A stretch of DNA of 64,000 nt from Escherichia coli. GTDB lineage: Bacteria > Pseudomonadota > Gammaproteobacteria > Enterobacterales > Enterobacteriaceae. The number at the start of each line of letters is the position of its first letter. The stretch's first letter is position 1. Shown here piece by piece: positions 1 through 64,000 of this stretch. The position numbers were made by a program, and so were the translations under genes. The stretch lies in NCBI RefSeq assembly GCF_050920415.1, contig NZ_CP169309.1; one strand, written 5' to 3'. Under the pieces are notes generated by a model, which did no database searches, had not been told where the DNA came from, and was given only the letters and a program-made list of their open reading frames with translations.

Positions 1-2128
<2,128 letters not shown>

Positions 2129-2132
2129 ACCT

Positions 2133-2432
2133 ATGGCGCTTACAAAAGCTGAAATGTCAGAATATCTGTTTGATAAGCTTGGGCTTAGCAAGCGGGATGC
2201 CAAAGAACTGGTTGAACTGTTTTTCGAAGAGATCCGTCGAGCTCTGGAAAACGGCGAACAGGTGAAACTCTCTGGTTTTGGTAACTTCGATCTGCGTGAT
2301 AAGAATCAACGCCCGGGACGTAACCCGAAAACGGGCGAGGATATTCCCATTACAGCACGGCGCGTGGTGACCTTCAGACCCGGGCAGAAGTTAAAAAGCC
2401 GGGTCGAAAACGCTTCGCCCAAAGACGAGTAA
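2133..2432 (+). CDS. ihfA: Integration host factor alpha subunit
   Basis: 99 aa, ATG at 2133, N-terminus [17 protein letters not shown] matches IhfA; hairpin terminator downstream. Confidence 0.97.
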
Positions 2433-2446
2433 TCTGATCTAACTAA

Positions 2447-2475
2447 AAAGGCCGCTCTGCGGCCTTTTTTCTTTT
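2447..2475 (+). terminator. Rho-independent terminator after ihfA
   Basis: GC stem ggccgctctgcggcc followed by T-tract tttttctttt. Confidence 0.7.
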
Positions 2476-2532
2476 CACTGTCGAAGAGTCACCGTAAAAT
2501 CAACGCCATGACACTTCAGCAGAACGGATACC

Positions 2533-3513
2533 ATGCTGACACTTGCCCGCCAACAACAGCGACAAAATATTCGCTGGTTATTATGCCTGTCAGTTTTGAT
2601 GCTGCTGGCGCTTCTCTTAAGCCTTTGCGCCGGTGAACAATGGATTTCGCCAGGTGACTGGTTTACTCCTCGTGGCGAACTGTTCGTCTGGCAAATTCGC
2701 CTGCCACGTACGCTGGCTGTATTGCTGGTTGGTGCGGCGCTGGCTATATCCGGCGCTGTAATGCAGGCATTGTTTGAAAATCCTCTGGCAGAACCTGGAC
2801 TACTTGGCGTCTCTAACGGCGCAGGCGTAGGGCTTATCGCCGCGGTATTGCTTGGGCAAGGGCAACTCCCAAACTGGGCACTAGGGCTGTGTGCGATTGC
2901 TGGCGCGCTTATCATCACTTTAATACTCTTACGTTTTGCCCGTCGTCATCTTTCGACCAGTCGGTTATTGCTGGCTGGTGTTGCATTAGGGATTATCTGT
3001 AGCGCACTAATGACGTGGGCTATCTATTTTTCCACCTCTATTGATTTACGTCAGCTGATGTACTGGATGATGGGCGGTTTTGGCGGCGTAGACTGGCGGC
3101 AAAGTTGGCTGATGCTGGCATTGATCCCCGTGTTGTTGTGGATCTGTTGTCAGTCCAGACCGATGAATATGTTAGCACTTGGCGAGATCTCGGCGCGGCA
3201 ACTTGGTTTACCCCTGTGGTTCTGGCGCAATGTGCTGGTGGCAGCGACCGGCTGGATGGTTGGCGTCAGTGTGGCGTTGGCGGGTGCTATCGGCTTTATT
3301 GGTCTGGTGATCCCACATATTCTCCGGTTATGTGGTTTGACCGATCATCGCGTATTACTTCCCGGCTGCGCGCTGGCAGGGGCGAGCGCATTACTGCTGG
3401 CCGATGTTGTAGCGCGCCTGGCATTAGCTGCCGCAGAGCTGCCTATTGGCGTGGTCACCGCAACGTTGGGTGCGCCGGTGTTTATCTGGTTATTGTTAAA
3501 AGCAGGACGTTAG
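2533..3513 (+). CDS. btuC: Vitamin B12 ABC transporter permease
   Basis: 326 aa highly hydrophobic protein, ATG at 2533, N-terminus [17 protein letters not shown] matches BtuC. Confidence 0.95.
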
Positions 3514-3573
3514 CCGCAAAAAGACGGTCTATGATTAAAAGCTAAGATTTTTACTGACCACCCAGGAGAAACG

Positions 3574-4125
3574 ATGCAAGATTCCATTCTGACGACCGTA
3601 GTGAAAGATATCGACGGTGAAGTGACCACGCTGGAGAAGTACGCCGGTAATGTGCTGTTGATTGTCAATGTCGCCTCAAAGTGTGGCTTAACGCCGCAAT
3701 ATGAGCAGTTGGAGAATATTCAGAAAGCCTGGGCCGATCGTGGTTTTGTGGTGTTGGGATTCCCGTGCAACCAGTTTCTGGAGCAAGAACCGGGCAGCGA
3801 TGAAGAGATTAAAACTTACTGCACCACTACATGGGGGGTGACGTTCCCGATGTTCAGTAAGATTGAAGTTAATGGCGAAGGACGCCATCCGCTGTATCAA
3901 AAATTGATTGCCGCAGCGCCGACGGCAGTCGCGCCGGAAGAGAGCGGATTCTATGCCCGTATGGTCAGCAAAGGTCGTGCACCGCTGTACCCTGATGATA
4001 TTTTATGGAATTTTGAGAAATTTTTAGTTGGCAGGGACGGATTGGTCATCCAGCGTTTTTCCCCGGATATGACGCCGGAAGATCCCATTGTGATGGAAAG
4101 CATTAAACTGGCGTTGGCGAAATAA
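3574..4125 (+). CDS. btuE: Glutathione-peroxidase-family thiol peroxidase
   Basis: 183 aa, RBS aggaga 8 nt upstream of ATG 3574; GPx-type NVASKCG active-site motif with Cys; stop overlaps btuD start by 1 nt (TAATG). Confidence 0.93.
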
Positions 4126-4874
4126 TGTCTATTGTGATGCAGCTACAGGATGTTGCGGAATCAACCCGCCTTGGGCCGCTTTCTGGCGAGGTTCGGGCTG
4201 GGGAGATCCTGCATCTGGTGGGGCCGAATGGCGCGGGTAAGAGTACCTTACTGGCGCGAATGGCCGGAATGACCAGCGGTAAGGGAAGCATTCAGTTCGC
4301 GGGGCAACCACTGGAAGCATGGTCCGCAACAAAACTCGCGCTGCATCGCGCCTATCTTTCACAACAACAGACGCCACCGTTTGCAATGCCGGTCTGGCAC
4401 TACCTGACACTGCATCAGCACGATAAAACGCGTACCGAACTACTGAATGATGTCGCAGGGGCGCTGGCTCTTGATGACAAACTCGGACGTAGCACCAATC
4501 AACTTTCCGGCGGCGAATGGCAACGCGTACGTCTTGCTGCGGTGGTGCTGCAAATCACACCACAAGCCAATCCCGCAGGTCAATTGCTGCTTCTTGATGA
4601 GCCTATGAACAGTCTTGACGTTGCGCAACAAAGTGCGTTAGACAAAATTCTGAGCGCGCTGTGTCAGCAAGGACTGGCGATTGTGATGAGCAGTCACGAT
4701 CTCAACCACACCTTGCGTCATGCGCATCGGGCGTGGTTGCTAAAAGGTGGAAAAATGCTGGCCAGTGGACGCAGAGAAGAGGTGCTCACGCCGCCAAATC
4801 TGGCGCAGGCCTATGGGATGAATTTTCGCCGTCTGGATATCGAAGGTCACAGAATGCTGATTTCGACCATCTGA
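4125..4874 (+). CDS. btuD: Vitamin B12 ABC transporter ATP-binding protein
   Basis: 249 aa, Walker [10 protein letters not shown] and ABC signature LSGGEWQR visible. Confidence 0.95.
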
Positions 4875-4951
4875 ATTCATGAGTATCTTGAAAATCGGGT
4901 AATTACGACGCTAAATTAATGCAAGAATAAAAAACAGAGGAACCGTACGGA

Positions 4952-5416
4952 ATGCGTTTCTGCCTTATTTTGATCACAGCACTGTTTCTGGCCGGGTGCA
5001 GCCATCATAAAGCTCCGCCGCCAAATGCCAGACTTTCTGACTCGATTACCGTTATTGCCGGGTTGAACGACCAGCTACAAAGCTGGCATGGCACACCGTA
5101 TCGTTATGGTGGTATGACGCGCCGCGGTGTGGACTGTTCGGGGTTTGTGGTTGTGACGATGCGCGATCGTTTCGATTTGCAGCTGCCCCGTGAAACCAAA
5201 CAACAAGCCTCTATCGGCACGCAAATTGATAAAGACGAGTTGCTGCCTGGTGACCTGGTCTTTTTCAAAACGGGTTCTGGACAAAATGGTTTGCATGTAG
5301 GTATTTACGATACCAACAACCAATTTATCCACGCCTCTACCAGCAAGGGAGTGATGCGTTCCTCTCTTGATAATGTCTATTGGCAGAAAAATTTCTGGCA
5401 GGCGAGACGAATCTAG
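4952..5416 (+). CDS. nlpC: NlpC/P60 family lipoprotein peptidase (MepS paralogue)
   Basis: 154 aa, lipoprotein signal with lipobox LAGC, NlpC/P60 Cys (DCSGF) present. Confidence 0.9.
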   Translation: MRFCLILITALFLAGCSHHKAPPPNARLSDSITVIAGLNDQLQSWHGTPYRYGGMTRRGVDCSGFVVVTMRDRFDLQLPRETKQQASIGTQIDKDELLPGDLVFFKTGSGQNGLHVGIYDTNNQFIHASTSKGVMRSSLDNVYWQKNFWQARRI

Positions 5417-5427
5417 TATGTCGAAAA

Positions 5428-5460
5428 ATGGACGGCGATGATACATCGCCGTCCATTTAC
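5428..5460 (+). terminator. Hairpin terminator after nlpC
   Basis: Inverted repeat atggacggcgatg...catcgccgtccat directly after the nlpC stop. Confidence 0.6.
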
Positions 5461-5662
5461 TCCTGAATACAGTAGTATTTTGCAGACAAAAATTCCGTAA
5501 ATGGATTATTCGTTTATAATCAGGATAATCTAAAAAAAGGACCCCTGAAAAAGTGGTTAACATGGAACAAATGAAAGTTACTCCTTCTGTAATTGTTATG
5601 TCTTATGGCCTCATCCCTTTTAGCCGGATACTGAAAAACATCCTTCGAGAGGGACGGTTACC

Positions 5663-6376
5663 ATGAAGATTTTTTTGGAGAATCTTTATCATTCTGATTG
5701 CTATTTCCTGCCGATAAGAGATAACCAGCAAAACCTTGTCGGCGTTGAGTTAATTACCCATTTCTCCAGTGAAGATGGTACGGTTCGTATACCGACGAGT
5801 CGGGTTATAGCGCAACTTACCGAGGAGCAACATTGGCAATTATTTTCTGAGCAGTTGGAATTGCTAAAATCATGCCAACACTTTTTTATTCAACATAAAC
5901 TCTTTGCCTGGCTTAATTTAACCCCACAAGTGGCTACTTTATTATTAGACAGGGATAATTACGCGGGCGAACTATTAAAATATCCGTTTATTGAACTGTT
6001 GATTAATGAGAATTACCCGCATCTCGATGAAGGAAAAGATAATCGCGATCTTTTGTCCTTATCGCAAATGTATCCCCTTGTGTTAGGTAATTTGGGCGCA
6101 GGCAATAGCACAATGAAAGCGGTTTTTGATGGTCTTTTCACCCGCGTCATGCTGGATAAAAGTTTTATTCAGCAACAAATCACGCATCGCTCCTTCGAAC
6201 CGTTTATTCGTGCGATCCAGGCGCAAATTTCCCCATGTTGCAATTGCATCATCGCGGGGGGCATTGATACGCCAGAAATAATGGCACAGATTACCCCCTT
6301 TGATTTCCATGCTCTCCAGGGATGCCTGTGGCCTGCCGTTCCTGTAAATCAGATAACGACGTTGGTTCAGCGATAA
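5663..6376 (+). CDS. ydiV: Degenerate EAL-domain protein, anti-FlhD4C2 factor
   Basis: 237 aa, N-terminus MKIFLENLYHSDCYFLPIRDNQQ matches YdiV; the EAL motif position reads ELI. Confidence 0.9.
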   Translation: MKIFLENLYHSDCYFLPIRDNQQNLVGVELITHFSSEDGTVRIPTSRVIAQLTEEQHWQLFSEQLELLKSCQHFFIQHKLFAWLNLTPQVATLLLDRDNYAGELLKYPFIELLINENYPHLDEGKDNRDLLSLSQMYPLVLGNLGAGNSTMKAVFDGLFTRVMLDKSFIQQQITHRSFEPFIRAIQAQISPCCNCIIAGGIDTPEIMAQITPFDFHALQGCLWPAVPVNQITTLVQR

Positions 6377-6399
6377 CCCTCCTGTTTGCTGGTGTTTAA

Positions 6400-7875
<1,476 letters not shown>

Positions 7876-7878
7876 AGG

Positions 7879-8070
7879 CTACTTGGTCAACAGCAGCTTG
7901 CCAGCCTGAGTTTTACGGAGCAGATATTCTTGCCCGTCATGATCGATAATCAGTTTGCCATCCGGACCTAACAGTGTCTGGCTGGTAATTCGCCGAATGG
8001 GCTGCGGGGAGGCGGTCTTGTGATTGGCATCCGTTTCAGGCGTGAGTTTTCTGCTATCCGTATAACGCAT
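7879..8070 (-). CDS. ydiE: Small HemP-like protein (YdiE)
   Basis: 63 aa from in-frame ATG ([14 protein letters not shown]); the ORF-track 5' extension starts at a non-ATG codon. Confidence 0.75.
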
Positions 8071-8201
8071 AAAAATTAATAATAATTGATATAACAATGA
8101 TTCTTATTATCAATATTCTGGCGGGCCAGAGCAAGCAGTAATTTGTTGAGAAGACAACAAGTTGCGCAGAAATGCCCATTCCGTCAGGAATGGGCACGCA
8201 T

Positions 8202-9248
8202 TCAGAAGCGGGTATCAACCGCAGAGGCGAGTTTTTCGACCAGGCGTTCGGTATCTTCCCAGCCCAGACACGGGTCGGTAATCGATTGACCGTAAGTGAG
8301 CGGCTGACCGCCGACGATTTTTTGCGTTCCTTCGCGCAGGAAACTTTCCGCCATAATTCCAGCAATCGCCGTAGAGCCATTGCGGATTTGCTGACAAATA
8401 TCCTCACAAACTTCTAACTGGCGACGATGCTGCTTCTGGCAGTTGCCGTGGCTGAAATCCACCACCAGATGTTCAGGTAAATCAAACTCGTGCAACGTAT
8501 CGCAGGCAGCGGCGATATCATCCGCATGGTAATTCGGCTTTTTGCCGCCACGCATAATAATGTGGCCATACGGATTGCCGCTGGTCTGATAGATGGTCAT
8601 CTGACCATTTTTGTCTGGCGAGAGGAACATATGGCTGGCGCGGGCTGCGCGGATAGCATCCACGGCAATCCGCGTGTTGCCATCGGTACCATTTTTGAAA
8701 CCTACCGGACAGGAGAGTGCCGAAGCCATTTCACGGTGGATCTGACTTTCGGTAGTACGTGCGCCAATCGCGCCCCAACTGATTAAATCAGCAATAAACT
8801 GACCGGTCACCATATCGAGAAACTCAGTCGCGGTAGGGACGCCCAGCTCATTGACCTGTAAAAGTAATTTGCGCGCCAGCTCCAGACCGTGATTTACCCG
8901 ATAGCTGCCGTTTAAATCCGGGTCGGAGATTAGCCCTTTCCAGCCGACTACAGTTCGTGGTTTTTCAAAATAGGTGCGCATTACGATTTCCAGCCGTGAC
9001 TGGTACTGATTGCGCAGTGACTGCAGGCGGGTGGCGTACTCCATTGCAGCGGTGAGATCGTGGATCGAGCAGGGGCCAATAATGACCAACAGTCGCTTGT
9101 CTTCACCATTCAGTATTTTTTCAATTCTGCGACGGGAGTCGGTGACATGGGTGGCGACGCCAGGCGTTACGGGATACCGTAGCGCGAGTTCGGCGGGCGT
9201 TACCAGGCTCTCAATACGCGCAGTACGGAGTTCGTCAGTTCTGTTCAT
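8202..9248 (-). CDS. aroH: Tryptophan-sensitive DAHP synthase
   Basis: 348 aa, N-terminus MNRTDELRTARIESLVTP matches AroH; TrpR-type operator upstream. Confidence 0.95.
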   Translation of the reverse strand: MNRTDELRTARIESLVTPAELALRYPVTPGVATHVTDSRRRIEKILNGEDKRLLVIIGPCSIHDLTAAMEYATRLQSLRNQYQSRLEIVMRTYFEKPRTVVGWKGLISDPDLNGSYRVNHGLELARKLLLQVNELGVPTATEFLDMVTGQFIADLISWGAIGARTTESQIHREMASALSCPVGFKNGTDGNTRIAVDAIRAARASHMFLSPDKNGQMTIYQTSGNPYGHIIMRGGKKPNYHADDIAAACDTLHEFDLPEHLVVDFSHGNCQKQHRRQLEVCEDICQQIRNGSTAIAGIMAESFLREGTQKIVGGQPLTYGQSITDPCLGWEDTERLVEKLASAVDTRF

Positions 9249-9392
9249 TACAAGTCTCAGAAATTTGTTGCTTCTACGGCAGGACTACCGGGAAGTGATG
9301 CGCATCACGATAAACCAATCGCAGCTGATTTCAAGTGCGAGGTGTGTCACACCTCGCCGGGTGGTTAGCATGATAACAAAAAAACAAGTTAA

Positions 9393-9412
9393 TGCACTAG
9401 TTCTCTAGTACA
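9393..9412 (-). promoter_or_regulatory. TrpR operator-like palindrome of the aroH promoter
   Basis: Palindrome tgcactagttctctagtaca with paired CTAG half-sites, about 145 bp upstream of the aroH ATG and overlapping the ppsR stop. Confidence 0.6.
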
Positions 9413-10238
9413 TTCGACGGCTAAGGCCCATGATATCAAGGATCTTGGTGGCAATCTCTTCTACCGAATAATTGGTACTGTTAATCCACGGGATCTGATT
9501 TTTACGGTACAACGCTTCCACTTCCGCGACTTCCATCCTGCACTGACGAAGCGAGGCATAGCGACTGTTCTCCCGACGTTCCTCGCGAATCGCTGCCAGA
9601 CGTTCCGGGTCGATAGTCAGGCCGAACAATTTATGCTGAAGCGGTTTGAGCGACGCGGGTAGCACCAGATTATCCATATCGTCGGCAATAAAGGGGTAGT
9701 TTGCCGCGCGGATACCAAATTGCATTGCCAGATACAGACTGGTGGGGGTTTTACCACAGCGAGAAACGCCGAGCAGGATCACCTGAGCCTGGTCCAGATT
9801 GCGCAACGAAATGCCGTCGTCATGGGCAAGGGTGTAATCAATCGCCGCAATGCGCGCATCGTATTTATTGAGATTATTAGGGTTAAGGCCATGGGTACGA
9901 TGAGCAATCGGCGTTGGATCCAGTTTCATCTCTTGTTGTAGCGGGGCAACCAGCGCCTGAACGATATCCTGGCAAAAGCCTTCACTTTGCAAGATGATGG
10001 CGCGAATCTCCGGCAACACGATGGAGTAGAAGACCAGTGGGCGCACACCTGTCTGGTGATAAATTGCGTCAATCTGATCCTTCACTGCCCGTGCACGGCT
10101 CTCATTTTCGACAAACGGCAGCGTAATGCTGCTGATAGTGACGGGAAATTGTGACATTACTGCGTGTCCTAATACCTCCGCAGTTATTGCCGTACCATCA
10201 GAAATATAAAAAACGTGGCGATCAACAGCATTATCCAT
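9405..10238 (-). CDS. ppsR: PEP synthetase regulatory protein (bifunctional kinase/pyrophosphorylase)
   Basis: 277 aa, N-terminus [22 protein letters not shown] matches YdiA/PpsR; divergent from ppsA. Confidence 0.93.
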
Positions 10239-10569
10239 TTTGTTCTTCCCGTAATGCAGACATAATTCTATGAAAGCATAAATTAAAAACGCACAGAAGC
10301 GTAGAACGTTATGTCTGGTTTATAAAATGAACCTTCAATTTTATTTTTATGAAAACAGCATTTCATTTTTACGGTTTCGTTTATACCGATGGTTTATGTG
10401 GAAATTGTCGAAGAGAGCAGATTTGCGCAACGCTGGGATCAGTCTTAAAAAGTAAAAAAATATATTTGCTTGAACGATTCACCGTTTTTTTCATCCGGTT
10501 AAATATGCAAAGATAAATGCGCAGAAATGTGTTTCTCAAACCGTTCATTTATCACAAAAGGATTGTTCG

Positions 10570-12948
10570 ATGTCCAACAATGGCTCGTCACCGCTGGTGC
10601 TTTGGTATAACCAACTCGGCATGAATGATGTAGACAGGGTTGGGGGCAAAAATGCCTCCCTGGGTGAAATGATTACTAACCTTTCCGGAATGGGTGTTTC
10701 CGTTCCGAATGGTTTCGCCACAACCGCCGACGCGTTTAACCAGTTTCTGGACCAAAGCGGCGTAAACCAGCGCATTTATGAACTGCTGGATAAAACGGAT
10801 ATTGACGATGTTACCCAGCTTGCGAAAGCGGGCGCGCAAATCCGCCAGTGGATTATCGACACTCCCTTCCAGCCTGAGCTGGAAAACGCCATCCGCGAAG
10901 CCTATGCACAGCTTTCCGCCGATGACGAAAACGCCTCTTTTGCGGTGCGTTCCTCCGCTACTGCAGAAGATATGCCGGACGCTTCCTTTGCCGGTCAGCA
11001 GGAAACTTTCCTCAACGTTCAGGGGTTTGACGCCGTTCTCGTGGCAGTGAAACATGTATTTGCTTCTCTGTTTAACGATCGCGCCATCTCTTATCGTGTG
11101 CACCAGGGTTACGATCACCGTGGCGTGGCGCTCTCCGCCGGTGTTCAGCGGATGGTGCGCTCCGACCTCGCATCTTCTGGCGTGATGTTCTCCATTGATA
11201 CCGAATCCGGCTTTGACCAGGTGGTGTTTATCACTTCCGCATGGGGCCTTGGTGAAATGGTCGTGCAGGGTGCGGTTAACCCGGATGAGTTTTACGTGCA
11301 CAAACCGACACTGGCGGCGAATCGCCCGGCTATCGTGCGCCGCACCATGGGGTCAAAAAAAATCCGCATGGTTTACGCGCCGACCCAGGAGCACGGCAAG
11401 CAGGTTAAAATCGAAGACGTACCGCAGGAACAGCGTGACATCTTCTCGCTGACCAACGAAGAAGTGCAGGAACTGGCAAAACAGGCCGTACAAATTGAGA
11501 AACACTACGGTCGCCCAATGGATATTGAGTGGGCGAAAGATGGCCACACCGGCAAACTGTTCATTGTGCAGGCGCGTCCGGAAACCGTGCGCTCACGCGG
11601 TCAGGTCATGGAGCGTTATACGTTGCATTCACAGGGTAAGATTATCGCCGAAGGCCGTGCTATCGGTCATCGCATCGGCGCGGGTCCGGTGAAAGTCATC
11701 CATGACATCAGCGAAATGAACCGCATCGAACCTGGTGATGTGCTGGTTACTGACATGACCGACCCGGATTGGGAACCGATCATGAAGAAAGCATCGGCCA
11801 TCGTCACCAACCGTGGCGGTCGTACCTGTCACGCGGCGATTATCGCTCGTGAACTGGGCATTCCGGCGGTAGTGGGCTGTGGTGATGCAACAGAACGGAT
11901 GAAAGACGGTGAGAACGTCACTGTTTCTTGTGCAGAGGGTGATACCGGTTACGTCTATGCTGAGTTGCTGGAATTTAGCGTGAAAAGCTCCAGCGTAGAA
12001 ACGATGCCGGATCTGCCGTTGAAAGTGATGATGAACGTCGGTAACCCGGACCGTGCTTTCGATTTCGCCTGCCTGCCGAACGAAGGCGTGGGCCTTGCGC
12101 GTCTGGAATTTATCATCAACCGTATGATTGGCGTCCACCCACGCGCACTGCTTGAGTTTGACGATCAGGAACCGCAGTTGCAAAACGAAATCCGCGAGAT
12201 GATGAAAGGTTTTGATTCTCCGCGTGAGTTTTACGTTGGTCGTCTGACTGAAGGGATCGCGACGTTGGGTGCTGCGTTTTATCCGAAGCGTGTCATTGTC
12301 CGTCTCTCTGATTTTAAATCGAACGAATACGCCAACCTGGTCGGTGGTGAACGTTACGAGCCAGATGAAGAGAACCCAATGCTCGGCTTCCGTGGCGCGG
12401 GACGTTATGTTTCCGACAGCTTCCGCGACTGCTTCGCACTGGAGTGTGAAGCGGTGAAACGTGTGCGCAACGACATGGGACTGACCAACGTTGAGATCAT
12501 GATCCCGTTCGTGCGTACCGTAGATCAGGCGAAAGCGGTGGTTGAAGAACTGGCGCGCCAGGGGCTGAAACGTGGTGAAAACGGGCTGAAGATCATCATG
12601 ATGTGTGAAATTCCGTCCAACGCCTTACTGGCAGAGCAGTTTCTCGAATATTTCGACGGCTTCTCAATTGGCTCAAACGATATGACGCAGCTTGCGCTTG
12701 GTCTGGACCGAGACTCCGGCGTGGTGTCTGAACTGTTCGATGAGCGCAACGATGCAGTGAAAGCACTGCTGTCGATGGCGATTCGTGCCGCGAAGAAGCA
12801 GGGCAAATATGTCGGGATTTGCGGTCAGGGTCCGTCCGACCATGAAGACTTTGCCGCCTGGCTGATGGAAGAGGGGATCGATAGCTTGTCCCTGAACCCG
12901 GACACTGTGGTACAAACCTGGTTAAGCCTGGCTGAACTGAAGAAATAA
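10570..12948 (+). CDS. ppsA: Phosphoenolpyruvate synthase
   Basis: 792 aa, N-terminus [34 protein letters not shown] matches PpsA. Confidence 0.97.
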
Positions 12949-12956
12949 AATAAATA

Positions 12957-12982
12957 CCCGGCGGCGTTTTGTCGCCGGGTTT
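12957..12982 (+). terminator. Hairpin terminator between convergent ppsA and fadK
   Basis: cccggcggcg-tttt-gtcgccggg stem-loop followed by ttta. Confidence 0.6.
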
Positions 12983-13004
12983 ACGTGATCCCCGAGTATG
13001 AAAC

Positions 13005-14705
13005 TTATTCAACCTCTTCACAGACATCCTGAATTAATCGCCGCATAATATCTTTCCTTAACAAAAACTTTTGTATTTTACCTGATGCAGTACGTGGTAA
13101 TTTCTCTGTTACCACAATATGTTCAGGATATTTATATTTTGCTACCCGTTTACGGCTAAAAAAAGCCACTATGTCTTCCAGCGATATTGAATGATGCGGC
13201 GCTTTCAGCACGACATAAGCGCATGAACGTTCACCTAAACGTTCATCGGGCATCGCAACCACACAGGCATCATGAATTTTAGGATGCTGTAATAAAATAT
13301 CTTCCACTTCACGACTGCTAATATTTTCCCCGCCGCGGACAATAATATCTTTCTTGCGCCCGGTTATTTTTATATAGCCAGCTTCATCCATTCGGCAGAG
13401 ATCGCCGCTGTAATACCAGCCTTCTTCATCCAGCGCACGGGCGGTTAATTCCGGTTCATCAAAATAACCCATAAACACATTGGGACCACGCGAAGCCTCT
13501 TCACCTACACAACCAGGCGGTAAGGTCTTGCGTGCATCATCGACCACTTTAATCTCTACGCCTGCGGCAGCGTAACCATCGGTGTTCATAAAGCGCGACA
13601 AAGGATCGTCGAGATTTACCACCGCATGCGGCGAACTTTCTGTGGAACCATAAACACTTAATAATTTAATGCCGCGTTGTTGGCATTCACGCGCCACCTT
13701 TTTGGGGATCGTGGTGCCGCCGCAAAGAAAGAAGCGTAGTGCAGAAAGGTCTGCGGGCTGTTTCTCCAGTAAATTCAAAAGGTCATAGACAAACGGTGTT
13801 GCGCCGAGCATGCAGGTACACCGTTGCTGCTCAAGTAGCAAAAGACAGGCTTCCGGGGTAAAGATATCTAACAACACGCTGCGAGCGCCAATTAAAAATG
13901 GTGCCGTTACGCCATGCAGAAAGCCCGTTGCGTGACCGAGTGGTGCAGGCATCATAAAGACATCCTGCCAGGTCAGGTTCAGCCGCGCGCAATATGCCCG
14001 CTCACTGGCGAGAATATTGTTATGCGTTAGCATCACGCCCTTTGGCTGCCCCTCAGTTCCGGAGGTAAATAGCACTGCTGCTAATTCATCGCCGTGGGTC
14101 GTTATCGCCGTAGTCAGTGGGGTATTGTCGGCGAGAATCTGACTTAATGAGAGGGACGAGGTGGCGGGAGCCAGTTTGTCCACGCCGACAATTTGTTGTA
14201 GTTGTGGAAGCTGATTTTGCAGCGGCAGGATTAAATCTACCGGACGCGTTTGTTTAAACAACGTCGGTGCAAAGAACATTTTTGCCTGACACTTATTGAG
14301 CACCCACACCAGTTCTGCTTCCCGCCAGGAAGGTAACAGCGGCACGGAAACCGCACCGGTTTTCAGGCAGGCAAGATAGATAACGGTAAATTCACACCAG
14401 CCTGGCAGTTGAAATGCGATGCGATCCCCTGATTCAATACCCTTCGCCAGCATCCAGTTTGCCAGACAGCTCGCGGCATGATCGAGCTCGCTATAGGTGT
14501 ACGATGCACCATGATTATCGACCACGGCAATTTTATCTGGCATCGCACGAGCGGTCTGCTGCCAGTAATCGGCCAGCGAAGCATCGCCCCATAATCCTTG
14601 CTGACGATACGCCGCACGACGTTGTTCGTTAAACGTTAATGTCACTTTCATTTTGGACTCTCGAAACAGAACATCAGGCCCGAGATACGGGCCTGTGGGA
14701 TGCAT
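13005..14705 (-). CDS. fadK: Short-chain acyl-CoA synthetase (anaerobic)
   Basis: 566-aa ORF with AMP-binding motifs (TSGTEGQPKG); ATG at 14705; an alternative start at MKVTLTF 17 codons in cannot be excluded. Confidence 0.88.
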   Translation of the reverse strand: MHPTGPYLGPDVLFRESKMKVTLTFNEQRRAAYRQQGLWGDASLADYWQQTARAMPDKIAVVDNHGASYTYSELDHAASCLANWMLAKGIESGDRIAFQLPGWCEFTVIYLACLKTGAVSVPLLPSWREAELVWVLNKCQAKMFFAPTLFKQTRPVDLILPLQNQLPQLQQIVGVDKLAPATSSLSLSQILADNTPLTTAITTHGDELAAVLFTSGTEGQPKGVMLTHNNILASERAYCARLNLTWQDVFMMPAPLGHATGFLHGVTAPFLIGARSVLLDIFTPEACLLLLEQQRCTCMLGATPFVYDLLNLLEKQPADLSALRFFLCGGTTIPKKVARECQQRGIKLLSVYGSTESSPHAVVNLDDPLSRFMNTDGYAAAGVEIKVVDDARKTLPPGCVGEEASRGPNVFMGYFDEPELTARALDEEGWYYSGDLCRMDEAGYIKITGRKKDIIVRGGENISSREVEDILLQHPKIHDACVVAMPDERLGERSCAYVVLKAPHHSISLEDIVAFFSRKRVAKYKYPEHIVVTEKLPRTASGKIQKFLLRKDIMRRLIQDVCEEVE

Positions 14706-14707
14706 GA

Positions 14708-15001
14708 TTAGCCGTAGCGAAAATCAATACCGAAGGTGCCTGCGGGATATTGCCACTGTTCGAGAATCGTATTGCCACACAACACCCGACAGGTGCCGCA
14801 TTCGAGACAACCGGCGGAATCAAAATGTATGTTTCCTGCGTCATCCTGCTTATACAGTCCGGCAGGGCAAGCTTTCATTAATTTACGGAATTCATTGATA
14901 TCGGGATTTGCCGCCAGAATGATATGCGGGTGACCCTCATCAACATGGAATTTATTGACACCTAATTTGATGTCGACGTTAACCGTAGCGTTCTGGCTCA
15001 T
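14708..15001 (-). CDS. ydiT: Ferredoxin-like protein (FixX family)
   Basis: 97 aa with Cys cluster CLECGTCRVLC; start overlaps ydiS stop (ATGA). Confidence 0.9.
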   Translation of the reverse strand: MSQNATVNVDIKLGVNKFHVDEGHPHIILAANPDINEFRKLMKACPAGLYKQDDAGNIHFDSAGCLECGTCRVLCGNTILEQWQYPAGTFGIDFRYG

Positions 15002-16287
15002 AGCGCGGTTGCTCCCTTAATGCCATCTTTCAGCAAGTTGATCAGCCCAATTTTCTTCGCGTGTCCCATGATCATTTTGCGTACCGGCTGGTTTGGTTTG
15101 CCGTCGATGGTGAACATATCGTTCATGATGTCGGCGACCATTCGTGGGTATTGGCTAAACAGGCGCGGGTTTTCCATCAGCGCCGGGATCTTGCGGAAAT
15201 GCTGCATATCGCGCATAACACAACTTTGTTCCAGCTCACGTTTGTATTGCGCCAGGCTGCTGGCGGAGAAGTCAGCGCGTTCTTTAGCGGCAATCACTGT
15301 TGTGGCGGCAGCCTGGGCCGATGCGATGGCTAAATCCATTCCGCGAACCGTAAAGCCCAGATTGAGGCAGAAACCTGCGGCATCACCGACGATCATCACG
15401 CCCTCATTAACCAGCTGCGGCACCATCGCCAGACCGCCTTCCGGTACCATGTGCGCGGAATATTCAAGCAGTTTGCCGCCGCTAATCAGTGAGCGAATGG
15501 CGGGGTGTTGTTTAAAATCTTCCAGCATTTGCGGCACGCTTTTTTTTGCATGGGCGATATCACCCAATCCACAAACCAGCCCCAACGATACGGAATCCTT
15601 GTTGGTATAGAGGAATCCGCCGCCCATCAGGCCGTCAGAAGGGGAACCGGCAAACAGCCAGGCGGCACCTTCCTCGCCCATAACATTAAAGCGATCGTTG
15701 ATTTGCTCTGGTGTAAGACCAATAATCTCTTTAACACCAACTGCGTAATGATGCGGATCGGAAGCGGGAACCATTCCCAGCGAGCGGCCAAGCATTGAGT
15801 TAACGCCATCAGCCAGAATCACCACATTCGCTTCAAGAACATCATCCCCGGCCTGAACGCCAGTGACCTTATTTCCTTCACGAACCAGCGCATCGACACG
15901 AACGCCCGGGATAAACTGCGCGCCAGCCTGTTCGGCTTGTTCCATCAACCACGGGTCCAGACGATTACGCAATACGGTATAAGACGCGTGTTGCGGAACA
16001 TCTGGTTGCTCGCGGTGAAAATCGAGGGTAACGGCACTCTCTTCGGTTAAGAAGGAGATTTTCTCGCGTGTGACCTTGCGTTCTACCGGCGCTGATGCTG
16101 CAAAGCCTGGAATAATCGCTTCAAGTGTGTGGGCATAAAGACGCCCGCCGGTCATGTTTTTACATCCGGCACTGTCGCCGCGTTCTATCACCAGGACATC
16201 CAGCCCGGCTCGCGCCATGACCAGTGCGGCAACGCTACCGGCAACGCCCGCACCGACCACAATGGCATCAAATTTGTCATCCGACAT
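14998..16287 (-). CDS. ydiS: ETF-quinone oxidoreductase-like flavoprotein (FixC family)
   Basis: 429 aa, N-terminal FAD fold motif DAIVVGAGVAGS. Confidence 0.92.
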   Translation of the reverse strand: MSDDKFDAIVVGAGVAGSVAALVMARAGLDVLVIERGDSAGCKNMTGGRLYAHTLEAIIPGFAASAPVERKVTREKISFLTEESAVTLDFHREQPDVPQHASYTVLRNRLDPWLMEQAEQAGAQFIPGVRVDALVREGNKVTGVQAGDDVLEANVVILADGVNSMLGRSLGMVPASDPHHYAVGVKEIIGLTPEQINDRFNVMGEEGAAWLFAGSPSDGLMGGGFLYTNKDSVSLGLVCGLGDIAHAKKSVPQMLEDFKQHPAIRSLISGGKLLEYSAHMVPEGGLAMVPQLVNEGVMIVGDAAGFCLNLGFTVRGMDLAIASAQAAATTVIAAKERADFSASSLAQYKRELEQSCVMRDMQHFRKIPALMENPRLFSQYPRMVADIMNDMFTIDGKPNQPVRKMIMGHAKKIGLINLLKDGIKGATAL

Positions 16288-16342
16288 GCGTTATGCTCCC
16301 TTCCCGCTGCATTTACAGCGGGAGATGTGGTTGAAAGGGGAA

Positions 16343-17281
16343 TTAGCGGCTCAACTGGCTAATCAGGGCAGGGACGACTTTGTAAATATCGCCCACCAGG
16401 CCGTAGTCGGCATAATTGAAGATTGGCGCGTTTTTATCTTTATTGATGGCGACAATCACTTTTGCGCCGTTGCCGCCAACCATATGTTGGATCTGCCCGG
16501 AGATCCCCAGCGTCAGGTAGAGATCGGATTTCAGCAACACGCCGGAGACACCGATATAACGTTCACGCTCCATCCAGTTCTCGCCTTCGGCAATTGGACG
16601 TGAACAGCCGACTTCAGCATTCAGCACCGCCGCCAGTTCGTGGACCATTTTCAGGTCATCCTGCGCCGCCAGACCGCGACCGACGCCAACCACACGTTTT
16701 GCTTTGCTCAGGTCCACGCTGCTTGCCGCTTTCGCTCGGCGTTCGCGACAGAGAATTTCATGACGCGGGGCAACATAAGGTACCGTTTCTGTCGGGCACT
16801 GATGAGAGATATCACTGGTGCACGGTTCCTGAACACCGGGTGCAAGGGTAATGATCGCCAGCGGGCTGTTGATCTTTTCCTGAGCGAACGCTAACCCGCC
16901 ATACATCCGGTGTTCGGCGCAAATGTGACCATCGACAATATCCACCGCCGTGGCATCGTTCACCAGCGCCGCATTCAGTTGCACACTTAACCGTGCTGCC
17001 AGAGCTTTACCACGTTTCGTCGCGGCCAGCAGCAACATAGCGGGGTGTTTATCTTTCAGCAGGGCAGCAATGCTTTCGGCGTAATTTTCAGTACGTTGCA
17101 GCGCGTCGTTTTGCTCAAGAACATAAATACATTTTGGCCCATAAGGCATAACTGCCTGCGCCTGGTCGGTATTTTGTACAATGGCATACACCTGTTGGCC
17201 CCATTGCTGCGCGCCGCCAAACAGTTCAGCATAACGTTCAGGATTATCGCTAAAGACCCAGACGCTGTTTAATTGACTCAT
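16343..17281 (-). CDS. ydiR: Electron transfer flavoprotein alpha subunit
   Basis: 312 aa, ETF-alpha/FixB-like sequence. Confidence 0.92.
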   Translation of the reverse strand: MSQLNSVWVFSDNPERYAELFGGAQQWGQQVYAIVQNTDQAQAVMPYGPKCIYVLEQNDALQRTENYAESIAALLKDKHPAMLLLAATKRGKALAARLSVQLNAALVNDATAVDIVDGHICAEHRMYGGLAFAQEKINSPLAIITLAPGVQEPCTSDISHQCPTETVPYVAPRHEILCRERRAKAASSVDLSKAKRVVGVGRGLAAQDDLKMVHELAAVLNAEVGCSRPIAEGENWMERERYIGVSGVLLKSDLYLTLGISGQIQHMVGGNGAKVIVAINKDKNAPIFNYADYGLVGDIYKVVPALISQLSR

Positions 17282-17300
17282 CGTTTCTTCTCCGTAGGCT

Positions 17301-18065
17301 TCAGTTCAGGGCTTTCTTCAGATGTTCCGCCAGCTCGGCAATGGCCTCCGGCGAATCGTTATCGAGAATGATGTGCTTACGTTCTGTTTGCGGCGGTACG
17401 CGAATGCCGGTCAGTTCAGCAAGTGGCGTGCTCTGGCTCCAGCCAATATCACTTGCCTGCCACTGATTTACCGGTTTTTTACCCGCGCCGAGAATGGCTT
17501 TCATCGAAGGAATGCGTGGCATGTTAATATCGGAGGTGACGCAGAGCACGGCTGGAACAGAGAGCTCAATAACTTCAACATCATCTTCAAGCGTGCGTTC
17601 AATCACCAGTGTATTGCCCTGACGCTGAATAGCACTCACTGCATTAATCACCGGAAGTTGCAGAATTTCTCCGACCAGCAAGCCAACCTGCTGGGCATAA
17701 AGGTCGCCGGAACCTTCACCAAAGATCAGTAAATCGAAGCCGATCTTTTCAACTGCTGCCGCCAGCGCCTTTGCGGTATCGAGAGGCAGTGCATGTTCAA
17801 GTTGCGCATCCTGCACCAAATACAGGCTATGCGGCCCGCGGGATAGCACGTCTTTGCGCACTTTCGAGTTCTGCAACAATGAGCCGCCAATGGTCAGCGC
17901 GGCTATCTCATCGTCATCTGTTGCAATCTGGCTTGCAGCTTCAATGGCATTGAGATCGAACTGGCTGATTTTGGCGTCGGCATTGTCGAAATTCAGGGTA
18001 TATTCTGGAGTGACAACAATGTCCTGTTCTTCAGGCACCAGCTTAAAGCAGGTTATTATTTTCAT
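17301..18065 (-). CDS. ydiQ: Electron transfer flavoprotein beta subunit
   Basis: 254 aa from ATG at 18065 (MKIITCFKLVPEE) with RBS caggag upstream; the ORF-track 33-codon 5' extension is rejected. Confidence 0.88.
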   Translation of the reverse strand: MKIITCFKLVPEEQDIVVTPEYTLNFDNADAKISQFDLNAIEAASQIATDDDEIAALTIGGSLLQNSKVRKDVLSRGPHSLYLVQDAQLEHALPLDTAKALAAAVEKIGFDLLIFGEGSGDLYAQQVGLLVGEILQLPVINAVSAIQRQGNTLVIERTLEDDVEVIELSVPAVLCVTSDINMPRIPSMKAILGAGKKPVNQWQASDIGWSQSTPLAELTGIRVPPQTERKHIILDNDSPEAIAELAEHLKKALN

Positions 18066-18180
18066 GATTTCTCCTGTGAGTCGCATACGGAACCATCTCC
18101 GATGGAAGGTAAAAATGGCCTGAAAATAGTGTGCGATAGCGGTGCGGGGTTTTCGACGGAGCAAGCTGTTTTCCTTGCCA

Positions 18181-18264
18181 ACAATCTTGCAAAAAAAATG
18201 CGATCGCTAAAACAAAAGTGCAATTTGCGGCAATGTTGTTATTCCATGACCGTACAATCTTGCA
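18181..18264 (+). promoter_or_regulatory. Divergent ydiQ/ydiP promoter region with direct 11-mer repeat ACAATCTTGCA (copies at 18181-18191 and 18254-18264)
   Basis: Identical 11-mer twice, 73 bp apart, in a 216-bp intergenic region. Confidence 0.4.
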
Positions 18265-18380
18265 TTCAGTGTAAATAATCTTGTTTAGCTCTCGCTAAAC
18301 GCGGTTGTATAACCGCAATACACGCCGTATTTTATCCGGCATATATTGTTTTTGCTTGCTCATGGAATAGGGAGGTTGTC

Positions 18381-19292
18381 ATGTATCAACGCTGTTTTGA
18401 TAACGCCAGCGAAACGCTGTTTGTCGCCGGTAAAACGCCACGGCTTTCACGTTTTGCATTTAGCGATGATCCAAAATGGGAGTCCGGACATCACGTTCAT
18501 GACAATGAAACCGAGTTGATTTACGTCAAGAAAGGGGTAGCAAGGTTTACCATCGATTCTTCGTTATATGTCGCGCATGCCGATGACATTGTGGTGATAG
18601 AACGTGGCAGGTTGCATGCGGTGGCCTCTGACGTTAACGATCCAGCAACGACGTGTACCTGTGCGCTGTACGGCTTTCAGTTTCAGGGGACTGAGGAAAA
18701 TCAGCTACTGCAACCGCATTCTTGCCCGGTCATTGCCGCAGGGCAGGGAAAAGAAGTCATTAAAACCTTATTTAATGAGCTAAGTGTGATTTTGCCGCAA
18801 AGTAAAAATAGCCAAACATCTTCGTTATGGGACGCATTTGCCTATACGTTAGTAATTCTTTACTACGAAAACTTTAAAAATGCTTATCGTTCGGAGCAGG
18901 GATATATTAAAAAAGATGTTCTGATAAAAGATATTCTTTTCTATCTGAATAATAATTATCGCGAAAAAATCACTTTAGAGCAGTTATCGAAAAAATTTCG
19001 TGCCAGCGTCAGTTATATCTGCCATGAATTTACCAAAGAGTATCGTATTTCCCCTATTAACTATGTTATTCAACGGCGTATGACGGAAGCGAAATGGTCA
19101 CTCACTAATACTGAATTATCACAGGCAGAGATCTCCTGGCGTGTGGGTTATGAAAATGTCGATCACTTTGCCAAACTGTTTTTGCGCCATGTCGGCTGTT
19201 CGCCCAGCGATTACCGCAGGCAATTTAAAAACTGTTTTGCGGAACAAGAAATCTTATCTGAATTTCCTCAACCGGTAAGTCTTGCCGGATAA
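18381..19292 (+). CDS. ydiP: AraC/XylS family transcriptional regulator
   Basis: 303 aa, cupin-like N-terminus and C-terminal AraC-type HTH region. Confidence 0.9.
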   Translation: MYQRCFDNASETLFVAGKTPRLSRFAFSDDPKWESGHHVHDNETELIYVKKGVARFTIDSSLYVAHADDIVVIERGRLHAVASDVNDPATTCTCALYGFQFQGTEENQLLQPHSCPVIAAGQGKEVIKTLFNELSVILPQSKNSQTSSLWDAFAYTLVILYYENFKNAYRSEQGYIKKDVLIKDILFYLNNNYREKITLEQLSKKFRASVSYICHEFTKEYRISPINYVIQRRMTEAKWSLTNTELSQAEISWRVGYENVDHFAKLFLRHVGCSPSDYRRQFKNCFAEQEILSEFPQPVSLAG

Positions 19293-19334
19293 ATCTGGCG
19301 GCGCAGTTTGTTAAGAAGCTGCGCCGCCTGCAGA

Positions 19335-20486
19335 TTATTTGTTCTGATAATCTTTCAGGATCTGCCGACCCGCTACGTAAATCATAATTTCGTCTGTACC
19401 GCCGCCGATACGTTCACAACGGACATCACGCCAGAAGCGAGAGACGCGCGCCTCATCGGTATAGCCCAGACCGCCCATGATTTGAATCGCATCATCAATG
19501 ACTTCCATTGCGGTACGTGCGCAGTACAGTTTTGCCAGCGCCGCGCTGGTGCGCAGTGACTGATGCTGATCGGCTTGCCATGCCACTTTCAACACCATGT
19601 TGCGCATGTTGTCGATCTTAATCGCCATCAGCGCCAGTTTTTCCTGAATCATCTGGTTATGACCAATGGGCTTACCAAAAGCGATACGTTGGTTGGCATA
19701 GCGGGCGGCATCTTCGAATGCGCATTCGGCAAAGCCGGTGCTGCGCGCGGCGTTGATCAGGCGCTCCATCTCAAAGTTGTACATCACATTGAGGAAACCC
19801 ATTCCTTCTTCGCCCACCATGTCGCTCTCTTCAACTTCCACGTTGTTGAGATAGACTTCGCAGGTGCTGAGCATATGCCAGCCGATTTTATGCAGCGGGT
19901 TAATCTTAATGCCGGGCTTACTGGAGTCGACCCACCACAGGGTGAAGGCTTTTTTGGGATCTTTCGGTTCTGGATCGCGCGCCAGCACCAGCATATACGG
20001 GTACTCTTTCGCGCCGGTAATAAAGGTTTTCTGGCCGTTGATGTAAACCTTGCCATTTTTACGCGTGTAAGTGGTAGTAGCACTGTTATTGTCTGAGCCT
20101 GCGCCTGGTTCCGTCAACGCCAGGGCATAGGCGGGATCACCCGTTTCCAGGGTGCTCTCTGCCGTTTTACGTAGCTGCTCAGCAGAACCGAAACGGCGCA
20201 TGCTGTGAATACATTGACCGTTGGTAATCAAAAATGCCGGAGCACCGCATTTTGACACTTCCATCAGCGCCAGCATTTGGGTGACGTAATCCGCAGGGAT
20301 ACCACCAAATTCTTCCGGCACGCCAAGCATTGAAATACCGTTATCCGCCAGTGCCCGCATAAACTCACGCGGGTATGTCCCGTTTTGATCGCAGGTGCGG
20401 AAATACTCTTCCGGAAAGTTGGTCGTAATCAACTCGCGAATACTGGCCAGCAGCAGTTCTTGTTCTTCAGTTAAAGAAAAATCCAT
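19335..20486 (-). CDS. ydiO: Acyl-CoA dehydrogenase (CaiA/butyryl-CoA dehydrogenase-like)
   Basis: 383 aa from ATG 20486 (MDFSLTEEQELL); acyl-CoA dehydrogenase-family sequence. Confidence 0.9.
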   Translation of the reverse strand: MDFSLTEEQELLLASIRELITTNFPEEYFRTCDQNGTYPREFMRALADNGISMLGVPEEFGGIPADYVTQMLALMEVSKCGAPAFLITNGQCIHSMRRFGSAEQLRKTAESTLETGDPAYALALTEPGAGSDNNSATTTYTRKNGKVYINGQKTFITGAKEYPYMLVLARDPEPKDPKKAFTLWWVDSSKPGIKINPLHKIGWHMLSTCEVYLNNVEVEESDMVGEEGMGFLNVMYNFEMERLINAARSTGFAECAFEDAARYANQRIAFGKPIGHNQMIQEKLALMAIKIDNMRNMVLKVAWQADQHQSLRTSAALAKLYCARTAMEVIDDAIQIMGGLGYTDEARVSRFWRDVRCERIGGGTDEIMIYVAGRQILKDYQNK

Positions 20487-20499
20487 CATTATACTCCTG

Positions 20500-22095
20500 T
20501 TAATGAGCCGCTTCAGGCAGGACAAAACCCATCGCCGCATCGATAAATAATCTTTCGTCCATCAGTTTGAGTTCTGGCGAAATCACTGGGGTGAAATCCA
20601 TTTTGTCGAGAATATCTTTTTGTAAATCGACGCCAGGAGCGATTTCGATTAAATGCAGGCCGTCTTCTTTTAGCGTGAATACGGCGCGCTCAGTGATATA
20701 ACGAACATCCAGTCCTCGCTCGAGAGCGATTTTTCCGCTGAAAGTAATTTCCGGTAGTTCCTGAATAAATTTCTTCACCCGTCCTTCCTGGACGATATTT
20801 AATTTGCCGTCGGCAATTTCTGTTTTTAAACTGCCCGCAGTTAATGTGCCGCAGAAAATGATTTTCTTCGAAGTGGCACTGATATCAATAAATCCACCGG
20901 TGCCCATGATTTTACCATTGAATTTATGCACGCCGACGTTACCGTGCTGGTCGACTTCAGCAAAACTCAAATAACAAACATCCAGACCGCCACCGTGATA
21001 AAAATCAAACTGGGACGTCATATCCAGAATGGCACGGGTATTCACGTTCGCGCCAAAGGCGATCCCCTGTGAAGTAATACCGCCAATTGGGCCTGTTTCT
21101 ACCGTCAGAATAAAGTCATCAGCACAACCTTCTTCCCGGGCGACCAGGCCAATGCCGTCAGCAATACCGACGCCGACATTCCCCACCGCGCCTTTGCGCA
21201 TTTCGAATAATGCGCGCCGTGCAACTAATTTACGTTGGTTTAGGGGTAGGCTAAGTTTGGTGCTGTCATCAAGGGTGAAGTCACCAGAAATAAAGCGGTT
21301 AACCGGCGCACCGCCATACAGTTGGGTTTGATCCGGATCGACTACCACAATATCCACCAGATAACCCGGAATACGGACAGATTTAGGATGCAGCGTGGCT
21401 TTCTTAACCATCTTCTGCACCTGCATCATCACAATACCGCCGTTATTGTGCACCGCCTGAGCAATAACCAATGCGTCGAGATACATCACCTCATCTTCAA
21501 AGGTGGCGTAGCCTTCGCTGTCGCAGGTGGTGGCGCGAATAAAGGCGATATCCGGCGCAATCGCTTTGTAATAGAGATATTCTTTGTTATCAAACTCGAC
21601 CAGTTTAATCAGGTCTTCTTTAGTGACTTCATTCAGTTTGCCGCCTTGCTGGCGTGGATCGACAAATGTTCCGATGCCAATATCACTAATAATACCAGGC
21701 TGGTGGGCTGCGGCGGCGCGTAAGGTTTGTGTAAGTACACCTTGTGGATAGTTATAAGCAATAATTTTATTTTGTTCTGCGAGATCAGAAATACGCGGCG
21801 ATTGTCCCCAGTGACCGCATAATGCCCATTTCACCAGACCTTCTTGTGCCAGCGGACTAATACCACGGTCGGCGCGATCGCCAAGCCCTGTTGGACTAAT
21901 AATCGATAAATTACGTGGTGTTTGAGTCTGTTTATATTTATCAGCAAGAGCAGTAATTAACGTGGTGGCTTCCAGAATACCGCCGCCAGCGCCTAACACA
22001 CAAAGTGTTGCTTCGTCGGGAATATAATTCACCGCTTCCTGTGCCGACAGGACCGGCACTCGTCCATTAATACGAGGTGGTTTTACAGGTTTCAT
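20500..22095 (-). CDS. ydiF: Fused alpha/beta acetate/3-ketoacid CoA-transferase
   Basis: 531 aa, N-terminus MKPVKPPRINGRVPVLSAQEAV matches YdiF. Confidence 0.92.
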   Translation of the reverse strand: MKPVKPPRINGRVPVLSAQEAVNYIPDEATLCVLGAGGGILEATTLITALADKYKQTQTPRNLSIISPTGLGDRADRGISPLAQEGLVKWALCGHWGQSPRISDLAEQNKIIAYNYPQGVLTQTLRAAAAHQPGIISDIGIGTFVDPRQQGGKLNEVTKEDLIKLVEFDNKEYLYYKAIAPDIAFIRATTCDSEGYATFEDEVMYLDALVIAQAVHNNGGIVMMQVQKMVKKATLHPKSVRIPGYLVDIVVVDPDQTQLYGGAPVNRFISGDFTLDDSTKLSLPLNQRKLVARRALFEMRKGAVGNVGVGIADGIGLVAREEGCADDFILTVETGPIGGITSQGIAFGANVNTRAILDMTSQFDFYHGGGLDVCYLSFAEVDQHGNVGVHKFNGKIMGTGGFIDISATSKKIIFCGTLTAGSLKTEIADGKLNIVQEGRVKKFIQELPEITFSGKIALERGLDVRYITERAVFTLKEDGLHLIEIAPGVDLQKDILDKMDFTPVISPELKLMDERLFIDAAMGFVLPEAAH

Positions 22096-22239
22096 TGTTA
22101 ATTCCTGATTCAGGTGTAATTTTCCCTACGCCAGATGGAGAATTAGAGCGCAGAGACTCACGAAATATTTTTATTAAATACGGTTGAATATATTTTTTTA
22201 GTTCGGCGGGGGAGGGTATTCCCGCCGAAATATTATTGC

Positions 22240-22998
22240 TTATGCCTGATGTAAAATAGTTAATACCGTGCGCAAATCATTTACCGAGATTTGCCCTGGC
22301 GCAGAGGCTTTTTTTACCGCACCAAAAGTTGCCGCCGACCCAAATACTTCACCAGCCAGACGAGAAATTACGCCAGTTTTTGCCATCGACATCGTGATGA
22401 TTGGACGATCGGCATACTGCTCCTGCATCTCCAGGGTCGCGGCAAGCAACGTCAGCACATCGCTGGTACTTTGCGGCATCAGCGCAATCTTAGGAATATC
22501 GGCGTCGAAGGACTGCATTTTACGCAGACGGGCAATGATTTCTTCGGCTTCCGGCGTTTTATGGAAGTCATGGTTGGACATGACAACTTTCACATCATGC
22601 GCGTGGGCGTAGGCGACGGTTTCTTTAACTTGATCATCACCGGTAAATAACTCCAGATCGATCATATCAACCAGGCCGCTGTCGATGGCTGCACGATTGA
22701 GTGCAATATAAGCCTCGGTGGAAATCGCCTGCTCGCCGCCTTCTTTGGCACTGCGGAAGGTAAACAGCAGCGGTTTTTCTGGCATGGTTTCACGGAGAAT
22801 TTTTGCCGCTGCCATGACAGACTCCACATTGGATAGGTCGGCATAGTGGTCAACACGCCATTCCAGAATATCAAAGTCCGCTTCACGATAGGCGAGAGCT
22901 TCGGATTTCACGCTGGCGATATCTTTCGCCATCAGCGAGACGATGATTTTAGGTGCGCCCGTACCAATGACGAGATCTTTTACAGTTACGGTTTTCAT
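22240..22998 (-). CDS. aroD: 3-dehydroquinate dehydratase type I
   Basis: 252 aa, N-terminus [26 protein letters not shown] matches AroD. Confidence 0.95.
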
Positions 22999-23028
22999 TT
23001 TTTACCCTTTCTGCACGCGGTCAGCCTG

Positions 23029-23895
23029 TCAGGCACCGAACCCCATGACCTGTTTAACATATTCCAGAGGGAAATCTTTGCCAGTCCATAACGTGAACTG
23101 TTCAGCCCCTTGCCACAACAACATGCCGTATCCATCAATCGTTTTGCAACCAGCTTGTTGCGCCTGCTGCAATAACTTCGTCATATGCGGGTTATACACG
23201 CATTCAGTGACCAGAAGTCCCGGATGTAACAGACTGATATCATTAACCAATGATTCATTCTCAAGGGGTTTCATGCCCACTTTTGTGCCATTGGTTAAAA
23301 TGTCGGCGGAAGCCAGGGCTTCAGCAAAGGCTTGCTGATCGGCGAGATCGGTAACCGTGACGACACAATCGGTGTTTTCGTTAACCCGCTGCGCGAAGGC
23401 GAGGGCTTTATCGAAGAACTCATCCCGACGGTTAAAGAGTTTAATTTCTTTTAAACCTTCAATTGCCCCCTGCGCGCCAATTGCCGTTGAGGCACCTCCG
23501 GCCCCTAACAGCACCATCGTTTTGCCTTTGATATCAAAACCGCTCTCTTTAATGGCGCGAATATGGCCCGTGCCGTCGGTGTTATAGCCACGCAGATAGC
23601 CATCATCATTTACGATGGTGTTGATGGCACCCACCAGTTTGGCTGCTGGCGTTAATTCATCAACATATTCACACGCCAGTTGTTTGTTCGGCATTGATAC
23701 ACCAGTTCCGCGCATTTTGAGGGCTTTTAATCCTTCAATTGCTCCGGGAAAACTATCGTTATCCACTTCAAAGGCCATATAGGTAAATGGCAATCCCGCT
23801 TTTTCTAAGGCTTTGTTCTGCATTTCGGGCGATAAACTGTGGCGGATGGGATAGGCCATCAACCCAATCAATTCGTATTTTGCGGTAACATCCAT
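23029..23895 (-). CDS. ydiB: Quinate/shikimate dehydrogenase (NAD(P)-dependent, AroE paralogue)
   Basis: 288 aa, N-terminus [23 protein letters not shown] matches YdiB. Confidence 0.95.
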
Positions 23896-23906
23896 AATTA
23901 ACTCCT

Positions 23907-25172
23907 TTAACCTCTATGCTTAATTGTGTTTAACCGGGTGCTAAATTTATGCTCGCCAAACCGCACATCATTTTCAGGAATAATGAAAACGCGGTAATAG
24001 CGGATAAAAACAATAATTGCGGTAATCAGGGCCAGCAGCGCGAAAGTAAAATCGAGAACAATGATATATTGCAGGCCGATGTTCGACAGATAACCGGTAA
24101 TCAGCGGAATAACAAAGTTAGCCAGTCCACCCATCATCATATATATACTGGTGACTTTGGCTTTGCTTTTGGGGAAAAACTCTGACATGACCGAAACGCC
24201 GAGCTGTAAAATGCCGCCAGCTGCTGAGAAACCGATAACAAAGGCTCCGGCATTACACACCAGTGGAGAAGGGTACAGGTAGATAATGGCAGCTGTTATT
24301 GTTGCCAGTGCAGAGTTAAATACATTAGCCCAGATGGGCCGGACCATTTTTTTCAGCAGTGCGGCAAAAATAAAGACACAGACCAGCGAACCCATACTGT
24401 AATAAGAGATGGTTTTTAATGCCTCAGCTTCTGACATACCAGCAAAAGCCATCGCATATTTGGGCATCCACACCACAATCACATAAAAGGTCGAGAATGC
24501 GGCTACACCGAACAGTACCGATGAAACACCTTCCAGCCAGACTAACGGTTTGCTGTTCATTTGCGGTAATTCATTAGCTACGCTGGCGTCCACCAACTGG
24601 CTGGGGAATTTGCTTTTCAACAGCATCAGCGTGATCAGTACAAACAGAATACCCGGAATAATCAGCCCATAGCCGTACCAGATATTATTGAGCAACATAT
24701 AGCTCACCAGCATTGGGTAGAACATTTGCCCGAATGACACCATCGCTTTAACCAGTATGACTGCCGAACCAGAGGCTTTCGGAAAGCATTCCATGAGCGC
24801 AGGGTAGCCACCCGTATCCAGCGCTGAGTTAGCGATACCTACGCACACTGCCAGACAGTAGGCGAGAGTTAAATTCGGGCAAGCGGGAATACCAAAGAAG
24901 AATAGCAGATACATTATTACTGCCATTAATATCACCGCCCGACGACCAAACTTATCGGAGATCACACCGAAGAATAAAATACTGATCAATCGCCCCAAAC
25001 CGATACCGGAAATTAAATAGGCAATGCCCGCGTTGTCAGTGGAAAACTTTTCTGCCAGAGATGACATATTTTGGGCAAGCGTAATAACACTAATGCCGTG
25101 CAGAAAATAGCTGAAGTAAATACAAAGAACAGCCAGGATAAATGGCGTGCTGAAAGCCTTATTTTGAGACAT
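23907..25172 (-). CDS. ydiN: MFS transporter
   Basis: 421 aa from ATG at 25172 (MSQNKAF); the ORF-track start at 25178 is GTG; multi-pass hydrophobic protein. Confidence 0.88.
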
Positions 25173-25398
25173 TTTCACAGCTCCTTGCTGAAAGATTATT
25201 TCGTTACCGTACGTATTGTTCTCCGACGGTTTACATAATTACTATACTGAAGATGATTTTCCCTGGGTACATGGCATAAAGTTTATGTTTCCAGGAATAT
25301 TGCATGTCATAGTTTGTTTTTGATCGCGATTTTCCTTAGTTAGCGCAGAAAGAGTTATTTATCCGTAAGATCTTGCATGACCTGAAAAGAATATTGCA

Positions 25399-26613
25399 TT
25401 ACCCACCCGGAGCGACATTTTCCTTTAGCGAGTTATGCTGCGTTTCTTTGCGGCTGCGTAAGCCGATAAACAGTGCCAGTAAAAAACCGATGGCAGCGAT
25501 GGCGGTATCGAACCACATAATATCGGCAATACTTCTTTGGGACAGATGAGCCGTAATCAACGGAATAGTAAAGGTCGCAATACTGCCCGCACTGTAATAG
25601 ATCCCTGTAGCTTTACCTTTAGCGTAGGGGAAACGTTCAGCCATTAACGTCAGGCCAATTTGCACAACACCTCCAGCAGAGGTAAAACCAATGACAAAAG
25701 CAAATATTATCACCACATAAAATGTGGGATGCAGGCAGACGGTAAACAGAGCAATAAATGAGATAAAGGTGTACAGCATCAGTAATGTTGTTGGGCGAAC
25801 GATATTACGAATGAGTGGAGCGGTAATAAATACACAAAGCAGCGAACCCACGGTGTAGATACTGAGTAGTTTGATCGACATAGTGTATGACATGCCTGCA
25901 ACAAATTGTCCGTACTGTGCCAGCCACTGGCTAACCAGATAAAAGGTTGCCATTGAGATATAGCCATATAAGGTATAACTGGCTAAATCGATAATTGAAC
26001 AGCGATGTTCCGTAGAGTTGGTGGCTTTCTCTATGACAGGTAAGCGACGACCCGGATGGGGTGGGAACGTACAACGGTATAAAAACAGAGCATTAATAAA
26101 CATAATGCCTGCGGCAATCATAAAGGACCAGCCGAACCACAGTTCAGCCCACACTAACAGGCTGATGATTAGCGGTAATAAAAATTGCCCGCTGGAAACA
26201 AATGCTTTAATTAAAATATTAGCTGTACCCGGTGAACGTGGAAAAGCTTCCATCAAACTGGGATAGGTGCCTGCATCGAGAAAACTGTTTGCCATTCCCG
26301 CCAGAAAGCCCAAACCATAAGCGATAATGATGTTATTGGTGTGCAGGATGCCAAAAAAGAAGGCCATATAGCAGCACATCCCGAGCATGATAAAAGGGCG
26401 GCGACCAAAGCGATCGGATAATAATCCTGCAAAAAGCAAGACACTTAATCGACCAATACCCAGCGATGAGATAACTATTGAGACGCCTGCGGCATTAGTC
26501 TGCCAAAGCGTCTCCAGCGAGGCCATATTCAGGCTCATCAAAATGACGCCCATACCATGCACCAGGTAATTAAAATACAACCCAAGTGCGGTAGGGAAAT
26601 AGGGATTTTTCAT
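25399..26613 (-). CDS. ydiM: MFS transporter
   Basis: 404 aa, ATG at 26613, about 12 hydrophobic segments. Confidence 0.88.
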   Translation of the reverse strand: MKNPYFPTALGLYFNYLVHGMGVILMSLNMASLETLWQTNAAGVSIVISSLGIGRLSVLLFAGLLSDRFGRRPFIMLGMCCYMAFFFGILHTNNIIIAYGLGFLAGMANSFLDAGTYPSLMEAFPRSPGTANILIKAFVSSGQFLLPLIISLLVWAELWFGWSFMIAAGIMFINALFLYRCTFPPHPGRRLPVIEKATNSTEHRCSIIDLASYTLYGYISMATFYLVSQWLAQYGQFVAGMSYTMSIKLLSIYTVGSLLCVFITAPLIRNIVRPTTLLMLYTFISFIALFTVCLHPTFYVVIIFAFVIGFTSAGGVVQIGLTLMAERFPYAKGKATGIYYSAGSIATFTIPLITAHLSQRSIADIMWFDTAIAAIGFLLALFIGLRSRKETQHNSLKENVAPGG

Positions 26614-26711
26614 AGGTTCTACTTAGCAAAGGTGCTTTAAAAAGTGAAGCGATGTTGTCTCAGCATCCGTTCATTATTGTTGTAACAACGACAATTCCTT
26701 TCTTTGGAAAA

Positions 26712-27068
26712 TTAACAAAGGCGCTCCAGATCGTGTGCATATAATTCAGCGGCTACCGATTGATAGATCTTCCAGTCAATAAAATTGCCATCAGGGTAGA
26801 CACGTTGAAACGCGGTTAAGTCAGGGAAAAAACGCATGGTGTTGTTGCCGATGCGGTTATTTATTTTCTCTATGATGGCATGAAGATGTTTTTTTCGTTG
26901 CTGTCGCATAGCCAACAGTTGCTCGACCACACGATCAGGAATGGCGCATTTGCCATTTTCCCACTGACGCCAGCTTTCACTGTCACCGGTCTGGGCAATC
27001 CAGGTCGCGCATTCATCAATAGTCATGGCAAAAATATGGCGAAGTGCCTGGAGTTCATAAGCGTTCAT
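26712..27068 (-). CDS. ydiL: DUF1870-type small protein YdiL
   Basis: 118 aa from in-frame ATG (MNAYELQALRHIF); the ORF-track start at 27095 is TTG. Confidence 0.75.
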   Translation of the reverse strand: MNAYELQALRHIFAMTIDECATWIAQTGDSESWRQWENGKCAIPDRVVEQLLAMRQQRKKHLHAIIEKINNRIGNNTMRFFPDLTAFQRVYPDGNFIDWKIYQSVAAELYAHDLERLC

Positions 27069-27206
27069 CGTGTAATGGCTGCATGAAATAAACAATAAAA
27101 TATAAATAACATTATCAGCCTGCCGACGGCTTGAAGAGAGTCACAGTATCTTGTGCAACATTATTGGAAAGAGTGAGGGGGCGAGGTAGCGAAGCGGAAA
27201 AATGTT

Positions 27207-27312
27207 AAAAAAAAGCCCATCGTGGGAGATGGGCAAAGACTACACACAGCAATTCGTTGTTTCACTCAGGGGATTTCCATGCTTATAAATCAATATGTTG
27301 ATTTATAACCGT
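27207..27312 (-). ncRNA. rprA: RprA small regulatory RNA (Hfq-dependent activator of rpoS translation)
   Basis: Reverse complement reads ACGGTTATAAATCAACATATTGATTTATAAGCATGGAAATCCCCTGAGTGAAACAACGAATTGCTGTGTGTAGTCTTTGCCCATCTCCCACGATGGGCTTTTTTTT, recognised as RprA with its intrinsic terminator. Confidence 0.88.
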
Positions 27313-27497
27313 GAGCTAATAGTAGGCATACGGACTTTTTGCGTCGATCAGATTCGTCTCATTAGTTTAAAAACTGTAAAGAATTTGCGACAGGTACTAC
27401 CAGCTGAAAGGCGGTAAGCAGGAAAATATAGTGAAGAGCAAGCAAATATCAATTAGCGGTGGTTAACAATCAGGCGGCAGAACCGCCTGATGAGAAA

Positions 27498-28610
27498 TTA
27501 CTTATTCGGTTTCTCGATTTCGCCAAGTTCTTCGAGAACTTCTTCCGGTTGGTCAGTCGGCGGTGGGACTTCTTCCACCCACGCGGCAAACAGACGCCAG
27601 GAAACGGCTAACAGAACCGGACCAATAAACAGACCGATCATCCCGAAAGCAATCAAACCACCAATAACGCCAGAGAGGATCAGGATCAGCGGTAAATCGG
27701 CACCCATGCGAATTAACATTGGGCGGATGACGTTATCCAGCGTGCCAACCACACCGCTCCACACTAACAATACCGTTCCCCAGGTGGTATCGCCGGTCCA
27801 GTAGAGCCAGATAATCGCCGGAATCAGTACCGGCAATGGGCCAAGCTGGACAAGGCAGGAGAGGATCATTAACACCGTGAGCAACGTTGCATAAGGTACG
27901 CCGGATACCGCGAGGCCGATACCGCCAAGCACTGCCTGTACTAACGCTGTCACCACAACACCCAGCGCCACTGCGCGGATAGCTTGTGCCGCTAGCAGCA
28001 CGGCGGCATCTCCACGAACGCCTGCCAGACGGGTAGCAAAATGGCGAATGCCTTGCGCCACTTGTTCACCGCGCCAATACAGCAGGGCGCTGAAGAGAAG
28101 CATCAGCGCACAATGCACCATAAAGCGCCCGATATGCGCCGCCTGCCCAACGAACCAGGTGGTGGTGGTGCCAATATAAGGACGGACTTTGGCCATGATC
28201 GCCGTGCCTCCCATATCCAGCAAGTTGTGCCAGCCTGCATACAGCTTCGTGCCAATCACCGGTATGGTATTAAGCCATGCCAGATCGGGTAACGTCATGT
28301 CACCGCTGGAAATGGCTTTAATCAGTGGACCGCTGCCATCGACAATACTGTTAACCAGCAAAGCAATAGGGATGATAAACACCATCACTAATAACAGCGT
28401 CATCACCAGAACGGCAAGAGAGCGGCGACCAAACATGATCTTTTGCAAACGTAACAATACCGGCCAGGTGGCGATAACCACCGTACCAGCCCATGCAAAG
28501 CCGAGAATAAAGGGTTGTACAATCCACAGACATGCCACAATCATGATGGCTAAAAACAGCACCGAAAGCAGAATTTGTGCGACATCCCTGGGCTGACGAA
28601 CATTTACCAT
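27498..28610 (-). CDS. ydiK: AI-2E (UPF0118) family inner-membrane transporter
   Basis: 370 aa, ATG at 28610, N-terminus MVNVRQPRDVAQILLSVLFLAIMIV. Confidence 0.9.
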   Translation of the reverse strand: MVNVRQPRDVAQILLSVLFLAIMIVACLWIVQPFILGFAWAGTVVIATWPVLLRLQKIMFGRRSLAVLVMTLLLVMVFIIPIALLVNSIVDGSGPLIKAISSGDMTLPDLAWLNTIPVIGTKLYAGWHNLLDMGGTAIMAKVRPYIGTTTTWFVGQAAHIGRFMVHCALMLLFSALLYWRGEQVAQGIRHFATRLAGVRGDAAVLLAAQAIRAVALGVVVTALVQAVLGGIGLAVSGVPYATLLTVLMILSCLVQLGPLPVLIPAIIWLYWTGDTTWGTVLLVWSGVVGTLDNVIRPMLIRMGADLPLILILSGVIGGLIAFGMIGLFIGPVLLAVSWRLFAAWVEEVPPPTDQPEEVLEELGEIEKPNK

Positions 28611-28998
28611 AACTACTTTTCACCTTTTTTGTGCGTCAAATCGTCGACGCGACGTGAACACGCGAAACTCACCTGCATAATGATGAGCAATTTCAGCGGT
28701 TTTTAACAGGCCGATTCTGCCCTTAATTCTGATGGGCGTGTTAGAAAAAAATGTGGTACAACAACTCAGGCAACACGCAAACGATTTACTCGTCGTATTT
28801 CAAATTGCATGTGCTGCGGCTACGTTCGTTCACCCCAGTCACTTACTTTTGTAAGCTCCTGGAGTTCACTCGCTTGCCGCCTTCCTGCAACTCGAAATCC
28901 ATAGAGTAAACAAACATCACCTTTCAGTGCGCTATTGCAGCCGCCTGAAAGAATAGTGTATCGACCTACATCACAGACCGCAGGAAAGGGTCAATATA

Positions 28999-31900
28999 AT
29001 GATTCCACAGATTTCCCAGGCACCCGGCGTCGTTCAACTGGTGCTTAATTTTTTGCAAGAGCTGGAGCAACAGGGTTTTACCGGTGATACGGCGACAAGT
29101 TATGCCGATCGTCTGACAATGTCGACCGACAACAGTATTTACCAACTTCTCCCCGATGCGGTGGTATTTCCGCGTTCAACCGCAGATGTGGCGCTGATCG
29201 CCCGTCTTGCCGCGCAGGAACGCTATTCTTCGCTGATCTTTACCCCCCGCGGCGGCGGCACCGGCACTAACGGTCAGGCGCTCAACCAGGGGATTATTGT
29301 TGATATGTCCCGCCATATGAACCGCATCATCGAAATTAACCCTGAAGAGGGCTGGGTGCGCGTTGAGGCCGGGGTGATAAAAGATCAACTCAATCAGTAC
29401 CTGAAACCGTTCGGCTACTTTTTTGCGCCGGAACTTTCGACCAGCAACCGGGCAACGCTCGGTGGGATGATCAATACCGATGCATCCGGTCAGGGATCGC
29501 TGGTCTATGGCAAAACGTCAGATCACGTACTTGGCGTACGCGCGGTGTTGTTGGGGGGCGATATTCTCGATACGCAACCTTTACCCGTCGAACTGGCGGA
29601 AACGCTGGGTAAATCCAATACTACAATCGGGCGAATTTATAACACGGTTTATCAACGTTGCCGTCAGCAACGTCAGTTAATTATCGACAAATTCCCCAAA
29701 CTTAACCGTTTTCTGACGGGTTACGATCTGCGTCATGTCTTTAACGATGAGATGACTGAGTTCGACCTGACGCGCATTCTGACGGGTTCAGAAGGGACGC
29801 TGGCCTTTATTACCGAAGCGCGGCTGGATATTACGCCCTTGCCTAAAGTGCGCCGTCTGGTGAACGTCAAATATGACTCTTTTGACTCCGCGCTGCGTAA
29901 CGCGCCGTTTATGGTTGAGGCGCGGGCGCTTTCGGTAGAGACGGTGGACTCAAAAGTGCTGAATCTGGCGCGGGAAGATATTGTCTGGCATTCCGTCAGC
30001 GAGTTGATTACCGATGTGCCTGACAAAGAAATGCTCGGGCTGAACATTGTGGAATTTGCTGGTGATGATGAGACGCTGATTGATGAGCGGGTAAATGCAC
30101 TCTGTGCGCGGTTGGATGAACTGATTGCCAGCCAACAGGCAGGTGTGATTGGCTGGCAGGTGTGCCGCGAACTGGCGGGTGTTGAACGTATCTATGCGAT
30201 GCGCAAAAAAGCCGTTGGTCTGCTTGGCAATGCCAAAGGTGCCGCTAAGCCAATTCCGTTTGCTGAGGATACCTGCGTACCGCCGGAACATCTGGCCGAT
30301 TATATTGCTGAATTTCGCGCGCTGCTCGACAGCCACGGCTTAAGCTACGGTATGTTCGGTCATGTCGACGCAGGCGTCTTACACGTCCGTCCGGCACTGG
30401 ATATGTGCGATCCACAACAAGAGATTTTGATGAAGCAAATCTCTGATGACGTGGTGGCGCTGACTGCGAAATACGGTGGTTTGTTGTGGGGCGAGCACGG
30501 CAAAGGTTTTCGTGCCGAATACAGCCCGGCGTTTTTCGGTGAGGAACTTTTTGCAGAACTGCGCAAAGTGAAAGCGGCATTTGACCCGCATAACCGACTC
30601 AACCCAGGGAAGATTTGCCCGCCAGAAGGTCTCGATGCGCCGATGATGAAAGTGGACGCGGTGAAGCGCGGTACATATGACCGGCAGATCCCCATTGCGG
30701 TACGCCAGCAGTGGCGCGGTGCGATGGAGTGTAACGGCAACGGTTTATGCTTCAACTTTGATGCCCGTAGTCCGATGTGTCCGTCGATGAAGATCACCCA
30801 GAACCGGATTCATTCACCGAAAGGGCGCGCAACGCTGGTGCGTGAATGGCTGCGCTTGTTGGCGGATCGCGGCATTGACCCACTCAAACTGGAACAAGAA
30901 CTGCCTGAATCCGGCGTCAGTTTGCGGACGTTAATTGCCCGCACGCGCAATAGCTGGCATGCGAATAAAGGCGAATATGACTTCTCACACGAAGTCAAAG
31001 AGGCGATGTCGGGCTGTCTGGCCTGTAAAGCTTGTTCGACCCAGTGCCCCATCAAAATTGATGTGCCGGAGTTTCGCTCTCGTTTCCTGCAGCTCTATCA
31101 CACACGTTATTTACGCCCATTACGTGACCATTTGGTGGCAACGGTTGAGAGCTACGCGCCGCTGATGGCACGCGCGCCGAAAACCTTTAACTTCTTCATT
31201 AACCAGCCGCTGGTGCGCAAACTCTCGGAAAAACATATCGGCATGGTTGATTTGCCACTGCTGTCGGTTCCCTCGCTGCAACAACAAATGGTGGGGCATC
31301 GCTCGGCAAACATGACGCTGGAACAGCTTGAAGTTCTCAATGCAGAGCAGAAATCGCGCACGGTGTTGGTGGTGCAGGACCCCTTTACCAGCTATTACGA
31401 TGCGCAAGTGGTGGCGGATTTTGTCCGTCTGGTCGAAAAATTAGGTTTCCAGCCCGTGTTACTGCCATTTTCGCCGAATGGCAAAGCCCAGCATATCAAA
31501 GGCTTTCTTAATCGTTTTGCGAAGACGGCGAAAAAAACGGCGGATTTTCTCAACCGAATGGCGAAATTGGGAATGCCAATGGTGGGCGTCGATCCAGCGC
31601 TGGTACTTTGTTATCGCGATGAATATAAACTGGCGCTGGGCGAGGAGCGTGGCGAGTTTAAGGTCTTACTGGCGAATGAATGGTTGGCAAGCATACTTGA
31701 GTCACAGCCAGTGGCTACAGTCAGCGGTGAATCATGGTATTTCTTTGGTCACTGTACCGAAGTTACCGCCTTGCCGGGCGCGCCAGCACAATGGGCGGCA
31801 ATATTTGCCCGTTTTGGCGCGAAACTGGAAAATGTCAGCGTGGGTTGCTGCGGCATGGCAGGGACTTACGGACATGAAGCGAAAAACCATAAAAATTCGC

Positions 31901-32055
31901 TCGGGATCTATGAGTTATCCTGGCATCAGGCGATGCAGCGACTGCCGCGTAATCGCTGTCTGGCGACCGGATATTCCTGTCGCAGCCAGGTAAAACGGGT
32001 TGAAGGCACGGGGGTACGCCATCCTGTGCAGGCTTTACTGGAGATTATTAAATGA
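28999..32055 (+). CDS. ydiJ: FAD-linked oxidoreductase with C-terminal Fe-S/CCG domains (D-2-hydroxyglutarate dehydrogenase, YdiJ)
   Basis: 1018 aa; FAD-binding PCMH-type region near N-terminus, Cys motifs (CLACKACSTQCP) mid-protein; stop overlaps menI start. Confidence 0.93.
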   Translation: MIPQISQAPGVVQLVLNFLQELEQQGFTGDTATSYADRLTMSTDNSIYQLLPDAVVFPRSTADVALIARLAAQERYSSLIFTPRGGGTGTNGQALNQGIIVDMSRHMNRIIEINPEEGWVRVEAGVIKDQLNQYLKPFGYFFAPELSTSNRATLGGMINTDASGQGSLVYGKTSDHVLGVRAVLLGGDILDTQPLPVELAETLGKSNTTIGRIYNTVYQRCRQQRQLIIDKFPKLNRFLTGYDLRHVFNDEMTEFDLTRILTGSEGTLAFITEARLDITPLPKVRRLVNVKYDSFDSALRNAPFMVEARALSVETVDSKVLNLAREDIVWHSVSELITDVPDKEMLGLNIVEFAGDDETLIDERVNALCARLDELIASQQAGVIGWQVCRELAGVERIYAMRKKAVGLLGNAKGAAKPIPFAEDTCVPPEHLADYIAEFRALLDSHGLSYGMFGHVDAGVLHVRPALDMCDPQQEILMKQISDDVVALTAKYGGLLWGEHGKGFRAEYSPAFFGEELFAELRKVKAAFDPHNRLNPGKICPPEGLDAPMMKVDAVKRGTYDRQIPIAVRQQWRGAMECNGNGLCFNFDARSPMCPSMKITQNRIHSPKGRATLVREWLRLLADRGIDPLKLEQELPESGVSLRTLIARTRNSWHANKGEYDFSHEVKEAMSGCLACKACSTQCPIKIDVPEFRSRFLQLYHTRYLRPLRDHLVATVESYAPLMARAPKTFNFFINQPLVRKLSEKHIGMVDLPLLSVPSLQQQMVGHRSANMTLEQLEVLNAEQKSRTVLVVQDPFTSYYDAQVVADFVRLVEKLGFQPVLLPFSPNGKAQHIKGFLNRFAKTAKKTADFLNRMAKLGMPMVGVDPALVLCYRDEYKLALGEERGEFKVLLANEWLASILESQPVATVSGESWYFFGHCTEVTALPGAPAQWAAIFARFGAKLENVSVGCCGMAGTYGHEAKNHKNSLGIYELSWHQAMQRLPRNRCLATGYSCRSQVKRVEGTGVRHPVQALLEIIK

Positions 32056-32462
32056 TATGGAAACGAAAAATCACCCTGGAAGCACTGAATGCAATGGGTG
32101 AAGGAAACATGGTGGGGTTGCTGGATATTCGCTTTGAACATATTAGTGATGACACCCTTGAAGCGACAATGCCAGTAGACTCGCGGACAAAGCAGCCTTT
32201 CGGGTTGCTGCATGGAGGGGCATCCGTGGTACTGGCCGAAAGTATCGGTTCCGTTGCCGGTTATTTATGTACCGAAGGTGAGCAAAAGGTGGTTGGTCTG
32301 GAAATCAATGCTAACCACGTCCGCTCGGTACGAGAAGGGCGGGTGCGCGGCGTATGCAAACCGTTGCATCTCGGTTCGCGTCACCAGGTCTGGCAGATTG
32401 AAATCTTCGATGAGAAAGGGCGTTTGTGCTGTTCGTCACGATTGACGACCGCTATTTTGTGA
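32052..32462 (+). CDS. menI: 1,4-dihydroxy-2-naphthoyl-CoA hydrolase (hotdog-fold thioesterase)
   Basis: 136 aa, N-terminus MIWKRKITLEALNAMGEGNMVG matches YdiI/MenI; ATGA overlap with ydiJ. Confidence 0.92.
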   Translation: MIWKRKITLEALNAMGEGNMVGLLDIRFEHISDDTLEATMPVDSRTKQPFGLLHGGASVVLAESIGSVAGYLCTEGEQKVVGLEINANHVRSVREGRVRGVCKPLHLGSRHQVWQIEIFDEKGRLCCSSRLTTAIL

Positions 32463-32561
32463 CGTTGTCACCAGAAAAGTGTGACGCATATTGCTTTTGG
32501 TCATTATCTGCACAGTAAACGGTGGTATACTGTGCAGGTCTTGTCTAAAAGCGAGGATGCT

Positions 32562-32750
32562 ATGTCTACTCAACTTGATCCCACCCAGCTGGCCATTGAA
32601 TTTTTACGTCGTGACCAGAGCAATCTTTCACCTGCCCAATATCTCAAACGTCTGAAACAACTAGAACTTGAATTCGCTGACTTGCTTACTCTCTCTTCTG
32701 CTGAATTAAAAGAAGAAATCTACTTTGCCTGGCGTTTGGGCGTGCATTGA
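32562..32750 (+). CDS. ydiH: Small protein YdiH
   Basis: 62 aa from ATG at 32562 (MSTQLDPTQLAIEFL); the ORF-track 5' extension is rejected. Confidence 0.7.
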   Translation: MSTQLDPTQLAIEFLRRDQSNLSPAQYLKRLKQLELEFADLLTLSSAELKEEIYFAWRLGVH

Positions 32751-32949
32751 TCCTGACGTAATGCCGCGAGTTCGCCAAATCGGCCTGGATTAATCTTCGT
32801 CCAGGTTCGAGGGCCTTCTTAATACTGCTTTTCTACCCGCCTGATAACGTTCAAAAATAATACAAATCGCAGTTTGTGCTAAAACAGCGGCTTAGCTTTA
32901 TGAGACTATTCTTATCGCCCCTTCAAGAGCTAAGCCACTGTGAGTGCCG

Positions 32950-33017
32950 GAGATAAGCGCCGGATGGGGTAGAAACCCTTAAGCCTGTGATGCACAGACT
33001 TAAGGGTTTTCTTATTT
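32950..33017 (+). ncRNA. rydB: Candidate RydB sRNA (boundaries approximate)
   Basis: Strong hairpin aacccttaagcctgtg...cacagacttaagggtt plus T-tract in the ydiH-sufA spacer, where rydB is expected; the RydB sequence itself was not recalled. Confidence 0.4.
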
Positions 33018-33103
33018 CTGAACGCTGCACTTTTTTACCTATCTCTTAAATAGTCATTTTCAATACAACTTTTTCTTTTTCATCTCAGCCTTAATGCTCC
33101 TTA

Positions 33104-33119
33104 GATAATAATCATTATC
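33104..33119 (+). promoter_or_regulatory. Distal Fur-box-like palindrome upstream of sufA
   Basis: gataataatcattatc, a near-perfect GATAAT/ATTATC inverted repeat about 180 bp upstream of the sufA ATG. Confidence 0.45.
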
Positions 33120-33233
33120 TAACAATGAGATACCTAATTCTTAGCGTGCCTGTTAACCCACACATCAGGGTCTATGCTTATTAAAAGCAGGCAAAAAGCA
33201 TGTTTTACGGTAAAGCCCCTGCGTTTGCTGGGT

Positions 33234-33252
33234 TGAACTGATAATCATTATC
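33234..33252 (+). promoter_or_regulatory. Fur box in the sufA promoter
   Basis: gaactgataatcattatca matches the Fur consensus (GATAATGATAATCATTATC), about 50 bp upstream of the sufA ATG. Confidence 0.7.
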
Positions 33253-33298
33253 ACTAACATGCTGTTATACGCTGAAAGCGATGAAGTGAGGTAAATCG

Positions 33299-33667
33299 AT
33301 GGACATGCATTCAGGAACCTTTAATCCACAGGATTTCGCCTGGCAGGGCTTAACGCTGACACCCGCAGCCGCTGTCCACATCCGTGAGCTGGTGGCAAAG
33401 CAACCAGGTATGGTCGGCGTGCGCTTAGGCGTGAAGCAAACGGGCTGCGCGGGATTTGGCTATGTGCTCGACAGTGTTAGCGAGCCAGACAAAGACGATC
33501 TGCTGTTTGAACATGACGGCGCGAAGCTGTTTGTCCCGCTGCAAGCGATGCCGTTTATTGATGGCACGGAAGTCGATTTCGTTCGTGAAGGACTTAATCA
33601 GATATTCAAATTTCACAACCCGAAAGCCCAGAATGAATGTGGCTGTGGCGAAAGCTTTGGGGTATAG
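33299..33667 (+). CDS. sufA: Fe-S cluster assembly A-type carrier
   Basis: 122 aa, N-terminus [22 protein letters not shown]-terminal CGCGESF motif. Confidence 0.95.
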
Positions 33668-33675
33668 GCGGTACT

Positions 33676-35163
33676 ATGTCTCGTAATACTGAAGCAACTG
33701 ACGATGTCAAAACCTGGACCGGCGGCCCGCTGAATTATAAAGAAGGATTCTTCACCCAGTTAGCCACTGATGAGCTGGCAAAGGGGATAAACGAAGAGGT
33801 GGTGCGCGCAATATCGGCGAAGCGTAATGAGCCGGAGTGGATGCTGGAGTTTCGTCTCAAAGCTTATCGCGCATGGCTGGAGATGGAAGAGCCGCACTGG
33901 CTGAAAGCGCACTACGACAAGCTGAATTATCAGGAATACAGCTACTACTCAGCACCATCGTGCGGTAATTGTGACGACACTTGCGCGTCGGAACCCGGCG
34001 CGGTGCAGCAAACTGGCGCGAACTCCTTTTTAAGTAAAGAGGTGGAGGCGGCGTTTGAGCAGTTGGGCGTTCCCGTACGGGAAGGCAAAGAAGTGGCAGT
34101 GGATGCCATTTTCGACTCTGTTTCGGTTGCCACCACTTATCGTGAAAAACTGGCGGAGCAGGGAATTATTTTCTGTTCCTTTGGCGAGGCGATCCACGAT
34201 CACCCGGAACTGGTGCGGAAATATCTCGGCACCGTGGTGCCGGGGAATGACAACTTCTTTGCCGCGCTTAATGCGGCGGTGGCCTCTGACGGTACATTTA
34301 TTTATGTGCCTAAAGGCGTGCGCTGCCCGATGGAACTCTCCACCTATTTTCGCATTAACGCGGAAAAAACCGGACAGTTTGAGCGCACCATTCTGGTGGC
34401 CGACGAAGACAGCTACGTCAGCTACATTGAAGGCTGTTCCGCTCCGGTGCGTGACAGCTATCAGTTACACGCGGCGGTGGTGGAAGTCATCATCCATAAA
34501 AACGCCGAGGTGAAATATTCCACGGTACAAAACTGGTTCCCTGGCGATAACAACACCGGCGGTATTCTCAATTTCGTCACCAAGCGTGCTTTGTGCGAAG
34601 GCGAAAACAGCAAAATGTCATGGACGCAATCAGAAACCGGGTCAGCGATTACGTGGAAATATCCCAGCTGCATTTTGCGCGGCGATAACTCCATTGGTGA
34701 GTTTTACTCGGTGGCACTGACCAGCGGTCATCAGCAAGCGGATACCGGCACCAAGATGATCCACATCGGTAAAAACACCAAATCGACCATTATCTCGAAA
34801 GGGATCTCTGCCGGACACAGCCAGAACAGTTATCGCGGCTTAGTGAAAATCATGCCGACGGCAACCAATGCACGTAACTTCACCCAGTGCGACTCAATGC
34901 TGATAGGCGCTAATTGTGGGGCGCATACTTTCCCGTATGTCGAATGTCGCAATAACAGCGCGCAACTGGAGCACGAGGCAACGACATCACGTATTGGTGA
35001 AGATCAACTGTTTTACTGCCTGCAACGCGGGATCAGCGAAGAAGACGCCATCTCGATGATTGTTAACGGTTTCTGCAAAGACGTGTTCTCAGAACTGCCG
35101 CTGGAATTTGCCGTTGAAGCACAAAAACTCCTCGCCATCAGTCTTGAACACAGCGTCGGATAA
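33676..35163 (+). CDS. sufB: Fe-S cluster assembly scaffold SufB
   Basis: 495 aa from ATG 33676 ([10 protein letters not shown]); the ORF-track 13-codon extension is rejected. Confidence 0.95.
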
Positions 35164-35172
35164 GGAATAAAC

Positions 35173-35919
35173 ATGTTAAGTATTAAAGATTTACACGTCA
35201 GCGTGGAAGATAAAACTATCCTGCGCGGATTAAGCCTCGACGTTCGTCCCGGCGAAGTTCACGCCATTATGGGACCCAATGGTTCGGGGAAAAGTACCTT
35301 ATCGGCAACGCTTGCCGGACGCGAAGATTATGAAGTGACGGCTGGCACGGTTGAGTTTAAAGGCAAAGATTTGCTTGCGCTGTCGCCGGAAGAACGTGCA
35401 GGCGAAGGCATCTTTATGGCCTTCCAGTATCCGGTGGAAATACCCGGCGTCAGTAACCAGTTTTTCCTGCAAACGGCACTTAATGCGGTACGCAGCTATC
35501 GCGGCCAGGAAACGCTCGACCGCTTTGATTTTCAGGATTTGATGGAAGAGAAAATCGCTCTTCTGAAAATGCCGGAAGATTTATTAACGCGTTCGGTAAA
35601 CGTTGGTTTTTCCGGCGGCGAGAAAAAGCGCAACGATATTTTGCAAATGGCGGTGTTGGAACCGGAGTTATGCATTCTTGATGAGTCGGACTCCGGGCTG
35701 GATATTGACGCATTAAAAGTGGTTGCCGATGGCGTGAACTCGCTGCGTGACGGCAAGCGTTCATTCATCATTGTTACGCACTACCAACGCATTCTCGACT
35801 ACATCAAGCCTGATTACGTCCATGTGCTGTATCAGGGACGAATTGTGAAATCCGGCGATTTCACGTTGGTCAAACAACTGGAGGAGCAGGGTTATGGCTG
35901 GCTTACCGAACAGCAGTAA
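35173..35919 (+). CDS. sufC: Fe-S cluster assembly ATPase SufC
   Basis: 248 aa, Walker A GPNGSGKST; 3' end overlaps sufD by 26 nt. Confidence 0.97.
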   Translation: MLSIKDLHVSVEDKTILRGLSLDVRPGEVHAIMGPNGSGKSTLSATLAGREDYEVTAGTVEFKGKDLLALSPEERAGEGIFMAFQYPVEIPGVSNQFFLQTALNAVRSYRGQETLDRFDFQDLMEEKIALLKMPEDLLTRSVNVGFSGGEKKRNDILQMAVLEPELCILDESDSGLDIDALKVVADGVNSLRDGKRSFIIVTHYQRILDYIKPDYVHVLYQGRIVKSGDFTLVKQLEEQGYGWLTEQQ

Positions 35920-37165
35920 CGCGCTGCAACAGTGGCATCACTTGTTTGAAGCCGAGGGTGCAAAACGCTCCCCGCAAGCACAGCAGCATTTACAACAATT
36001 GCTGCGTACCGGACTGCCGACACGTAAACATGAAAACTGGAAATATACGCCGCTGGAAGGGCTGACCAATAGCCAGTTTGTCAGTATTGCGGGGGAGATA
36101 TCCCCACAGCAGCGTGATGCCTTAGCGTTAACGTTAGACGCCGTGCGGCTGGTGTTTGTCGATGGACGTTACGTGCCCGCGCTGAGCGATGCAACTGAAG
36201 GCAGCGGATATGAAGTGAGCATTAACGATGACCGCCAGGGGTTACCCGACGCTATTCAGACGGAAGTGTTTCTGCATTTGACGGAAAGCCTGGCGCAAAG
36301 CGTGACGCATATCGCCGTGAAGCGCGGTCAACGACCGGCAAAGCCATTGCTGTTAATGCATATTACCCAGGGCGTGGCAGGTGAAGAGGTGAACACTGCC
36401 CATTACCGACATCATCTGGATCTGGCGGAAGGTGCCGAAGCGACGGTGATCGAACATTTTGTCAGCCTTAATGATGCTCGTCATTTCACCGGAGCGCGCT
36501 TTACCATCAATGTCGCAGCGAACGCCCACTTGCAGCATATCAAGCTGGCGTTTGAAAACCCGGTCAGTCACCACTTTGCCCATAACGATTTGTTGCTGGC
36601 TGACGATGCTACCGCATTTAGCCACAGTTTCCTGCTTGGTGGCGCAGTGTTACGACACAACACCAGTACGCAACTCAATGGCGAAAACAGCACGCTGCGG
36701 ATCAATAGTCTGGTGATGCCGGTGAAAAACGAGGTGTGTGATACCCGTACCTGGCTGGAACACAATAAAGGTTTTTGTAACAGCCGACAGTTGCACAAAA
36801 CTATCGTCAGCGATAAAGGCCGCGCGGTATTTAACGGTTTGATCAACGTCGCGCAGCACGCCATCAAAACGGATGGTCAGATGACCAACAATAATCTGCT
36901 GATGGGCAAACTGGCAGAAGTGGATACGAAACCGCAGCTGGAAATCTATGCAGATGATGTGAAATGCAGCCACGGCGCGACGGTGGGGCGTATTGATGAT
37001 GAACAGATGTTCTATCTGCGCTCGCGTGGGATCAATCAGCAGGATGCCCAGCAGATGATCATTTACGCCTTTGCTGCCGAACTGACGGAAGCACTGCGTG
37101 ATGAGGGGCTTAAACAGCAGGTGCTGGCCCGAATCGGTCAACGACTGCCAGGAGGTGCAAGATGA
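35894..37165 (+). CDS. sufD: Fe-S cluster assembly protein SufD
   Basis: 423 aa, ATG 35894; stop overlaps sufS start (ATGA). Confidence 0.95.
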
Positions 37166-38382
37166 CTTTTTCCGTCGACAAAGTGCGGGCCGACTTTCCG
37201 GTGCTTTCTCGTGAGGTAAACGGTTTGCCGCTGGCTTATCTCGACAGCGCCGCCAGTGCGCAGAAACCAAGCCAGGTGATTGACGCCGAGGCCGAGTTTT
37301 ATCGTCATGGCTACGCGGCGGTGCATCGCGGTATTCATACCTTAAGCGCCCAGGCGACCGAGAAAATGGAGAACGTGCGCAAGCGTGCTTCGCTGTTTAT
37401 CAATGCCCGTTCCGCGGAAGAATTGGTGTTTGTCCGCGGCACCACGGAAGGCATTAACCTGGTCGCCAATAGCTGGGGCAACAGCAACGTGCGAGCGGGC
37501 GATAACATCATCATCAGCCAGATGGAGCACCACGCTAACATTGTTCCCTGGCAAATGCTTTGCGCGCGAGTGGGTGCAGAGCTGCGTGTGATTCCTCTCA
37601 ACCCCGACGGTACGTTGCAGCTGGAGATACTGCCTAATCTGTTCGATGAGAAAACTCGCCTGCTGGCAATTACCCATGTCTCCAACGTGCTTGGGACAGA
37701 AAATCCGCTGGCCGAGATGATCACCCTTGCACACCAACATGGCGCAAAAGTACTGGTGGATGGCGCTCAGGCGGTGATGCATCATCCGGTGGACGTTCAG
37801 GCGCTGGATTGCGATTTTTACGTGTTCTCCGGGCATAAACTGTATGGCCCCACTGGAATTGGCATTCTTTATGTCAAAGAAGCCTTGTTGCAGGAGATGC
37901 CGCCGTGGGAAGGGGGCGGTTCTATGATCGCCACCGTAAGCCTGAGTGAAGGCACTACCTGGACTAAAGCACCGTGGCGGTTTGAAGCCGGTACACCCAA
38001 TACCGGAGGTATCATTGGTCTTGGCGCGGCACTCGAGTATGTTTCGGGGCTGGGGCTTAATAACATAGCCGAGTATGAACAGAATCTGATGCATTACGCG
38101 CTGTCACAGCTGGAATCTGTACCGGATCTCACTCTCTATGGTCCCCAGAACAGACTTGGCGTTATTGCTTTTAATCTTGGTAAACACCACGCCTATGATG
38201 TTGGCAGTTTTCTCGATAATTACGGCATTGCTGTGCGTACCGGCCATCACTGCGCTATGCCATTAATGGCCTATTACAACGTTCCTGCCATGTGTCGGGC
38301 GTCGCTGGCTATGTATAACACCCATGAAGAAGTGGATCGTCTGGTGACCGGCCTGCAACGTATTCACCGTCTGCTGGGATAA
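37162..38382 (+). CDS. sufS: Cysteine desulfurase SufS (PLP-dependent)
   Basis: 406 aa, RBS ggaggt upstream, sequence recognised as SufS. Confidence 0.97.
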
Positions 38383-38394
38383 CAGGGAGGCACT

Positions 38395-38811
38395 ATGGCT
38401 GTATTGCCGGATAAAGAAAAATTGCTGCGTAATTTTTTACGCTGCGCCAATTGGGAAGAGAAATATCTCTACATTATTGAGCTGGGCCAACGTCTGCCAG
38501 AATTACGCGACGAAGACAGAAGCCCACAAAATAGCATTCAGGGCTGCCAGAGTCAGGTGTGGATTGTCATGCGCCAGAATGCGCAGGGAATTATTGAATT
38601 GCAGGGCGACAGCGATGCGGCGATTGTGAAAGGGCTTATTGCGGTGGTCTTAATACTCTACGATCAGATGACGCCGCAGGATATTGTCAATTTCGATGTG
38701 CGTCCGTGGTTTGAAAAAATGGCGCTCACCCAACATCTCACCCCATCTCGTTCACAAGGTCTGGAAGCGATGATTCGCGCAATTCGCGCCAAAGCCGCTG
38801 CACTTAGCTAA
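38395..38811 (+). CDS. sufE: Sulfur acceptor SufE
   Basis: 138 aa, RBS gggagg upstream of ATG 38395. Confidence 0.95.
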
Positions 38812-38959
38812 ACTAAAGGGACAGCTTTCATCCGGTTGGCTCACATTGCCGGGTGGTCAATGTTTACACTGGCCTGCACAGGAGTGTTTTGGTTTCAGGT
38901 GAACATAAGCGCCATCCGACGTTTCAGCGTGAGTCTCCGGCAAATACAGGAGGTTTACA

Positions 38960-39964
38960 ATGAAACGCGCGTCTTTGCTTACACTCACGCTTATCGGCGC
39001 TTTTAGCGCCATTCAGGCTGCCTGGGCGGTTGATTATCCGCTACCACCAACCGGAAGCCGACTGGTTGGGCAAAATCAAACGTATACGGTGCAAGAAGGG
39101 GATAAAAACCTTCAGGCCATCGCCCGACGTTTTGATACTGCGGCAATGTTGATACTTGAAGCCAATAACACTATCGCCCCGGTGCCAAAACCTGGTACGA
39201 CGATAACTATTCCTTCGCAACTGTTATTGCCTGATGCGCCGCGTCAGGGGATTATCGTTAACCTTGCAGAGCTGCGCCTTTATTATTATCCGCCGGGAGA
39301 AAATATCGTGCAGGTCTATCCGATAGGTATTGGTTTGCAGGGGCTGGAAACGCCGGTGATGGAAACGCGTGTGGGACAGAAAATCCCTAATCCAACCTGG
39401 ACGCCAACGGCGGGCATTCGTCAGCGTTCGCTGGAGCGTGGCATTAAATTACCGCCCGTCGTTCCTGCCGGGCCAAATAACCCGCTAGGACGTTACGCAC
39501 TGCGCCTCGCGCATGGTAATGGCGAATACCTCATTCATGGCACCAGTGCGCCGGACAGCGTCGGTTTGCGCGTCAGTTCAGGGTGTATTCGCATGAATGC
39601 ACCGGATATTAAAGCCTTGTTCTCCAGCGTGCGGACGGGAACGCCGGTGAAAGTGATCAACGAACCGGTGAAATATTCTGTGGAGCCTAACGGGATGCGT
39701 TATGTGGAAGTGCATCGACCACTATCAGCAGAAGAACAGCAGAACGTTCAGACAATGCCTTACACACTGCCAGCAGGCTTCACGCAATTTAAAGATAATA
39801 AGGCTGTAGACCAGAAGTTAGTCGATAAAGCGTTGTATCGTCGGGCAGGGTATCCAGTTGCCGTGAGCACTGGCGCAACGCCTGTAGCCAGCAATGCGCC
39901 TTCAGTAGATTCAGCGCAGAATGGTGAACCAGAGCAAGGGAATATGTTACGCGCGACGCAGTAG
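38960..39964 (+). CDS. ldtE: L,D-transpeptidase (YnhG/LdtE)
   Basis: 334 aa with signal peptide and YkuD-type active site (SSGCIRM); RBS aggagg upstream. Confidence 0.92.
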
Positions 39965-39979
39965 CGGTAAATGGCAGGC

Positions 39980-40011
39980 AAAAAAATGGCGCACAATGTG
40001 CGCCATTTTTC
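39980..40011 (-). terminator. Bidirectional Rho-independent terminator (lpp terminator)
   Basis: Perfect palindrome atggcgcacaatgtgcgccat flanked by an A-tract and a T-tract, between convergent ldtE and lpp. Confidence 0.85.
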
Positions 40012-40026
40012 ACTTCACAGGTACTA

Positions 40027-40275
<249 letters not shown>

Positions 40276-40517
40276 CTAGATTGAGTTAATCTCCATGTAG
40301 CGTTACAAGTATTACACAAAGTTTTTTATGTTGAGAATATTTTTTTTATGGGAAGGCACTTATTTTTGATCGTTCGCTCAAAGAAGCATCGAACGCTGGG
40401 TTTTAGATAAAAAAATTGAGAGAAAACAGGATGCTTCCATCGGATTCATCTTAGATAAAGTGGGATTATATAGTGAAATCCGATTTGATTTTTTATTGCT
40501 TCTGGTTATCGATTAAA

Positions 40518-40545
40518 TAAAAAAAGCGCCCATCAGGGCGCTTCG
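40518..40545 (-). terminator. Rho-independent terminator of pykF
   Basis: On the minus strand: stem gcgccctgatgggcgc followed by a T-tract, just after the pykF stop. Confidence 0.75.
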
Positions 40546-40573
40546 ATATACAAATTAATTCACAAAAGCAATA

Positions 40574-41986
40574 TTACAGGACGTGAACAGATGCGGTGTT
40601 AGTAGTGCCGCTCGGTACCAGTGCACCAGAAACCATAACTACGACGTCACCTTTGTGTGCCAGACCGCTCTGCAGAGCCAGTTCTTTACCCAGACGGTAG
40701 AAATCATCAGTAGAAGTGATTTCTTTAACCAACTGCGGCACAACGCCTTTGCTCAGTACCAACTGATGAGCCGTTTTTTCGTTGGTGGTCAGTGCCAGGA
40801 TGGTGGCATCCGGGAAGTATTTACGTACTGCACGAGCAGATTTACCGCCCTGGGTAGCAACCACGATCAGCGGAGCATCCAGTTTTTCAGCAGTTTCAAC
40901 CGCGCCACGGCATACTGCTTCGGTAATGCGCAGTTTACGGTTGTCATTGTTGAACTCGAGACGGCTGTTCATAACGCGGTCGGTACGTTCGCAGATGGTC
41001 GCCATGATAGAAACTGCTTCCAACGGGTATTTACCTTTTGCGGATTCACCAGACAGCATTACTGCGTCAGTACCGTCGAGGATGGCGTTCGCAACGTCAC
41101 CGGCTTCTGCGCGAGTCGGGCGTGGGTTTTTGATCATTGAATCGAGCATCTGGGTCGCAGTGATAACGACTTTACGTGCACGGATACATTTTTCGATCAT
41201 CATCTTCTGGGCGAAGATAACTTCTTCTACCGGGATTTCTACACCCAGGTCGCCACGCGCAACCATGATGCCGTCAGAGGCTTCGAGGATTTCGTCGAAG
41301 TTGTTGAGGCCTTCCTGGTTTTCGATTTTGGAGATGATTTGGATGTTTTCACCACCGTGTGCTTTCAGATGTTCACGGATTTCGATAACGTCAGAACGCT
41401 TACGAATAAAGGAAGCAGCAACAAAGTCTACGCCTTGTTCGCAACCGAAGATCAGGTCTTGTTTGTCTTTTTCAGCCAGTGCTGGCAGGGCAATAGAAAC
41501 ACCCGGCAGGTTCACACCTTTGTTTTCGCCCAGGTCGCCGTTGTTCAGCACTTTACAGATAACTTTGTTACCTTCAATGGCGGTAACTTCCATACCGATC
41601 AGACCATCGTCAACCAGTACGGTGTTGCCAACAGACAGGTCAGTAGTGAAACCTTCATACGTTACCGCAACCATTTCGCTGTTGCCGATAACAGATTTAT
41701 CAGTGGTGAAAGTAAAGGTCTGACCCGCTTTCAGAGAAACGTCGTTACCGCCTTCCAGTTTCATGGTGCGGATTTCCGGACCTTTGGTATCAAGCAGGAT
41801 AGCGGCGGTTTTACCGGTTTTGCTCATCACGTTGCGCAGATTCTGAATGCGCTGACCGTGTTCTGCATAGTCACCATGAGAGAAGTTCAGACGCATAACG
41901 TTCATGCCAGCGTCCAGCATTTTAGCTAACATCTCTTCAGATTCGGTTTTCGGTCCGATGGTGCAAACAATTTTGGTCTTTTTCAT
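40574..41986 (-). CDS. pykF: Pyruvate kinase I (FBP-activated)
   Basis: 470 aa from ATG 41986 ([40 protein letters not shown]); the 72-codon ORF-track extension is rejected. Confidence 0.97.
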
Positions 41987-42191
41987 GACAGTCTTAGTCT
42001 TTAAGTTGAGAAGGATGGGAGAAACTTGCTTTCTGGGCGCACTGCCGGAAAGCGAATTCGGTATTACGAAAGTGGTGGTGCCTCGCTCTAAGGATAGGTG
42101 ACATCGAAAAAGCGTGCAGAGGAATGTGTGCTTGTGTCTCAGCCCAACGTGAGTGCCTGTTTTTGAGTCGTTGAGTTCTACAGTCCAAAGT

Positions 42192-42207
42192 GCTGAAACC
42201 ATTCAAG
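42192..42207 (+). promoter_or_regulatory. Cra (FruR)-like operator upstream of pykF
   Basis: gctgaaaccattcaag resembles the Cra consensus (TGAAWC...TTCA); about 210 bp upstream of the pykF ATG. Confidence 0.4.
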
Positions 42208-42542
42208 AGTCAATTGGCGCGCATTATACGCTGAAATTAATCCAAAAGGAAAACAAAAACAGCGTTTCAAAAAATATACAACTCGTTAGACAATAAATTG
42301 TTATCAAAGATTTAACGTTCCAGGGAAAACGTTACGCAAAAACTTCGCTGTTTGCGCAACGTCTGGAGTCAGATTTGTCAGTGTGAGGACGAGTGAAAAT
42401 TCATTAGGTGTACAAATACATCATCGCTAAATTGCTTCAGTTAAAATAATTTATCGCGTTATTTGTATGATTTTCTTTGGTTTTTGTTTAATTGGTTAGA
42501 TTGATATATGCTGATAGTTGGCATGATAAATAGGTATAAAGA

Positions 42543-42752
42543 ATGGGAAACCGGACAAAAGAGGATGAACTGTACCGAGAAATGTGCAGAGTTGTCGGTA
42601 AAGTTGTGCTGGAAATGCGCGATCTGGGGCAGGAACCAAAGCATATTGTTATCGCAGGCGTATTACGTACAGCATTAGCCAATAAACGCATTCAGCGCAG
42701 TGAGCTGGAAAAGCAGGCGATGGAAACCGTCATTAACGCACTGGTTAAATGA
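42543..42752 (+). CDS. fumD: Small protein YdhZ (fumarase D)
   Basis: 69 aa, MGNRTKEDELYREMCRVVGKVVLEMRDLGQEP recognised as YdhZ. Confidence 0.8.
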   Translation: MGNRTKEDELYREMCRVVGKVVLEMRDLGQEPKHIVIAGVLRTALANKRIQRSELEKQAMETVINALVK

Positions 42753-42992
42753 CCATTCAGGATGAGGCGGTAAGCTTCATCCTGATATTCTTAGTTCAGT
42801 TGCAGTCCAGTTAATCATTCTAAATAACAACTGCTGAAATTATACAAATTTCGGTATGTATTTTAATTTATAGCGCTAATGTTATTTTTATTTTCTGTAA
42901 TAAAAGTCACAAATAATTGTCGCTTAAGTTAAATTTATTTTAAATGATAATAAATATCAGTTCACTTATAATTTCTTGCTTTGTGATTTTAA

Positions 42993-43006
42993 TTGATAAC
43001 GATCAA
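42993..43006 (+). promoter_or_regulatory. FNR box upstream of the ydhY operon
   Basis: ttgataacgatcaa is a perfect match to the FNR consensus TTGAT-N4-ATCAA, in the AT-rich spacer about 200 bp upstream of the ydhY ATG. Confidence 0.7.
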
Positions 43007-43207
43007 TGTTAAGAGCTCAGAATAATCACATTATTTTTCCTCCTAACCATAAAGGATTAGTTTATCAGCGTTAAATCTTTTCTCATACACTATCGGGTTA
43101 GGGAAAATATCTGGTGTTGGGGACAGAGTCAGCAGCGTATTAGTTGAATGCTTAATATCAGGCTGCTGAATTGTCAGCACTGTGTTTGCGAAGAGGATGC
43201 GAAATAA

Positions 43208-45957
<2,750 letters not shown>

Positions 45958-45960
45958 GGA

Positions 45961-46620
45961 ATGGGTGAGATGAACCATCAGGATGTCTTGCCGTTAGCGG
46001 AAGTCAGCGAAATTGACGAGGCGAAGCGGCAATGGTTGCAGGGGATGCGCCACCCCGTTGATACGGTAAGTGAAGACATCACAGAACCAGAACCTGCTGA
46101 AATCCTGGCAGAGTTCATTCGCCAGCATTCTGCGGCTGGGCAGTTGGTGGCGCACGCCGTGTTTCTCTCGCCACCCTATTCGGTTGCAGAAGAGGAACTG
46201 TCAGTTTTGCTGGAAAACATTAAGCAGAACGGAGACTACGCGGATATCGCGTGTATGACGGGAAGCCAGGATGATTACTATTACTCAACGCAGGCCATGA
46301 GTGAAAACTACGCGGCGATGTCTTTGCAAGTTGTGGAGCAGGACATTTGTCGCGCTATTGCACACGCCGTTCGTTTTGAGTGCCAGACATATCCCCGTCC
46401 TTACAAAGTCGCCATGCTGATGCAAGCGCCATATTACTTCCAGGAAGCGCAGATTGAAGCCGCGATCGCCGCGATGGATGTTGCACCTGAATATGCCGAT
46501 ATACGGCAGGTGGAGTCATCGACGGCGGTGTTGTACTTGTTTAGCGAGCGATTTATGACCTATGGCAAAGCTTATGGCTTATGCGAATGGTTCGAGGTAG
46601 AGCAGTTTCAGAACCCCTGA
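45961..46620 (+). CDS. ydhW: Protein of unknown function YdhW
   Basis: About 216-219 aa acidic protein in operon position; the start may be ATG 45961 or 45970. Confidence 0.8.
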   Translation: MGEMNHQDVLPLAEVSEIDEAKRQWLQGMRHPVDTVSEDITEPEPAEILAEFIRQHSAAGQLVAHAVFLSPPYSVAEEELSVLLENIKQNGDYADIACMTGSQDDYYYSTQAMSENYAAMSLQVVEQDICRAIAHAVRFECQTYPRPYKVAMLMQAPYYFQEAQIEAAIAAMDVAPEYADIRQVESSTAVLYLFSERFMTYGKAYGLCEWFEVEQFQNP

Positions 46621-46683
46621 AATTTCAGGGAGATGTCATGGATAGGGTGGACAGTTGTAGCCACTGCATTAGGGGATAATCAG

Positions 46684-47352
46684 ATGTCCTTCACTCGACG
46701 CAAATTTGTTCTGGGGATGGGAACAGTAATCTTTTTTACTGGTTCAGCGTCTTCTCTGTTAGCGAACACGAGGCAAGAAAAGGAAGTTCGGTATGCCATG
46801 ATTCATGACGAGTCACGGTGCAATGGCTGTAATATTTGCGCCCGCGCATGCCGTAAAACCAATCATGTCCCCGCTCAGGGAAGCCGTTTATCGATAGCAC
46901 ACATACCGGTCACCGATAACGACAACGAAACGCAGTATCACTTTTTTCGCCAGTCATGCCAGCACTGTGAAGATGCTCCTTGCATCGACGTTTGCCCAAC
47001 AGGAGCGTCATGGCGTGATATGCAGGGGATCGTGCGGGTAGAAAAATCGCAGTGCATCGGCTGCAGTTATTGCATTGGCGCTTGCCCGTACCAGGTTCGC
47101 TACCTTAACCCTGTCACTAAAGTTGCAGATAAATGTGATTTCTGCGCTGAGTCCCGACTGGCAAAAGGCTTTCCGCCCATTTGCGTCAGCGCCTGTCCGG
47201 AACACGCATTGATCTTTGGTCGCGAAGATAGCCCAGAAATTCAGGCGTGGTTGCAGGAAAATAAATACTATCAATATCAGCTACCTGGTGCCGGGAAACC
47301 GCATCTGTATCGCCGATTCGGTCAACATTTGATTAAAAAGGAAAATGTATGA
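46684..47352 (+). CDS. ydhX: Tat-signal 4Fe-4S ferredoxin-like protein
   Basis: 222 aa from ATG 46684; twin-arginine motif TRRKFVLG; four Cys clusters; stop overlaps ydhU start (ATGA). Confidence 0.85.
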   Translation: MSFTRRKFVLGMGTVIFFTGSASSLLANTRQEKEVRYAMIHDESRCNGCNICARACRKTNHVPAQGSRLSIAHIPVTDNDNETQYHFFRQSCQHCEDAPCIDVCPTGASWRDMQGIVRVEKSQCIGCSYCIGACPYQVRYLNPVTKVADKCDFCAESRLAKGFPPICVSACPEHALIFGREDSPEIQAWLQENKYYQYQLPGAGKPHLYRRFGQHLIKKENV

Positions 47353-48134
47353 ACCCGTCGCAACATGCTGAACAGTTTCAGAGCCAGTTGGCGAACTATG
47401 TGCCACAGTTCACTCCCCAATTTTGGCCGGTGTGGTTGATCATTGCTGGACTATTGCTGGTAGGGATGTGGTTTGTGCTGGGGCTGCATGCCTTGCTTCG
47501 TGCTCGTGGCGTGAAGAAATCAGCCACCGACCATGGTGAGAAGGTTTATCTTTACAGCAAAGCGGTCAGATTATGGCACTGGTCGAATGCGTTACTCTTT
47601 GTATTGTTGCTGGCAAGTGGGCTGATAAATCACTTTGCGCTGGTGGGCGCAACTGCGGTTAAAAGTCTGGTTGCGGTGCATGAAGTTTGCGGATTTTTGT
47701 TACTGGCATGCTGGCTCGGCTTTGTTCTGATCAATGCCGTTGGGGGTAATGGTCACCACTATCGCATTCGTCGTCAGGGGTGGCTGGAGCGAGCGGCAAA
47801 ACAAACGCGATTCTATTTGTTTGGCATTATGCAGGGGGAAGAACATCCTTTCCCGGCAACAACCCAGTCTAAATTTAATCCCTTACAGCAGGTTGCCTAT
47901 ATTGGTGTCATGTATGGATTGCTGCCGTTGTTACTATTGACGGGGCTGCTGTGTCTCTATCCGCAAGCCGTGGGAGATGTGTTTCCTGGCGTAAGATACT
48001 GGTTATTGCAGGCGCATTTTGCTCTGGCATTTATAAGCCTCTTTTTTATCTTCGGTCATCTTTATCTTTGCACCACGGGGCGTACGCCACACGAAACCTT
48101 TAAAAGCATGGTCGATGGCTATCACCGGCACTAA
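47349..48134 (+). CDS. ydhU: Cytochrome b-type membrane anchor (PhsC-like)
   Basis: 261 aa with multiple hydrophobic helices and conserved His residues. Confidence 0.88.
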   Translation: MNPSQHAEQFQSQLANYVPQFTPQFWPVWLIIAGLLLVGMWFVLGLHALLRARGVKKSATDHGEKVYLYSKAVRLWHWSNALLFVLLLASGLINHFALVGATAVKSLVAVHEVCGFLLLACWLGFVLINAVGGNGHHYRIRRQGWLERAAKQTRFYLFGIMQGEEHPFPATTQSKFNPLQQVAYIGVMYGLLPLLLLTGLLCLYPQAVGDVFPGVRYWLLQAHFALAFISLFFIFGHLYLCTTGRTPHETFKSMVDGYHRH

Positions 48135-48137
48135 CGA

Positions 48138-48950
48138 ATGATCATTACACGAGCAGACCTGCGAGAATGGCGTATCGGAGCGGTGATGTATCGCTGGTTC
48201 CTGCGCCATTTCCCACGCGGCGGTAGTTATGCCGATATTCATCATGCACTTATTGAGGAAGGATATACGGACTGGGCGGAGAGTCTGGTTGAGTATGCGT
48301 GGAAAAAATGGCTGGCGGATGAAAACTTCGCGCATCAGGAAGTTTCTTCTATGCAAAAACTGGCCATAGATCCCGGAGATAGACCATTTTGCAGTCAGTT
48401 TGCCCGCAGCGACGATCATGCTCGCATCGGCTGTTGTGAGGATAATGCCAGAATCGCAACTGCTGGGTATGCCGCGCAAATTGCCAGTATGGGTTATAGC
48501 GTGCGGATTGGAAGTGTCGGCTTTAACAGTCACATTGGCAGCTCCGGTGAACGCGCACGGGTTGCTGTAACCGGTAATTCTTCGCGGATAAGCAGCGCTG
48601 GAGATAGTAGTCGGATTGCGAATACCGGAATGCGAGTACGCGTTTGCACATTGGGTGAACGGTGTCATGTCGCCAGTAATGGTGACCTGGTGCAAATCGC
48701 CAGCTTTGGCGCAAACGCCAGAATTGCCAACAGCGGCGACAATGTACACATCATTGCCAGCGGTGAAGATTCAACAATAGTGAGCACGGGCGTGGTCGAC
48801 TCAATTATTCTCGGGCCAGGGGGAAGCGCCGCACTGGCATATCATGACGGCGAAAGAGTTCGCTTCGCCGTCGCCATTGAAGGTGAAAACAATATTCGAG
48901 CCGGAGTCCGCTATCGCCTTAATGAACAGCATCAGTTTGTTGAGTGCTGA
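48138..48950 (+). CDS. ydhT: Protein YdhT with 9-residue tandem repeats
   Basis: 270 aa; residues ~91-226 form about 15 tandem nonapeptide repeats of type G-x-x-x-x-R-[IV]-[AG]-S. Confidence 0.85.
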   Translation: MIITRADLREWRIGAVMYRWFLRHFPRGGSYADIHHALIEEGYTDWAESLVEYAWKKWLADENFAHQEVSSMQKLAIDPGDRPFCSQFARSDDHARIGCCEDNARIATAGYAAQIASMGYSVRIGSVGFNSHIGSSGERARVAVTGNSSRISSAGDSSRIANTGMRVRVCTLGERCHVASNGDLVQIASFGANARIANSGDNVHIIASGEDSTIVSTGVVDSIILGPGGSAALAYHDGERVRFAVAIEGENNIRAGVRYRLNEQHQFVEC

Positions 48951-48955
48951 TAGCT

Positions 48956-50566
48956 TTACATTTGATCAAACGAAAGACGCCGACGAGCACGGGATGCAGG
49001 CTTTACGACCGCCTGAGCCATCGCCTCACCAATTTCTGCACATGCCGTAAGTCCCTGTACGAATGGCCGGTCGTGCATCAACCAGGGCAACGCGCCGAAC
49101 GCTACGCGCCCACGAATTTCTTCGGGTTGCTGTAGCGTATAATCTTCGCCAACATCAGGGATTTCATCCCCTGTTTTCTGTAATTGTTCGCGTAGTCCAG
49201 GGAAAGGAATATCTTTCACTTTAAGCGGACGCTGCCCGCGGGCATCAATAAAAACGTCAAACGAGTAGCTATCGTCTTCCGTTTTCAGGACGGTGCGCGA
49301 CTCATTAATTTCCATTTCGTAGTCTTCACCGAGGGCGAGAATATGAATGATTCCCGCTTCACGTAAGGCCAGTAGTCGACGAATAGACTCTGAAGGGATT
49401 GCCGCATAATTATCGATGAAAACCCGGGCAAGGCCTTTACTGAACCGTTTATGGTCGTGTTCATTCAGATGAGGAACAATTTCCTGTACGGCTTCATGCA
49501 GGCGCAGAATGACATAACGCCAGGGAACAGTATGTTTTTCTCGTTTATTGCGTTCGACTTCCTGGAGATTTTTTTCTGCCCAGTCGAATGGGTCGCGTTG
49601 TTTGCGCTCGGCAAACCAGGCTTGAGCAAAGGAATCGACATTCAGGCTCTCTAAGGCTATGCGTTGGCTCCAGTCTGGATCAGCAAATTTGATTTCCTCT
49701 ACTATTAATTCGAATACTCGATCCAAAAGGCCCTCTTCGCCTTTTTGAATCTCCGCATTTAATGCCTGTTCAGTGACGATGTGTAAGGGCTCGTAGGGAA
49801 TAGGGCAATAGAAATCGGCTTCGGGTAAAATACCCGTGCGCGACATCAACGTAATATTTAGCTTTTCACTTGCGTTATCGCGGTGAAAAACGACGTGTTG
49901 TTTATCATCTTCAATGAACGAACCATGCTGAATAGCCACTGCCATTGCCGCATCCAGTCCGCTCAAGGATGTTCCCATAATACCCACGTTACACGCATCG
50001 ACCTTTGCTTCCATCAGGCCTGACCACGGGCTGGGAAAATACGTTCTGGTTGCTTCTTCTTCATCAGGCCAGACGTGACCCGTCGCGATCACCGCTAAAT
50101 CAAACGTCTCGCTGGGTAAATCCTGATTTGTAGCGAGCATGACGCCAGCATTTATAATTTGCAGATCGGTAACCTGGCATGATTCATAAACAGCCACTGC
50201 AAATTTTTGCTGTCGTGCCTGGTCTACTAATCGTAAAAATTGATCGCGGAAATATTCGCCCAGCAGAATTCGCGGTAAAAACTGGCGATCGTGCAAGGTT
50301 TCTTTTTTAACGCCATAACGCTGGAGATGGCTGGCTTCTTGCTTTTGTAGCCATTCGAGATACGTACAATAAATCGGCGGTATTTCAATACTGGCAATAT
50401 TTGCCAGCATCAGTTTTGAGTTTTCCTCATCACTGTATGGCATCCCGACACCGGCTTCGTCAGCCTGCTCGAAGATAGAAATAGAAAGTGGAGTTTGTTG
50501 CTGTAGAAGCGAGAATAAGGTGTAGATCCCCGTAGGCCCGGCACCCACAATAGCAATTTTTTTCAT
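48956..50566 (-). CDS. ydhS: FAD/NAD(P)-binding protein YdhS
   Basis: 536 aa, N-terminal Rossmann motif IAIVGAGPTG. Confidence 0.88.
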   Translation of the reverse strand: MKKIAIVGAGPTGIYTLFSLLQQQTPLSISIFEQADEAGVGMPYSDEENSKLMLANIASIEIPPIYCTYLEWLQKQEASHLQRYGVKKETLHDRQFLPRILLGEYFRDQFLRLVDQARQQKFAVAVYESCQVTDLQIINAGVMLATNQDLPSETFDLAVIATGHVWPDEEEATRTYFPSPWSGLMEAKVDACNVGIMGTSLSGLDAAMAVAIQHGSFIEDDKQHVVFHRDNASEKLNITLMSRTGILPEADFYCPIPYEPLHIVTEQALNAEIQKGEEGLLDRVFELIVEEIKFADPDWSQRIALESLNVDSFAQAWFAERKQRDPFDWAEKNLQEVERNKREKHTVPWRYVILRLHEAVQEIVPHLNEHDHKRFSKGLARVFIDNYAAIPSESIRRLLALREAGIIHILALGEDYEMEINESRTVLKTEDDSYSFDVFIDARGQRPLKVKDIPFPGLREQLQKTGDEIPDVGEDYTLQQPEEIRGRVAFGALPWLMHDRPFVQGLTACAEIGEAMAQAVVKPASRARRRLSFDQM

Positions 50567-50691
50567 TGTTACTTACCTGTACGCATTCTTTCGAATTTAG
50601 TGTTATCAGATAAGTTTGGTTGAAATTTTTAGAATTTGAGAAATTTCAGACAGGGATGAAAAGGGCGCTAACCGCCCTTGGTTAAAATCTG

Positions 50692-50997
50692 TCAGGCGAG
50701 TTTTGCCTGATTGATTTGACTCAGTGGCTCATTGACATCGAAAACTTTGGCGACAACTTCCTCAACGCCGAGATTTTTCAGTCGGGCAGTATGTTTTTCC
50801 AGATAGGCAAGGGCGCTTTTTTCATCAGTGAAAAGGTAGATCCCACCGGCTTCGTGGTTCTTTTCACTTTCTGTCCATACCTTCCACAGAAAACCAGGTT
50901 CCTGATTAATTGACTCAGCAAGCGGTTTAAGCTGCTCAGCCATTGCGTCGCCAAATGGGCCATTAAAAGCAAAATGAAGTTGTAACAAAGTTGCCAT
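50692..50997 (-). CDS. ydhR: Small dimeric alpha/beta-barrel (putative monooxygenase) protein YdhR
   Basis: 101 aa, ATG 50997, [16 protein letters not shown]. Confidence 0.85.
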
Positions 50998-51104
50998 AGC
51001 GATTCTCCTTCTGATAACGCATACGAAGACAGTGTAAATCTTTTAACGTATTGGATACAGAGAAGAAACAGAGGGAAAAAGGAGAAGACCAGATTAAGAA
51101 AATC

Positions 51105-51181
51105 TGGTGCGTCCGAGTGGACTCGAACCACCGACCCCCACCATGTCAAGGTGGTGCTCTAACCAACTGAGCTACGGACGC
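51105..51181 (-). tRNA. valW: tRNA-Val (anticodon GAC), downstream copy
   Basis: Reverse complement GCGTCCGTAGCTCAGTTGGTTAGAGCACCACCTTGACATGGTGGGGGTCGGTGGTTCGAGTCCACTCGGACGCACCA folds as tRNA with anticodon GAC and encoded CCA; valV/valW names assigned by position only. Confidence 0.95.
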
Positions 51182-51185
51182 AGGA

Positions 51186-51262
51186 TGGTGCGTTCAATTG
51201 GACTCGAACCAACGACCCCCACCATGTCAAGGTGGTGCTCTAACCAACTGAGCTATGAACGC
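51186..51262 (-). tRNA. valV: tRNA-Val (anticodon GAC), upstream copy
   Basis: Reverse complement GCGTTCATAGCTCAGTTGGTTAGAGCACCACCTTGACATGGTGGGGGTCGTTGGTTCGAGTCCAATTGAACGCACCA; 4-nt spacer to the second copy. Confidence 0.95.
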
Positions 51263-51568
51263 AACGTTGTAGGTGACAACGGGGACGAATATTAGCGGCA
51301 GAGTGGGAAGGTGGCAAGAGGCAAAACGTATTTTTCTGCGGTATTTCGACCGTTTGCAGAGCTTTTAAGCAAATTGGCTATATTTTGTTGATTTGCAAGG
51401 GCGATTTTTATTCAGGATCGCATTTACATCTGACACAACCCAATAATCTTTATCAGAGTTTAAACAGAGTTGTTTGCCACCATCTCAAAATCTGTCGTGG
51501 ATAAATCCTCCGTAGCCTTTACACTTAGGTAGCAATAAAGGCACACAGATGCAGCAAAGGAATAAATC

Positions 51569-52825
51569 ATGGGATCTGATGCGAAAAACTTGATGAGCGA
51601 CGGGAACGTGCAAATTGTTAAGACCGGCGAGGTCATTGGCGCGACGCAACTTACTGAAGGTGAGTTAATTGTTGAAGCTGGCGCAAGAGCCGAAAATACC
51701 GTGGTCACGGGGGCCGGTTGGTTGAAAGTGGCAACCGGTGGGATCGCCAAATGCACACAGTACGGCAACAATGGCACGCTATCGGTCAGTGACGGTGCCA
51801 TTGCCACAGATATTGTTCAGTCAGAGGGAGGCGCAATTAGTCTCTCTACGCTCGCTACGGTTAATGGCCGCCATCCAGAAGGTAAATTTAGCGTTGATCA
51901 AGGTTATGCCTGCGGTTTGTTGCTGGAAAATGGCGGTAACCTGCGTGTACTGGAAGGCCATCGCGCGGAAAAAATCATTCTCGATCAAGAGGGCGGCCTG
52001 TTGGTCAATGGGACAACCTCAGCGGTCGTGGTAGATGAAGGTGGTGAATTGTTGGTGTATCCAGGTGGGGAAGCCAGCAATTGTGAGATTAATCAGGGCG
52101 GCGTTTTTATGCTGGCGGGGAAAGCCAGTGATACATTGCTTGCTGGTGGCACCATGAATAATCTCGGTGGTGAAGACTCTAACACTATTGTTGAGAATGG
52201 AGCCATTTATCGTCTGGGGACGGATGGCCTTCAGCTCTATAGTTCCGGTAAGACGCAAAACCTGTCCGTTAATGTGGGTGGTCGGGCTGAAGTGCATGCT
52301 GGTGCGCTGGAAAACGCGGTAATACAAGGTGGGACAGTGATCTTGTTGTCACCCACCAGCGCGGACGAAAATTTTGTCGTAGAGGAAGATCGCGCACCGG
52401 TTGAACTGACCGGGAGTGTTGCATTACTGGACGGCGCTTCAATGATTATTGGCTATGGCGCAGATCTGCAACAATCATCGATTACTGTACAGCAGGGCGG
52501 TGTGTTGATTTTCGATGGCAGCACGGTAAAAGGTGACAGTGTCACTTTCAATATTGGTAACATCAATCTGAATGGTGGAAAACTGTGGCTGATCACTGAT
52601 GCGGCAACGCATGTGCAACTGAAAGTGAAACACCTGCGCGGAGAGGGAGCGATTTGCCTGCAAACCAGTGCGAAAGAAATTTCACCTGACTTCATCAATG
52701 TGAAAGGGGAAGTTAACGGTGATATACACGTTGAGATAACCGATGCCAGTCGGCAAACTCTGTGTAACGCACTGAAACTACAGCCAGACGAAGACGGGAT
52801 TGGCGCAACGCTCCAGCCTGCGTAA
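51569..52825 (+). CDS. ydhQ: Autotransporter-passenger-like protein lacking signal peptide and beta-barrel
   Basis: 418 aa Gly/Asn/Thr-rich beta-helix-like repeats; no N-terminal signal sequence and no C-terminal translocator. Confidence 0.88.
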   Translation: MGSDAKNLMSDGNVQIVKTGEVIGATQLTEGELIVEAGARAENTVVTGAGWLKVATGGIAKCTQYGNNGTLSVSDGAIATDIVQSEGGAISLSTLATVNGRHPEGKFSVDQGYACGLLLENGGNLRVLEGHRAEKIILDQEGGLLVNGTTSAVVVDEGGELLVYPGGEASNCEINQGGVFMLAGKASDTLLAGGTMNNLGGEDSNTIVENGAIYRLGTDGLQLYSSGKTQNLSVNVGGRAEVHAGALENAVIQGGTVILLSPTSADENFVVEEDRAPVELTGSVALLDGASMIIGYGADLQQSSITVQQGGVLIFDGSTVKGDSVTFNIGNINLNGGKLWLITDAATHVQLKVKHLRGEGAICLQTSAKEISPDFINVKGEVNGDIHVEITDASRQTLCNALKLQPDEDGIGATLQPA

Positions 52826-52831
52826 AAACAC

Positions 52832-52865
52832 AGGCGCAACCCGTGAAGGTTGCGCCTTGTCTTTA

Positions 52866-52868
<3 letters not shown>
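52832..52868 (+). terminator. Hairpin terminator between convergent ydhQ and mdtK
   Basis: aggcgcaacc-cgtgaa-ggttgcgcct followed by tgtctttatt. Confidence 0.65.
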
Positions 52869-54260
<1,392 letters not shown>

Positions 54261-54453
54261 TTATATGAGAGACTAAAAAGCCGCCTGAATGGGCAGCAAA
54301 AAGAAGAAGCAGGGGAAATTCAGTCTATTGTAGCGAGGATTTATTAATTCTCCAGTGAAAAAATAGCCATTCTTACCCCTTCACTGGTAAGGGCGTTTTC
54401 CACCTGCTATTGTGCTGAACAGAATGTCTTAACTGATTTCAGGAGTTGTGAGT

Positions 54454-55095
54454 ATGTTTACGGGGATTGTACAGGGCATCGCAAAACTGGTGTCGATTGA
54501 CGAGAAACCAAATTTTCGCACACATGTGGTTGAGTTACCTGACTACATGCTGGACGGGCTGGAAACCGGTGCGTCCGTGGCGCATAACGGTTGCTGCCTG
54601 ACCGTAACGGAAATTAACGGCAACCATGTCAGTTTTGACCTGATGAAAGAAACGTTACGCATTACTAATCTTGGCGATTTAAATGTGGGGGATTGGGTAA
54701 ACGTTGAGCGTGCGGCGAAATTCAGCGATGAAATTGGCGGACACTTAATGTCAGGTCATATTATGACCACCGCTGAAGTGGCGAAAATATTAACCTCGGA
54801 AAATAATCGTCAGATCTGGTTTAAAGTCCAGGATAGTCAGTTGATGAAATATATCCTGTACAAAGGATTTATTGGCATCGACGGTATTAGCCTGACCGTC
54901 GGCGAAGTCACGCCAACGCGTTTTTGCGTCCATTTAATTCCGGAAACACTGGAACGCACTACCCTTGGGAAGAAAAAACTCGGCGCACGCGTCAACATTG
55001 AAATCGATCCACAAACTCAGGCAGTGGTAGATACGGTAGAACGTGTGCTGGCGGCACGAGAAAATGCCATGAATCAACCAGGTACAGAAGCCTGA
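54454..55095 (+). CDS. ribC: Riboflavin synthase (alpha chain)
   Basis: 213 aa from ATG 54454 (MFTGIVQG) with RBS aggag at 54441-54445; the ORF-track start at 54448 is GTG. Confidence 0.93.
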
Positions 55096-55101
55096 TCTGA
55101 A

Positions 55102-55124
55102 ATCGCCCCCGGAGCGGGGGCGAT
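55102..55124 (+). terminator. Bidirectional hairpin between convergent ribC and cfa
   Basis: atcgcccccg-gagc-gggggcgat perfect stem-loop. Confidence 0.65.
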
Positions 55125-55134
55125 AGAATAGCCT

Positions 55135-56283
55135 CTAGCGAGCGACTCGAAGGCCGTTTTCGACTCCGCGAGAGAACACCACCTGCCAGAGCTGAATATC
55201 ACGGGCGCGGAAAGCACCTGCACAGGCATTCAGATAATAGGTAAACATCCGTTTAAAGCGTTCACTGTAGTTATCCGCAATTTCTGGCCATGCAGCGAGG
55301 AAACGTTCATACCACGCCATCAACGTAGTATCGTAATCAGCACCGAAGTTATGCCAGTCTTCCATCACAAAGTGGGGTTCGCTGGACTGAGCAATCTGGC
55401 GTACAGAGGGCAGGCAACCGTTCGGGAAAATATATTTATTAATCCAGGGATCAACATTCAGATCGGTTTTTTTCGAACCGATAGTATGGAGCAGGAATAT
55501 ACCTTCCGGTTTCAAATTACGATCCACCACCGCAAAATAGGTATCGTAATTTTTCGGTCCGACGTGCTCGAACATCCCCACAGAAACAATACGATCAAAC
55601 TGGTCGTTCAGGTCACGATAATCTTGCAGCAAAATGGTGACATCCAGGCCTTCACAGCGTTCCTGAGCCATTTTTTGCTGTTCAGCAGAAATGGTGACGC
55701 CCACCACGCTTACGTCATAGTTAGACGCCATGTAATGCGCCAGTCCGCCCCAACCACAGCCAATATCCAGTACGCGCATCCCTGGTTTTAACTGCAATTT
55801 TTCACAAATCATTTTGAGCTTCGCCTGCTGGGCAGATTCCAGATTATCGGCATCTTTCCAGTAAGCGCAGGAATATTGCATGAACGGATCAAGCATGCGA
55901 CTGAATAAGTCATTACCCAAATCGTAATGCTCTTTGCCGACTATCCAGGCACGTTTTTTACTCTGCAGATTGAAGAGACGAGCGCTGGCAATACGCAGCG
56001 TGTCTTTGAAATGATGGGGGAGTTGGTTCTCGAGACCTGCGCGTAAGACTTTGCTAAAAAACATATCCAGTCGGTCACATTCCCACCAGCCATCCATATA
56101 ACTTTCGCCTAACCCCAACGATCCTTCCTGCAGAACGCGTTTAAAAAAATCGGGATTTTTCACACGAATATCCGCCGGGGCAGAACCGTTAATGGCTATA
56201 CCGGCACGGCTAAGTAATTCGTTGGCGATACGGTACCAGTTGTCATCCGGTACGCTGACTTCTTCTATACACGATGAACTCAT
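55135..56283 (-). CDS. cfa: Cyclopropane-fatty-acyl-phospholipid synthase
   Basis: 382 aa, MSSSCIEEVSVPDDNWYRIANELL; SAM-binding motif VLDIGCGWGG. Confidence 0.95.
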   Translation of the reverse strand: MSSSCIEEVSVPDDNWYRIANELLSRAGIAINGSAPADIRVKNPDFFKRVLQEGSLGLGESYMDGWWECDRLDMFFSKVLRAGLENQLPHHFKDTLRIASARLFNLQSKKRAWIVGKEHYDLGNDLFSRMLDPFMQYSCAYWKDADNLESAQQAKLKMICEKLQLKPGMRVLDIGCGWGGLAHYMASNYDVSVVGVTISAEQQKMAQERCEGLDVTILLQDYRDLNDQFDRIVSVGMFEHVGPKNYDTYFAVVDRNLKPEGIFLLHTIGSKKTDLNVDPWINKYIFPNGCLPSVRQIAQSSEPHFVMEDWHNFGADYDTTLMAWYERFLAAWPEIADNYSERFKRMFTYYLNACAGAFRARDIQLWQVVFSRGVENGLRVAR

Positions 56284-56573
56284 AGTTTCTCCATCACTGG
56301 TCGGTGATCAGAACCTTAAAACAGCGTAGACGCTTTTTGGGCTTTGTGAGAAATCTCGCAGAAAAAACTGCGAGTCTATAATCCGACGTAGAACAGAGGG
56401 AAAGGAGGAACCCTTGCCGAAATGACCATCCATAGTGAGTAGGGAACGTTCCTGTCCCCATAAAAACATAATATTTATCGTAGTCTTAACAACTCGAAAT
56501 TAGTATAGGCCGCTAATTTCAATCATACAACAAAATTTTGTTAGCAGCCTAAGTATAAGCATATCGATATAGA

Positions 56574-57785
56574 TCAGTGTGATTCGCTATGCGCCACTTC
56601 GGCATTGCCATGGCTCTGGCAATCCACTTCTTCACTGCGTTGCATCATGTAACCGAGAGCGACCAGCACTACTGTTGATAACATCACGCTGGTGGTGGTG
56701 AGCAATGGCGTACTGATACTGATAAGCCAGGACACTACCAGACTTGCGAGGAAGCACAGACCCAGTTGTAGAGTGTTCTGCAACGCTGCGGCGCGACCAG
56801 TTGCATGTGGGAAAGGACGCAGTGCCTGGGCGACAACAATCGGGTAGATCGCGCCGTTGGCAATCGCCATCACACAGAATGGGATCAGGATTTCGGCCAG
56901 CGACACATGGCTAATGAAGCCCGCAGCCCAGGTCGCAATGACGCTGACAGCAAACAGCACCAGCAACCACGGTAATAACTGCTTGCCTTGCCATTTTTGT
57001 AGTGCGGCGCGACAGCCATAGCCACCAATCAGAAACGCGATAGTTTGCGGGACATAGCTTAAACCAATCACTGCCGGGCTGTAACCCATTTCGCTAAGGA
57101 TGAACGGTGAACCGGTCAGCCATGCAAAAAAACTGGCTGAACAGGCCGCGTAAATCAGCACGTTGCCGCGATAGGTTTTAGAACGTAGCAGATCGGTAAA
57201 GGTCAGACCATCCTGACTATTGTTACGGGCCTTCGTCGTGGGTTTAAGCCAGAAAATAGGCAAAATCAGTACCACGGTAATGGCAAACAGTGTGGCGAAA
57301 ATCGCCTGCCAGGAAAAATGGACCAGAAGCCAACTTCCTAAAAGAGGAGCCAGTGCCGGAGATAGACCCACTAGCGGCATGATGGTCGCAAAAATACGGT
57401 TAACTTTCTGTGAAGGATAATAATCCGTCACTAACGCTTGCCAGATAACCGCCGCGGCGCAGACACCTATAGCCTGTACAAAACGCAATACCAGCAGCGT
57501 GGCGGCGTTTTCAACCCACAGCATCCCCATACTACCTAACGCAAAAATTGTCAGGCCGATTAATAACACCGGTTTACGACCATAACGGTCGGAGAGCGGC
57601 CCCCACAGAAGCTGGGCTGCGGCAAATCCGGCAAGGAACAGACTAAGGCTGGCACTGACAGCAGACGCAGGCGTTTGCAGGTCGGCCTGTATGGCGGCGA
57701 AAGCAGGCAGATACATATCGGTTGCCAGAAAACCGAGTACGCTCAAACCTGCCAGCCAGACTAAAAATCTTTTCCCAGGTTGCAT
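56574..57785 (-). CDS. punC: MFS transporter (YdhC/PunC purine nucleoside transporter)
   Basis: 403 aa, 12-TMS-like hydrophobic profile; divergent from the LysR regulator. Confidence 0.88.
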
Positions 57786-57897
57786 GTATATTCTCTAAAT
57801 CTCTCAATTAAACACCGCCGCAAAGTGTAGGGAGTGAAATTAGTGTTGTGAAACGGTAATATTTGATGACTGGTTTCAAAAATTTTGCAGGCAGACT

Positions 57898-58830
57898 ATG
57901 TGGTCAGAATATTCACTCGAAGTTGTTGATGCGGTAGCGCGTAATGGTAGTTTTAGCGCTGCAGCCCAGGAGTTGCATCGCGTTCCTTCTGCGGTCAGCT
58001 ATACCGTGCGTCAGCTGGAAGAGTGGCTGGCGGTGCCGCTGTTTGAACGACGTCACCGTGATGTGGAACTGACCGCTGCCGGGGCGTGGTTTCTCAAAGA
58101 AGGGCGCTCTGTTGTCAAAAAAATGCAGATCACTCGGCAGCAATGTCAGCAGATAGCGAACGGCTGGCGCGGTCAGTTAGCTATCGCAGTGGATAATATT
58201 GTCAGACCAGAACGTACACGGCAGATGATCGTTGATTTTTATCGCCATTTTGATGATGTCGAACTTCTTGTCTTTCAGGAAGTGTTTAACGGTGTCTGGG
58301 ATGCGCTTTCCGACGGGCGCGTGGAACTGGCGATTGGCGCAACACGCGCGATTCCGGTAGGCGGTCGTTATGCCTTCCGGGATATGGGGATGCTAAGCTG
58401 GAGTTGCGTTGTTGCCAGCCACCACCCGCTGGCGTTGATGGATGGCCCGTTCAGCGATGATACGTTGCGCAACTGGCCGTCATTGGTGCGCGAAGACACC
58501 TCGCGAACGCTACCTAAACGTATTACCTGGTTGCTGGATAACCAAAAAAGACTTGTCGTGCCTGACTGGGAATCATCGGCAACCTGTATCTCGGCAGGAT
58601 TATGCATAGGGATGGTGCCAACACATTTCGCCAAACCGTGGCTTAATGAGGGGAAGTGGGTAGCATTAGAACTGGAAAACCCCTTTCCGGATTCGGCATG
58701 TTGTCTGACATGGCAGCAAAATGATATGTCGCCTGCGTTAACCTGGTTGCTTGAGTATCTCGGCGATAGTGAGACGCTGAATAAGGAGTGGCTGCGGGAG
58801 CCGGAAGAGACTCCCGCAACGGGTGATTAA
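57898..58830 (+). CDS. punR: LysR family transcriptional regulator (YdhB/PunR)
   Basis: 310 aa, N-terminal LysR HTH ([23 protein letters not shown]). Confidence 0.88.
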
Positions 58831-59852
58831 CGACGATAGTCTCGGAACGGGCCGTCAGCCACGGAGCGGCGTTCAATCAAGCGCGGATGCACTTCAATGG
58901 ACTGCGGTTCTTCACGTTTGTTGACGATACGATCCAACAGCATGTTGAACGCTGTTTCACCCAGCGAATCTTTTGGCTGATGGATCGTGGTCAGCGCCGG
59001 CGTAAAATAGCGGGCGTTGCGCACGTTATCATAACCGATCAGCGAAACATCCTGCGGGACGCGCAGACCCATTTCATCAGCAGCACAAAGTGCGCCCATT
59101 GCCATGATATCGCCACCACAGAAGACGGCAGTAGGGCGATGCGGCTGCGACAGTATTTGCTGCATGGCGCGATAACCGGATTCAGGTTCAAAGTCACCCT
59201 GTACAATCCAGCTTTCCGGCACTTTGATCATCGCTTCTTCCATTGCCTTCATAAAACCGGCAAGGCGGCCTGCACCAGTGTTACGTTCCAGAGGACCGGG
59301 GATAACGCCGATTTCACGGTGACCACGTTCAATCAGATAACGCCCGGCCATGTAGCCGCCTTCAAACGCGTTATCAATGACTGCATCGGTAAAGTCTGCC
59401 TTTGCTTCACCCCAGTCCATCACCACCATTGGGATATGGCGATACTCTTCCAGCATCGCCAGCAGCGGCTCTGGGTACTCAGAACACATCACCAGCAGAC
59501 CATCGACGCGTTTTTGCGCCATCATCGACAGATAAGCCCGCTGTTTCTCAAGATTGTTCCACGCATTACCCAGAATCAGGGTGTAACCTTTCTGGAAGCA
59601 ATTTTTTTCAACCGCTTCAATGATCTCGGCAAAATAGGCCGCTTCGCTGCTGGTCGCCAGCAAACCGATAGACTTGGTGTGGTTAACCTTCAGGCTACGC
59701 GCCACCGCGCTAGGGGAGTAGTGTAATTCTTTAATCGCTGCCCACACGGCGTTGCGCGTTTCTTCAGCGACGAAACGTGTTTTGTTGATTACGTGTGACA
59801 CAGTTGTAGTGGAAACGTTTGCTCGTTTCGCTACATCTTTTATTGTTGCCAT
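58827..59852 (-). CDS. purR: Purine repressor (LacI family)
   Basis: 341 aa, [36 protein letters not shown]; the 3' end overlaps punR by 4 nt. Confidence 0.97.
59810..59825 (-). promoter_or_regulatory. PUR box (PurR operator O2) inside the purR 5' coding region
   Basis: Minus-strand GAGCAAACGTTTCC contains the pur box core GCAAACGTTT. Confidence 0.55.
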
Positions 59853-59896
59853 TCCATTTCACTCCAGACCCTAACTTCAGCTCCTGCAAAATCGCA

Positions 59897-59912
59897 AGGT
59901 AAACGTTTGCCT
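59897..59912 (-). promoter_or_regulatory. PUR box (PurR operator O1) in the purR leader
   Basis: Minus-strand GGCAAACGTTTACC, palindromic pur box core about 50 bp upstream of the purR ATG. Confidence 0.55.
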
Positions 59913-60150
59913 TTACACACCTTACGCACAACAAAAATGTTGCGGTACGCCGGAAAAACGACACGGAGCGTCAGGAAGGGGTCAATGGCCAGTACGCAAA
60001 TAGTGTAAGCGTGGAATTTTGGCCGATCTTGACGAAAAGGGGAAGTGGTAAAAACACTTATCATTATAAATGACGGGAGATTTTTTCATCACAGTGTGTA
60101 AAAATGCGTAATATCACTTTTTGTGTGGTAATAAAAAAGGAGAAAACTTG

Positions 60151-60240
60151 ATGAGCACCGACCTTAAATTTTCACTGGTAACAACAATTATCGTCCTCGG
60201 TTTGATCGTGGCCGTGGGTTTGACTGCCGCGCTGCACTGA
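60151..60240 (+). CDS. ynhF: Small membrane protein YnhF (29 aa)
   Basis: ATG at 60151 encodes MSTDLKFSLVTTIIVLGLIVAVGLTAALH, a single transmembrane helix, with RBS aggaga upstream; not in the ORF track because it is under 60 aa. Confidence 0.6.
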   Translation: MSTDLKFSLVTTIIVLGLIVAVGLTAALH

Positions 60241-60405
60241 TTTCCTCTCGAGGGAGCGCGTTCTCCCTCGCATCTCCTTCCTGTTTGTTAGCAAAATGGC
60301 AAAAGTGTTTTCTCTTTTTGTTATTTTCATTTTTTTGTGATTGCTGTCATGCTTTCGCCACTTTAATGAATATCGCGTAATGACGCGAAGAGGTGGAGAT
60401 AAGGC

Positions 60406-61575
60406 ATGAAAATTAACTATCCGTTGCTGGCGCTGGCGATTGGCGCGTTTGGTATCGGGACAACGGAGTTCTCGCCAATGGGCTTGTTGCCCGTCATTGC
60501 GCGCGGTGTGGATGTCTCGATTCCCGCTGCCGGAATGTTAATCAGTGCCTATGCAGTTGGCGTAATGGTGGGCGCGCCGCTGATGACGCTTCTACTTTCT
60601 CATCGTGCCCGCCGCAGTGCGTTGATTTTCCTGATGGCGATTTTCACGCTCGGCAACGTACTTTCCGCCATCGCGCCGGATTATATGACCCTGATGCTTT
60701 CACGCATTTTGACCAGCCTGAATCACGGAGCATTTTTTGGTTTGGGTTCAGTCGTGGCCGCAAGCGTGGTGCCAAAACATAAACAGGCCAGCGCAGTTGC
60801 CACTATGTTTATGGGGTTAACCCTGGCAAATATCGGTGGCGTGCCGGCGGCGACCTGGTTGGGTGAAACCATCGGCTGGCGGATGTCATTTCTGGCAACG
60901 GCGGGGCTGGGCGTGATTTCAATGGTAAGTCTGTTCTTCTCATTACCTAAAGGTGGCGCAGGGGCGCGACCTGAAGTGAAAAAAGAGCTGGCGGTATTAA
61001 TGCGTCCGCAGGTGCTGTCTGCATTGCTGACGACGGTGCTGGGAGCTGGCGCCATGTTTACCCTCTACACCTATATCTCTCCGGTACTGCAAAGTATTAC
61101 CCACGCAACACCGGTGTTCGTCACGGCAATGCTGGTGCTGATTGGTGTCGGGTTCTCTATTGGGAACTATCTCGGCGGCAAACTGGCAGATCGTTCAGTT
61201 AACGGCACGTTGAAAGGCTTTTTGTTGCTGCTGATGGTGATTATGCTGGCAATCCCGTTCCTGGCCCGCAATGAGTTTGGCGCAGCTATTAGCATGGTGG
61301 TGTGGGGAGCAGCAACCTTTGCGGTCGTACCGCCGTTACAGATGCGCGTGATGCGTGTCGCCAGTGAAGCGCCTGGTCTGTCTTCATCAGTCAATATTGG
61401 TGCCTTTAATCTAGGAAATGCGCTGGGAGCAGCTGCTGGTGGTGCGGTAATTTCCGCTGGGCTGGGATACAGTTTTGTGCCGGTGATGGGGGCGATTGTC
61501 GCGGGACTGGCATTATTGCTGGTGTTTATGTCAGCCAGAAAACAACCTGAGGCAGTTTGCGTTGCCAACAGCTAA
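60406..61575 (+). CDS. ydhP: MFS transporter YdhP
   Basis: 389 aa, 12 predicted hydrophobic segments, RBS ggtggag upstream. Confidence 0.88.
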   Translation: MKINYPLLALAIGAFGIGTTEFSPMGLLPVIARGVDVSIPAAGMLISAYAVGVMVGAPLMTLLLSHRARRSALIFLMAIFTLGNVLSAIAPDYMTLMLSRILTSLNHGAFFGLGSVVAASVVPKHKQASAVATMFMGLTLANIGGVPAATWLGETIGWRMSFLATAGLGVISMVSLFFSLPKGGAGARPEVKKELAVLMRPQVLSALLTTVLGAGAMFTLYTYISPVLQSITHATPVFVTAMLVLIGVGFSIGNYLGGKLADRSVNGTLKGFLLLLMVIMLAIPFLARNEFGAAISMVVWGAATFAVVPPLQMRVMRVASEAPGLSSSVNIGAFNLGNALGAAAGGAVISAGLGYSFVPVMGAIVAGLALLLVFMSARKQPEAVCVANS

Positions 61576-61584
61576 TTAAACAAA

Positions 61585-61610
61585 AACGCAGAAGGATAAC
61601 CTTCTGCGTT
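61585..61610 (+). terminator. Bidirectional terminator between convergent ydhP and sodB
   Basis: aacgcagaagg-ataa-ccttctgcgtt perfect hairpin. Confidence 0.7.
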
Positions 61611-61720
61611 ACAGTTGCTGGCAACGTGCGATTTATCTTGCCGGATGCGGTGTTAACGCTTCATCCGAGTTGGCATGGTAAGCGAAGCGCATCAGGCAAT
61701 GTTGCATTTGCCATCAGTTA

Positions 61721-62302
61721 TTATGCAGCGAGATTTTTTGCTACGAATTCCCAGTTCACCAGCGCCCAGAAGTGCTCCAGATAGCCAGGACGTGCATTGC
61801 GATAGTCGATGTAATAAGCGTGTTCCCAGACATCAACGGTCAGCAGTGGAGTCGCATCGGTGGTCAGCGGAGTACCCGCGTTAGAGGTTGAAACGATAGC
61901 CAGTTTGCCATCGCTGTTTTTCACCAGCCAGGTCCAGCCAGAACCAAAGTTTTTGATTGCTGCATCAGTAAACTGTGCTTTGAAATCGGCAAAGCTGCCA
62001 AAAGATGCGGCGATAGCTTCAGCGACTTTTCCAGTCGGTTCGCCACCCGCGTTCGGTGCCAGGCAGTTCCAGTAGAAAGTATGGTTCCAGACCTGAGCTG
62101 CGTTGTTGAATACGCCACCTTCAGAGCTGCGAATAATCTCTTCCAGTGATTTACCTTCAAACGCGGTACCTTTAATCAGGTTGTTCAGGTTAGTGACATA
62201 AGTCTGATGATGCTTGCCGTAGTGATACTCGATGGTTTCCGCAGAAATGTGCGGTGCCAGAGCATCTTTAGCATATGGTAGTGCAGGTAATTCGAATGAC
62301 AT
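61721..62302 (-). CDS. sodB: Iron superoxide dismutase
   Basis: 193 aa, [35 protein letters not shown]. Confidence 0.97.
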
Positions 62303-62429
62303 TGCTACTCTCCTTTATTATTAATTTGCATACGTACAATAGCCTTATTGTGCGTATGGATAGGGTAGCAAATTAAAAGGTGAGACAAAAGATGAACTTA
62401 CCCTGTTGCCGTAACAACAGGGTAAAGTT

Positions 62430-63257
62430 TTAGCGAAGTGTTTTTGGGGTCATTACCCGGCGAGCGCCAACATAGTGGCGCTGCCAGTAGTCTTCACTGA
62501 GAGAAGTGATTTGAATTTCCTGACCCGTACGCGGTGACTGAATAAATTTGCCGTTGCCGACATACACGCCGACATGATCGGCTGTACCGCGTCCCTGAGT
62601 ACGGAAGAAGACCAGGTCGCCGTTTTTCAGTTCACTACGTTCGATAGGTGCTGCATCACGCAGGTGATACATTTCATTCGCCGTACGCGGAATACGAATT
62701 TTTACCAAATCTTTATAAGCGTAATAAACCAGACCGCTGCAATCAAAACCGGTACGCGGTGAGCTGCCACCCCAACGATATGGCTTACCAATTTGCTGCA
62801 TCAGTTTATTCATTGCCACTTTTGTGGCTTTTTGCACCTTCGCTTTGTGTGCGTCGGCAAGGGTTCCTGACGCGGCATTTTTGACTTTCACACAATGCGA
62901 TTTATAGCCCTTACGTTTGGTACACTTTTCGGTAAAGCTGGCTGAGGCCGTTTTATTGACGACGTGTTTGCTGCGAGTTTTGGCGTTTTTAGAAGCGGTA
63001 ATGGAAGATTTTTTAACGGAGGAAGCGGTTTTGCTTTTGGTCGTACTTTTACTGGCGGCTTTTTTCGCTGTTTTCTGGCTGGCTTTCTGGGTCTTTTTGG
63101 TGGTTGCCGTGCTTTTCTTTTTATCTGCTTTTTTGGTGATATGAGTGGTAGCAGAACTCTCCCTGGCTTGCTTTGAAGCATGGGCCATAGGCATTAAAGG
63201 CAGGGTGGTAAAAAGTAAAGCACAGAGCGTGATCGAAATACGGTTTATCCGCGCCAC
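62430..63257 (-). CDS. mepH: NlpC/P60 murein DD-endopeptidase (YdhO/MepH) with Lys/Thr/Ser/Ala-rich linker
   Basis: 275-aa ORF; signal peptide, low-complexity linker, C-terminal NlpC/P60 domain (DCSGLV); the first codon at 63255-63257 is GTG. Confidence 0.85.
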   Translation of the reverse strand: MARINRISITLCALLFTTLPLMPMAHASKQARESSATTHITKKADKKKSTATTKKTQKASQKTAKKAASKSTTKSKTASSVKKSSITASKNAKTRSKHVVNKTASASFTEKCTKRKGYKSHCVKVKNAASGTLADAHKAKVQKATKVAMNKLMQQIGKPYRWGGSSPRTGFDCSGLVYYAYKDLVKIRIPRTANEMYHLRDAAPIERSELKNGDLVFFRTQGRGTADHVGVYVGNGKFIQSPRTGQEIQITSLSEDYWQRHYVGARRVMTPKTLR

Positions 63258-63591
63258 TGAGCGTCCCTCTGTTAAGGCAGGTCTATCATGCCTGCGTCTG
63301 ATTTACAAAACTTGATAATTCTAATGCATAGAAGAAGAGAAAGTTAATAGCTTTTATTGTTAAAAAATACGTTTCGTCGGCGAGCGCAAAAAAATGCAGC
63401 AGTGGAAGCTAAAAATGGTTATAAATACGCCAGTTTGCCGTGCATAAGGGAAGAAACGAATATTTGAAATGCAACAAATAGAACAAAGGGATAAAATAGC
63501 AAAAGCGTGATGAAAATGTTATTTTCCGATGCCGCACTGACCCGCTACAATGTCAGATTACTGCCGTAAAGAAGTTTGAGGAAGCAAGACA

Positions 63592-63939
63592 ATGAGCACC
63601 ACTATCGAAAAAATCCAACGCCAGATTGCTGAAAACCCGATCCTGCTGTACATGAAAGGTTCACCGAAACTGCCGAGCTGCGGTTTCTCTGCCCAGGCAG
63701 TCCAGGCGCTTGCCGCATGTGGCGAACGTTTTGCCTATGTTGATATCCTGCAGAATCCGGACATTCGTGCGGAACTGCCGAAATATGCTAACTGGCCGAC
63801 CTTCCCGCAACTGTGGGTTGACGGCGAGCTGGTCGGCGGTTGTGATATCGTGATCGAAATGTATCAGCGTGGCGAACTGCAGCAGCTGATCAAAGAAACT
63901 GCCGCTAAATACAAGTCTGAAGAGCCGGACGCTGAATAA
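63592..63939 (+). CDS. grxD: Monothiol glutaredoxin Grx4
   Basis: 115 aa, CGFS active site (PSCGFSAQ). Confidence 0.95.
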   Translation: MSTTIEKIQRQIAENPILLYMKGSPKLPSCGFSAQAVQALAACGERFAYVDILQNPDIRAELPKYANWPTFPQLWVDGELVGGCDIVIEMYQRGELQQLIKETAAKYKSEEPDAE

Positions 63940-63955
63940 TCCGTCCTGCAATACT

Positions 63956-63990
63956 GACGGATGCGAACGGGCATCCGTCAGTCCTTTCTC
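63956..63990 (+). terminator. Hairpin terminator after grxD
   Basis: gacggatgc-gaacgg-gcatccgtc stem-loop followed by a T-rich run. Confidence 0.6.
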
Positions 63991-64000
63991 TATCCCCAAT

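What the first reader, a model, noticed from the sequence alone, without database searches (positions are those of the whole stretch)
5663..6376. YdiV is an EAL-domain-like protein with a degenerate active-site motif
At the position where an EAL phosphodiesterase carries its signature, YdiV reads VGVELITHF (ELI instead of EAL). This is consistent with a catalytically inactive c-di-GMP-independent protein that acts by protein-protein interaction (anti-FlhD4C2).
Basis: partly seen in the sequence, partly recalled or inferred. Interest (0 to 1): 0.25.

Follow-up and report, generated by a model that had tools for sequence, protein, structure and literature searches.

The report
YdiV: known inactive EAL-like flagellar repressor
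This gene is the well-studied E. coli protein YdiV (RflP), a dead relative of c-di-GMP-degrading enzymes that switches off flagella by binding the master regulator FlhD4C2, so the finding is correct but ordinary; a conserved small upstream reading frame that overlaps its start codon appears unreported in the literature I could search.

Summary
Window 5663..6376 (+) is an intact 237-aa ORF, and residues 26-34 read VGVELITHF. The protein is 97% identical to E. coli K-12 YdiV/RflP (PDB 3TLQ, 4ES4). RefSeq annotates it as "anti-FlhDC factor".

The interpretation (catalytically dead, c-di-GMP-independent, acts by binding FlhD) is supported, and it is already published. One caveat: "ELI" is not the inactivating change. 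It keeps the catalytic Glu (E29), and the active E. coli enzymes PdeH and PdeL read ELL and EVL. The real losses are:
- ExLxR Arg → H33
- DDFGTG → GNLGAG
- KxD Lys → M163
- EGVE → GGID

Among 26 YdiV orthologues the former catalytic positions drift; even E29 becomes D, T or S. The FlhD-contact residues F155, F168 and F181 are invariant. Novelty: already known.

A side lead may be new. A 31-codon upstream ORF (5571..5666) ends in a TGA that overlaps the ydiV ATG (ATGA). A uORF of at least 25 codons with such an overlap is present in 54 of 67 species-level loci from about 17 enterobacterial genera. It shows little peptide constraint. This suggests translational coupling, which could underlie the reported but unexplained translational attenuation of ydiV. 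I found no paper linking ydiV to a uORF.

The parts
5663..6376 (+). ydiV (rflP) coding sequence, 237 aa, intact; stand-alone degenerate EAL-like domain, anti-FlhD4C2 factor
   Evidence: ORF. 97% identical to K-12 RflP and to PDB 3TLQ/4ES4. RefSeq annotation 'anti-FlhDC factor'. Pfam EAL 34.6 bits against a 31.3 cut-off. pN/pS against K-12 = 0.15.
5738..5764 (+). VGVELITHF (aa 26-34): equivalent of the EALxR signature. E29 (5747-5749) is retained, A->L30, L->I31, and the Arg of ExLxR ->H33
   Evidence: Sequence; alignment A1. Within the YdiV family E29 is E in 21, D in 2, T in 2 and S in 1 of 26 sequences; H33 is variable.
5915..5917 (+). N85: aligns with the conserved metal-site Asn of active EAL domains (alignment-dependent)
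   Evidence: A1. Spurbeck 2012 Table 1 places a gap here. Variable in orthologues: N 18, Y 5, K/I/T 1 each.
6008..6010 (+). E116: equivalent of the Glu of the 'ELTE' motif, retained
   Evidence: A1; E in 24 of 26 orthologues.
6086..6103 (+). GNLGAG (aa 142-147): degenerate equivalent of the DDFGTG loop-6 motif; both Asp lost (G142, N143)
   Evidence: A1; G142 is variable and N143 is N in 25 of 26 orthologues.
6149..6157 (+). M163-L164-D165: equivalent of the K-x-D motif; catalytic Lys lost (Met), Asp kept
   Evidence: A1; position 163 is highly variable (M/V/A/I/R/F) and D165 is invariant.
6257..6268 (+). G199-G200-I201-D202: equivalent of EGVE; first Glu lost (Gly), second Glu -> Asp
   Evidence: A1; position 199 is variable and D202 is D in 25 of 26 orthologues.
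6317..6322 (+). Q219-G220: retained 'QG' motif
   Evidence: A1; Q in 25 of 26 orthologues.
6116..6241 (+). aa 152-193: FlhD-binding surface, including helix alpha8 (aa 176-192) and contact residues F155, F168, F181 and A184. All are present, and aa 137-203 are identical to K-12
   Evidence: Interface from Li 2012. Identity to K-12 in this stretch. F155/F168/F181 are invariant and A184 is 25 of 26 in orthologues; aa 141-160 is the most conserved 20-residue block.
5571..5666 (+). Upstream ORF (side lead): 31 codons, MKVTPSVIVMSYGLIPFSRILKNILREGRLP*. Its TGA (5664-5666) overlaps the ydiV ATG (5663-5665) as ATGA. There is an alternative in-frame ATG at 5562 and a GTG at 5553. An SD-like GGAA lies at 5564-5567
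   Evidence: A uORF of at least 25 codons with an overlapping stop occurs in 54 of 67 species-level loci; 41 of these plus the window have exactly 31 codons. Not annotated in K-12 or in the matching genome. Translation has not been shown.
5515..5528 (+). Conserved TATAAT (5515-5520) plus CAGGATAA (5521-5528) block, about 50 nt upstream of the uORF; a probable -10 element or operator of a ydiV-proximal promoter (inferred)
   Evidence: Most conserved block of the intergenic alignment (A5). TATAAT or TACAAT and/or CAGGATAA occur at -138 to -149 in most loci. The simple promoter scan did not call it because the -35 is poor. Laganenka 2020 used -253..+90 as the rflP promoter fragment.
5417..5662 (+). 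nlpC-ydiV intergenic region (246 nt, GC 0.38), unusually conserved within E. coli
   Evidence: 0 of 246 differences from K-12, although the flanking genes differ at pS 0.10-0.13. At least 99% identical in 4347 of 5418 genomes, against 371 of 5419 for the CDS.

Best explanation
The ORF encodes YdiV (RflP), a stand-alone EAL-fold protein that has lost the c-di-GMP phosphodiesterase active site. It acts as a stoichiometric protein inhibitor. It binds the FlhD subunits of the flagellar master activator FlhD4C2, mainly through helix alpha8 and neighbouring helices. At high occupancy it opens the FlhD4C2 ring so that the complex can no longer bind class II flagellar promoters. In Salmonella it also hands the complex to ClpXP. 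The result is repression of flagellum synthesis and motility, independent of c-di-GMP.

Shown here: identity to the characterised protein; loss of 6 of 10 canonical catalytic or ligand residues; retention and family-wide invariance of the FlhD-contact residues; purifying selection on the gene. Taken from the literature: FlhD binding, the absence of c-di-GMP binding or hydrolysis, and the concentration-dependent mechanism. Inferred: that this particular allele, which has 8 substitutions all outside the interface, behaves the same way.
For: The protein is 229/237 identical to K-12 RflP and to the crystallised YdiV, 3TLQ and 4ES4. None of the 8 substitutions (positions 24, 97, 122, 128, 136, 204, 207, 228) falls in the FlhD interface, aa 152-193.

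Alignment with active PdeH, PdeL, DosP and PdeR (A1) shows E29, N85, E116 and Q219 kept. It shows Arg->H33, Asp-Asp->G142/N143, Lys->M163, Glu->G199 and Glu->D202 changed. Pfam EAL scores only 34.6 bits, against 111.7 for PdeH and 207.4 for PdeL.

Across 26 orthologues, the catalytic-equivalent positions 29, 33, 85, 142, 163 and 199 vary (entropy 1.0-2.2 bits). F155, F168 and F181 are invariant and A184 is 25 of 26. Synteny btuD-nlpC-ydiV-selO matches K-12. pN/pS against K-12 is 0.15.

Literature: Li 2012, PMC3510510: no c-di-GMP binding or activity, 8 of 10 catalytic residues lost, a YdiV2-FlhD2 structure, and interface mutants that lose motility repression. Spurbeck 2012, PMC3484386: the motility phenotype of delta-ydiV in CFT073 is not complemented by an active PDE. 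Laganenka 2020, PMC7157525: RflP represses flagellar genes in pathogenic E. coli.
Against: Nothing here contradicts it. Three limits apply. No biochemical assay exists for this exact allele. The direct c-di-GMP binding and hydrolysis tests cited by Li 2012 were done on the Salmonella orthologue, which is 53% identical. The count of lost residues depends on the alignment: 6 of 10 in mine, 8 of 10 published. Several former active-site residues (E111, E116, N143, D165, D202, Q219) remain strongly conserved in the YdiV family, so the pocket is not simply decaying. In K-12 the protein is barely translated, and this window has the identical 5' region, so activity in this strain may be conditional.
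Confidence: 0.93

Rival explanations
1. YdiV keeps a weak c-di-GMP phosphodiesterase or c-di-GMP-binding function, because the Glu of the signature, the Asn, one Glu and the Gln are still present. On this view it affects motility partly through the c-di-GMP pool.
For: E29, N85, E116, D165 and Q219 align with metal or ligand residues of active enzymes. In CFT073 the adherence phenotype of delta-ydiV was complemented by an active PDE, which the authors read as an indirect effect on c-di-GMP.
Against: Both Asp of DDFGTG, the catalytic Lys, the general-base Glu of EGVE and the Arg of ExLxR are gone. E29 and N85 are themselves not conserved among orthologues. The literature reports no binding and no hydrolysis. 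The motility phenotype is not complemented by a PDE.
Confidence: 0.03
2. The vestigial active-site groove is a sensor pocket for another small molecule, and that ligand tunes FlhD binding. The domain would then be a ligand-regulated inhibitor and not a constitutive one.
For: Li 2012 saw phosphate and glycerol in the retained groove and proposed that another ligand may bind there. In my orthologue alignment several groove-lining former catalytic positions stay nearly invariant (E111, E116, N143, D165, D202, Q219, F34), although catalysis is lost.
Against: No ligand has been identified. These residues may be conserved for folding of the barrel. FlhD binding and inhibition work in vitro without an added ligand.
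Confidence: 0.15
3. In this strain the gene is essentially silent, as in K-12, and its main physiological role lies elsewhere. An example is converting Fur into a form that does not bind DNA, together with SlyD, during iron starvation.
For: The 246-nt upstream region plus the first 38 nt of the CDS are identical to K-12, where translation is attenuated. Zhang 2020, PMC7515728, reports the YdiV-SlyD-Fur axis and 3- to 23-fold induction of ydiV mRNA by iron limitation.
Against: The FlhD-contact residues are the most conserved part of the protein. CFT073, whose leader differs from K-12 by only 1 bp, expresses functional YdiV. The Fur role is described as additional to FlhDC inhibition, not as a replacement for it. 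No convincing Fur box lies upstream of ydiV.
Confidence: 0.12

Closest known systems
E. coli K-12 YdiV / RflP (b1707; PDB 3TLQ, 4ES4), anti-FlhD4C2 factor
   Same: 229/237 residues identical. Same length, same genomic context (nlpC-ydiV-selO), identical FlhD interface, and identical upstream region.
   Different: Eight substitutions outside the interface (K-12 -> window: V24N, E97D, N122D, G128D, V136M, A204P, L207M, I228V). This is an allelic variant only.
Salmonella Typhimurium YdiV / STM1344 / CdgR / RflP
   Same: Orthologue in the same synteny. It has the degenerate EAL-like domain and the same anti-FlhD4C2 function in the literature. It also has a uORF overlapping its start codon (TAATG).
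   Different: Only 53% identical; its signature reads EII. It is well expressed and nutrient-regulated, whereas E. coli K-12 translates ydiV poorly.
Salmonella STM1697 (PDB 5HXG), second EAL-like anti-FlhD4C2 factor
   Same: Stand-alone degenerate EAL-like fold that binds FlhD. Detectable by sequence (E = 2e-21; GVEIITHF motif).
   Different: A paralogue, not an orthologue. According to PMC5622320 it blocks RNA-polymerase recruitment and not DNA binding.
Active stand-alone EAL phosphodiesterase PdeH (YhjH) and PdeL (YahA) of E. coli
   Same: Same Pfam domain and fold, and a similar size for PdeH. The signature also departs from E-A-L (ELL, EVL).
   Different: PdeH and PdeL keep the DDFGTG, KxD, EGVE and QG catalytic set and score 112 and 207 bits against Pfam EAL. 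YdiV lacks these residues and scores 34.6 bits. Their effect on motility is opposite.
Other degenerate EAL proteins acting by protein contacts (BluF/YcgF, CsrD, LapD, FimX)
   Same: An EAL fold recruited for non-catalytic regulation.
   Different: LapD and FimX still bind c-di-GMP. BluF carries a BLUF sensor and targets BluR. YdiV is a bare domain that targets FlhD.

Membership tests
EAL domain superfamily (Pfam PF00563, TIM-barrel-like fold) | Sequence match to the EAL profile above the curated threshold over most of the domain | tested here: met
   34.6 bits against a 31.3 cut-off, E = 1.6e-8, residues 13-222 on profile positions 15-232 of 236. The match is marginal: the E. fergusonii orthologue scores 30.6, below the cut-off.
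EAL domain superfamily (Pfam PF00563, TIM-barrel-like fold) | EAL-type (beta/alpha)8 barrel fold | tested here: met
   97% identical over the full length to the crystallised chains 3TLQ_A and 4ES4_A. The fold is described as a modified TIM-like barrel with the same topology as TBD1265 (Li 2012). I ran no structure prediction of my own.
Catalytically active EAL c-di-GMP phosphodiesterases | Glu of the EAL signature (metal ligand) | tested here: met
   E29 aligns with the Glu of ELL/EVL/EAL/EAL in PdeH, PdeL, DosP and PdeR.
Catalytically active EAL c-di-GMP phosphodiesterases | Arg of ExLxR (substrate phosphate contact) | tested here: not met
   H33. The active enzyme PdeH also lacks this Arg (ELLTV), so this feature alone is not decisive.
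Catalytically active EAL c-di-GMP phosphodiesterases | Conserved Asn and the Glu of 'ELTE' (metal site) | tested here: inconclusive
   N85 and E116 align in A1. The published alignment places a gap at the Asn (Spurbeck Table 1: E-LEGMGQ), and N85 varies among orthologues.
Catalytically active EAL c-di-GMP phosphodiesterases | Asp-Asp of the DDFGTG loop-6 motif | tested here: not met
   G142-N143 (GNLGAG).
Catalytically active EAL c-di-GMP phosphodiesterases | Catalytic Lys of KxD | tested here: not met
   M163; the position is hypervariable in orthologues.
Catalytically active EAL c-di-GMP phosphodiesterases | Glu residues of EGVE (general base / metal) | tested here: not met
   G199 and D202 (GGID).
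Catalytically active EAL c-di-GMP phosphodiesterases | c-di-GMP hydrolysis and binding | not testable with these tools
   The literature reports neither, citing assays on the Salmonella orthologue (Li 2012; PMC5622320).
YdiV/RflP anti-FlhD4C2 factors | Orthology to characterised YdiV (sequence identity and conserved synteny nlpC-ydiV-selO) | tested here: met
   97% identical to K-12 RflP. Same neighbours. The synteny is shared with Salmonella, E. fergusonii, Citrobacter, Yokenella and others.
YdiV/RflP anti-FlhD4C2 factors | FlhD-contact residues F155, F168, F181, A184 and helix alpha8 (aa 176-192) | tested here: met
   All are present. aa 137-203 are identical to the crystallised protein. These residues are invariant or nearly so in 26 orthologues.
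YdiV/RflP anti-FlhD4C2 factors | Physical binding to FlhD and inhibition of FlhD4C2 DNA binding / motility | not testable with these tools
   Shown for the K-12 protein (Li 2012) and genetically in CFT073 and other pathogenic E. coli.

The most novel reading that the evidence does not exclude
ydiV is preceded by a conserved leader ORF of 31 codons (window 5571..5666). It has its own SD-like GGA and an ATGAA start context, and its stop codon overlaps the ydiV start codon (ATGA). It is maintained across about 17 enterobacterial genera with little constraint on the peptide. The most novel reading is that YdiV synthesis is translationally coupled to, or gated by, translation of this leader. That would be the missing mechanism behind the long-reported post-transcriptional (translational) control of ydiV, which is attenuated in E. 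coli K-12 and nutrient-dependent in Salmonella. I found no paper linking ydiV to a uORF. The ORF is unannotated in K-12.
Probability: 0.45. Interest if true: 0.5.

Novelty: already known. Interest (0 to 1): 0.13.

Why it matters
The finding as given re-derives textbook knowledge. YdiV/RflP is a standard example of an enzyme fold recruited as a protein-protein inhibitor, and it links nutrition, iron and host entry to flagellar shut-off. Its value here is as a correct annotation, plus one lesson in method: the letters of the "EAL" motif are a poor indicator of activity, and the full catalytic set must be scored.

The side lead could matter more. Why ydiV mRNA is poorly translated in laboratory E. 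coli, while the protein is active in pathogenic strains and in Salmonella, is still unexplained. A conserved leader ORF whose stop overlaps the ydiV start gives a concrete hypothesis that can be tested cheaply.

Tried and rejected
1. Fur box in the conserved upstream block. ydiV mRNA is induced by iron limitation "by unknown mechanisms". However, the best match to the 19-mer Fur consensus in the intergenic region is 13/19, and 11-13/19 in ten other species. Such scores are common in the window background, whereas clear sites score 15-16/19 elsewhere. Rejected.

2. A conserved RNA structure occluding the ydiV SD, as postulated in the literature. MFE folds of -95..+25 in 11 species are no more stable than dinucleotide shuffles (z from -1.4 to +0.9). 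An SD-pairing hairpin is predicted in only some species. Not supported, not excluded.

3. Rfam gathering scan of the whole window. No RNA family lies in or near ydiV.

4. The consensus promoter/terminator scan of 4900-6600 gave counts no higher than shuffles. It did not call the conserved TATAAT because the -35 is poor.

5. Peptide-level selection on the uORF. There is no three-base periodicity in column entropy (1.34/1.28/1.35). The synonymous excess is modest: 0.28 in frame against 0.20 and 0.19 off frame. A functional peptide is therefore unlikely, though not excluded.

6. Literature searches for ydiV with uORF, leader peptide, ribosome profiling, and the peptide string itself found nothing relevant. 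Jonas 2010 (PMC2888478) on Csr control of STM1344, and Wada 2012 on ydiV expression in E. coli, are not held in the library. An earlier description there cannot be ruled out.

7. Structure prediction and fold search were not run. A crystal structure of a 97%-identical protein already exists.

Full report
**1. The observation**

The window carries an ATG-initiated ORF at exactly 5663..6376 on the + strand, 237 aa long. Residues 26-34 read VGVELITHF, and E29-L30-I31 are encoded by GAG-TTA-ATT at 5747-5755. The description is correct at the stated coordinates.

**2. Identity**

- The protein is 229/237 identical to E. coli K-12 RflP/YdiV and to the crystallised chains 3TLQ_A ("Regulatory protein YdiV") and 4ES4_A.
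- The DNA is 100% identical to E. coli strain MFDS1022581.
- The gene occurs in 5422 of 5426 complete E. coli genomes and is annotated "ydiV: anti-FlhDC factor". It lies between nlpC (window 4952..5416) and selO/ydiU (6439..7875). K-12 has the same arrangement.
- The exact protein sequence is already in public databases under that name.
- The eight substitutions relative to K-12 are at positions 24, 97, 122, 128, 136, 204, 207 and 228. All lie outside the FlhD interface.
- Against K-12 the gene shows pS = 0.105 and pN = 0.016, giving pN/pS = 0.15. It is under purifying selection and is not a pseudogene.

**3. The "proper alignment" test**

Pfam EAL (PF00563) matches residues 13-222 at only 34.6 bits, against a gathering cut-off of 31.3. 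For comparison:

| Protein | Pfam EAL score (bits) |
|---|---|
| PdeL (active) | 207.4 |
| PdeH (active) | 111.7 |
| Salmonella YdiV | 39.2 |
| YdiV, this window | 34.6 |
| K-12 YdiV | 33.2 |
| E. fergusonii YdiV | 30.6 (below cut-off) |

I aligned YdiV with four active E. coli EAL domains: PdeH, PdeL, DosP and PdeR (A1).

- Retained: E29 (Glu of the signature), N85, E116 (Glu of ELTE), D165 (Asp of KxD) and Q219 (QG).
- Lost: Arg of ExLxR → H33; Asp-Asp of DDFGTG → G142-N143; Lys of KxD → M163; first Glu of EGVE → G199; second Glu → D202.

So 6 of the 10 canonical residues are changed in my alignment. Li et al. 2012 give 8 of 10. Spurbeck et al. 2012, Table 1, list ydiV as EALxR = ELIH, c-di-GMP binding = FHND, catalysis = ND and Mg site = E-LEGMGQ. 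That agrees with my alignment except at the Asn, which depends on the alignment.

**4. A correction to the reasoning**

ELI is not the lesion. The only catalytic residue of the motif, the Glu, is kept. The active enzymes PdeH and PdeL carry ELL and EVL at the same columns (Spurbeck Table 1). Reading activity from the three letters alone would misclassify active enzymes.

**5. What the family conserves**

A database search found orthologues from 98% down to about 41% identity in Escherichia, Citrobacter, Salmonella, Intestinirhabdus, Yokenella and Buttiauxella. I aligned 26 full-length sequences (A2).

- The former catalytic positions drift. Position 29 is E in 21, D in 2, T in 2 and S in 1. 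Positions 33, 85, 142, 163 and 199 have entropies of 1.4-2.2 bits.
- The FlhD-contact residues named by Li 2012 are fixed. F155, F168 and F181 are invariant and A184 is 25 of 26.
- The most conserved 20-residue block is aa 141-160.
- Some groove-lining residues stay nearly invariant: E111, E116, N143, D165, D202 and Q219. This leaves room for a structural role or an (unidentified) ligand-binding role, as Li 2012 speculated from phosphate and glycerol in the groove.

**6. Mechanism**

The best-supported mechanism is the published one. YdiV binds FlhD subunits of FlhD4C2, with alpha8 (aa 176-192) as the main contact. One or two YdiV molecules per complex still allow DNA binding. The third and fourth wedge into the ring, open it, and abolish DNA binding, so inhibition needs high YdiV concentration. 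Interface mutants lose motility repression.

In uropathogenic CFT073, delta-ydiV increases motility and FliC, and an active PDE does not complement this. RflP also represses flagellar genes in other pathogenic E. coli. Additional reported roles are conversion of Fur, with SlyD, into a form that does not bind DNA during iron limitation, and, in Salmonella, delivery of FlhD4C2 to ClpXP (my own knowledge of Takaya et al. 2012, not checked here).

What is shown here and what is not:
- Shown by my analyses: identity, loss of the catalytic set, retention of the interface, and the selection pattern.
- From the literature: binding and the lack of activity.
- Inferred: that this allele behaves like the K-12 protein.

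**7. Novelty of the finding**

Already known in every respect, including the ELI(H) motif itself.

**8. Side lead followed outside the coordinates**

*Conservation of the upstream region.* The 246-nt nlpC-ydiV intergenic region (5417..5662) is identical to K-12, although the flanking genes differ at pS 0.10-0.13. Across E. coli it is at least 99% identical in 4347 of 5418 genomes. The ydiV CDS reaches that level in only 371 of 5419.

*The uORF in the window.* Inside this region is an ORF at 5571..5666, with alternative starts at 5562 and 5553. It has 31 codons, and its TGA overlaps the ydiV ATG as ATGA.

*First comparison, 11 loci.* The window plus 10 loci from six named genera and three unnamed lineages all keep this frame free of stops over -92..-6. 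The other two frames carry 18 and 29 stops. A GGA/GGG lies 5-8 nt before the conserved ATG at -92 (A5).

*Wider comparison, 67 species.* I then scanned one genome per species (68 loci, 67 usable, about 17 genera).
- 54 of 67 have an ATG-initiated uORF of at least 25 codons whose stop overlaps the ydiV start. Across all 67 loci, the stop in this frame lies at +1 (ATGA) in 55, at -2 (TAATG/TGATG) in 11 and at +4 in 1.
- 41 of them, plus the window, have exactly 31 codons.
- Five more keep a uORF with a shifted end or start: E. albertii, Kosakonia sacchari, Phytobacter and two Buttiauxella.
- Eight lack it: Siccibacter, Franconibacter, Pseudescherichia and some Enterobacter-like genomes.
- Stops over -92..-6 total 106, 20 and 173 in the ydiV frame, the uORF frame and the third frame.
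- Per-locus shuffles in the first 11 loci keep such a frame open with probability 0.11-0.27. With many deeply diverged lineages, chance or inertia is not a plausible explanation.

*Peptide constraint.* Among 20 representatives below 85% identity there is no codon periodicity in column entropy (1.34/1.28/1.35). The synonymous excess is modest (0.28 against 0.20 and 0.19 off frame). The start context ATGAA is invariant. The selected property thus seems to be that the frame is translated and ends on the ydiV start, not the peptide sequence.

*Interpretation.* This is the geometry of translational coupling or a regulatory leader ORF. It fits the reports that ydiV is controlled after transcription: "attenuated translation" in laboratory E. 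coli. Spurbeck et al. noted that the proposed 5'-UTR structure cannot alone explain this.

*Caveats.* I have no evidence that the uORF is translated. RNA folds of the leader are not significantly stable. The papers most likely to have examined the leader (Wada 2012; Jonas 2010) are not in the searchable library. Within that library no paper links ydiV to a uORF. The peptide is unnamed in the protein collection. It is unannotated in K-12.

*Other features of the leader.*
- A natural allele (P0002, 14 sequences) fuses the uORF in frame to ydiV through an indel.
- A conserved TATAAT/CAGGATAA block (5515-5528) about 50 nt upstream of the uORF is a likely promoter or operator element.
- It is not a convincing Fur box.
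- The leader holds six GGA motifs, against 2.0 expected (P about 0.005). This is an untested lead towards CsrA.

**9. Verdict**

- Observation: confirmed.
- Interpretation: supported, with the caveat that the ELI letters are not the evidence.
- Novelty: already known.
- Interest of the finding itself: low.
- The conserved start-overlapping uORF is the one item worth passing on.

Noticed in passing
window 5571..5666 (+) (alternative starts 5562, 5553): A 31-codon upstream ORF whose TGA overlaps the ydiV ATG (ATGA). A uORF of at least 25 codons with an overlapping stop is present in 54 of 67 species-level loci from about 17 enterobacterial genera. It has a conserved SD-like GGA and an ATGAA start, but little peptide constraint. 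It is unannotated in K-12, and no paper was found linking ydiV to a uORF.
   Followed up: yes
window 5417..5662: The nlpC-ydiV intergenic region is more conserved within E. coli than the ydiV coding sequence. It has 0 of 246 differences from K-12. It is at least 99% identical in 80% of 5418 genomes, against 7% for the CDS. Purifying selection on a regulatory leader or a recent sweep could each explain this; the question is unresolved.
   Followed up: partly
window 5515..5528: The TATAAT + CAGGATAA block is the most conserved intergenic element across genera (TACAAT in some). It is probably a -10 box or operator for a ydiV-proximal promoter. It is not a good Fur box.
   Followed up: partly
window 5521..5690: Six GGA motifs lie in the ydiV leader and start region, against 2.0 expected from shuffles (P about 0.005). 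Those at -99, -37/-30 and +14 recur in many species. This may indicate CsrA binding; untested.
   Followed up: partly
window 5428..5456: A perfect 13-bp inverted repeat with a 3-nt loop (ATGGACGGCGATG-ATA-CATCGCCGTCCAT) lies 12 nt after the nlpC stop. It is followed by only TTT, so the terminator scan did not call it. It could be a leaky nlpC terminator, which is relevant to the reported nlpC-ydiV co-transcription.
   Followed up: no
window 5663..6376 and flanks: ydiV (GC 0.42) and its upstream region (GC 0.38) are clearly more AT-rich than the neighbours (btuD 0.55, selO 0.52; window 0.50).
   Followed up: no
protein clusters P0002, P0005, P0011, P0019, P0026, P0044, P0049 (E. coli ydiV variants): Many E. 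coli sequences carry disrupted ydiV alleles. Examples are a frameshift after aa 200 (206 aa, 463 members), a disruption after aa 178 (204 aa, 242 members), N-terminally shortened calls, and one allele in which an indel fuses the uORF in frame to ydiV (274 aa, 14 members). The window allele is intact.
   Followed up: partly
L008 (E. fergusonii) and alignment A2: YdiV evolves fast. The E. fergusonii orthologue is only 49% identical to E. coli's, which is less than Salmonella's 53%. It has lost the signature Glu (LTVF) and falls below the Pfam EAL cut-off (30.6 bits).
   Followed up: yes
window 6439..7875 (selO/ydiU) next to ydiV: ydiV is followed, after 62 nt and with no predicted terminator, by selO/ydiU. 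The product of that gene is reported to UMPylate FlhDC (PMC9239255). The pairing ydiV-selO is conserved in all 10 comparison loci first examined, so two FlhDC antagonists are kept adjacent.
   Followed up: partly
window 8093..8117 and 33234..33258: These are the best matches to the Fur-box 19-mer in the window (15-16/19). The first lies just upstream of hemP (on the - strand). The second is near rydB (32917..32977), presumably the suf promoter region.
   Followed up: no
window 2374..2532, 27205..27312, 32917..32977, 50981..51262, 59853..60243: Rfam gathering-threshold hits: STnc540 (+), RprA (-), RydB (+), two tRNAs (-) overlapped by an HPnc0260 antisense match (+), and STnc550 (+). All are expected for this E. 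coli region.
   Followed up: no

What the first reader, a model, noticed from the sequence alone, without database searches (positions are those of the whole stretch)
9380..9415. aroH TrpR operator overlaps the 3' end of ppsR
The CTAG-containing palindrome tgcactagttctctagtaca sits about 145 bp upstream of the aroH ATG and runs across the ppsR stop codon. The aroH promoter and operator are therefore embedded in the end of the upstream gene, a compact arrangement that constrains the PpsR C-terminus.
Basis: partly seen in the sequence, partly recalled or inferred. Interest (0 to 1): 0.25.

Follow-up and report, generated by a model that had tools for sequence, protein, structure and literature searches.

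The report
aroH TrpR operator on ppsR stop
This is the long-known tryptophan-repressor binding site of the E. coli aroH gene, and its outer half really is made of the last two codons and stop codon of the upstream gene ppsR; this is a tidy but ordinary arrangement, and it controls only one of two aroH promoters.

Summary
The imperfect palindrome tgcactagttctctagtaca lies at 9393-9412 (minus strand TGTACTAGAGAACTAGTGCA). It covers the ppsR stop codon TAG (9407..9405), and its near edge is 145 bp from the aroH ATG (9248). The sequence is identical in E. coli K-12 and shares 14 of 18 positions with the K-12 trp operator. It holds two of the window's twelve CTAG sites.

It is the classical TrpR operator of aroH, spanning -47 to -28 of the annotated promoter aroHp1 (start at 9365).

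The interpretation needs three corrections:
- **Extent of overlap.** Only the outer 8 bp of the operator lie in ppsR. The -10 element and the start site are intergenic.
- **A second promoter.** aroHp2 starts at 9299, 103 bp from the operator centre. It is the only start seen in this intergenic region in two genome-wide maps, it is conserved across Enterobacterales, and a CRP site sits on it.
- **Direction of constraint.** The PpsR C-terminus (RRMY) is older than the operator. Serratia, Yersinia, Erwinia, Pantoea and Dickeya keep Met-Tyr/Phe-stop without any operator. The operator freezes only the synonymous site (TAC in 79 of 79 species) and the stop codon (TAA or TAG, never TGA).

Verdict: already known, low interest.

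The parts
9393..9412 (-). TrpR operator of aroH, TGTACTAGAGAACTAGTGCA; centre at 9402.5, which is -37.5 of aroHp1
   Evidence: Read. Identical in K-12. Shares 14 of 18 positions with the K-12 trp operator. Unique in the window, 0.01 expected. Conserved in register in 79 of 83 Enterobacteriaceae.
9405..9407 (-). ppsR stop codon TAG; together with the preceding (AT)G TAC it forms the outer half-site GTACTAG
9405..10238 (-). ppsR (ydiA), PEP synthetase regulatory kinase/phosphorylase, 277 aa, ending in RRMY
   Evidence: ORF. NCBIfam NF049928, 430.6 bits against a cutoff of 350. RefSeq annotation.
9370..9378 (-). aroHp1 -10 element TATCAT (9375..9370), preceded by TGT (a possible extended -10)
   Evidence: Sequence. 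The TAnnAT positions are 80-90% conserved across 81 junctions. The position fits the annotated start.
9365..9365 (-). aroHp1 transcription start as annotated, 117 nt upstream of the ATG
   Evidence: Back-calculated from the guide positions for aroHp1 (-70 and -91). The convention was calibrated on aroHp2, whose start is known independently.
9337..9357 (-). GC-rich hairpin GCGAGGTGTG/CACACCTCGC between the two promoters (+9 to +29 of the p1 transcript)
   Evidence: Inverted repeat found. RNA fold -15.6 kcal/mol, z -3.4. Hairpins of different sequence occupy the same spot in other genera. Also listed as a second CRP-like site.
9307..9334 (-). aroHp2 core promoter: -35 TTGAAA (9334..9329), 16-bp spacer, -10 TATCGT (9312..9307)
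   Evidence: Promoter scan. Conserved at 90% or more across Enterobacteriaceae, and in Serratia, Yersinia, Erwinia and Pantoea.
9299..9299 (-). aroHp2 transcription start, 51 nt upstream of the ATG
   Evidence: Triphosphate-enriched 5' end maps: 414 reads (PMC3415461) and 497 reads assigned to sigma-70 (PMC3923258).
9294..9309 (+). CRP site AGTGATGCGCATCACG, centred at -2.5 of aroHp2
   Evidence: The exact string is listed under a CRP ChIP-seq peak at aroH in ETEC H10407 (PMC4287617). The arms are conserved order-wide.
8202..9248 (-). aroH, Trp-sensitive DAHP synthase, 348 aa
   Evidence: ORF. NCBIfam NF009396, 701.7 bits against a cutoff of 463.

Best explanation
The palindrome is the TrpR operator of aroH. 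Tryptophan-loaded TrpR dimers bind TGTACTAGAGAACTAGTGCA. This site spans -47 to -28 of the upstream aroH promoter (aroHp1: -10 TATCAT, start at 9365), so binding shuts RNA polymerase out of the -35 region. The outer half-site GTACTAG is the end of ppsR itself: the last base of Met276, the Tyr277 codon TAC and the amber stop. The inner half-site CTAGTGC lies in the spacer. TrpR controls only part of aroH transcription. A second promoter, aroHp2, starts at 9299, 103 bp downstream of the operator centre. It has its own -35 and -10 elements and a CRP site on its start. In evolution the ppsR-aroH pair, the Met-Tyr/Phe-stop end of PpsR and aroHp2 came first. The operator-plus-p1 module was then added in Enterobacteriaceae, using the existing Met-Tyr-stop codons as half of the binding site. 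Shown here: the sequence, its position, its conservation, the start-site data and the frozen synonymous site. Inferred or taken from earlier literature: TrpR binding, repression by occlusion, and the independence of p2 from TrpR.
For: The sequence is identical to K-12 and the genes are identified as PpsR and AroH. The site shares 14 of 18 positions with the K-12 trp operator, which I fetched and read. It is unique in the window against 0.01 expected, and it holds two of the twelve CTAG sites. Papers on TrpR binding to an aroH operator are cited (Kumamoto 1987; Klig 1988). A comparative-genomics paper states that TrpR represses aroH and that this link is limited to close Enterobacteriales (PMC5343134). 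Guide positions for aroHp1 and aroHp2 place the starts at 9365 and 9299. 79 of 83 Enterobacteriaceae junctions carry GTACTA[A/G]-N4-CTAGTNC in the same register at the ppsR stop, with a TAnnAT -10 element 20-21 bp downstream. The Tyr277 codon is TAC in 79 of 79 species, while eight other conserved Tyr codons show 56-87% major-codon use. Five outgroup genera keep the synteny but have no operator, and four of them (all but Dickeya) also keep p2.
Against: Two genome-wide 5' end maps from minimal medium report their only start in the ppsR-aroH intergenic region at aroHp2 and none at aroHp1. The promoter that the operator overlaps was therefore not seen active in those data. It may be repressed or weak under those conditions, since both studies filtered out weak signals. 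The aroHp1 -35 hexamer is poor (AGTGCA), and the annotated start lies only 4 nt after TATCAT. I could not read the original footprinting or start-mapping papers, so TrpR binding to exactly these bases rests on memory and on sequence similarity.
Confidence: 0.92

Rival explanations
1. The palindrome is mainly the intrinsic terminator of ppsR. Its RNA hairpin plus the downstream U-run would end the ppsR transcript, and the resemblance to a TrpR site would be secondary.
For: The consensus scan flags 9414..9391 plus AACTTGTTTT as terminator-like. The RNA folds at -11.8 kcal/mol, z -3.1. The outgroups Serratia and Erwinia have terminator-like hairpins right after the ppsR stop.
Against: The stem has only 3 G-C pairs in 10. 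Seven nucleotides separate the stem from the U-run. The U-run is absent in Enterobacter, Kluyvera, Cedecea and others that still keep the palindrome. What is conserved is the CTAG-containing half-sites, not stem strength, and the 4-nt spacer varies freely. A Term-seq supplement lists no 3' end at this junction.
Confidence: 0.04
2. The operator is real but nearly vestigial for aroH output. Almost all aroH mRNA would come from the TrpR-independent, CRP-bound aroHp2, so the site matters little.
For: aroHp2 is the only start found in this intergenic region in two maps. The p2 block is more conserved than the p1 region and is older.
Against: The operator and the p1 -10 element are kept across the whole family. 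The overlapping synonymous site is frozen, which argues for continuing selection. The Citrobacter freundii group has deleted the p2 -35 element but kept the operator and p1. Both maps come from cells that make their own tryptophan, so p1 may simply have been repressed.
Confidence: 0.15
3. The match is a chance palindrome created by the Met-Tyr-stop codons and has no function.
For: Half of the site is dictated by conserved protein-coding sequence that exists in outgroups without any operator.
Against: The intergenic half CTAGTNC is not coding, yet it is conserved in 79 of 83 species at fixed spacing. CTAG is about ten-fold depleted genome-wide. In L070 an insertion moved a complete operator away from the stop codon and the operator was retained.
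Confidence: 0.01

Closest known systems
E. coli trp operator (trpLEDCBA promoter)
   Same: Same repressor and same motif: two ACTAG/CTAG cores 8 bp apart. The two sites share 14 of 18 positions (CGAACTAGTTAACTAGTACG against TGTACTAGAGAACTAGTGCA). Both overlap a promoter of a tryptophan-pathway gene.
   Different: The trp operator sits between the -35 element and the trpL start, over the -10 region, and lies wholly in intergenic DNA. The aroH operator lies over the -35 region of p1 and borrows its outer half from the upstream gene. aroH also has a second promoter outside the operator.
lac operator overlapping the 3' end of lacI
   Same: A repressor site for the downstream promoter lies on the end of the upstream coding sequence.
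   Different: At lac the overlap is reported to raise trans-translation of newly made LacI (bioRxiv 10.64898/2026.05.06.723219; Abo 2000, cited). No such effect is known or was tested for ppsR. Here only 5 coding bases plus the stop codon overlap, and the repressor is not the product of the overlapped gene.
Tandem promoters with separate regulators
   Same: An upstream promoter under a pathway-specific repressor (TrpR on p1) is paired with a downstream promoter carrying a global-regulator site (CRP on p2).
   Different: The division of labour between aroHp1 and aroHp2 has not been measured in any source I could read. The CRP site is centred at about -2.5 of p2, a repressing position rather than an activating one.

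Membership tests
TrpR operator (E. coli TrpR regulon site) | Inverted repeat with two CTAG cores whose centres are 8 bp apart (GNACTAG-N4-CTAGTNC) | tested here: met
   ACTAGnnnnCTAGT matches exactly at 9396-9409. 13 of 14 consensus positions match.
TrpR operator (E. coli TrpR regulon site) | Close similarity to the reference trp operator of the same species | tested here: met
   14 of 18 positions match the K-12 trp operator read from NC_000913.3. One hit in 64 kb against 0.01 expected.
TrpR operator (E. coli TrpR regulon site) | Overlaps the core promoter of a tryptophan or aromatic pathway gene | tested here: met
   The site spans -47 to -28 of aroHp1 (start at 9365, inferred) and lies upstream of aroH. 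It does not overlap aroHp2, the start seen.
TrpR operator (E. coli TrpR regulon site) | Bound by TrpR in the presence of tryptophan | not testable with these tools
   Only titles of the binding studies were reachable (Kumamoto 1987 and Klig 1988). The papers themselves are not held.
TrpR operator (E. coli TrpR regulon site) | Tryptophan- and trpR-dependent repression of the downstream gene | not testable with these tools
   Stated in PMC5343134. No expression data were analysed here.
Rho-independent terminator (of ppsR) | G+C-rich stem followed immediately by a U-tract, with an observed 3' end | tested here: not met
   3 G-C pairs in 10, and a 7-nt gap before the U-run. The U-run is not conserved. 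No 3' end is listed in the Term-seq supplement.
Operator inside an upstream coding sequence acting as a roadblock (lacI-type) | The operator overlaps the coding sequence of the upstream, co-oriented gene | tested here: met
   9408-9412 are coding bases of ppsR and 9405-9407 are its stop codon.
Operator inside an upstream coding sequence acting as a roadblock (lacI-type) | Repressor-dependent truncated transcripts or SsrA tagging of the upstream protein | not tested
   No data were found. This is speculation by analogy.

The most novel reading that the evidence does not exclude
The operator sits on the ppsR stop codon, and Enterobacteriaceae have put it where outgroups carry a ppsR terminator. 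Tryptophan-loaded TrpR could therefore act as a roadblock to polymerases finishing ppsR. That would yield stop-less ppsR mRNA and trans-translation of PpsR, as reported for LacI at the lac operator. It could also gate read-through from ppsR into aroH. Either effect would couple tryptophan status to the regulator of PEP synthetase, and PEP is the substrate of AroH.
Probability: 0.07. Interest if true: 0.45.

Novelty: already known. Interest (0 to 1): 0.15.

Why it matters
It matters little for new biology, because the aroH operator has been a textbook TrpR site since the early 1980s and the overlap follows from the genome annotation. The comparative work does add a clean small example of how a regulatory site can be built from the end of a neighbouring gene. 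The Met-Tyr-stop codons came first, and the operator froze only a synonymous base and the choice of stop codon. The work also gives a practical caution. aroH has a second, older promoter bound by CRP that carried all detected intergenic starts in two genome-wide maps. Models or engineering that treat aroH as purely TrpR-controlled are therefore incomplete.

Tried and rejected
- **Classic papers.** I tried to read Grove and Gunsalus 1987, Gunsalus and Yanofsky 1980, Kumamoto 1987 and Cho 2011. None is held.
- **Text searches.** Searches for the operator string and for 'aroH promoter' found nothing.
- **Supplements without usable data.** Thomason 2015 is not held. Conway 2014 has no supplements held as text. 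The Cappable-seq supplement had no matching coordinates.
- **Terminator reading.** Rejected for the palindrome: weak stem, a gap before the U-run, the U-run not conserved, and no Term-seq 3' end.
- **Operator shapes the PpsR amino-acid end.** Rejected: RRMY or RRMF is present in genera without the operator and in L040, which has lost aroH.
- **The palindrome at p2 as an unassigned factor site.** Considered, but it turned out to be a listed CRP ChIP-seq site.
- **The small leader hairpin at 9278-9291.** It is not significant on folding (z -0.29) and I did not pursue it.

Full report
**Observation**

The window is E. coli. Positions 9000-9800 match 5,423 of 5,426 complete E. coli genomes, and the region is annotated as ppsR and aroH. 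The genes lie on the minus strand: aroH at 9248..8202 and ppsR at 10238..9405. NCBIfam confirms both, with PpsR (NF049928) at 430.6 bits and AroH (NF009396) at 701.7 bits.

The quoted string tgcactagttctctagtaca is at 9393-9412. On the gene strand it reads TGTACTAGAGAACTAGTGCA. It has two 8-bp arms with one T.G mismatch around the spacer AGAA. The ppsR stop codon TAG is 9407..9405, inside the outer arm. The outer arm GTACTAG is therefore the last base of Met276, the Tyr277 codon TAC and the stop. The intergenic gap is 156 bp, the same as in K-12 MG1655. The palindrome and its flanks are identical in K-12.

**Is it more than chance?**

- An idealised trp-operator 18-mer with up to three mismatches hits only this site in 64 kb, against 0.01 expected.
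- CTAG occurs 12 times against about 119 expected from dinucleotide-preserving shuffles. Two of the twelve lie 8 bp apart here.
- I fetched the K-12 trp promoter and read its operator, CGAACTAGTTAACTAGTACG. The aroH site shares 14 of 18 positions with it.

**What it is**

Papers on TrpR binding to an aroH operator exist, but I could reach them only as citations: Kumamoto 1987 in Genes Dev and Klig, Carey and Yanofsky 1988. The originals are not held. From my own knowledge, the published aroH operator is this sequence and is described as overlapping the -35 region.

A comparative-genomics paper states that TrpR represses aroH. It adds that this link is conserved only in a few close Enterobacteriales (PMC5343134).

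**Where transcription starts**

A CRISPRa preprint designed guides against two named promoters, aroHp1 and aroHp2, and gave their positions relative to each start. For its genome-wide analysis it took promoters from RegulonDB. I calibrated its position convention on aroHp2, whose start is independently known. On that basis aroHp1 starts at window 9365, 117 nt before the ATG, and aroHp2 starts at 9299.

- **aroHp1.** It has a -10 element TATCAT (9375..9370) preceded by TGT. The operator then spans -47 to -28, with its centre at -37.5. This fits repression by occlusion of the -35 region.
- **aroHp2.** Two genome-wide maps of triphosphate-enriched 5' ends were made in glucose minimal medium. Both report their only start in the ppsR-aroH intergenic region at 9299, with 414 reads (PMC3415461) and 497 reads assigned to sigma-70 (PMC3923258). 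The second map also lists two minor starts inside ppsR (8 and 13 reads, assigned to aroH) and nothing near 9365. This start has its own good promoter, TTGAAA-16-TATCGT (9334..9307), which the consensus scan also found.

The operator therefore overlaps one annotated promoter. It lies 103 bp from the start that actually dominated in the available data.

**Comparative anatomy**

I collected 80 species-level loci around PpsR and added Klebsiella, Serratia, Yersinia, Dickeya, Erwinia and Pantoea.

Within Enterobacteriaceae:
- 79 of 83 junctions carry ATG TAC TA[A/G] N4 CTAGTNC in the same register.
- A TAnnAT -10 element lies 20-21 bp after the inner CTAG.

The exceptions are informative:
- L040 has lost aroH but keeps RRMY.
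- L033 uses TAT and has no operator.
- L036 has mutated the stop TAA to CAA, and its PpsR ends one codon later.
- L070 has an insertion that places a complete operator, GAACTAGTAAGCTAGTAC, about 20 nt past the stop. The overlap is therefore not obligatory.

Outside the family, the ppsA-ppsR-aroH order is kept in all five genera. The p2 block (TTGAAW ... GGTTTATTGTGATCGCCATCACTTCCCGG) is kept in Serratia, Yersinia, Erwinia and Pantoea but not in Dickeya. None of the five has an operator or p1. PpsR in these genera still ends Met-Tyr or Met-Phe then stop (ATG TTC TGA, ATG TTT TAA, ATG TAT TAA, ATG TAC TGA). Serratia and Erwinia have terminator-like hairpins after the stop.

The simplest reading has two steps. 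The protein end and p2 are ancestral. The operator-plus-p1 module then arose in Enterobacteriaceae, using the existing Met-Tyr-stop codons as its outer half-site.

**Does the operator constrain PpsR?**

It does not constrain the amino-acid sequence, because RRMY predates the operator.

It does constrain the DNA:
- Tyr277 is TAC in 79 of 79 operator-bearing species.
- The eight other conserved Tyr codons of ppsR show 56-87% use of their major codon.
- Only 3 of 76 conserved two-fold-degenerate columns reach 98%.
- The stop is TAA (66) or TAG (17), never TGA, although two of the five outgroups use TGA.

**Rivals**

The consensus scan calls the palindrome plus the downstream T-run terminator-like, and the RNA folds at -11.8 kcal/mol. 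Four points count against this reading:
- The stem has only 3 G-C pairs.
- Seven nucleotides separate the stem from the U-run.
- The U-run is missing in most genera that keep the palindrome.
- A Term-seq supplement lists no 3' end at this junction.

A vestigial operator is argued against by family-wide conservation. It is also argued against by the Citrobacter freundii group, which deleted the p2 -35 element yet kept the operator and p1.

**Other features met on the way**

The 14-bp palindrome GTGATGCGCATCAC lies on the p2 start. Its string AGTGATGCGCATCACG (9294-9309) is listed verbatim under a CRP ChIP-seq peak at aroH in ETEC H10407. A second listed site, TGCGAGGTGTGTCACA (9336-9351), is the hairpin between the two promoters (PMC4287617).

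**Comparison, novelty and score**

The site passes every sequence-level test for a TrpR operator. Binding and repression could not be tested here.

The closest structural analogue for the overlap is the lac operator on the end of lacI. There, repressor binding is reported to raise trans-translation of LacI. Whether TrpR does anything similar to ppsR is pure speculation.

The operator is textbook knowledge and the overlap follows from the annotation, so this is already known and of low interest. The exaptation picture and the two-promoter caveat are modest additions.

Noticed in passing
window 9294-9309 (and 9336-9351): AGTGATGCGCATCACG lies exactly on the aroHp2 start (centre about -2.5). It is listed verbatim as the CRP site under a ChIP-seq peak at aroH in ETEC H10407. 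A second listed site coincides with the hairpin between the promoters. The GTGAT/ATCAC arms are conserved across Enterobacterales. What CRP does at a start-site-centred position is not explained.
   Followed up: partly
window 9299 versus 9365: Two genome-wide 5' end maps from minimal medium detect aroHp2 (414 and 497 reads) as the only start in the ppsR-aroH intergenic region and nothing at the TrpR-controlled aroHp1. The p2 block and its 51-nt leader are 90% or more conserved across 81 species, more so than the operator/p1 region.
   Followed up: partly
L002-L082 junctions (window 9393-9412 equivalent): No species has a perfect 14/14 operator. A TAA stop goes with a perfect inner half CTAGTAC (54 of 63). 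A TAG stop, which perfects the outer half, always goes with an imperfect inner half (0 of 16 perfect, in three separate lineages). This may reflect tuning of operator strength, or it may reflect shared ancestry.
   Followed up: partly
window 9337-9357; the same position in L009, L014-L031, L038, L043-L045, L049, L051-L052, L060, L066, L068, L086: A strong GC-rich hairpin ends 2-4 nt before the p2 -35 element in many genera, but with unrelated stem sequences (GCGAGGTGTG, CGGGGCG, CAGGGCA, GCCCG). In Erwinia it looks like the ppsR terminator. In E. coli it lacks a U-tail and lies at +9 to +29 of the p1 transcript. Its role is unknown.
   Followed up: partly
L007, L008, L010-L013, L016 (Citrobacter freundii complex): A deletion of about 30 bp removes the hairpin and the p2 -35 TTGAAA. 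The operator (with a TAG stop), the p1 -10 element and the CRP palindrome are all kept.
   Followed up: no
L036 (Intestinirhabdus alba), ppsR end: The stop TAA became CAA and the Tyr codon is TAT. PpsR is one residue longer (RMYQ) and ends at the TAA that is the operator spacer elsewhere. The outer half-site is thereby destroyed.
   Followed up: no
L070 (Enterobacter sp. ENT03), about 20 nt after the ppsR stop: An insertion separates the stop codon from a complete two-CTAG operator, GAACTAGTAAGCTAGTAC. This shows the overlap with ppsR is dispensable.
   Followed up: no
whole window: CTAG occurs 12 times in 64 kb against about 119 expected from dinucleotide-preserving shuffles. This is the familiar enterobacterial CTAG depletion.
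   Followed up: no
window 9000-9800: Only 9 of 5,423 E. coli genomes are 99% or more identical to this stretch, and the rest are 95-99%. The window strain carries an uncommon allele of the ppsR-aroH junction (8 differences from K-12 in 251 bp), yet the operator itself is unchanged.
   Followed up: no
inside ppsR (K-12 coordinates; not converted to window coordinates): The Cho 2014 start-site map lists two very weak sense-strand starts inside ppsR (8 and 13 reads). The Term-seq supplement lists an antisense 3' end inside ppsR.
   Followed up: no

Follow-up and report, generated by a model that had tools for sequence, protein, structure and literature searches.

The ydi locus of Escherichia coli as a candidate Cai/Fix-like pathway for CoA-dependent reduction of quinate and shikimate

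The closest described system to the ydi genes is caiTABCDE/fixABCX of E. coli, which converts carnitine to gamma-butyrobetaine under anaerobic conditions and parallels the ydi set component for component. Both contain a CaiA-type acyl-CoA dehydrogenase (ACAD), a FixAB-type electron transfer flavoprotein (ETF) with a DLYAQQ motif, a FixC flavoprotein and a FixX-type ferredoxin with, as predicted for YdiT, one [4Fe-4S] cluster, and the redox parts are 45-63% identical. Each also includes an AMP-forming ligase and a CoA-transferase, together with a transporter and a dehydratase step specific for the substrate. The two sets differ in the CoA-transferase (class I YdiF versus class III CaiB), the dehydratase (AroD on the free acid versus the crotonase CaiD on the CoA ester), the regulator (AraC-type YdiP versus CaiF) and the substrate, which for ydi is putative.

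Several other systems share individual features. In the acrylate pathway of Clostridium propionicum, a YdiF-like fused class I CoA-transferase (Pct) passes CoA back and forth between product and substrate, and acryloyl-CoA reductase, a complex of ACAD and ETF, reduces the enoyl-CoA as we propose for ydi. The electron donor of this reductase is NADH and, unlike ydi, the pathway has no FixCX-type membrane/quinone link; the AcrC, AcrA and AcrB models match YdiO, YdiR and YdiQ with 233, 144 and 75 bits, all far below their cut-offs. The mitochondrial and bacterial ACAD-ETF-ETF:QO chain of beta-oxidation offers the same three-tier path between acyl-CoA/enoyl-CoA and quinone. However, the YdiQR ETF belongs neither to the canonical type (DDDxNQ, AMP-binding) nor to group 2, FixC and a separate FixX stand in place of a single ETF-QO, and the direction proposed here is the opposite one. 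Alicyclic acid pathways, such as those for cyclohexanecarboxylate (AliA/AliB) and for the shikimate-derived cyclohexanecarbonyl-CoA of ansatrienin producers, use CoA activation followed by ACAD-type redox chemistry at C1=C2; they are catabolic or biosynthetic and, in contrast to ydi, lack a FixCX link. Cyclohexanecarboxylate-CoA ligase is the runner-up family of FadK (427 bits) and cyclohexane-carbonyl-CoA dehydrogenase models match YdiO (185 and 140 bits), all below the equivalog cut-offs of 792, 650 and 575. The net reaction that we propose is known from Eggerthella lenta, whose shikimate-induced flavin reductase (FAD_binding_2, urocanate/fumarate-reductase-like) converts shikimate to hydroshikimate, a respiratory electron sink in gut bacteria. 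Unlike the ydi proposal, that enzyme belongs to an unrelated protein family and acts on the free acid, with neither CoA activation nor an ETF. Finally, the bifurcating ETFs (Bcd-EtfAB, 5OL2; CarCDE, 6FAH; LctBCD, 7QH2; EtfABCX/FixABCX, 7KOE) share folds and subunit types with YdiQRST.

We analyzed a 64,000-nucleotide stretch of E. coli DNA (the window), in which positions 13005-22095 are a core-genome locus. Of 5426 complete E. coli genomes, 5424 match its DNA (80% or more of the length in 5346 of them) and E. coli NZ_CP169399.1 is 100% identical, so the locus itself is already known. It contains eight open reading frames:

13005-14651, minus strand, fadK (ydiD), RefSeq start, 548 aa
14705, minus strand, alternative fadK start of the longest ORF and the K-12 annotation, 566 aa
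14708-15001, minus strand, ydiT
14998-16287, minus strand, ydiS
16343-17281, minus strand, ydiR
17301-18065, minus strand, ydiQ
18381-19292, plus strand, ydiP
19335-20486, minus strand, ydiO
20500-22095, minus strand, ydiF

The RefSeq gene names agree with those in the initial annotation, and all proteins of the cluster exceed their own NCBIfam equivalog or subfamily cut-off; the gene identities are correct, and the cluster is a genuine annotated locus and no product of chance. The proposed layout of two transcription units plus one also holds, as does the ATGA at 14998-15001 in which the ydiS stop overlaps the ydiT start. Gaps are 56 nt between ydiT and fadK, 55 nt between ydiR and ydiS, 19 nt between ydiQ and ydiR and 13 nt between ydiF and ydiO, while ydiP diverges from ydiQ across a 315-nt spacer and converges on ydiO at a distance of 42 nt. 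Ending the cluster at ydiF, however, missed the neighboring genes aroD-ydiB-ydiN(-ydiM), which form part of the same conserved, apparently co-regulated unit:

22240-22998, minus strand, aroD, annotated type I 3-dehydroquinate dehydratase, outside the original interval and in the conserved unit
23029-23895, minus strand, ydiB, annotated NAD-type quinate/shikimate dehydrogenase, in the conserved unit
23907-25172, minus strand, ydiN, MFS transporter, in the conserved unit
25399-26613, minus strand, ydiM, second MFS transporter, 36-38% identical to YdiN

Linkage of these genes to the cluster extends well across lineages. ydiN, ydiB, aroD, ydiF and ydiO occur together in 45 of 45 YdiO-centred species loci, drawn from Escherichia, Citrobacter, Kosakonia, Yersinia, Serratia, Dickeya, Brenneria, Symbiopectobacterium and Sutterella, and on metagenome contigs YdiF, YdiO and the ETF are again linked to MFS and quinate/shikimate genes. 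The association holds across five gene orders: the Enterobacterales layout, ligase-T-S-R-Q divergent from N-B-D-F-O in Sutterella, MFS-F-O-Q-R-SDH-DHQase-S-T in locus L058, MFS-F-O-Q-R-DHQase-S-T-ligase in L057 and AraC-MFS-MFS-F-O-Q-R-SDH-DHQase in L059. Shikimate genes lie between the ETF and FixC genes in two of the five, and aroD is linked to YdiF/YdiO/ETF in every locus. A second MFS gene is also found beside the cluster in Sutterella, L058 and L059. The YdiB ortholog of Sutterella scores 520 bits against NF009390 (cut-off 349), and those of L058 and L059 are 76-77% identical to YdiB. Sister modules, in which the YdiO homolog is only 61-68% identical, have a CoA-transferase of type III and lack shikimate genes, a contrast which indicates that the accessory genes track the ACAD clade. 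Since AroD is also the housekeeping biosynthetic dehydroquinase of E. coli, the linkage in Enterobacterales could be partly historical.

A GCAAnAT element of three sites is common to the promoters of ydiQ and ydiN:

18181-18190, minus strand, site Q3 before ydiQ, (A/G)CAAGATT(A/G)T
18254-18263, minus strand, site Q2, same motif
18275-18284, minus strand, site Q1, same motif
25293-25304, minus strand, site N3 before ydiN, ATGCAA(T/G)AT
25367-25378, minus strand, site N2, same motif
25388-25399, minus strand, site N1, same motif

All sites in a promoter have the same orientation, and the two promoters have the same architecture, with spacings of 73 and 21 bp at ydiQ (Q3 lies 125 nt before the ATG) and of 74 and 21 bp at ydiN (N3 lies 131 nt before the ATG). 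Nowhere else in the window do two GCAAnAT sites stand 21 bp apart, and simulation predicts 0.04 such pairs per window; two or more appeared in 0 of 300 simulations. The 21-bp pair is kept in all Enterobacterales loci tested and also adjoins the cluster in Sutterella and L058. A common element implies one regulator. This is probably YdiP, an AraC-family protein with a cupin ligand domain and an HTH_18 domain (Pfam), homologs of which (45-51% identity) stand beside the cluster in Sutterella and L058, and we infer that Q1-Q3 form the YdiP operator of the ydiQRST-fadK promoter. Conservation is poor between aroD and ydiF (22096-22239), a spacer that contains no GCAAnAT element. Chances are about even that the interval first described makes up the downstream two-thirds of a single conserved regulon, ydiM/ydiN-ydiB-aroD-ydiF-ydiO plus ydiP plus ydiQRST-fadK.

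We propose, with a probability of about 0.5, that the cluster encodes a Cai/Fix-like, CoA-dependent pathway for reduction of the quinate/shikimate enoate group and is not a fatty-acid or bifurcating system. Identities to the reductive carnitine system are 48% for YdiO-CaiA, 54% for YdiQ-FixA, 45% for YdiR-FixB, 62% for YdiS-FixC, 63% for YdiT-FixX and 29% for FadK-CaiC. Quinate or shikimate might be imported by YdiN and/or YdiM and interconverted, by way of 3-dehydroquinate and 3-dehydroshikimate, by YdiB and AroD, whose enzyme activities are known. Shikimate, an alpha,beta-unsaturated carboxylate, could then be converted to its CoA thioester by YdiF with the product-CoA as donor, while FadK and ATP would prime the CoA cycle, roles modelled on CaiB and CaiC. 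YdiO would reduce the enoyl-CoA at its C1=C2 double bond, as paralogy with CaiA suggests, with electrons potentially passing from the menaquinol pool through YdiS, YdiT and the ETF YdiQR. Enoyl-CoA/acyl-CoA couples lie at about -10 mV and menaquinone at about -74 mV, and menaquinol-driven enoyl-CoA reduction thus makes bifurcation unnecessary. Dihydroshikimate might finally be freed by CoA transfer and exported. YdiP could sense the substrate and activate the ydiN and ydiQ promoters through the triple sites.

YdiO (NF008997, 785 bits) has been described as butyryl-CoA-dehydrogenase-like; it is indeed an ACAD, but its nearest characterised relative is CaiA, a crotonobetainyl-CoA reductase (450 bits against the CaiA model), and we propose that it acts as an enoyl-CoA (shikimoyl-CoA) reductase. 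It has Gly where the YEGT glutamate stands elsewhere, and its E-x-E-R motif is conserved. YdiF, the protein in PDB entries 2AHU/2AHV/2AHW ('putative enzyme ydiF', 1190 bits), is a class I CoA-transferase of the fused type, and the Pfam domain CoA_trans is present in YdiF of all orthologous loci. FadK is an AMP-forming acyl-CoA ligase (NF004758, 1077 bits), and the clusters of Sutterella and L057 likewise retain a ligase.

In Sutterella wadsworthensis, whose genome holds the full gene set, the enoate group of shikimate is reportedly reduced to hydroshikimate, with growth stimulation that is formate-dependent (bioRxiv 10.1101/2022.12.26.521950). Flavin reductases also number in the dozens in this organism, two being encoded directly beside the cluster; together with the induction seen in E. 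lenta, this means that hydroshikimate formation in Sutterella may not depend on the cluster. Transcriptome support for a role in shikimate metabolism is circumstantial: ydiB, aroD and ydiN are upregulated in shikimate-accumulating E. coli, and ydiQ, ydiR, ydiS and ydiT are among the genes most differentially expressed in a shikimate-production culture, whether up or down not being clear. In the literature searched, we found no paper connecting shikimate reduction with the ydi genes.

The main rival is the published view, anaerobic beta-oxidation of short- and medium-chain fatty acids, which we consider possible though unlikely. FadK would activate butyrate to octanoate, YdiO would oxidize the acyl-CoA, electrons would pass through YdiQR and YdiST to quinone and on to nitrate or other acceptors, and FadIJ, encoded elsewhere, would complete the cycle. 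The view builds on the proposal that fadK encodes a short/medium-chain acyl-CoA synthetase. FadK is reported to work best on C6-C8 fatty acids, and cells mutated in both fadD and fadK no longer grow on fatty acids anaerobically (PMC9329746). Activity on C4-C8 acids could, however, be a side reaction of an enzyme that has relatives among the alicyclic-acid ligases. In Salmonella, ydiQRSTD and ydiD are reported to be necessary for anaerobic butyrate use, and S. Typhi has lost the operon by deletion. The ACAD-ETF-ETF:QO architecture also matches the oxidative chain of mitochondria. On the other hand, fadK is not under FadR or CRP and its anaerobic induction was not reproduced (PMC9329746); none of the three promoter regions contains a FadR or CRP box. 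Moreover, hydratase, dehydrogenase and thiolase genes are absent from every version of the cluster, the conserved partners are instead quinate/shikimate enzymes, and the nearest characterised paralog, CaiA, is reductive. The same 2022 review calls YdiQR 'of unknown function' and states that 'experimental evidence is lacking' (PMC9329746), so the earlier statement that native substrate and inducer are not established was fair.

Improbable, but resting on the linkage and cis-element data that also underlie the reductive reading, is an oxidative salvage route. Here dihydroshikimate or related cyclohexane-carboxylates from other gut bacteria would be converted to CoA esters by FadK/YdiF, from which YdiO would form shikimoyl-CoA by dehydrogenation, with electrons passing via YdiQRST to quinone and the shikimate feeding aromatic amino acid synthesis. 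Gut bacteria do make hydroshikimate, and flow from ETF to ETF:QO is usually oxidative. However, YdiB and AroD would be superfluous if shikimate were the end product for AroK/AroL, the paralogous Cai/Fix system is reductive, and the sole physiological observation in a carrier, Sutterella, is of shikimate reduction. Substrate and direction of electron flow are inferred for the reductive pathway, and sequence by itself does not reveal which way the electrons move.

The initial annotation rightly saw a FixABCX-like acyl-CoA redox module beside an acyl-CoA dehydrogenase, yet its suggestion that the module is possibly bifurcating finds no support. The small, FixA-like beta subunit is YdiQ (NF008998, 496 bits) and the large, FixB-like alpha subunit is YdiR (NF008884, 691 bits), whose ET-FAD domain can be aligned with 5ol2_A. 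YdiS, a FixC-like ETF:quinone oxidoreductase flavoprotein, matches T. maritima FixC (7koe_C, 242 bits) and pig ETF-QO (2gmh, 86 bits), and YdiT matches 7koe_D. By motif alignment, the 'zipper' of the YdiQ family reads G(E/D)GSxDLYAQQ, compared with DGDTAQ in bifurcating and DDDxNQ in canonical ETFs; the Thr of the bifurcating zipper is 100% conserved among 216 bifurcating ETFs (PMC8958531). In addition, the GADT threonine is Pro in YdiQ, KLVPEEQD replaces the N-terminal KQVPD motif, YdiR has no N-terminal ferredoxin domain, and CP...CxxCxxC, with four Cys, is the sole conserved Cys motif of the YdiT/FixX family, against two cluster motifs in bifurcating T. maritima EtfX. A YdiO-YdiQRST reductase in which NADH reduces crotonyl-CoA and ferredoxin/flavodoxin, as in Bcd-EtfAB or CarCDE, or in which reduced ferredoxin is the donor, as assumed in engineered reverse beta-oxidation, is therefore the least probable reading and very unlikely, even though bifurcating ETFs are the top structural matches of all four proteins (CarD/CarE, C. 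difficile EtfAB and LctBC for YdiQ/YdiR; T. maritima EtfABCX for YdiS and YdiT) and ydiO and ydiQRST figure in reverse beta-oxidation models.

Five further elements lie in or around the locus:

18516-18529, no strand assigned, FNR-like palindrome TTGATTTACGTCAA inside ydiP, codons 46-50
22202-22229, no strand assigned, GC hairpin after aroD, no U-tract in the aroD direction
19297-19328, no strand assigned, bidirectional hairpin in the convergent ydiP/ydiO gap, GGCGGCGCAG-N12-CTGCGCCGCC
12957-12979, no strand assigned, bidirectional GC hairpin in the convergent ppsA/fadK gap, CCCGGCG-N9-CGCCGGG, T-rich tails on both strands
14675-14695, minus strand, GC hairpin with T-rich tail, in the gap from ydiT to the RefSeq start of fadK

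The palindrome corresponds to the FNR ChIP-chip target listed as ydiP/ydiQ (PMC1802558). The hairpin at 12957-12979 is the probable terminator of the ydiQRST-fadK unit, and that at 14675-14695 is a possible attenuator.

The ydi locus is a textbook case of the E. coli 'y-ome', a core-genome cluster without a proven physiological role, and it is itself already known and annotated: YdiF has been studied structurally, YdiO and YdiQRST have been borrowed for metabolic engineering, and the literature counts ydiO among the poorly annotated y-genes. The stretch was matched in 5424 of 5426 complete E. coli genomes; the locus DNA is 100% identical to NZ_CP169399.1, the gene order is that of b1694-b1701, and the locus proteins share 96.7-99.5% identity with those of K-12. 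Gene coordinates are those of the RefSeq annotation of the identical E. coli chromosome.

Genes of the locus (RefSeq annotation) and GC hairpins at unit ends
12957-12979, GC hairpin, unit end ppsA/fadK
13005-14651, minus strand, fadK
14708-15001, minus strand, ydiT
14998-16287, minus strand, ydiS
16343-17281, minus strand, ydiR
17301-18065, minus strand, ydiQ
18381-19292, plus strand, ydiP
19297-19328, GC hairpin, unit end ydiP/ydiO
19335-20486, minus strand, ydiO
20500-22095, minus strand, ydiF

All open reading frames named by the initial annotation within 13005-22095 lie where it placed them and carry matching RefSeq names, and the ATGA overlap that it reported between ydiS and ydiT is present. 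Its description of ydiP as divergent is right with respect to ydiQ, and needs correction with respect to ydiO, with which ydiP is convergent. The account was essentially the textbook state, plus one unsupported addition (bifurcation) and minus the shikimate genes, which it omitted. Generic scans for sigma-70 promoters and terminators across 12800-22400 found no more matches than in shuffled sequence and served only for locating hairpins. Annotations disagree on the start of fadK, RefSeq giving 548 aa and K-12 566 aa (start at 14705). An 8-bp GC hairpin with a T-rich tail at 14675-14695 (minus strand), situated after the stop of ydiT and before the fadK ATG of RefSeq (14651-14708), would be translated through from the K-12 start at 14705, and may be an attenuator separating fadK from ydiQRST.

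The functional unit is larger than 13005-22095, and the shikimate genes belong to it. YdiO was scanned in one genome per species and the window proteins were mapped onto the resulting 45 loci; wherever a locus extends far enough to tell, ydiN-ydiB-aroD-ydiF-ydiO forms one uninterrupted block read in a single direction, followed in Enterobacterales by ydiP and ydiQRST-fadK. Sutterella, a member of the Betaproteobacteria, has the same ten genes in two divergent operons, ligase-T-S-R-Q and N-B-D-F-O, with a YdiP homolog (51% identity) and a second MFS gene 6 kb from the cluster. Three metagenome contigs from uncultured organisms (42-44% GC) are arranged differently again.

Gene order on the metagenome contigs
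L057: MFS-YdiF-YdiO-ETFb-ETFa-DHQase I-FixC-FixX-ligase
L058 (lower GC): MFS-YdiF-YdiO-ETFb-ETFa-shikimate DH-DHQase I-FixC-FixX, beside a divergent AraC gene
L059: AraC-MFS-MFS-YdiF-YdiO-ETFb-ETFa-shikimate DH-DHQase I

In L057 and L058 the shikimate-pathway genes are embedded within the ETF/FixCX operon, an arrangement for which the chance proximity of a housekeeping aroD cannot account. The linked dehydrogenases are YdiB-type and not AroE-type (76-77% identity; 520 bits on the quinate/shikimate dehydrogenase equivalog), and the ligase FadK, the CoA-transferase YdiF, the transporters YdiN/YdiM and the dehydratase AroD are conserved together across five gene orders. Downstream in L059 (15197-17125), the place of FixCX is taken by three genes, one ApbA/ketopantoate-reductase-like, one for a MaoC dehydratase and one with a glyoxalase fold, a hint that the CoA ester is processed further there.

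Sister modules built on the same plan, with a YdiO homolog of 61-68% identity, occur in Desulfovibrio desulfuricans (L054), E. albertii (L056) and a JGI metagenome contig (L061). These carry a type III CoA-transferase, MFS, ACAD(s), a DLYAQQ-type ETF, FixCX, a metallo-beta-lactamase-fold protein and a ligase, and none of the three contains shikimate genes. Because they differ from ydi in this way, the accessory genes track the ACAD clade, as expected if accessory genes set the substrate, and the sister modules together with cai/fix and ydi suggest a wider modular family. One YdiO homolog (74% identity) stands as an orphan gene in uninformative context, and one further short contig is likewise uninformative. 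Comparison of loci L005-L047 with window 13005-25172 gave very uneven identities between E. coli and Yersinia (YdiO 92-93%, YdiF 89%, YdiB 85%, YdiR 68%, YdiP 65%). In E. coli E69 (L049, CP089930.1) ppsA directly follows ydiF, ydiO to fadK being deleted, and in Enterobacter sp. EA-1 (L048) the cluster looks decayed, with YdiR split, low identities and no YdiS or YdiP match.

Every locus protein passes its own NCBIfam model, and the informative second matches are paralogs from the E. coli carnitine pathway.

Carnitine-pathway paralogs of the locus proteins
YdiO: CaiA, 48% identity
YdiQ: FixA, 54% identity
YdiR: FixB, 45% identity
YdiS: FixC, 62% identity
YdiT: FixX, 63% identity
FadK: CaiC, 29% identity

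YdiO scores 450 bits against the CaiA model, below its cut-off of 540, and is therefore a CaiA paralog, not an ortholog. The MCAD/SCAD-type 'YEGT' glutamate is Gly in YdiO and all its relatives, while the Glu of a conserved E-x-E-R is kept, which appears to resemble the isovaleryl-CoA-dehydrogenase placement of the catalytic base. YdiQ and YdiR are ETF subunits by the NCBIfam equivalogs NF008884 and NF008998, both above cut-off; they align to 5ol2_A and 6fah_B, and the large subunit has the ET-FAD domain. YdiS has matches to pig ETF-QO and, at 242 bits, to FixC of T. maritima EtfABCX, YdiT matches EtfX, and YdiF is the crystallised class I CoA-transferase 2AHU. YdiP has the AraC/XylS architecture in Pfam (AraC_binding 3.4e-10, Cupin_2 7.6e-11, HTH_18 1.6e-20). 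As in cai/fix, a CaiA-clade ACAD and a FixABCX-clade ETF/ETF:QO are encoded together (48% and 45-63% identity), and a ligase, a CoA-transferase, a transporter and a substrate-specific dehydratase share one unit; unlike in cai/fix, the transferase is not of the CaiB class and the dehydratase, AroD, lacks homology to CaiD.

The ydi cluster is therefore not a new kind of system; what is new here is the evidence for it as a further CoA-dependent reductase system of the Cai/Fix kind, with a shared operator and a probably hydroaromatic substrate. We assign a probability of about 0.5 to a Cai/Fix-like CoA-dependent reduction of quinate/shikimate. The comparisons show gene content, paralogy, linkage and the shared operator directly, whereas the substrate, the direction of the reaction and the part played by YdiP are deduced. 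Taking cai/fix and the Pct/acryloyl-CoA reductase system as models, we propose that quinate or shikimate would be taken up through YdiN/YdiM and that YdiB and AroD would equilibrate quinate with shikimate. Shikimoyl-CoA might then be made by YdiF, with FadK as primer, and its C1=C2 bond reduced by YdiO with electrons passing from menaquinol through YdiS/YdiT and YdiQR. Dihydroshikimate could finally be released through CoA transfer. In its full form, ydiM/ydiN-ydiB-aroD-ydiF-ydiO, ydiP and ydiQRST-fadK would be one YdiP-controlled regulon by which Enterobacterales and Sutterella use dietary quinate/shikimate as an anaerobic electron acceptor, through quinol-driven conversion of shikimoyl-CoA to dihydroshikimoyl-CoA; this we hold tentatively, at somewhat less than even odds.

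Gut bacteria have long been observed to hydrogenate quinate and shikimate. According to a preprint, both S. wadsworthensis and E. lenta respire shikimate, reducing its enoate group to hydroshikimate; E. lenta responds by inducing a flavin reductase, and the available text names no enzyme for Sutterella (bioRxiv 10.1101/2022.12.26.521950). S. wadsworthensis is both a carrier of the cluster and a hydroshikimate former, which is indirect evidence for enoyl-CoA reduction with electrons arriving through the Fix-like proteins. Between the cluster and the YdiP homolog, its genome (L053 13462-19060, CP068055.1) also encodes two FAD_binding_2 flavin reductases and a two-component system, and these reductases are alternative candidates for shikimate reduction in this species. 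Circumstantial published expression data show ydiB, aroD and ydiN upregulated in a shikimate-accumulating strain, and, in a shikimate-production culture, place ydiQ, ydiR, ydiS and ydiT with the genes whose expression differs most. Among the open-access papers searched, we found none tying ydi genes to shikimate/quinate reduction.

Phylogenetic footprinting of the ydiP-ydiQ spacer revealed three conserved same-orientation copies of an element with a counterpart upstream of ydiN.

GCAAnAT sites upstream of ydiQ and ydiN
18275-18284, upstream of ydiQ, (A/G)CAAGATT(A/G)T
18254-18263, upstream of ydiQ, (A/G)CAAGATT(A/G)T
18181-18190, upstream of ydiQ, (A/G)CAAGATT(A/G)T, 125 nt before the ATG
25388-25399, upstream of ydiN, ATGCAA(T/G)AT
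25367-25378, upstream of ydiN, ATGCAA(T/G)AT
25293-25304, upstream of ydiN, ATGCAA(T/G)AT, 131 nt before the ATG

Spacings are 21 and 73 bp at ydiQ and 21 and 74 bp at ydiN. These are the only two 21-bp-spaced motif pairs in the 64-kb window, where a first-order Markov simulation leads one to expect 0.04 (two pairs in 0/300 runs). All Enterobacterales genera examined keep the 21-bp pair in the ydiP-ydiQ spacer, and it also adjoins the cluster in Sutterella and L058. Paired sites 21 bp apart beside a divergent AraC-family gene are typical of the AraC family, from which we infer that YdiP controls both promoters, the sites being its putative operators. Conservation of the aroD-ydiF spacer is poor and the GCAAnAT element is missing from it, so that ydiF-ydiO may be read through from upstream; alternatively, the spacer may hold a regulated promoter of its own. 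In Citrobacter and Kosakonia (L016, L018) the equivalent of 22096-22239 holds two GAATATTC copies ~16 bp apart, whereas E. coli has degenerate AT-rich remnants only.

Consensus scans for FNR, CRP and FadR were at chance level in the window, and no FNR, CRP or FadR match falls in the three promoter regions. The sole exception is a ChIP-supported FNR-like palindrome, TTGATTTACGTCAA (18516-18529), which lies inside ydiP codons 46-50 (LIYVK), ~457 nt upstream of the ydiQ ATG, and corresponds to an FNR ChIP-chip target without a known promoter (PMC1802558).

The published role of these genes is oxidation of fatty acids or butyrate, which could also be a side activity. Growth phenotypes on fatty acids or butyrate are reported for fadK/ydiD; in Salmonella, ydiQRSTD/ydiD has been tied to the anaerobic use of butyrate, and S. 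Typhi carries a deletion of it. FadK has been described as a short/medium-chain acyl-CoA synthetase; a role of YdiQR in anaerobic growth on fatty acids has been proposed from proximity only, 'experimental evidence is lacking', and regulation of fadK by FadR/CRP and its anaerobic induction are unsupported (PMC9329746). Against this role, no FadR box (<=3 mismatches) occurs in 18066-18380, 22096-22239 or 25173-25398, which leaves the locus outside the fad regulon, and hydratase, dehydrogenase and thiolase partners are absent from every version of the locus, MaoC appearing in L059 only. We consider it unlikely, if still a serious contender. Oxidative use of the same hydroaromatic substrates, with the pathway running in reverse, seems improbable.

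The initial annotation regarded the module as possibly bifurcating, which the motifs do not support. Of the five ETF groups, a secondary source regards group 2 alone as bifurcating. For 216 bifurcating ETFs the small-subunit zipper is given as D-G-D-T-A-Q, its Thr being 100% conserved, and for 449 canonical ETFs as D-D-D-x-N-Q (PMC8958531). We aligned YdiQ (HMMER and MAFFT) with three bifurcating proteins and one canonical protein: CarD, C. difficile EtfB and LctB have DGDTAQ, human ETFB has DDDCNQ and YdiQ has D-L-Y-A-Q-Q, so that the group 2 zipper D-G-(D/E)-T-(A/G)-(Q/H), which contacts the Bf-FAD pyrophosphate, is missing from YdiQ. An invariant G(E/D)GSxDLYAQQ is shared by YdiQ, E. coli FixA, two sister clades, and the YdiQ orthologs from Sutterella and the metagenome contigs. 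Near the Bf flavin, YdiQ has E-H-A-L-P-L-D-T in place of G-(G/A)-A-D-T-x-A-T, the first Thr being Pro, and its N-terminus has K-L-V-P-E-E-Q-D instead of K-Q-V-P-D. EtfX of the bifurcating T. maritima 7KOE complex has two [4Fe-4S] motifs; YdiT has 5 Cys, of which the family conserves only 4 (CP...CxxCxxC). YdiQR/YdiT lack the sequence features that define group 2. Reduction of enoyl-CoA by menaquinol is exergonic, making bifurcation unnecessary, and with the group 2 motifs absent from YdiQ and a single Cys4 motif in YdiT, an electron-bifurcating enoyl-CoA reductase is very improbable.

The shikimate/quinate reading gives a cluster long counted in the y-ome a hypothesis that can be tested directly; if it is wrong, an ordinary, already annotated locus remains. 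If true, it would give a function to about a dozen E. coli genes, explain the placement of the puzzling NAD-dependent YdiB, and provide a genetic basis for quinate/shikimate hydrogenation by gut bacteria. One more anaerobic electron acceptor, plentiful in plant diets, would be open to Enterobacteriaceae, with relevance for gut colonisation by E. coli and Salmonella, and Sutterella would have a candidate enzyme system for shikimate respiration. This CoA-dependent route would lead to the product of the flavin-type shikimate reductase without homology to that enzyme. It would also caution against reading the Salmonella ydiQRSTD deletion purely as lost butyrate use, and define a wider family of 'CaiA-like ACAD plus DLYAQQ-type ETF plus FixCX' reductases, with the substrate set by accessory genes.

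With 65 mentions of ydiS, a paper on E. coli resistant to (S)-equol may bear on YdiS function (PMC5994542). The long 5' regions of ydiQ and ydiN hold no riboswitch or leader by an Rfam scan covering 12000-29000; its sole match was the small RNA RprA (27205-27312, minus strand; RF00034, 118.5 bits), just beyond ydiL as in K-12.

Follow-up and report, generated by a model that had tools for sequence, protein, structure and literature searches.

Conserved AT-N-TTGCA boxes at three ydi promoters of Enterobacterales: an apparently undescribed set of putative operators for the AraC-type regulator YdiP

In the stretch of DNA analyzed here (64,000 nucleotides from Escherichia coli, referred to as the window), the ETF beta subunit gene ydiQ (17301-18065, - strand), which heads ydiQRST-fadK, and the AraC-family regulator gene ydiP (18381-19292, + strand) are divided by an annotated spacer of 315 bp (18066-18380), rather than the 216 bp given in the initial annotation of this region. 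The 11-mer ACAATCTTGCA is present twice on the + strand of this spacer, at 18181-18191 (copy 1, box Q-A) and 18254-18264 (copy 2, box P-A). The exact direct repeat with a start-to-start distance of 73 bp that had been noted here was thus borne out by exact matching, with copy 1 beginning 3 bases later than the originally assigned position 18178. Beyond this pair, two further boxes were found, a degenerate one (aATAATCTTGtt, with its core at 18278-18283) and a weak one (AAGCTGTTTT). No regulatory feature is annotated within the ydiQ-ydiP spacer in the K-12 RefSeq genome, and we found no description of these sites in the literature. A 451-bp test stretch of the window has a match in 5366 of 5426 complete E. 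coli genomes.

The repeat had been considered unlikely to occur by chance. Of 5000 dinucleotide-preserving shuffles of the ydiQ-ydiP spacer, 1.3% had a stretch of 11 nt or more that recurred exactly and in the same orientation (P = 0.013 per spacer). Taken alone, the repeat stands out only slightly against the window as a whole, as about ten similar 11-nt repeat pairs are located elsewhere in the 64 kb. A sliding scan found 14 pairs within 315 bp of each other (the ACAATCTTGCA pair is possibly counted among them), and a second count gave 17 maximal repeats as compared to 3.6 ± 1.6 in block shuffles, a count that is inflated by a tRNA duplication. Exact direct repeats of up to 29 nt, 81 bp apart, are located at 51118-51260 and contribute to this inflation; judging by map position relative to K-12, we presume that they represent the adjacent duplicated tRNA genes valV and valW. 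The bare repeat is thus weak evidence, and because the chance statistics were insignificant across the window, conservation was used as the test.

For this purpose, 40 loci with YdiP relatives (one genome per species) were assembled, and 38 ydiQ-ydiP spacers were examined, representing Escherichia, two Citrobacter groups, Kosakonia, Serratia, Symbiopectobacterium, Brenneria, Dickeya, Prodigiosinella, Yersinia and two odd contigs. In every sampled locus that spans the region, ydiQ is divergent from ydiP. The length of the orthologous spacers ranges from 314 to 911 bp and their flanking sequences can not be aligned between distant genera, yet the 8-nt core ATCTTGCA is found exactly twice in 37 of the 38. 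All 8-mers of the E. coli spacer that are present in each of the 32 non-Escherichia spacers lie inside the 11-mer repeat. Among the 15 spacers that could be aligned end to end (Escherichia, the Citrobacter amalonaticus group and Kosakonia), 71% of the columns in 18150-18199 and 59% of those in 18250-18288 are invariant, as compared to 20% for the 50 bp between these two segments. A similar pattern was found within E. coli, where 5183 of 5352 genomes (97%) match the window exactly over the copy 1 segment and 4287 of 5355 (80%) over the copy 2 segment, as compared to 179 of 5288 (3%) over the intervening positions 18200-18249, for which the window carries a rare allele. The conservation check that had been called for therefore came out positive: both repeats are kept across the Enterobacterales and the sequence between them is not. 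Nowhere between ydiQ and ydiP is the sequence better conserved than in the ACAATCTTGCA repeat, which is more than a chance occurrence, since both copies are kept while their flanks diverge and the spacer changes in length.

Only Escherichia, Kosakonia and the C. amalonaticus group have the two copies 73 bp apart; in Salmonella they are separated by 241 bp and in the Citrobacter freundii group by about 251 bp, and values of 327-337 bp were obtained for Serratia, Yersinia, Dickeya and Brenneria. As the separation varies in this manner, and as copy 1 tracks the ydiQ promoter and copy 2 tracks ydiP, the two 11-mers are not partners. The earlier suggestion that they represent operator half-sites was sound in that they are conserved boxes beside an AraC-family gene, but it is not supported as stated, since they do not make up a single operator between them.

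On the ydiQ side, the core of box Q-A (18184-18191, + strand) was found at its position in 38 of 38 spacers, and AACAATCTTGCAAAAAAAA carries the best-conserved 8-mers of the spacer. The core is followed by an A8 tract (18191-18198), and an A8 tract is present in all genera. The distance from Q-A to the ydiQ ATG is 119 bp in E. coli and about 100-140 bp in most genera. Q-A forms part of a composite element proximal to the ydiQ promoter (18150-18199), which comprises TTTTCGACGG, a weak box B', box Q-A and the A-tract in the order TTTTCGACGG-GCAAnCTGTTTTC-TTnCCAACAATCTTGCA-A8. Box B' (18163-18172) is the weak copy AAGCTGTTTT introduced above and is located about 21 bp upstream of copy 1, toward ydiQ. 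Further toward the gene, the block AAATAGTGTGCG (18124-18135) is invariant in the 15 aligned spacers. Its counterpart in the Yersinia and Dickeya sequences is TATATC, and the block is in register with a clear -10 element of ydiN, described below. The ydiQ -10 is thus likely to lie inside this block, and the predicted -10 region (18123-18136, - strand) offers either TATTTT (18128 to 18123) or CACACT (18133 to 18128).

On the ydiP side, box P-A (18254-18264, + strand; core at 18257-18264) is an exact match to copy 1, and in almost every locus its core precedes the ydiP ATG by about 113-126 bp. It is followed by box P-B (AAATAATCTTGTTT, 18272-18286, + strand; core ATCTTG at 18278-18283), for which the consensus across loci is AAAyAATyTTGTTy. 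The distance between the cores of P-A and P-B is 21 bp and is invariant in all eight genera for which longer loci were compared (see below). The sequence GTTGTATAAC is conserved 3' of P-B and has as its counterpart TGnTATAnn, an extended -10, in Yersinia, Serratia and Dickeya. TATAAC at 18308-18313 (+ strand), within the conserved block GTTGTATAACC, is accordingly a candidate for the ydiP -10; given this prediction, P-B would be centered near -40 and P-A near -61. A consensus scan found no strong sigma-70 promoter within the ydiQ-ydiP spacer, no conserved -35 was seen at the ydiQ or ydiP promoter in the aligned spacers, and the supplements of PMC3415461 contain no start-site entry for ydiP or ydiQ.

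Three other sequence features were observed around the 5' end of ydiP. An inverted repeat (GTTTAGC-TCTC-GCTAAAC, 18283-18300) between P-B and the predicted -10 scored as terminator-like on the - strand and is kept mainly within Escherichia. An exact 10-mer direct repeat, AACGCTGTTT, is found at 18388-18397 and 18413-18422 (25 bp apart), in a stretch that has been quoted as an FlhDC genomic-SELEX sequence (PMC9962212). A near-consensus FNR site, TTGATttacGTCAA, is located at 18515-18528, inside codons 45-50 of ydiP, and matches the site that Grainger et al. proposed under the ydiP/ydiQ FNR ChIP-chip peak (PMC1802558); as a DNA site it is specific to E. coli, since in each of the other species compared, E. 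albertii and E. whittamii among them, synonymous changes disrupt its TTGAT half.

A weight matrix derived from the P-A/P-B pairs was scanned over the 64-kb window and gave one further match, at 25364 in the ydiM-ydiN spacer, upstream of ydiN-ydiB-aroD. The gene that heads this group, ydiN (23907-25172, - strand), encodes an MFS transporter. Box N1 (ATATTGCA; 25297-25304, + strand), located 126 bp upstream of the ydiN ATG, is the counterpart of Q-A, and is followed by boxes N2 and N3 (25370-25398, + strand), i.e. ATCTTGCA at 25370-25377 and ATATTGCA at 25391-25398, the latter adjoining the ydiM stop codon. The arrangement of N1, 73 bp, N2, 21 bp and N3 has the same spacings as Q-A, P-A and P-B, 7.1 kb away, and an ungapped comparison gave 96 matches in 231 positions at an offset of 7113 as compared to at most 78 at other offsets. 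For both Q-A and N1, the promoter-proximal partner is a weak box copy only. TAnAnT hexamers (TATAGT, TATATT or TACATT) are found in register in six genera, and TATAGT at 25241-25246 (- strand) may thus represent the ydiN -10, which would place the center of N1 near -65.

When read in the sense of the gene, the proximal elements of ydiQ and ydiN (about 40 bp, six genera) share the pattern TGCAAnAwnnyTGGnAAnnAAAAC...ATGT, followed by the -10. Relative to the predicted -10s, the strong box is centered at about -65 to -70 at ydiQ and ydiN and the conserved block reaches about -35, with P-B near -40 at ydiP; the -35 hexamers themselves are not conserved at ydiQ, ydiN or ydiP. All boxes share one orientation, and ydiQ and ydiN are transcribed in the direction opposite to ydiP.

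The comparison was extended to 20-kb loci from a Citrobacter youngae-like Citrobacter, C. amalonaticus, Kosakonia, Yersinia, Serratia, Dickeya and Salmonella. The gene order fadK-ydiTSRQ / ydiP / ydiO-ydiF-aroD-ydiB-ydiN is kept in eight genera, and in all eight a proximal box and a distal pair (21-22 bp) are located upstream of ydiN. Same-strand AT.TTG pairs at 20-22 bp occurred 16 times in 210 kb from the eight genera, i.e. two per genome, against an expectation of about 0.5 per 64 kb, and all 16 are located upstream of ydiP or ydiN. These comparisons show that the boxes exist, how they are arranged, that they are conserved and that they are confined to these promoters. The aroD-ydiF spacer contained no conserved box in the eight genera, and ydiFO is therefore not established as a direct target.

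Some additional features of these loci were recorded. The aroD-ydiF spacer (22096-22239 in the window; 13720-13885, 13762-13889 and 13728-13880 in loci L043, L053 and L056, respectively) has a hairpin after aroD. Upstream of ydiF, the Kosakonia, C. amalonaticus and Salmonella loci carry a palindrome (TGAATATT-N-AATATTCA type) without the AT-N-TTGCA box, which may be the site of a different regulator. A LysR-family gene is located between ydiN and ydiM, divergent from ydiN, in the Yersinia, Serratia and Dickeya loci (L044, 17632-18534; L051, 17510-18409; L052, 18033-18935), and a shikimate-kinase-like gene (L051, 20157-20672) adjoins ydiL in the Serratia locus.

The distance between proximal and distal boxes differs widely among genera. 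The distances from Q-A to P-A are 73, 241, 251, 333, 327 and 336 bp, and those from N1 to N2 are 73/74, 181, 84, 365, 283 and 379 bp. For these twelve distances, a small sample whose members are partly related by descent, the phases at 10.5 bp per turn cluster near 0 (R = 0.68; Rayleigh test, P about 0.004). When periods between 9 and 13 bp were compared, the maximum was at 10.48, and only 1% of the periods scored as high. The distal pairs appear to lie at integral helical turns from the proximal boxes, an indirect sign that the bound proteins may be in contact.

Members of the AraC family bind tandem half-sites that are spaced 21 bp apart and abut the -35 (e.g., AraC at I1-I2, XylS at Pm). 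Further hallmarks of AraC and its relatives are a distal site in helical phase and a second set of sites where the divergent gene of the regulator itself is transcribed. The arrangement described here has two features of an AraC/XylS-type operator, i.e. a regulator with two HTH motifs and a ligand domain encoded at the locus and direct repeats about 21 bp apart, with P-A/P-B and N2/N3 spaced by 21 bp (22 bp in one case) in eight genera. YdiP contains an AraC_binding/cupin domain (residues 28-145; AraC_binding, E = 2e-10; Cupin_2, E = 4.5e-11) and an HTH_18 domain (residues 202-281; E = 9.6e-21). It has no equivalog-level match in NCBIfam, and its closest solved relatives match in the DNA-binding domain only. 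In every genome examined, ydiP is the sole regulator gene between the boxed promoters.

We hypothesize that the two 11-mers belong to a set of at least seven binding boxes with the core AT-N-TTGCA or AT-N-TTGTTT, and that these boxes are operators for a cluster-specific transcription factor, most likely a YdiP dimer, that controls ydiQRST-fadK, ydiP and ydiN-ydiB-aroD. We consider this reading probable; the binding by YdiP itself we infer from gene position and operator geometry. The box system appears to be an undescribed operator set at three ydi promoters, which would most likely allow YdiP to control a cluster of 11 genes. Three units may be distinguished. The first would cover about 40-50 bp upstream of the ydiQ promoter, with Q-A near -65 to -70 and its weak partner toward -35. 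The second would consist of the tandem boxes P-A and P-B, exactly 21 bp apart and ending at the poorly conserved -35 of ydiP, and the third would combine a proximal unit and a distal pair upstream of ydiN. Proteins bound at proximal and distal boxes could be in contact through looping or cooperativity, as in the ara system. As all three promoters have a recognizable -10 and no conserved -35, dependence on an activator would be expected. The promoter positions, the direction of regulation and looping are, like the identity of the binding protein, our interpretation of these patterns. Two points speak against this reading. The partners of Q-A and N1 nearest the promoter are only weak copies, and the boxes have a single orientation, so that the protein would be turned toward RNA polymerase in one way at ydiP and in another at ydiQ and ydiN. 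Precedents for such differing orientation exist in the family at araFGH and in the class I versus class II promoters of MarA and SoxS.

Published binding data for YdiP do not include the ydi promoters. ChIP-exo in glucose M9 medium gave five low-signal sites (sdhC, uxaB, secG, cspA and yihQ), none in the ydi cluster, and the K-12 sequences at these five sites contained no meaningful box within about 130 bp at up to one mismatch. ChIP-seq at 15°C gave peaks of 0.8-22 kb at tRNA and rRNA genes, lpp, ompC, dnaK and ibpA, none of them at the ydi promoters; we read this pattern as non-specific enrichment at highly expressed loci. The published peaks (cspA, secG, gltA/sdhC, tRNA/rRNA, lpp, dnaK, ibpA) share no box (K-12 sites in L046-L050; PMC9283627, Supplementary Data 12). 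In our judgement the two data sets are weak negatives, because the C-terminal tags adjoin the C-terminal DNA-binding domain and no candidate inducer was present. The assignment of a cold-shock regulon to YdiP is open to doubt, given the wide peaks without boxes. Distant homologues of YdiP (47-51% identity; loci L054 and L055) are found in another gene context, and their loci contained no such boxes and no other 21-bp repeats, an outcome that we judged uninformative. In L054 (8687-10891), the homologue (51% identity) is located downstream of an MFS gene and near fumarate-reductase-like flavoproteins and a two-component system, with homologues of fadK, ydiT, ydiS and ydiR 6-10 kb away.

With regard to a possible inducer, a passage of PMC4585142 that cites Johansson and Liden (2006) reports that ydiN, ydiB and aroD are upregulated together in a shikimate producer, and ydiQ, ydiR and ydiT were among the genes with significantly different expression between growth phases of another producer (PMC4015609). 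These data are circumstantial, but they fit co-regulation and hint at a hydroaromatic inducer. We tentatively propose, as a possibility that is more speculative than the operator assignment, that YdiP is a hydroaromatic-responsive switch that uses looping operators to co-regulate ydiN-ydiB-aroD with ydiQRST-fadK and possibly, by read-through, ydiFO. If so, the ligand would be shikimate, quinate or dehydroshikimate, the cluster would represent an unrecognized 11-gene pathway across the Enterobacterales, and the published role of YdiP in cold shock would have its basis in ChIP signal that is non-specific.

Like most genes of the ydi cluster, ydiP is among those E. coli genes that still lack an experimentally determined function, and the published YdiP targets (cold-shock genes, sdhC and others) lack a common motif. 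The present analysis supplies a testable operator (AT-N-TTGCA, in pairs at 21 bp) and three target promoters. The predicted regulon would join a quinate/shikimate dehydrogenase, a dehydroquinase and an MFS transporter to the ETF-dependent acyl-CoA system, which is implicated in anaerobic use of fatty acids and butyrate in E. coli and Salmonella.

The boxes might also be real operators of another protein, either the small HTH protein YdiL, whose gene is near ydiM, or a regulator from another part of the genome, in which case YdiP would act on other targets such as the published cold-shock genes. The lack of a ChIP peak for YdiP at the ydi promoters, the presence of a YdiL-family gene in 7 of the 8 20-kb loci and the absence of boxes at the locus of a distant YdiP homologue are all consistent with this alternative, which we nevertheless regard as rather unlikely. 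In all genomes examined, ydiP is the one regulator gene flanked by the boxed promoters, and the published YdiP peaks fall at hyper-expressed loci and have no common box. Moreover, direct repeats at 21 bp fit AraC-type dimers and are unlike the inverted repeats that are expected for HTH dimers of the XRE/Aca2 type. No CRP, FNR, TyrR, CytR or XylS-type consensus explains the boxes. For example, the best matches to the FNR, CRP and TyrR consensus sequences had 3 mismatches and were located away from the conserved blocks; octamers of the CytR type (GTTGCATT) were found only in one-mismatch form, at two boxes, and CRP sites all had at least 3 mismatches. A CytR operator was rejected, as there are no tandem CRP sites and the 3' TT of the box is not conserved across genera. 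A likeness by eye of N3 (AAGAATATTGC) to an RcsB box was also rejected, as it is limited to E. coli and its flanking letters are not conserved.

That the boxes are instead elements of the core promoter or of DNA structure (-35-like TTGCAA, UP-like A-tracts, bends) seems quite improbable. TTGCAA is similar to TTGACA, Q-A is followed by an A8 tract in every genus, and the consensus scan of the spacer had found no strong sigma-70 promoter, but the boxes are not located 17 ± 1 bp from the -10 candidates; the distance is about 50 bp for Q-A and N1 and about 25-45 bp for P-B and P-A, and N2 and N3 face the end of ydiM without a downstream -10. In addition, the conserved AT-N-TT letters fall outside the -35 hexamer, and pairing at a fixed 21 bp, like the apparent helical phasing, is what bound proteins would show. 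A sigma-54 promoter of the -24/-12 type was not found either, as neither spacer contained a GG...GC match of at least 8/11 to the pattern TGGCAC-N5-TTGCA.

A role of the repeats as RNA (leader, small RNA or riboswitch-like element) or within a small ORF is less plausible still. An ORF of 58 codons (18102-18278, + strand) covers both copies and a hairpin-like inverted repeat is present at 18283-18300, but an Rfam search of 17950-18500 gave no match at E ≤ 1, the boxes are located upstream of the inferred -10 elements, and conservation is confined to short blocks with variable, indel-rich gaps (including insertions of 14 nt and larger), which led us to reject an ORF or folded RNA across the copies. 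Finally, a chance or functionless remnant of a local duplication, for which one could cite that P = 0.013 per spacer is unremarkable over a 64-kb window with about ten such pairs, is refuted almost beyond doubt by the conservation, as both copies are invariant across genera with flanks beyond alignment and a threefold change in spacer length, the orthologous spacers are too diverged to be recent horizontal copies of one another, and the boxes and their spacings recur upstream of ydiN in eight genera.

The interpretation of the boxes as YdiP operators can be compared to several known systems, among them AraC at araC-araBAD. There, sites I1-I2, O1 and O2 form a "light switch" with a DNA loop. 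At both loci, the gene for a cupin-type regulator with two HTH motifs diverges from a catabolic operon, tandem direct half-sites are spaced by 21 bp, and the promoter of the regulator has a second pair. The ara half-sites end at a weak -35 and a distal ara site is placed at integral helical turns, features for which the ydi boxes may have counterparts. On the other hand, the AT-N-TTGCA box bears no relation to the half-site of ara, the ydi boxes have no evident CRP site, and the distance between distal and proximal ydi boxes ranges from 73 to 379 bp between genera. The ydi boxes also all point one way, and hence are inverted relative to transcription at ydiQ and ydiN as compared to ydiP.

At melR-melAB, MelR binds sites 1', 1, 2, 2' and R, which serve activation of the catabolic promoter as well as autoregulation, the upstream sites being needed for the latter. 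The likeness to the ydi locus consists in several AraC-family sites that are spread across a divergent spacer of 200-300 bp. In contrast to the ydi boxes, of which an 8-bp core only is kept, the MelR sites are 18 bp long, have mixed orientations and act jointly with CRP; furthermore, the ydi array is duplicated at a second, non-divergent promoter (ydiN). The XylS/BenR operators (TGCA-N6-GGNTA twice, 21 bp apart) share with the ydi boxes a TGCA repeated at 21 bp, which abuts the -35 and may do so at ydi as well, and we take the proximal ydi boxes, which read TGCAAGAT... in the sense of the gene, to resemble the distal XylS half-site TGCAAGAAGCGGATA. However, GGNTA is absent at ydi, where the conserved flank AT-N-T is located on the other side of TGCA.

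A parallel in gene content is caiTABCDE-fixABCX. The ydiQRST genes are paralogues of fixABCX, and ydiO and ydiF parallel caiA and caiB. Both systems combine an ETF-linked acyl-CoA reductive pathway, a divergent spacer and a pathway-specific activator (putative at ydi), which for caiTABCDE-fixABCX is CaiF. CaiF is not a member of the AraC family and has inverted half-sites of 11 bp, whereas the ydi repeats are direct, and at ydi the gene for the regulator is itself one of the two divergent partners.

Follow-up and report, generated by a model that had tools for sequence, protein, structure and literature searches.

A proposed uptake and interconversion unit for plant hydroaromatic acids at the ydiN-ydiB-aroD locus of Escherichia coli

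The closest described gene clusters, qsuABCD of C. glutamicum, qui-pca of Acinetobacter and Pseudomonas, and qui1/qui2 of Listeria, each combine a transporter, an NAD-dependent quinate/shikimate dehydrogenase of YdiB type, a dehydroquinase and a dedicated regulator, and in this they resemble the E. coli locus considered here. This composition draws in part on 10.1101/2025.04.08.647683. Fungal qut and qa clusters (Aspergillus QutD, Neurospora qa-y) likewise bring a quinate permease, a dehydrogenase and a catabolic dehydroquinase together in one regulated cluster (PMC12610400). They differ in being eukaryotic, in their sugar-porter-type permeases and type II dehydroquinase, and in the inclusion of a dehydroshikimate dehydratase.

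Here we report on the E. coli counterpart within a 64-kb stretch of DNA (hereafter, the window), where aroD (22240..22998), ydiB (23029..23895), ydiN (23907..25172) and ydiM (25399..26613) occupy exactly the interval 22240-26613 that the original prediction had assigned to them, as judged from open reading frames and RefSeq annotation. All four lie on one strand, as had been stated, and this is the minus strand; the order aroD then ydiB holds in plus-strand coordinates only, so that transcription runs ydiM, ydiN, ydiB, aroD, with aroD last rather than first. To call the enzymes a dehydrogenase pair was loose wording, since the aroD product is a dehydratase. E. coli chromosomes match the window (NZ_CP169399.1 at 100% identity), and at least 80% of positions 21000-28000 is present in 5318 of 5426 complete genomes.

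We consider it reasonably likely that ydiN, ydiB and aroD form an inducible unit for the uptake and interconversion of plant hydroaromatic acids, and that ydiM encodes a paralogous second carrier (37% identity to YdiN) under separate control. The idea of uptake and conversion of quinate or shikimate has already been published and is not new. The context of transporter, ydiB and aroD speaks for the four-gene uptake-plus-conversion module that had been envisaged, but ydiM appears to stand apart and aroD is biosynthetic too. The functional unit also seems to reach past this interval, taking in ydiL on the upstream side and, downstream, ydiF-ydiO, ydiP and ydiQRST-fadK.

The identity of the two enzymes is clear. 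AroD is a type I 3-dehydroquinate dehydratase (292.2 bits on the equivalog model TIGR01093 against a cut-off of 139.3, and 260 bits on PF01487), and no second dehydroquinase gene was found within the 64-kb window. It is the biosynthetic dehydroquinase, required for aromatic biosynthesis; an uptake and conversion module is therefore not separate from biosynthesis, and the position of aroD could in part reflect history. YdiB, an NAD(P)-dependent enzyme, scores 669.9 bits on the quinate/shikimate dehydrogenase model NF009390 (cut-off 349), while the AroE models score it under their cut-offs, and all 288 of its residues match PDB entries 1NPD and 1O9B (E 3.7e-194). Its dual activity on quinate and shikimate has been reported in the literature.

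The transporters are less sharply defined. PF07690 (MFS_1) covers both six-helix halves of YdiN (113.7 bits) and YdiM (121.9 bits; cut-off 33.4), and this general model is the only family model that either protein matches; the aromatic acid:H+ symporter model TIGR00895 is not reached (43.2 and 35.7 bits, respectively, against 418.55). TCDB lists both proteins among the aromatic acid:H+ symporters, as entries 2.A.1.15.12 and 2.A.1.15.13 (PMC10588857), and from the profile scores they would be, at best, distant members of TC 2.A.1.15. No solved structural relative of either was found. The substrates are unassigned, as had been supposed: the K-12 annotation reads "putative transporter YdiN" and "putative exporter YdiM", and TCDB gives YdiN no cargo and YdiM a putative role in isoprenol export (PMC10588857).

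Gene spacing points to a three-gene transcription unit. Gaps of 11 bp (ydiN-ydiB) and 30 bp (ydiB-aroD), with no convincing terminator found between ydiN and aroD, favour a ydiN-ydiB-aroD unit. The 226-bp gap between ydiM and ydiN (25173..25398, minus strand) holds TGCAAKAT boxes at 25398-25390, 25377-25370 and 25304-25281 (TGCAATATTCCTGGAAACATAAAC) and a -10-like TATAGT at 25246-25241 with a weak -35, and aligned Escherichia, Citrobacter and Salmonella-like loci show no variation in these boxes. This arrangement suggests that ydiN has its own promoter, and ydiM is probably transcribed on its own. Directly 3' of the aroD stop codon lies a G+C-rich hairpin with a 9-bp stem (22202..22229), present in E. 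coli and the Salmonella-like locus and absent in Citrobacter. No T-run follows it on the sense strand; it is not a canonical terminator, and read-through into ydiF (20500..22095, minus strand) is possible.

A second set of boxes lies in the gap between ydiQ and the divergent AraC-family regulator gene ydiP (18381..19292, plus strand). This region (18066..18380, read on the minus strand) carries TGCAAGAT boxes at 18264-18256 and 18191-18168 (TGCAAGATTGTTGGCAAGGAAAAC), invariant from Escherichia to Brenneria. TGCAAKAT occurs eight times in the 64 kb against 1.8 expected, and four of these matches fall upstream of ydiN and ydiQ, where the boxes are on the sense strand and at similar spacing to the -10 element. 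Paired boxes 21 bp apart recur in Brenneria and Sutterella-type loci, and boxes are also found between the divergent ydiQ and ydiN genes of Sutterella and, in two further loci (L030 and L038), in the AraC-divergent regions. Together, these patterns make TGCAAKAT a candidate conserved operator common to the ydiN and ydiQ upstream regions. AraC-family genes hold the relative place of ydiP in loci L030, L038, L039 and L116. At the head of the cluster, ydiL (26712..27068, minus strand) encodes a small protein of helix-turn-helix type that belongs to the Aca2/YdiL family (205 bits on PF08965; nearest solved structures 1S4K, which is YdiL, and several Aca2 repressors). E. albertii, Citrobacter, Brenneria and an Orbaceae genome all keep this gene next to their MFS genes, and YdiL is a candidate local regulator.

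Adjacency of the MFS gene to ydiB and/or aroD is beyond chance and recurs across phyla. It was seen at all nine true YdiM/YdiN homologue loci (E. albertii, two Citrobacter, Brenneria, Secundilactobacillus, a Streptococcus MAG, L. delbrueckii, Enterococcus and the Orbaceae genome) and at none of 11 unrelated-MFS loci (Fisher test, p = 6e-6), and a 2023 phylogenomic study found 75% of YdiM/YdiN homologues adjoining a shikimate-pathway gene (PMC10588857). The MFS-SDH-DHQase trio is kept from Enterobacterales through lactic acid bacteria. In Firmicutes the order is ydiB-MFS-aroD, the sandwiched transporter being nearer to YdiM (42-50% identity) than to YdiN, and Carnobacterium has LysR, ene-reductase, SDH, MFS, DHQase and a second MFS. 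Telmatospirillum has SDH, type II DHQase and TetR genes on one side and, on the other, the MFS gene, whose product is a YdiN homologue (52% identity), a chemoreceptor gene and a QuiC-type dehydroshikimate dehydratase gene, the last (808 bits) some 2.7 kb beyond and on the opposite strand; this catabolic context implies import by the YdiN homologue. The Brenneria and Orbaceae clusters contain aroL-type shikimate kinase genes, which fits salvage.

On the reading that we prefer, YdiN, and probably YdiM, would be MFS importers of quinate, shikimate and 3-dehydroshikimate. Quinate would be oxidized to 3-dehydroquinate by YdiB, an activity reported by others, and the known reactions of AroD (dehydration to 3-dehydroshikimate) and of YdiB or AroE (reduction to shikimate) would complete the conversion. 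The product would enter the common aromatic pathway as salvage and may also feed the adjacent CoA-dependent redox system of ydiF-ydiO and ydiQRST-fadK, under the putative common operator, with aroD keeping its housekeeping biosynthetic role as well. Wild-type E. coli is not known to meet the requirement of aro mutants from quinate; if it does not, the system would be silent or inefficient under laboratory conditions, which speaks against this reading. The low scores on the aromatic acid:H+ symporter model, the slight likeness to ShiA and the want of a solved relative count against it too.

A wider proposal, possible but in our judgement doubtful, joins ydiN-ydiB-aroD-ydiF-ydiO and ydiQRST-fadK (ydiQ-ydiR, ydiS-ydiT and fadK, 13005..18065, minus strand) into one regulon with ydiP and/or ydiL as regulators, in which hydroaromatic acids would be handled as CoA thioesters. 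Gut Proteobacteria (Enterobacterales, Sutterella and uncultured low-G+C lineages) would use dietary quinate and shikimate in this form through a conserved TGCAAKAT direct-repeat regulon, probably controlled by the AraC-type YdiP. The most likely chemistry would be conversion of quinate to shikimate by YdiB and AroD, activation of shikimate, an alpha,beta-unsaturated acid, by YdiF or FadK, and reduction, by the CaiA-like YdiO, of the double bond in the ring of shikimoyl-CoA, with ETF/FixCX-type electron input through YdiQR and YdiST: a "shikimate respiration" parallel to the carnitine (cai/fix) and caffeate (car) systems.

The components of a cai/fix-like system for CoA-dependent enoate reduction are all present by homology: a CoA-transferase, an acyl-CoA ligase encoded by fadK, a CaiA-type flavoenzyme, an electron-transfer flavoprotein (ETF) from ydiQ-ydiR and FixC/FixX-like proteins from ydiS-ydiT. 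YdiF is a fused alpha/beta family I CoA-transferase (matches to PF01144 and PDB 2AHU), and YdiO (19335..20486, minus strand) appears to be a CaiA-like acyl-CoA dehydrogenase or enoyl-CoA reductase, with 785 bits on NF008997 and, as next-best model, crotonobetainyl-CoA dehydrogenase (CaiA) at 450 bits, under its cut-off of 540; by this comparison CaiA is its best characterised relative. The conserved boxes common to the ydiN and ydiQ upstream regions argue for joint control. In every case that the contig permits, homologues of YdiF at 79% identity or above occur together with ydiB and aroD, and those at 61-65% identity have a dehydroquinase of type I or II in three of five informative loci. Sutterella and three uncultured lineages have their ydiB and aroD homologues interleaved with those of ydiF, ydiO, ydiQRST and fadK. 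YdiB-type SDH (521-551 bits on NF009390) and type I DHQase genes stand among CoA-transferase, acyl-CoA dehydrogenase (ACAD), ETF, FixCX and ligase genes, and at least five different orders are seen in lineages whose G+C content spans 38-60%. One locus (L030) has the order MFS-CoAtr-ACAD-ETFb-ETFa-SDH-DHQ-FixC-FixX, in which the gaps measure 11-28 bp, except for 140 bp from SDH to DHQ and an overlap of 4 bp between FixC and FixX; Sutterella has [ligase-FixX-FixC-ETFa-ETFb] divergent from [MFS-SDH-DHQ-CoAtr-ACAD], and L038 and L039 show further, different orders with SDH and DHQase genes interleaved. Non-orthologous replacement points the same way: distant YdiF homologues have type II DHQase and ApbA genes nearby (L114 and L120, the latter also with MaoC), and in the Firmicute and Orbaceae modules a BaiCD/FadH-type ene-reductase may represent a parallel solution. 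Conversion of shikimate to cyclohexanecarboxylate by the gut flora has been described, its route being unknown (Brewster 1978, as cited in PMC7558350).

Several observations stand against this wider proposal. Distant YdiO homologues (62-68% identity; Desulfovibrio and others) occur with a CaiB-type transferase, ETF and FixCX, and without SDH or DHQase, so that the redox module is generic; two distant YdiF loci lack any DHQase, and block transfer among gut bacteria could keep the adjacency without function. The reported activities of YdiF on short acyl-CoAs and of FadK on medium-chain acids also weigh against it. Genetic work has assigned ydiQRST-fadK and ydiFO to beta-oxidation of fatty acids and butyrate under anaerobic conditions (PMC3967523, PMC13170390), and our literature search found no report of dihydroshikimate formation by E. 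coli. Were the proposal true, it would offer a candidate for the long-missing path by which microbes turn shikimate or quinate into reduced ring acids (e.g., cyclohexanecarboxylate).

The direction of transport by YdiN and YdiM is disputed. On a rival reading, which we judge unlikely, YdiN, possibly with YdiM, would be an exporter, a safety valve for quinate, dehydroshikimate or shikimate in case of a backed-up pathway, and YdiB and AroD would form these by-products by working in reverse. In a shikimate producer under carbon limitation, ydiN, ydiB and aroD were co-induced (PMC4585142), and from this Johansson and Liden (2006) proposed YdiN as a carrier of shikimate or by-products (as cited in PMC4585142 and PMC8788726), a proposal that originally took in by-product export and named YdiN as the exporter (PMC4585142). 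The RefSeq K-12 name of YdiM and the isoprenol sensitivity of a ydiM mutant, which has been linked to isoprenol tolerance (PMC10588857; PMC4643228), agree with an export role. Against it, deletion of ydiN raised rather than lowered extracellular shikimate, with a titre 1.3-fold higher (PMC8788726), consistent with lost re-uptake, and the homologues that sit in catabolic or reductive clusters beside a chemoreceptor and a dehydroshikimate dehydratase have contexts that call for import. Deletion of ydiM also reduces bo3 quinol oxidase activity, and YdiM has been suggested as a copper carrier, its conserved Met residues being read as a possible copper site (PMC10588857). The ydiM phenotypes, in bo3 oxidase and copper and in isoprenol, are unrelated to hydroaromatic acids and count against the uptake reading, which they limit. 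That the adjacency is functionally meaningless in E. coli, with aroD purely biosynthetic, ydiB a redundant AroE paralogue and the MFS proteins in unrelated jobs (e.g., YdiM supplying copper to bo3 oxidase), is very improbable: the established need for aroD in aromatic biosynthesis and the bo3 phenotype favour it, but the trio is conserved across phyla and absent at control MFS loci, its E. coli members are co-induced, and a conserved, promoter-like regulatory region precedes ydiN.

The preferred reading, that of a ydiN-ydiB-aroD uptake and interconversion unit, can be set against the known systems as follows. A cluster of precisely the qui/qsu type surrounds the YdiN relative of Telmatospirillum. 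These clusters contain a QuiC/QsuB dehydroshikimate dehydratase, whereas none was found in the 64-kb E. coli window (tblastn with the Telmatospirillum QuiC-type query, E <= 1e-3); the E. coli locus, unlike classical catabolic clusters, thus has no route to protocatechuate, and we reject a qui/qsu cluster of that kind. To our knowledge E. coli has no protocatechuate pathway, so the acids cannot be burnt by this route. The E. coli dehydroquinase here also differs, being a type I enzyme that doubles in biosynthesis.

ShiA, the shikimate:H+ symporter of E. coli, is an MFS protein like YdiN and YdiM and moves shikimate and dehydroshikimate; its gene is unlinked to pathway genes, unlike ydiN and ydiM. 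A ShiA-type carrier was rejected for YdiN and YdiM, as BLASTP returned a generic MFS loop motif only (best E 0.003 and 0.04). ShiA has been used alongside ydiN in the engineering of shikimate strains (PMC8788726).

For the extended cluster only, a likeness is found with caiTABCDE plus fixABCX and with carABCDE of Acetobacterium, which like it pair a transporter with a CoA-transferase and/or ligase, an enoyl-CoA reductase of CaiA type, ETF and FixCX-type proteins. In cai/fix and car a dehydration step precedes the use of an unsaturated acid as electron acceptor. The extended cluster differs in that YdiF is a family I rather than a family III transferase, that the proposed dehydration from quinate to shikimate by YdiB and AroD would take place on free acids, and that published genetics favour fatty acids and butyrate as its substrates (PMC3967523, PMC13170390). 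If the wider proposal is true, the cluster would be for hydroaromatic acids what carnitine and caffeate respiration are for their substrates.

Here we report that aroD, ydiB, ydiN and ydiM fill exactly the interval 22240-26613 assigned to them by the original prediction, according to both the open reading frames and the RefSeq annotation. All four genes lie on the minus strand: aroD at 22240-22998, ydiB at 23029-23895 and ydiM at 25399-26613, for which the ORF list and RefSeq agree, and ydiN at 23907-25172 in RefSeq, the mechanical ORF list beginning it 6 bases earlier at a GTG. Transcription therefore proceeds in the order ydiM, ydiN, ydiB, aroD; the description of aroD as followed by ydiB holds in plus-strand coordinates and fails in transcription order, where aroD comes last. 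On the same strand, ydiF and ydiO lie 3' of aroD, followed by the divergent ydiP and then by ydiQ, ydiR, ydiS, ydiT and fadK, and ydiL and the rprA small RNA lie upstream of the cluster. The gene layout around the ydi cluster is identical in K-12. The window is E. coli chromosome: its positions 21000-28000 are 100% identical to NZ_CP169399.1, and at least 80% of this segment is present in 5318 of 5426 complete E. coli genomes. The gene observation is thus confirmed, with the strand corrected.

Several features of the surroundings are also of note. Directly beyond fadK lie aroH (Trp-sensitive DAHP synthase, 8202-9248), ppsR and ppsA (PEP synthase), a block spanning 8202-12948, so that the ydi island is flanked, perhaps by coincidence, by the first shikimate-pathway enzyme and a PEP-supplying enzyme. 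On the other side, rprA (minus strand, 27205-27312) sits between ydiK and ydiL, and its terminator (27234-27215) shields the ydi cluster from upstream transcription. The product of ydiL (26712-27068, minus strand) is an Aca2/YdiL-family helix-turn-helix protein (PF08965) whose solved relatives are anti-CRISPR-associated Aca2 repressors; the gene is kept at the cluster head in E. albertii, Citrobacter, Brenneria and an Orbaceae genome, and YdiL is a candidate local regulator. In Brenneria the next gene after ydiL encodes an aroL-type shikimate kinase, and in the Orbaceae genome such a gene lies about 0.4 kb past ydiL. The Brenneria roseae locus (L004) carries two genes extra relative to E. coli, at 5909-6469 and 8344-9246: this kinase, between ydiL and ydiM, and an opposite-strand LysR-family regulator between ydiM and ydiN.

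From the literature, AroD is a dehydratase and YdiB a dehydrogenase. TIGR01093, the type I dehydroquinase model, recognises AroD (292 bits; cut-off 139), and YdiB passes the quinate/shikimate dehydrogenase model NF009390 (670 bits; cut-off 349) and matches the crystallised YdiB (1NPD and 1O9B) over its full length. YdiN and YdiM, which share 37% identity, match the general MFS_1 family and no other; they score 43 and 36 bits, respectively, against an aromatic acid/H+ symporter model with a cut-off of 418, show no useful similarity to the shikimate carrier ShiA, and returned no solved structural relative. A 668-residue metagenomic protein (P0007), 100% identical to YdiN over the match, joins an MFS domain to both shikimate-dehydrogenase domains; it is probably the product of ydiN reading through into ydiB over the 11-bp gap at window positions 23896-23906, as a result of mutation or of an assembly artefact.

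The original prediction had further proposed an uptake-plus-conversion module for hydroaromatic acids, with transporters of unassigned substrate. The latter point still stands, as K-12 annotation lists a "putative exporter YdiM" and a "putative transporter YdiN", and the literature searched yielded no transport assay for either protein; the transporters were likewise not identified in the Listeria qui preprint. The module itself is partly supported, by conserved linkage and homologue contexts, and is not novel: the idea was published in 2006 and taken further in 2023. According to the account of Johansson and Liden (2006) given in PMC4585142, ydiB, aroD and ydiN were strongly induced in a shikimate-accumulating strain under carbon limitation, and YdiN was proposed to carry shikimate or its by-products. 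Deletion of ydiN has been reported to raise shikimate titre 1.3-fold, a rise read as loss of re-uptake (PMC8788726). In 2023, YdiM and YdiN were assigned to TC 2.A.1.15, about 75% of their homologues were found to adjoin a shikimate-pathway gene, mostly ydiB, aroD or aroK, and ydiM was found to be required for full bo3 quinol oxidase activity, with a suggested copper link (PMC10588857). As the locus is already annotated in K-12 and the interpretation published, the finding as such is an ordinary one, and its main value is to recall YdiM and YdiN as carriers without a measured substrate.

The linkage was also evident in our own comparison. An alignment of YdiN, YdiM and 18 homologues was scanned against one genome per species; the matches listed comprised at least nine true-homologue loci and, as controls, 11 loci with weak MFS similarity, some of them short-flanked, one of the scan patterns being a generic MFS loop. 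Among the matches listed, tblastn with the E. coli proteins showed the transporter to adjoin directly a ydiB homologue, an aroD homologue or both in 9 of 9 true loci versus 0 of 11 controls (Fisher p = 6e-6). The order ydiB-MFS-aroD occurs in Secundilactobacillus, a Streptococcus MAG and Enterococcus, and L. delbrueckii has MFS-aroD alone on a contig that begins at the transporter gene. In Telmatospirillum, a transporter 52% identical to YdiN neighbours a shikimate dehydrogenase (SDH), a type II dehydroquinase, a TetR regulator, a chemoreceptor and a QuiC-type dehydroshikimate dehydratase, a classical catabolic cluster whose context implies import. Carnobacterium combines a LysR regulator, a BaiCD/FadH-type ene-reductase, SDH, MFS, 3-dehydroquinate dehydratase (DHQase) and a second MFS gene, and the ene-reductase also adjoins the module in Enterococcus and the Orbaceae genome. 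The E. coli locus is not a classical catabolic cluster, since its window contains no dehydroshikimate dehydratase, type II dehydroquinase or extra kinase. These contexts are consistent with YdiN, and probably YdiM too, importing quinate, shikimate or dehydroshikimate, whose products would be salvaged into the common aromatic pathway.

The spacing of the genes is informative about their transcription. Gaps of 11 bp (ydiN-ydiB) and 30 bp (ydiB-aroD) separate the last three genes, with no convincing terminator found between them. The 226-bp ydiM-ydiN gap contains boxes that are invariant in an alignment of Escherichia, Citrobacter and Salmonella-like loci: ATGCAATATT immediately follows the stop codon of ydiM, 21 bp further on comes a second TGCAAnAT, and the proximal box (25304-25281) reads TGCAATAnnCCTGGnAA...AAAC and precedes a conserved GTATAnTAAT element with a poor -35. 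A consensus promoter scan of this gap returned nothing on the sense strand, and inspection by eye revealed no convincing CRP site (TGTGA-N6-TCACA). From its sequence, the gap looks like an activator-dependent ydiN promoter, and ydiM is therefore probably transcribed separately. The stop codon of aroD is followed immediately by a G+C-rich hairpin (22202-22229) whose 9-bp stem is perfectly paired. E. coli and a Salmonella-like locus have this hairpin, Citrobacter does not, and it lacks a T-run on the sense strand, so transcription may read through into ydiF-ydiO; its role could be that of a weak terminator, an attenuator or an RNA-stabilising element.

A similar arrangement precedes ydiQ. Two TGCAAGAT boxes are found between ydiP and ydiQ; the proximal of these (18191-18168), TGCAAGATTGTTGGCAAGGAAAAC, is closely similar to its ydiN counterpart, TGCAATATTCCTGGAAACATAAAC. 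Each of these two proximal boxes is in sense orientation, with a -10-like element 58-63 bases downstream of its start. The direct-repeat boxes occupy 25281-25398 upstream of ydiN and 18168-18264 upstream of ydiQ, both on the minus strand. TGCAAKATT has 8 matches in the 64-kb window versus 1.8 expected, a count reached in 0 of 100 shuffles, and four of the eight fall within these two intergenic regions, 541 bp in total. The remaining four, two in cfa and one each at the btuE start and the ydhY/ydhV junction, lie within or bordering coding sequences and were treated as chance; a TGCAAAAT match within ydiB was rejected as coding sequence (Met-Gln-Asn). Enrichment in the window is confined to the 8-9-base core, the full 11-mer ATGCAATATTC with 2 mismatches giving 19 matches versus 27 expected. 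From Escherichia to Brenneria the boxes do not vary, the 21-bp-spaced pair recurs between the divergent ydiQ and ydiN of Sutterella-type loci, and TGCAAGATnnTAyG boxes occur in the AraC-divergent regions of two further homologue loci (L030 and L038). Direct repeats at 21-bp spacing are typical of AraC/XylS-type activators, which makes YdiP the obvious candidate regulator; that this AraC-type protein binds the TGCAAKAT boxes is our guess. The single YdiP study ties it to cold shock (PMC9283627). The FNR-type site TTGACGTAAATCAA, from the ChIP target "ydiP/ydiQ" (PMC1802558), maps to 18516-18529, inside the ydiP coding sequence and about 450 bp upstream of the ydiQ start. No paper in the literature searched describes an operator common to ydiN and ydiQ.

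In several homologue loci, ydiB and aroD homologues are set among counterparts of the genes that lie downstream in E. coli. An uncultured lineage (L030, 41.7% G+C) has MFS, a divergent AraC gene, and then MFS-CoA-transferase-ACAD-ETFbeta-ETFalpha-SDH-DHQase-FixC-FixX (ACAD, YdiO-like acyl-CoA dehydrogenase; ETF, electron-transfer flavoprotein), with gaps of 11-28 bp except for 140 bp at SDH-DHQase and a 4-bp FixC-FixX overlap. Sutterella wadsworthensis (57% G+C), with YdiN 63% and YdiF about 82% identical, has [ligase-FixX-FixC-ETFalpha-ETFbeta] divergent from [MFS-SDH-DHQase-CoA-transferase-ACAD], and L038 and L039 provide two more gene orders. The SDHs of these loci pass the YdiB model (521-551 bits), and the ACADs of L030 and Sutterella pass the YdiO model (722 and 690 bits, respectively). 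A metagenome scan with a YdiF alignment gave 80 loci; wherever YdiF was at least 79% identical and enough flank was available, in Enterobacterales and Sutterella-type lineages, ydiB and aroD were present in every locus. We found no description of such interleaved orders in the literature searched. Among YdiF homologues of 61-65% identity, one locus (L115) reads AroD-YdiB-MFS-YdiF. A second cluster type (L114, 9950-16166; L120, 2704-7808) pairs a YdiF-like CoA-transferase (62-64% identity) with an ApbA-type reductase, a type II dehydroquinase and IclR, adding an MFS carrier in L114 and a MaoC dehydratase in L120; its dehydroquinase is a non-orthologous replacement, and the cluster suggests a CoA-dependent hydroaromatic pathway in other bacteria. 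Escherichia albertii encodes a second YdiO-like acyl-CoA dehydrogenase (P0149), only 68% identical to E. coli YdiO, which suggests a paralogous cluster elsewhere in its genome.

Based on the boxes and gene orders, the ydiN-ydiB-aroD unit may be co-regulated with ydiF-ydiO and ydiQRST-fadK, and all three could act together on hydroaromatic acids as CoA esters. We hold such joint action to be possible and, on balance, unlikely. Published genetics place ydiFO, ydiQRST and fadK in anaerobic fatty-acid/butyrate oxidation (PMC3967523, PMC13170390), and whole-block transfer among gut bacteria could keep the genes adjacent. Two distant YdiF loci of the 61-65% group (L117 and L119) have no dehydroquinase, and more distant YdiO homologues sit in ETF/FixCX clusters, as in Desulfovibrio-type loci, without SDH or DHQase; we accordingly dropped the notion of a hydroaromatic link for every YdiO-like enzyme. 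Searches on dihydroshikimate with ydiO, and on shikimate with cyclohexanecarboxylate, gut and CoA, returned no paper tying these genes to reduced shikimate products.

If quinate or shikimate were nonetheless the joint substrate, a large block of the E. coli "y-ome" would gain a role, the fatty-acid-only view of ydiFO and ydiQRST would be revised, and candidate genes would be at hand for the reduction of dietary shikimate and quinate by gut microbes. The common ydiN/ydiQ operator and the natural gene orders tying ydiB and aroD to some ten poorly characterised ydi genes are sharper handles than the original finding; with them, both the substrate and the roles of the neighbouring y-genes can be tested directly.

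Speculatively, YdiF or FadK might convert shikimate, an alpha,beta-unsaturated acid, into its CoA ester, which the CaiA-like YdiO might then reduce with electrons arriving via YdiQR and YdiST; Firmicute modules might reach the same end via a CoA-independent ene-reductase. Such a route would fit the old finding that gut flora turn shikimate into cyclohexanecarboxylate (Brewster 1978, as cited in PMC7558350). The proposed ydi route would parallel the carnitine system, with its dehydration, CoA activation and enoyl-CoA reduction.
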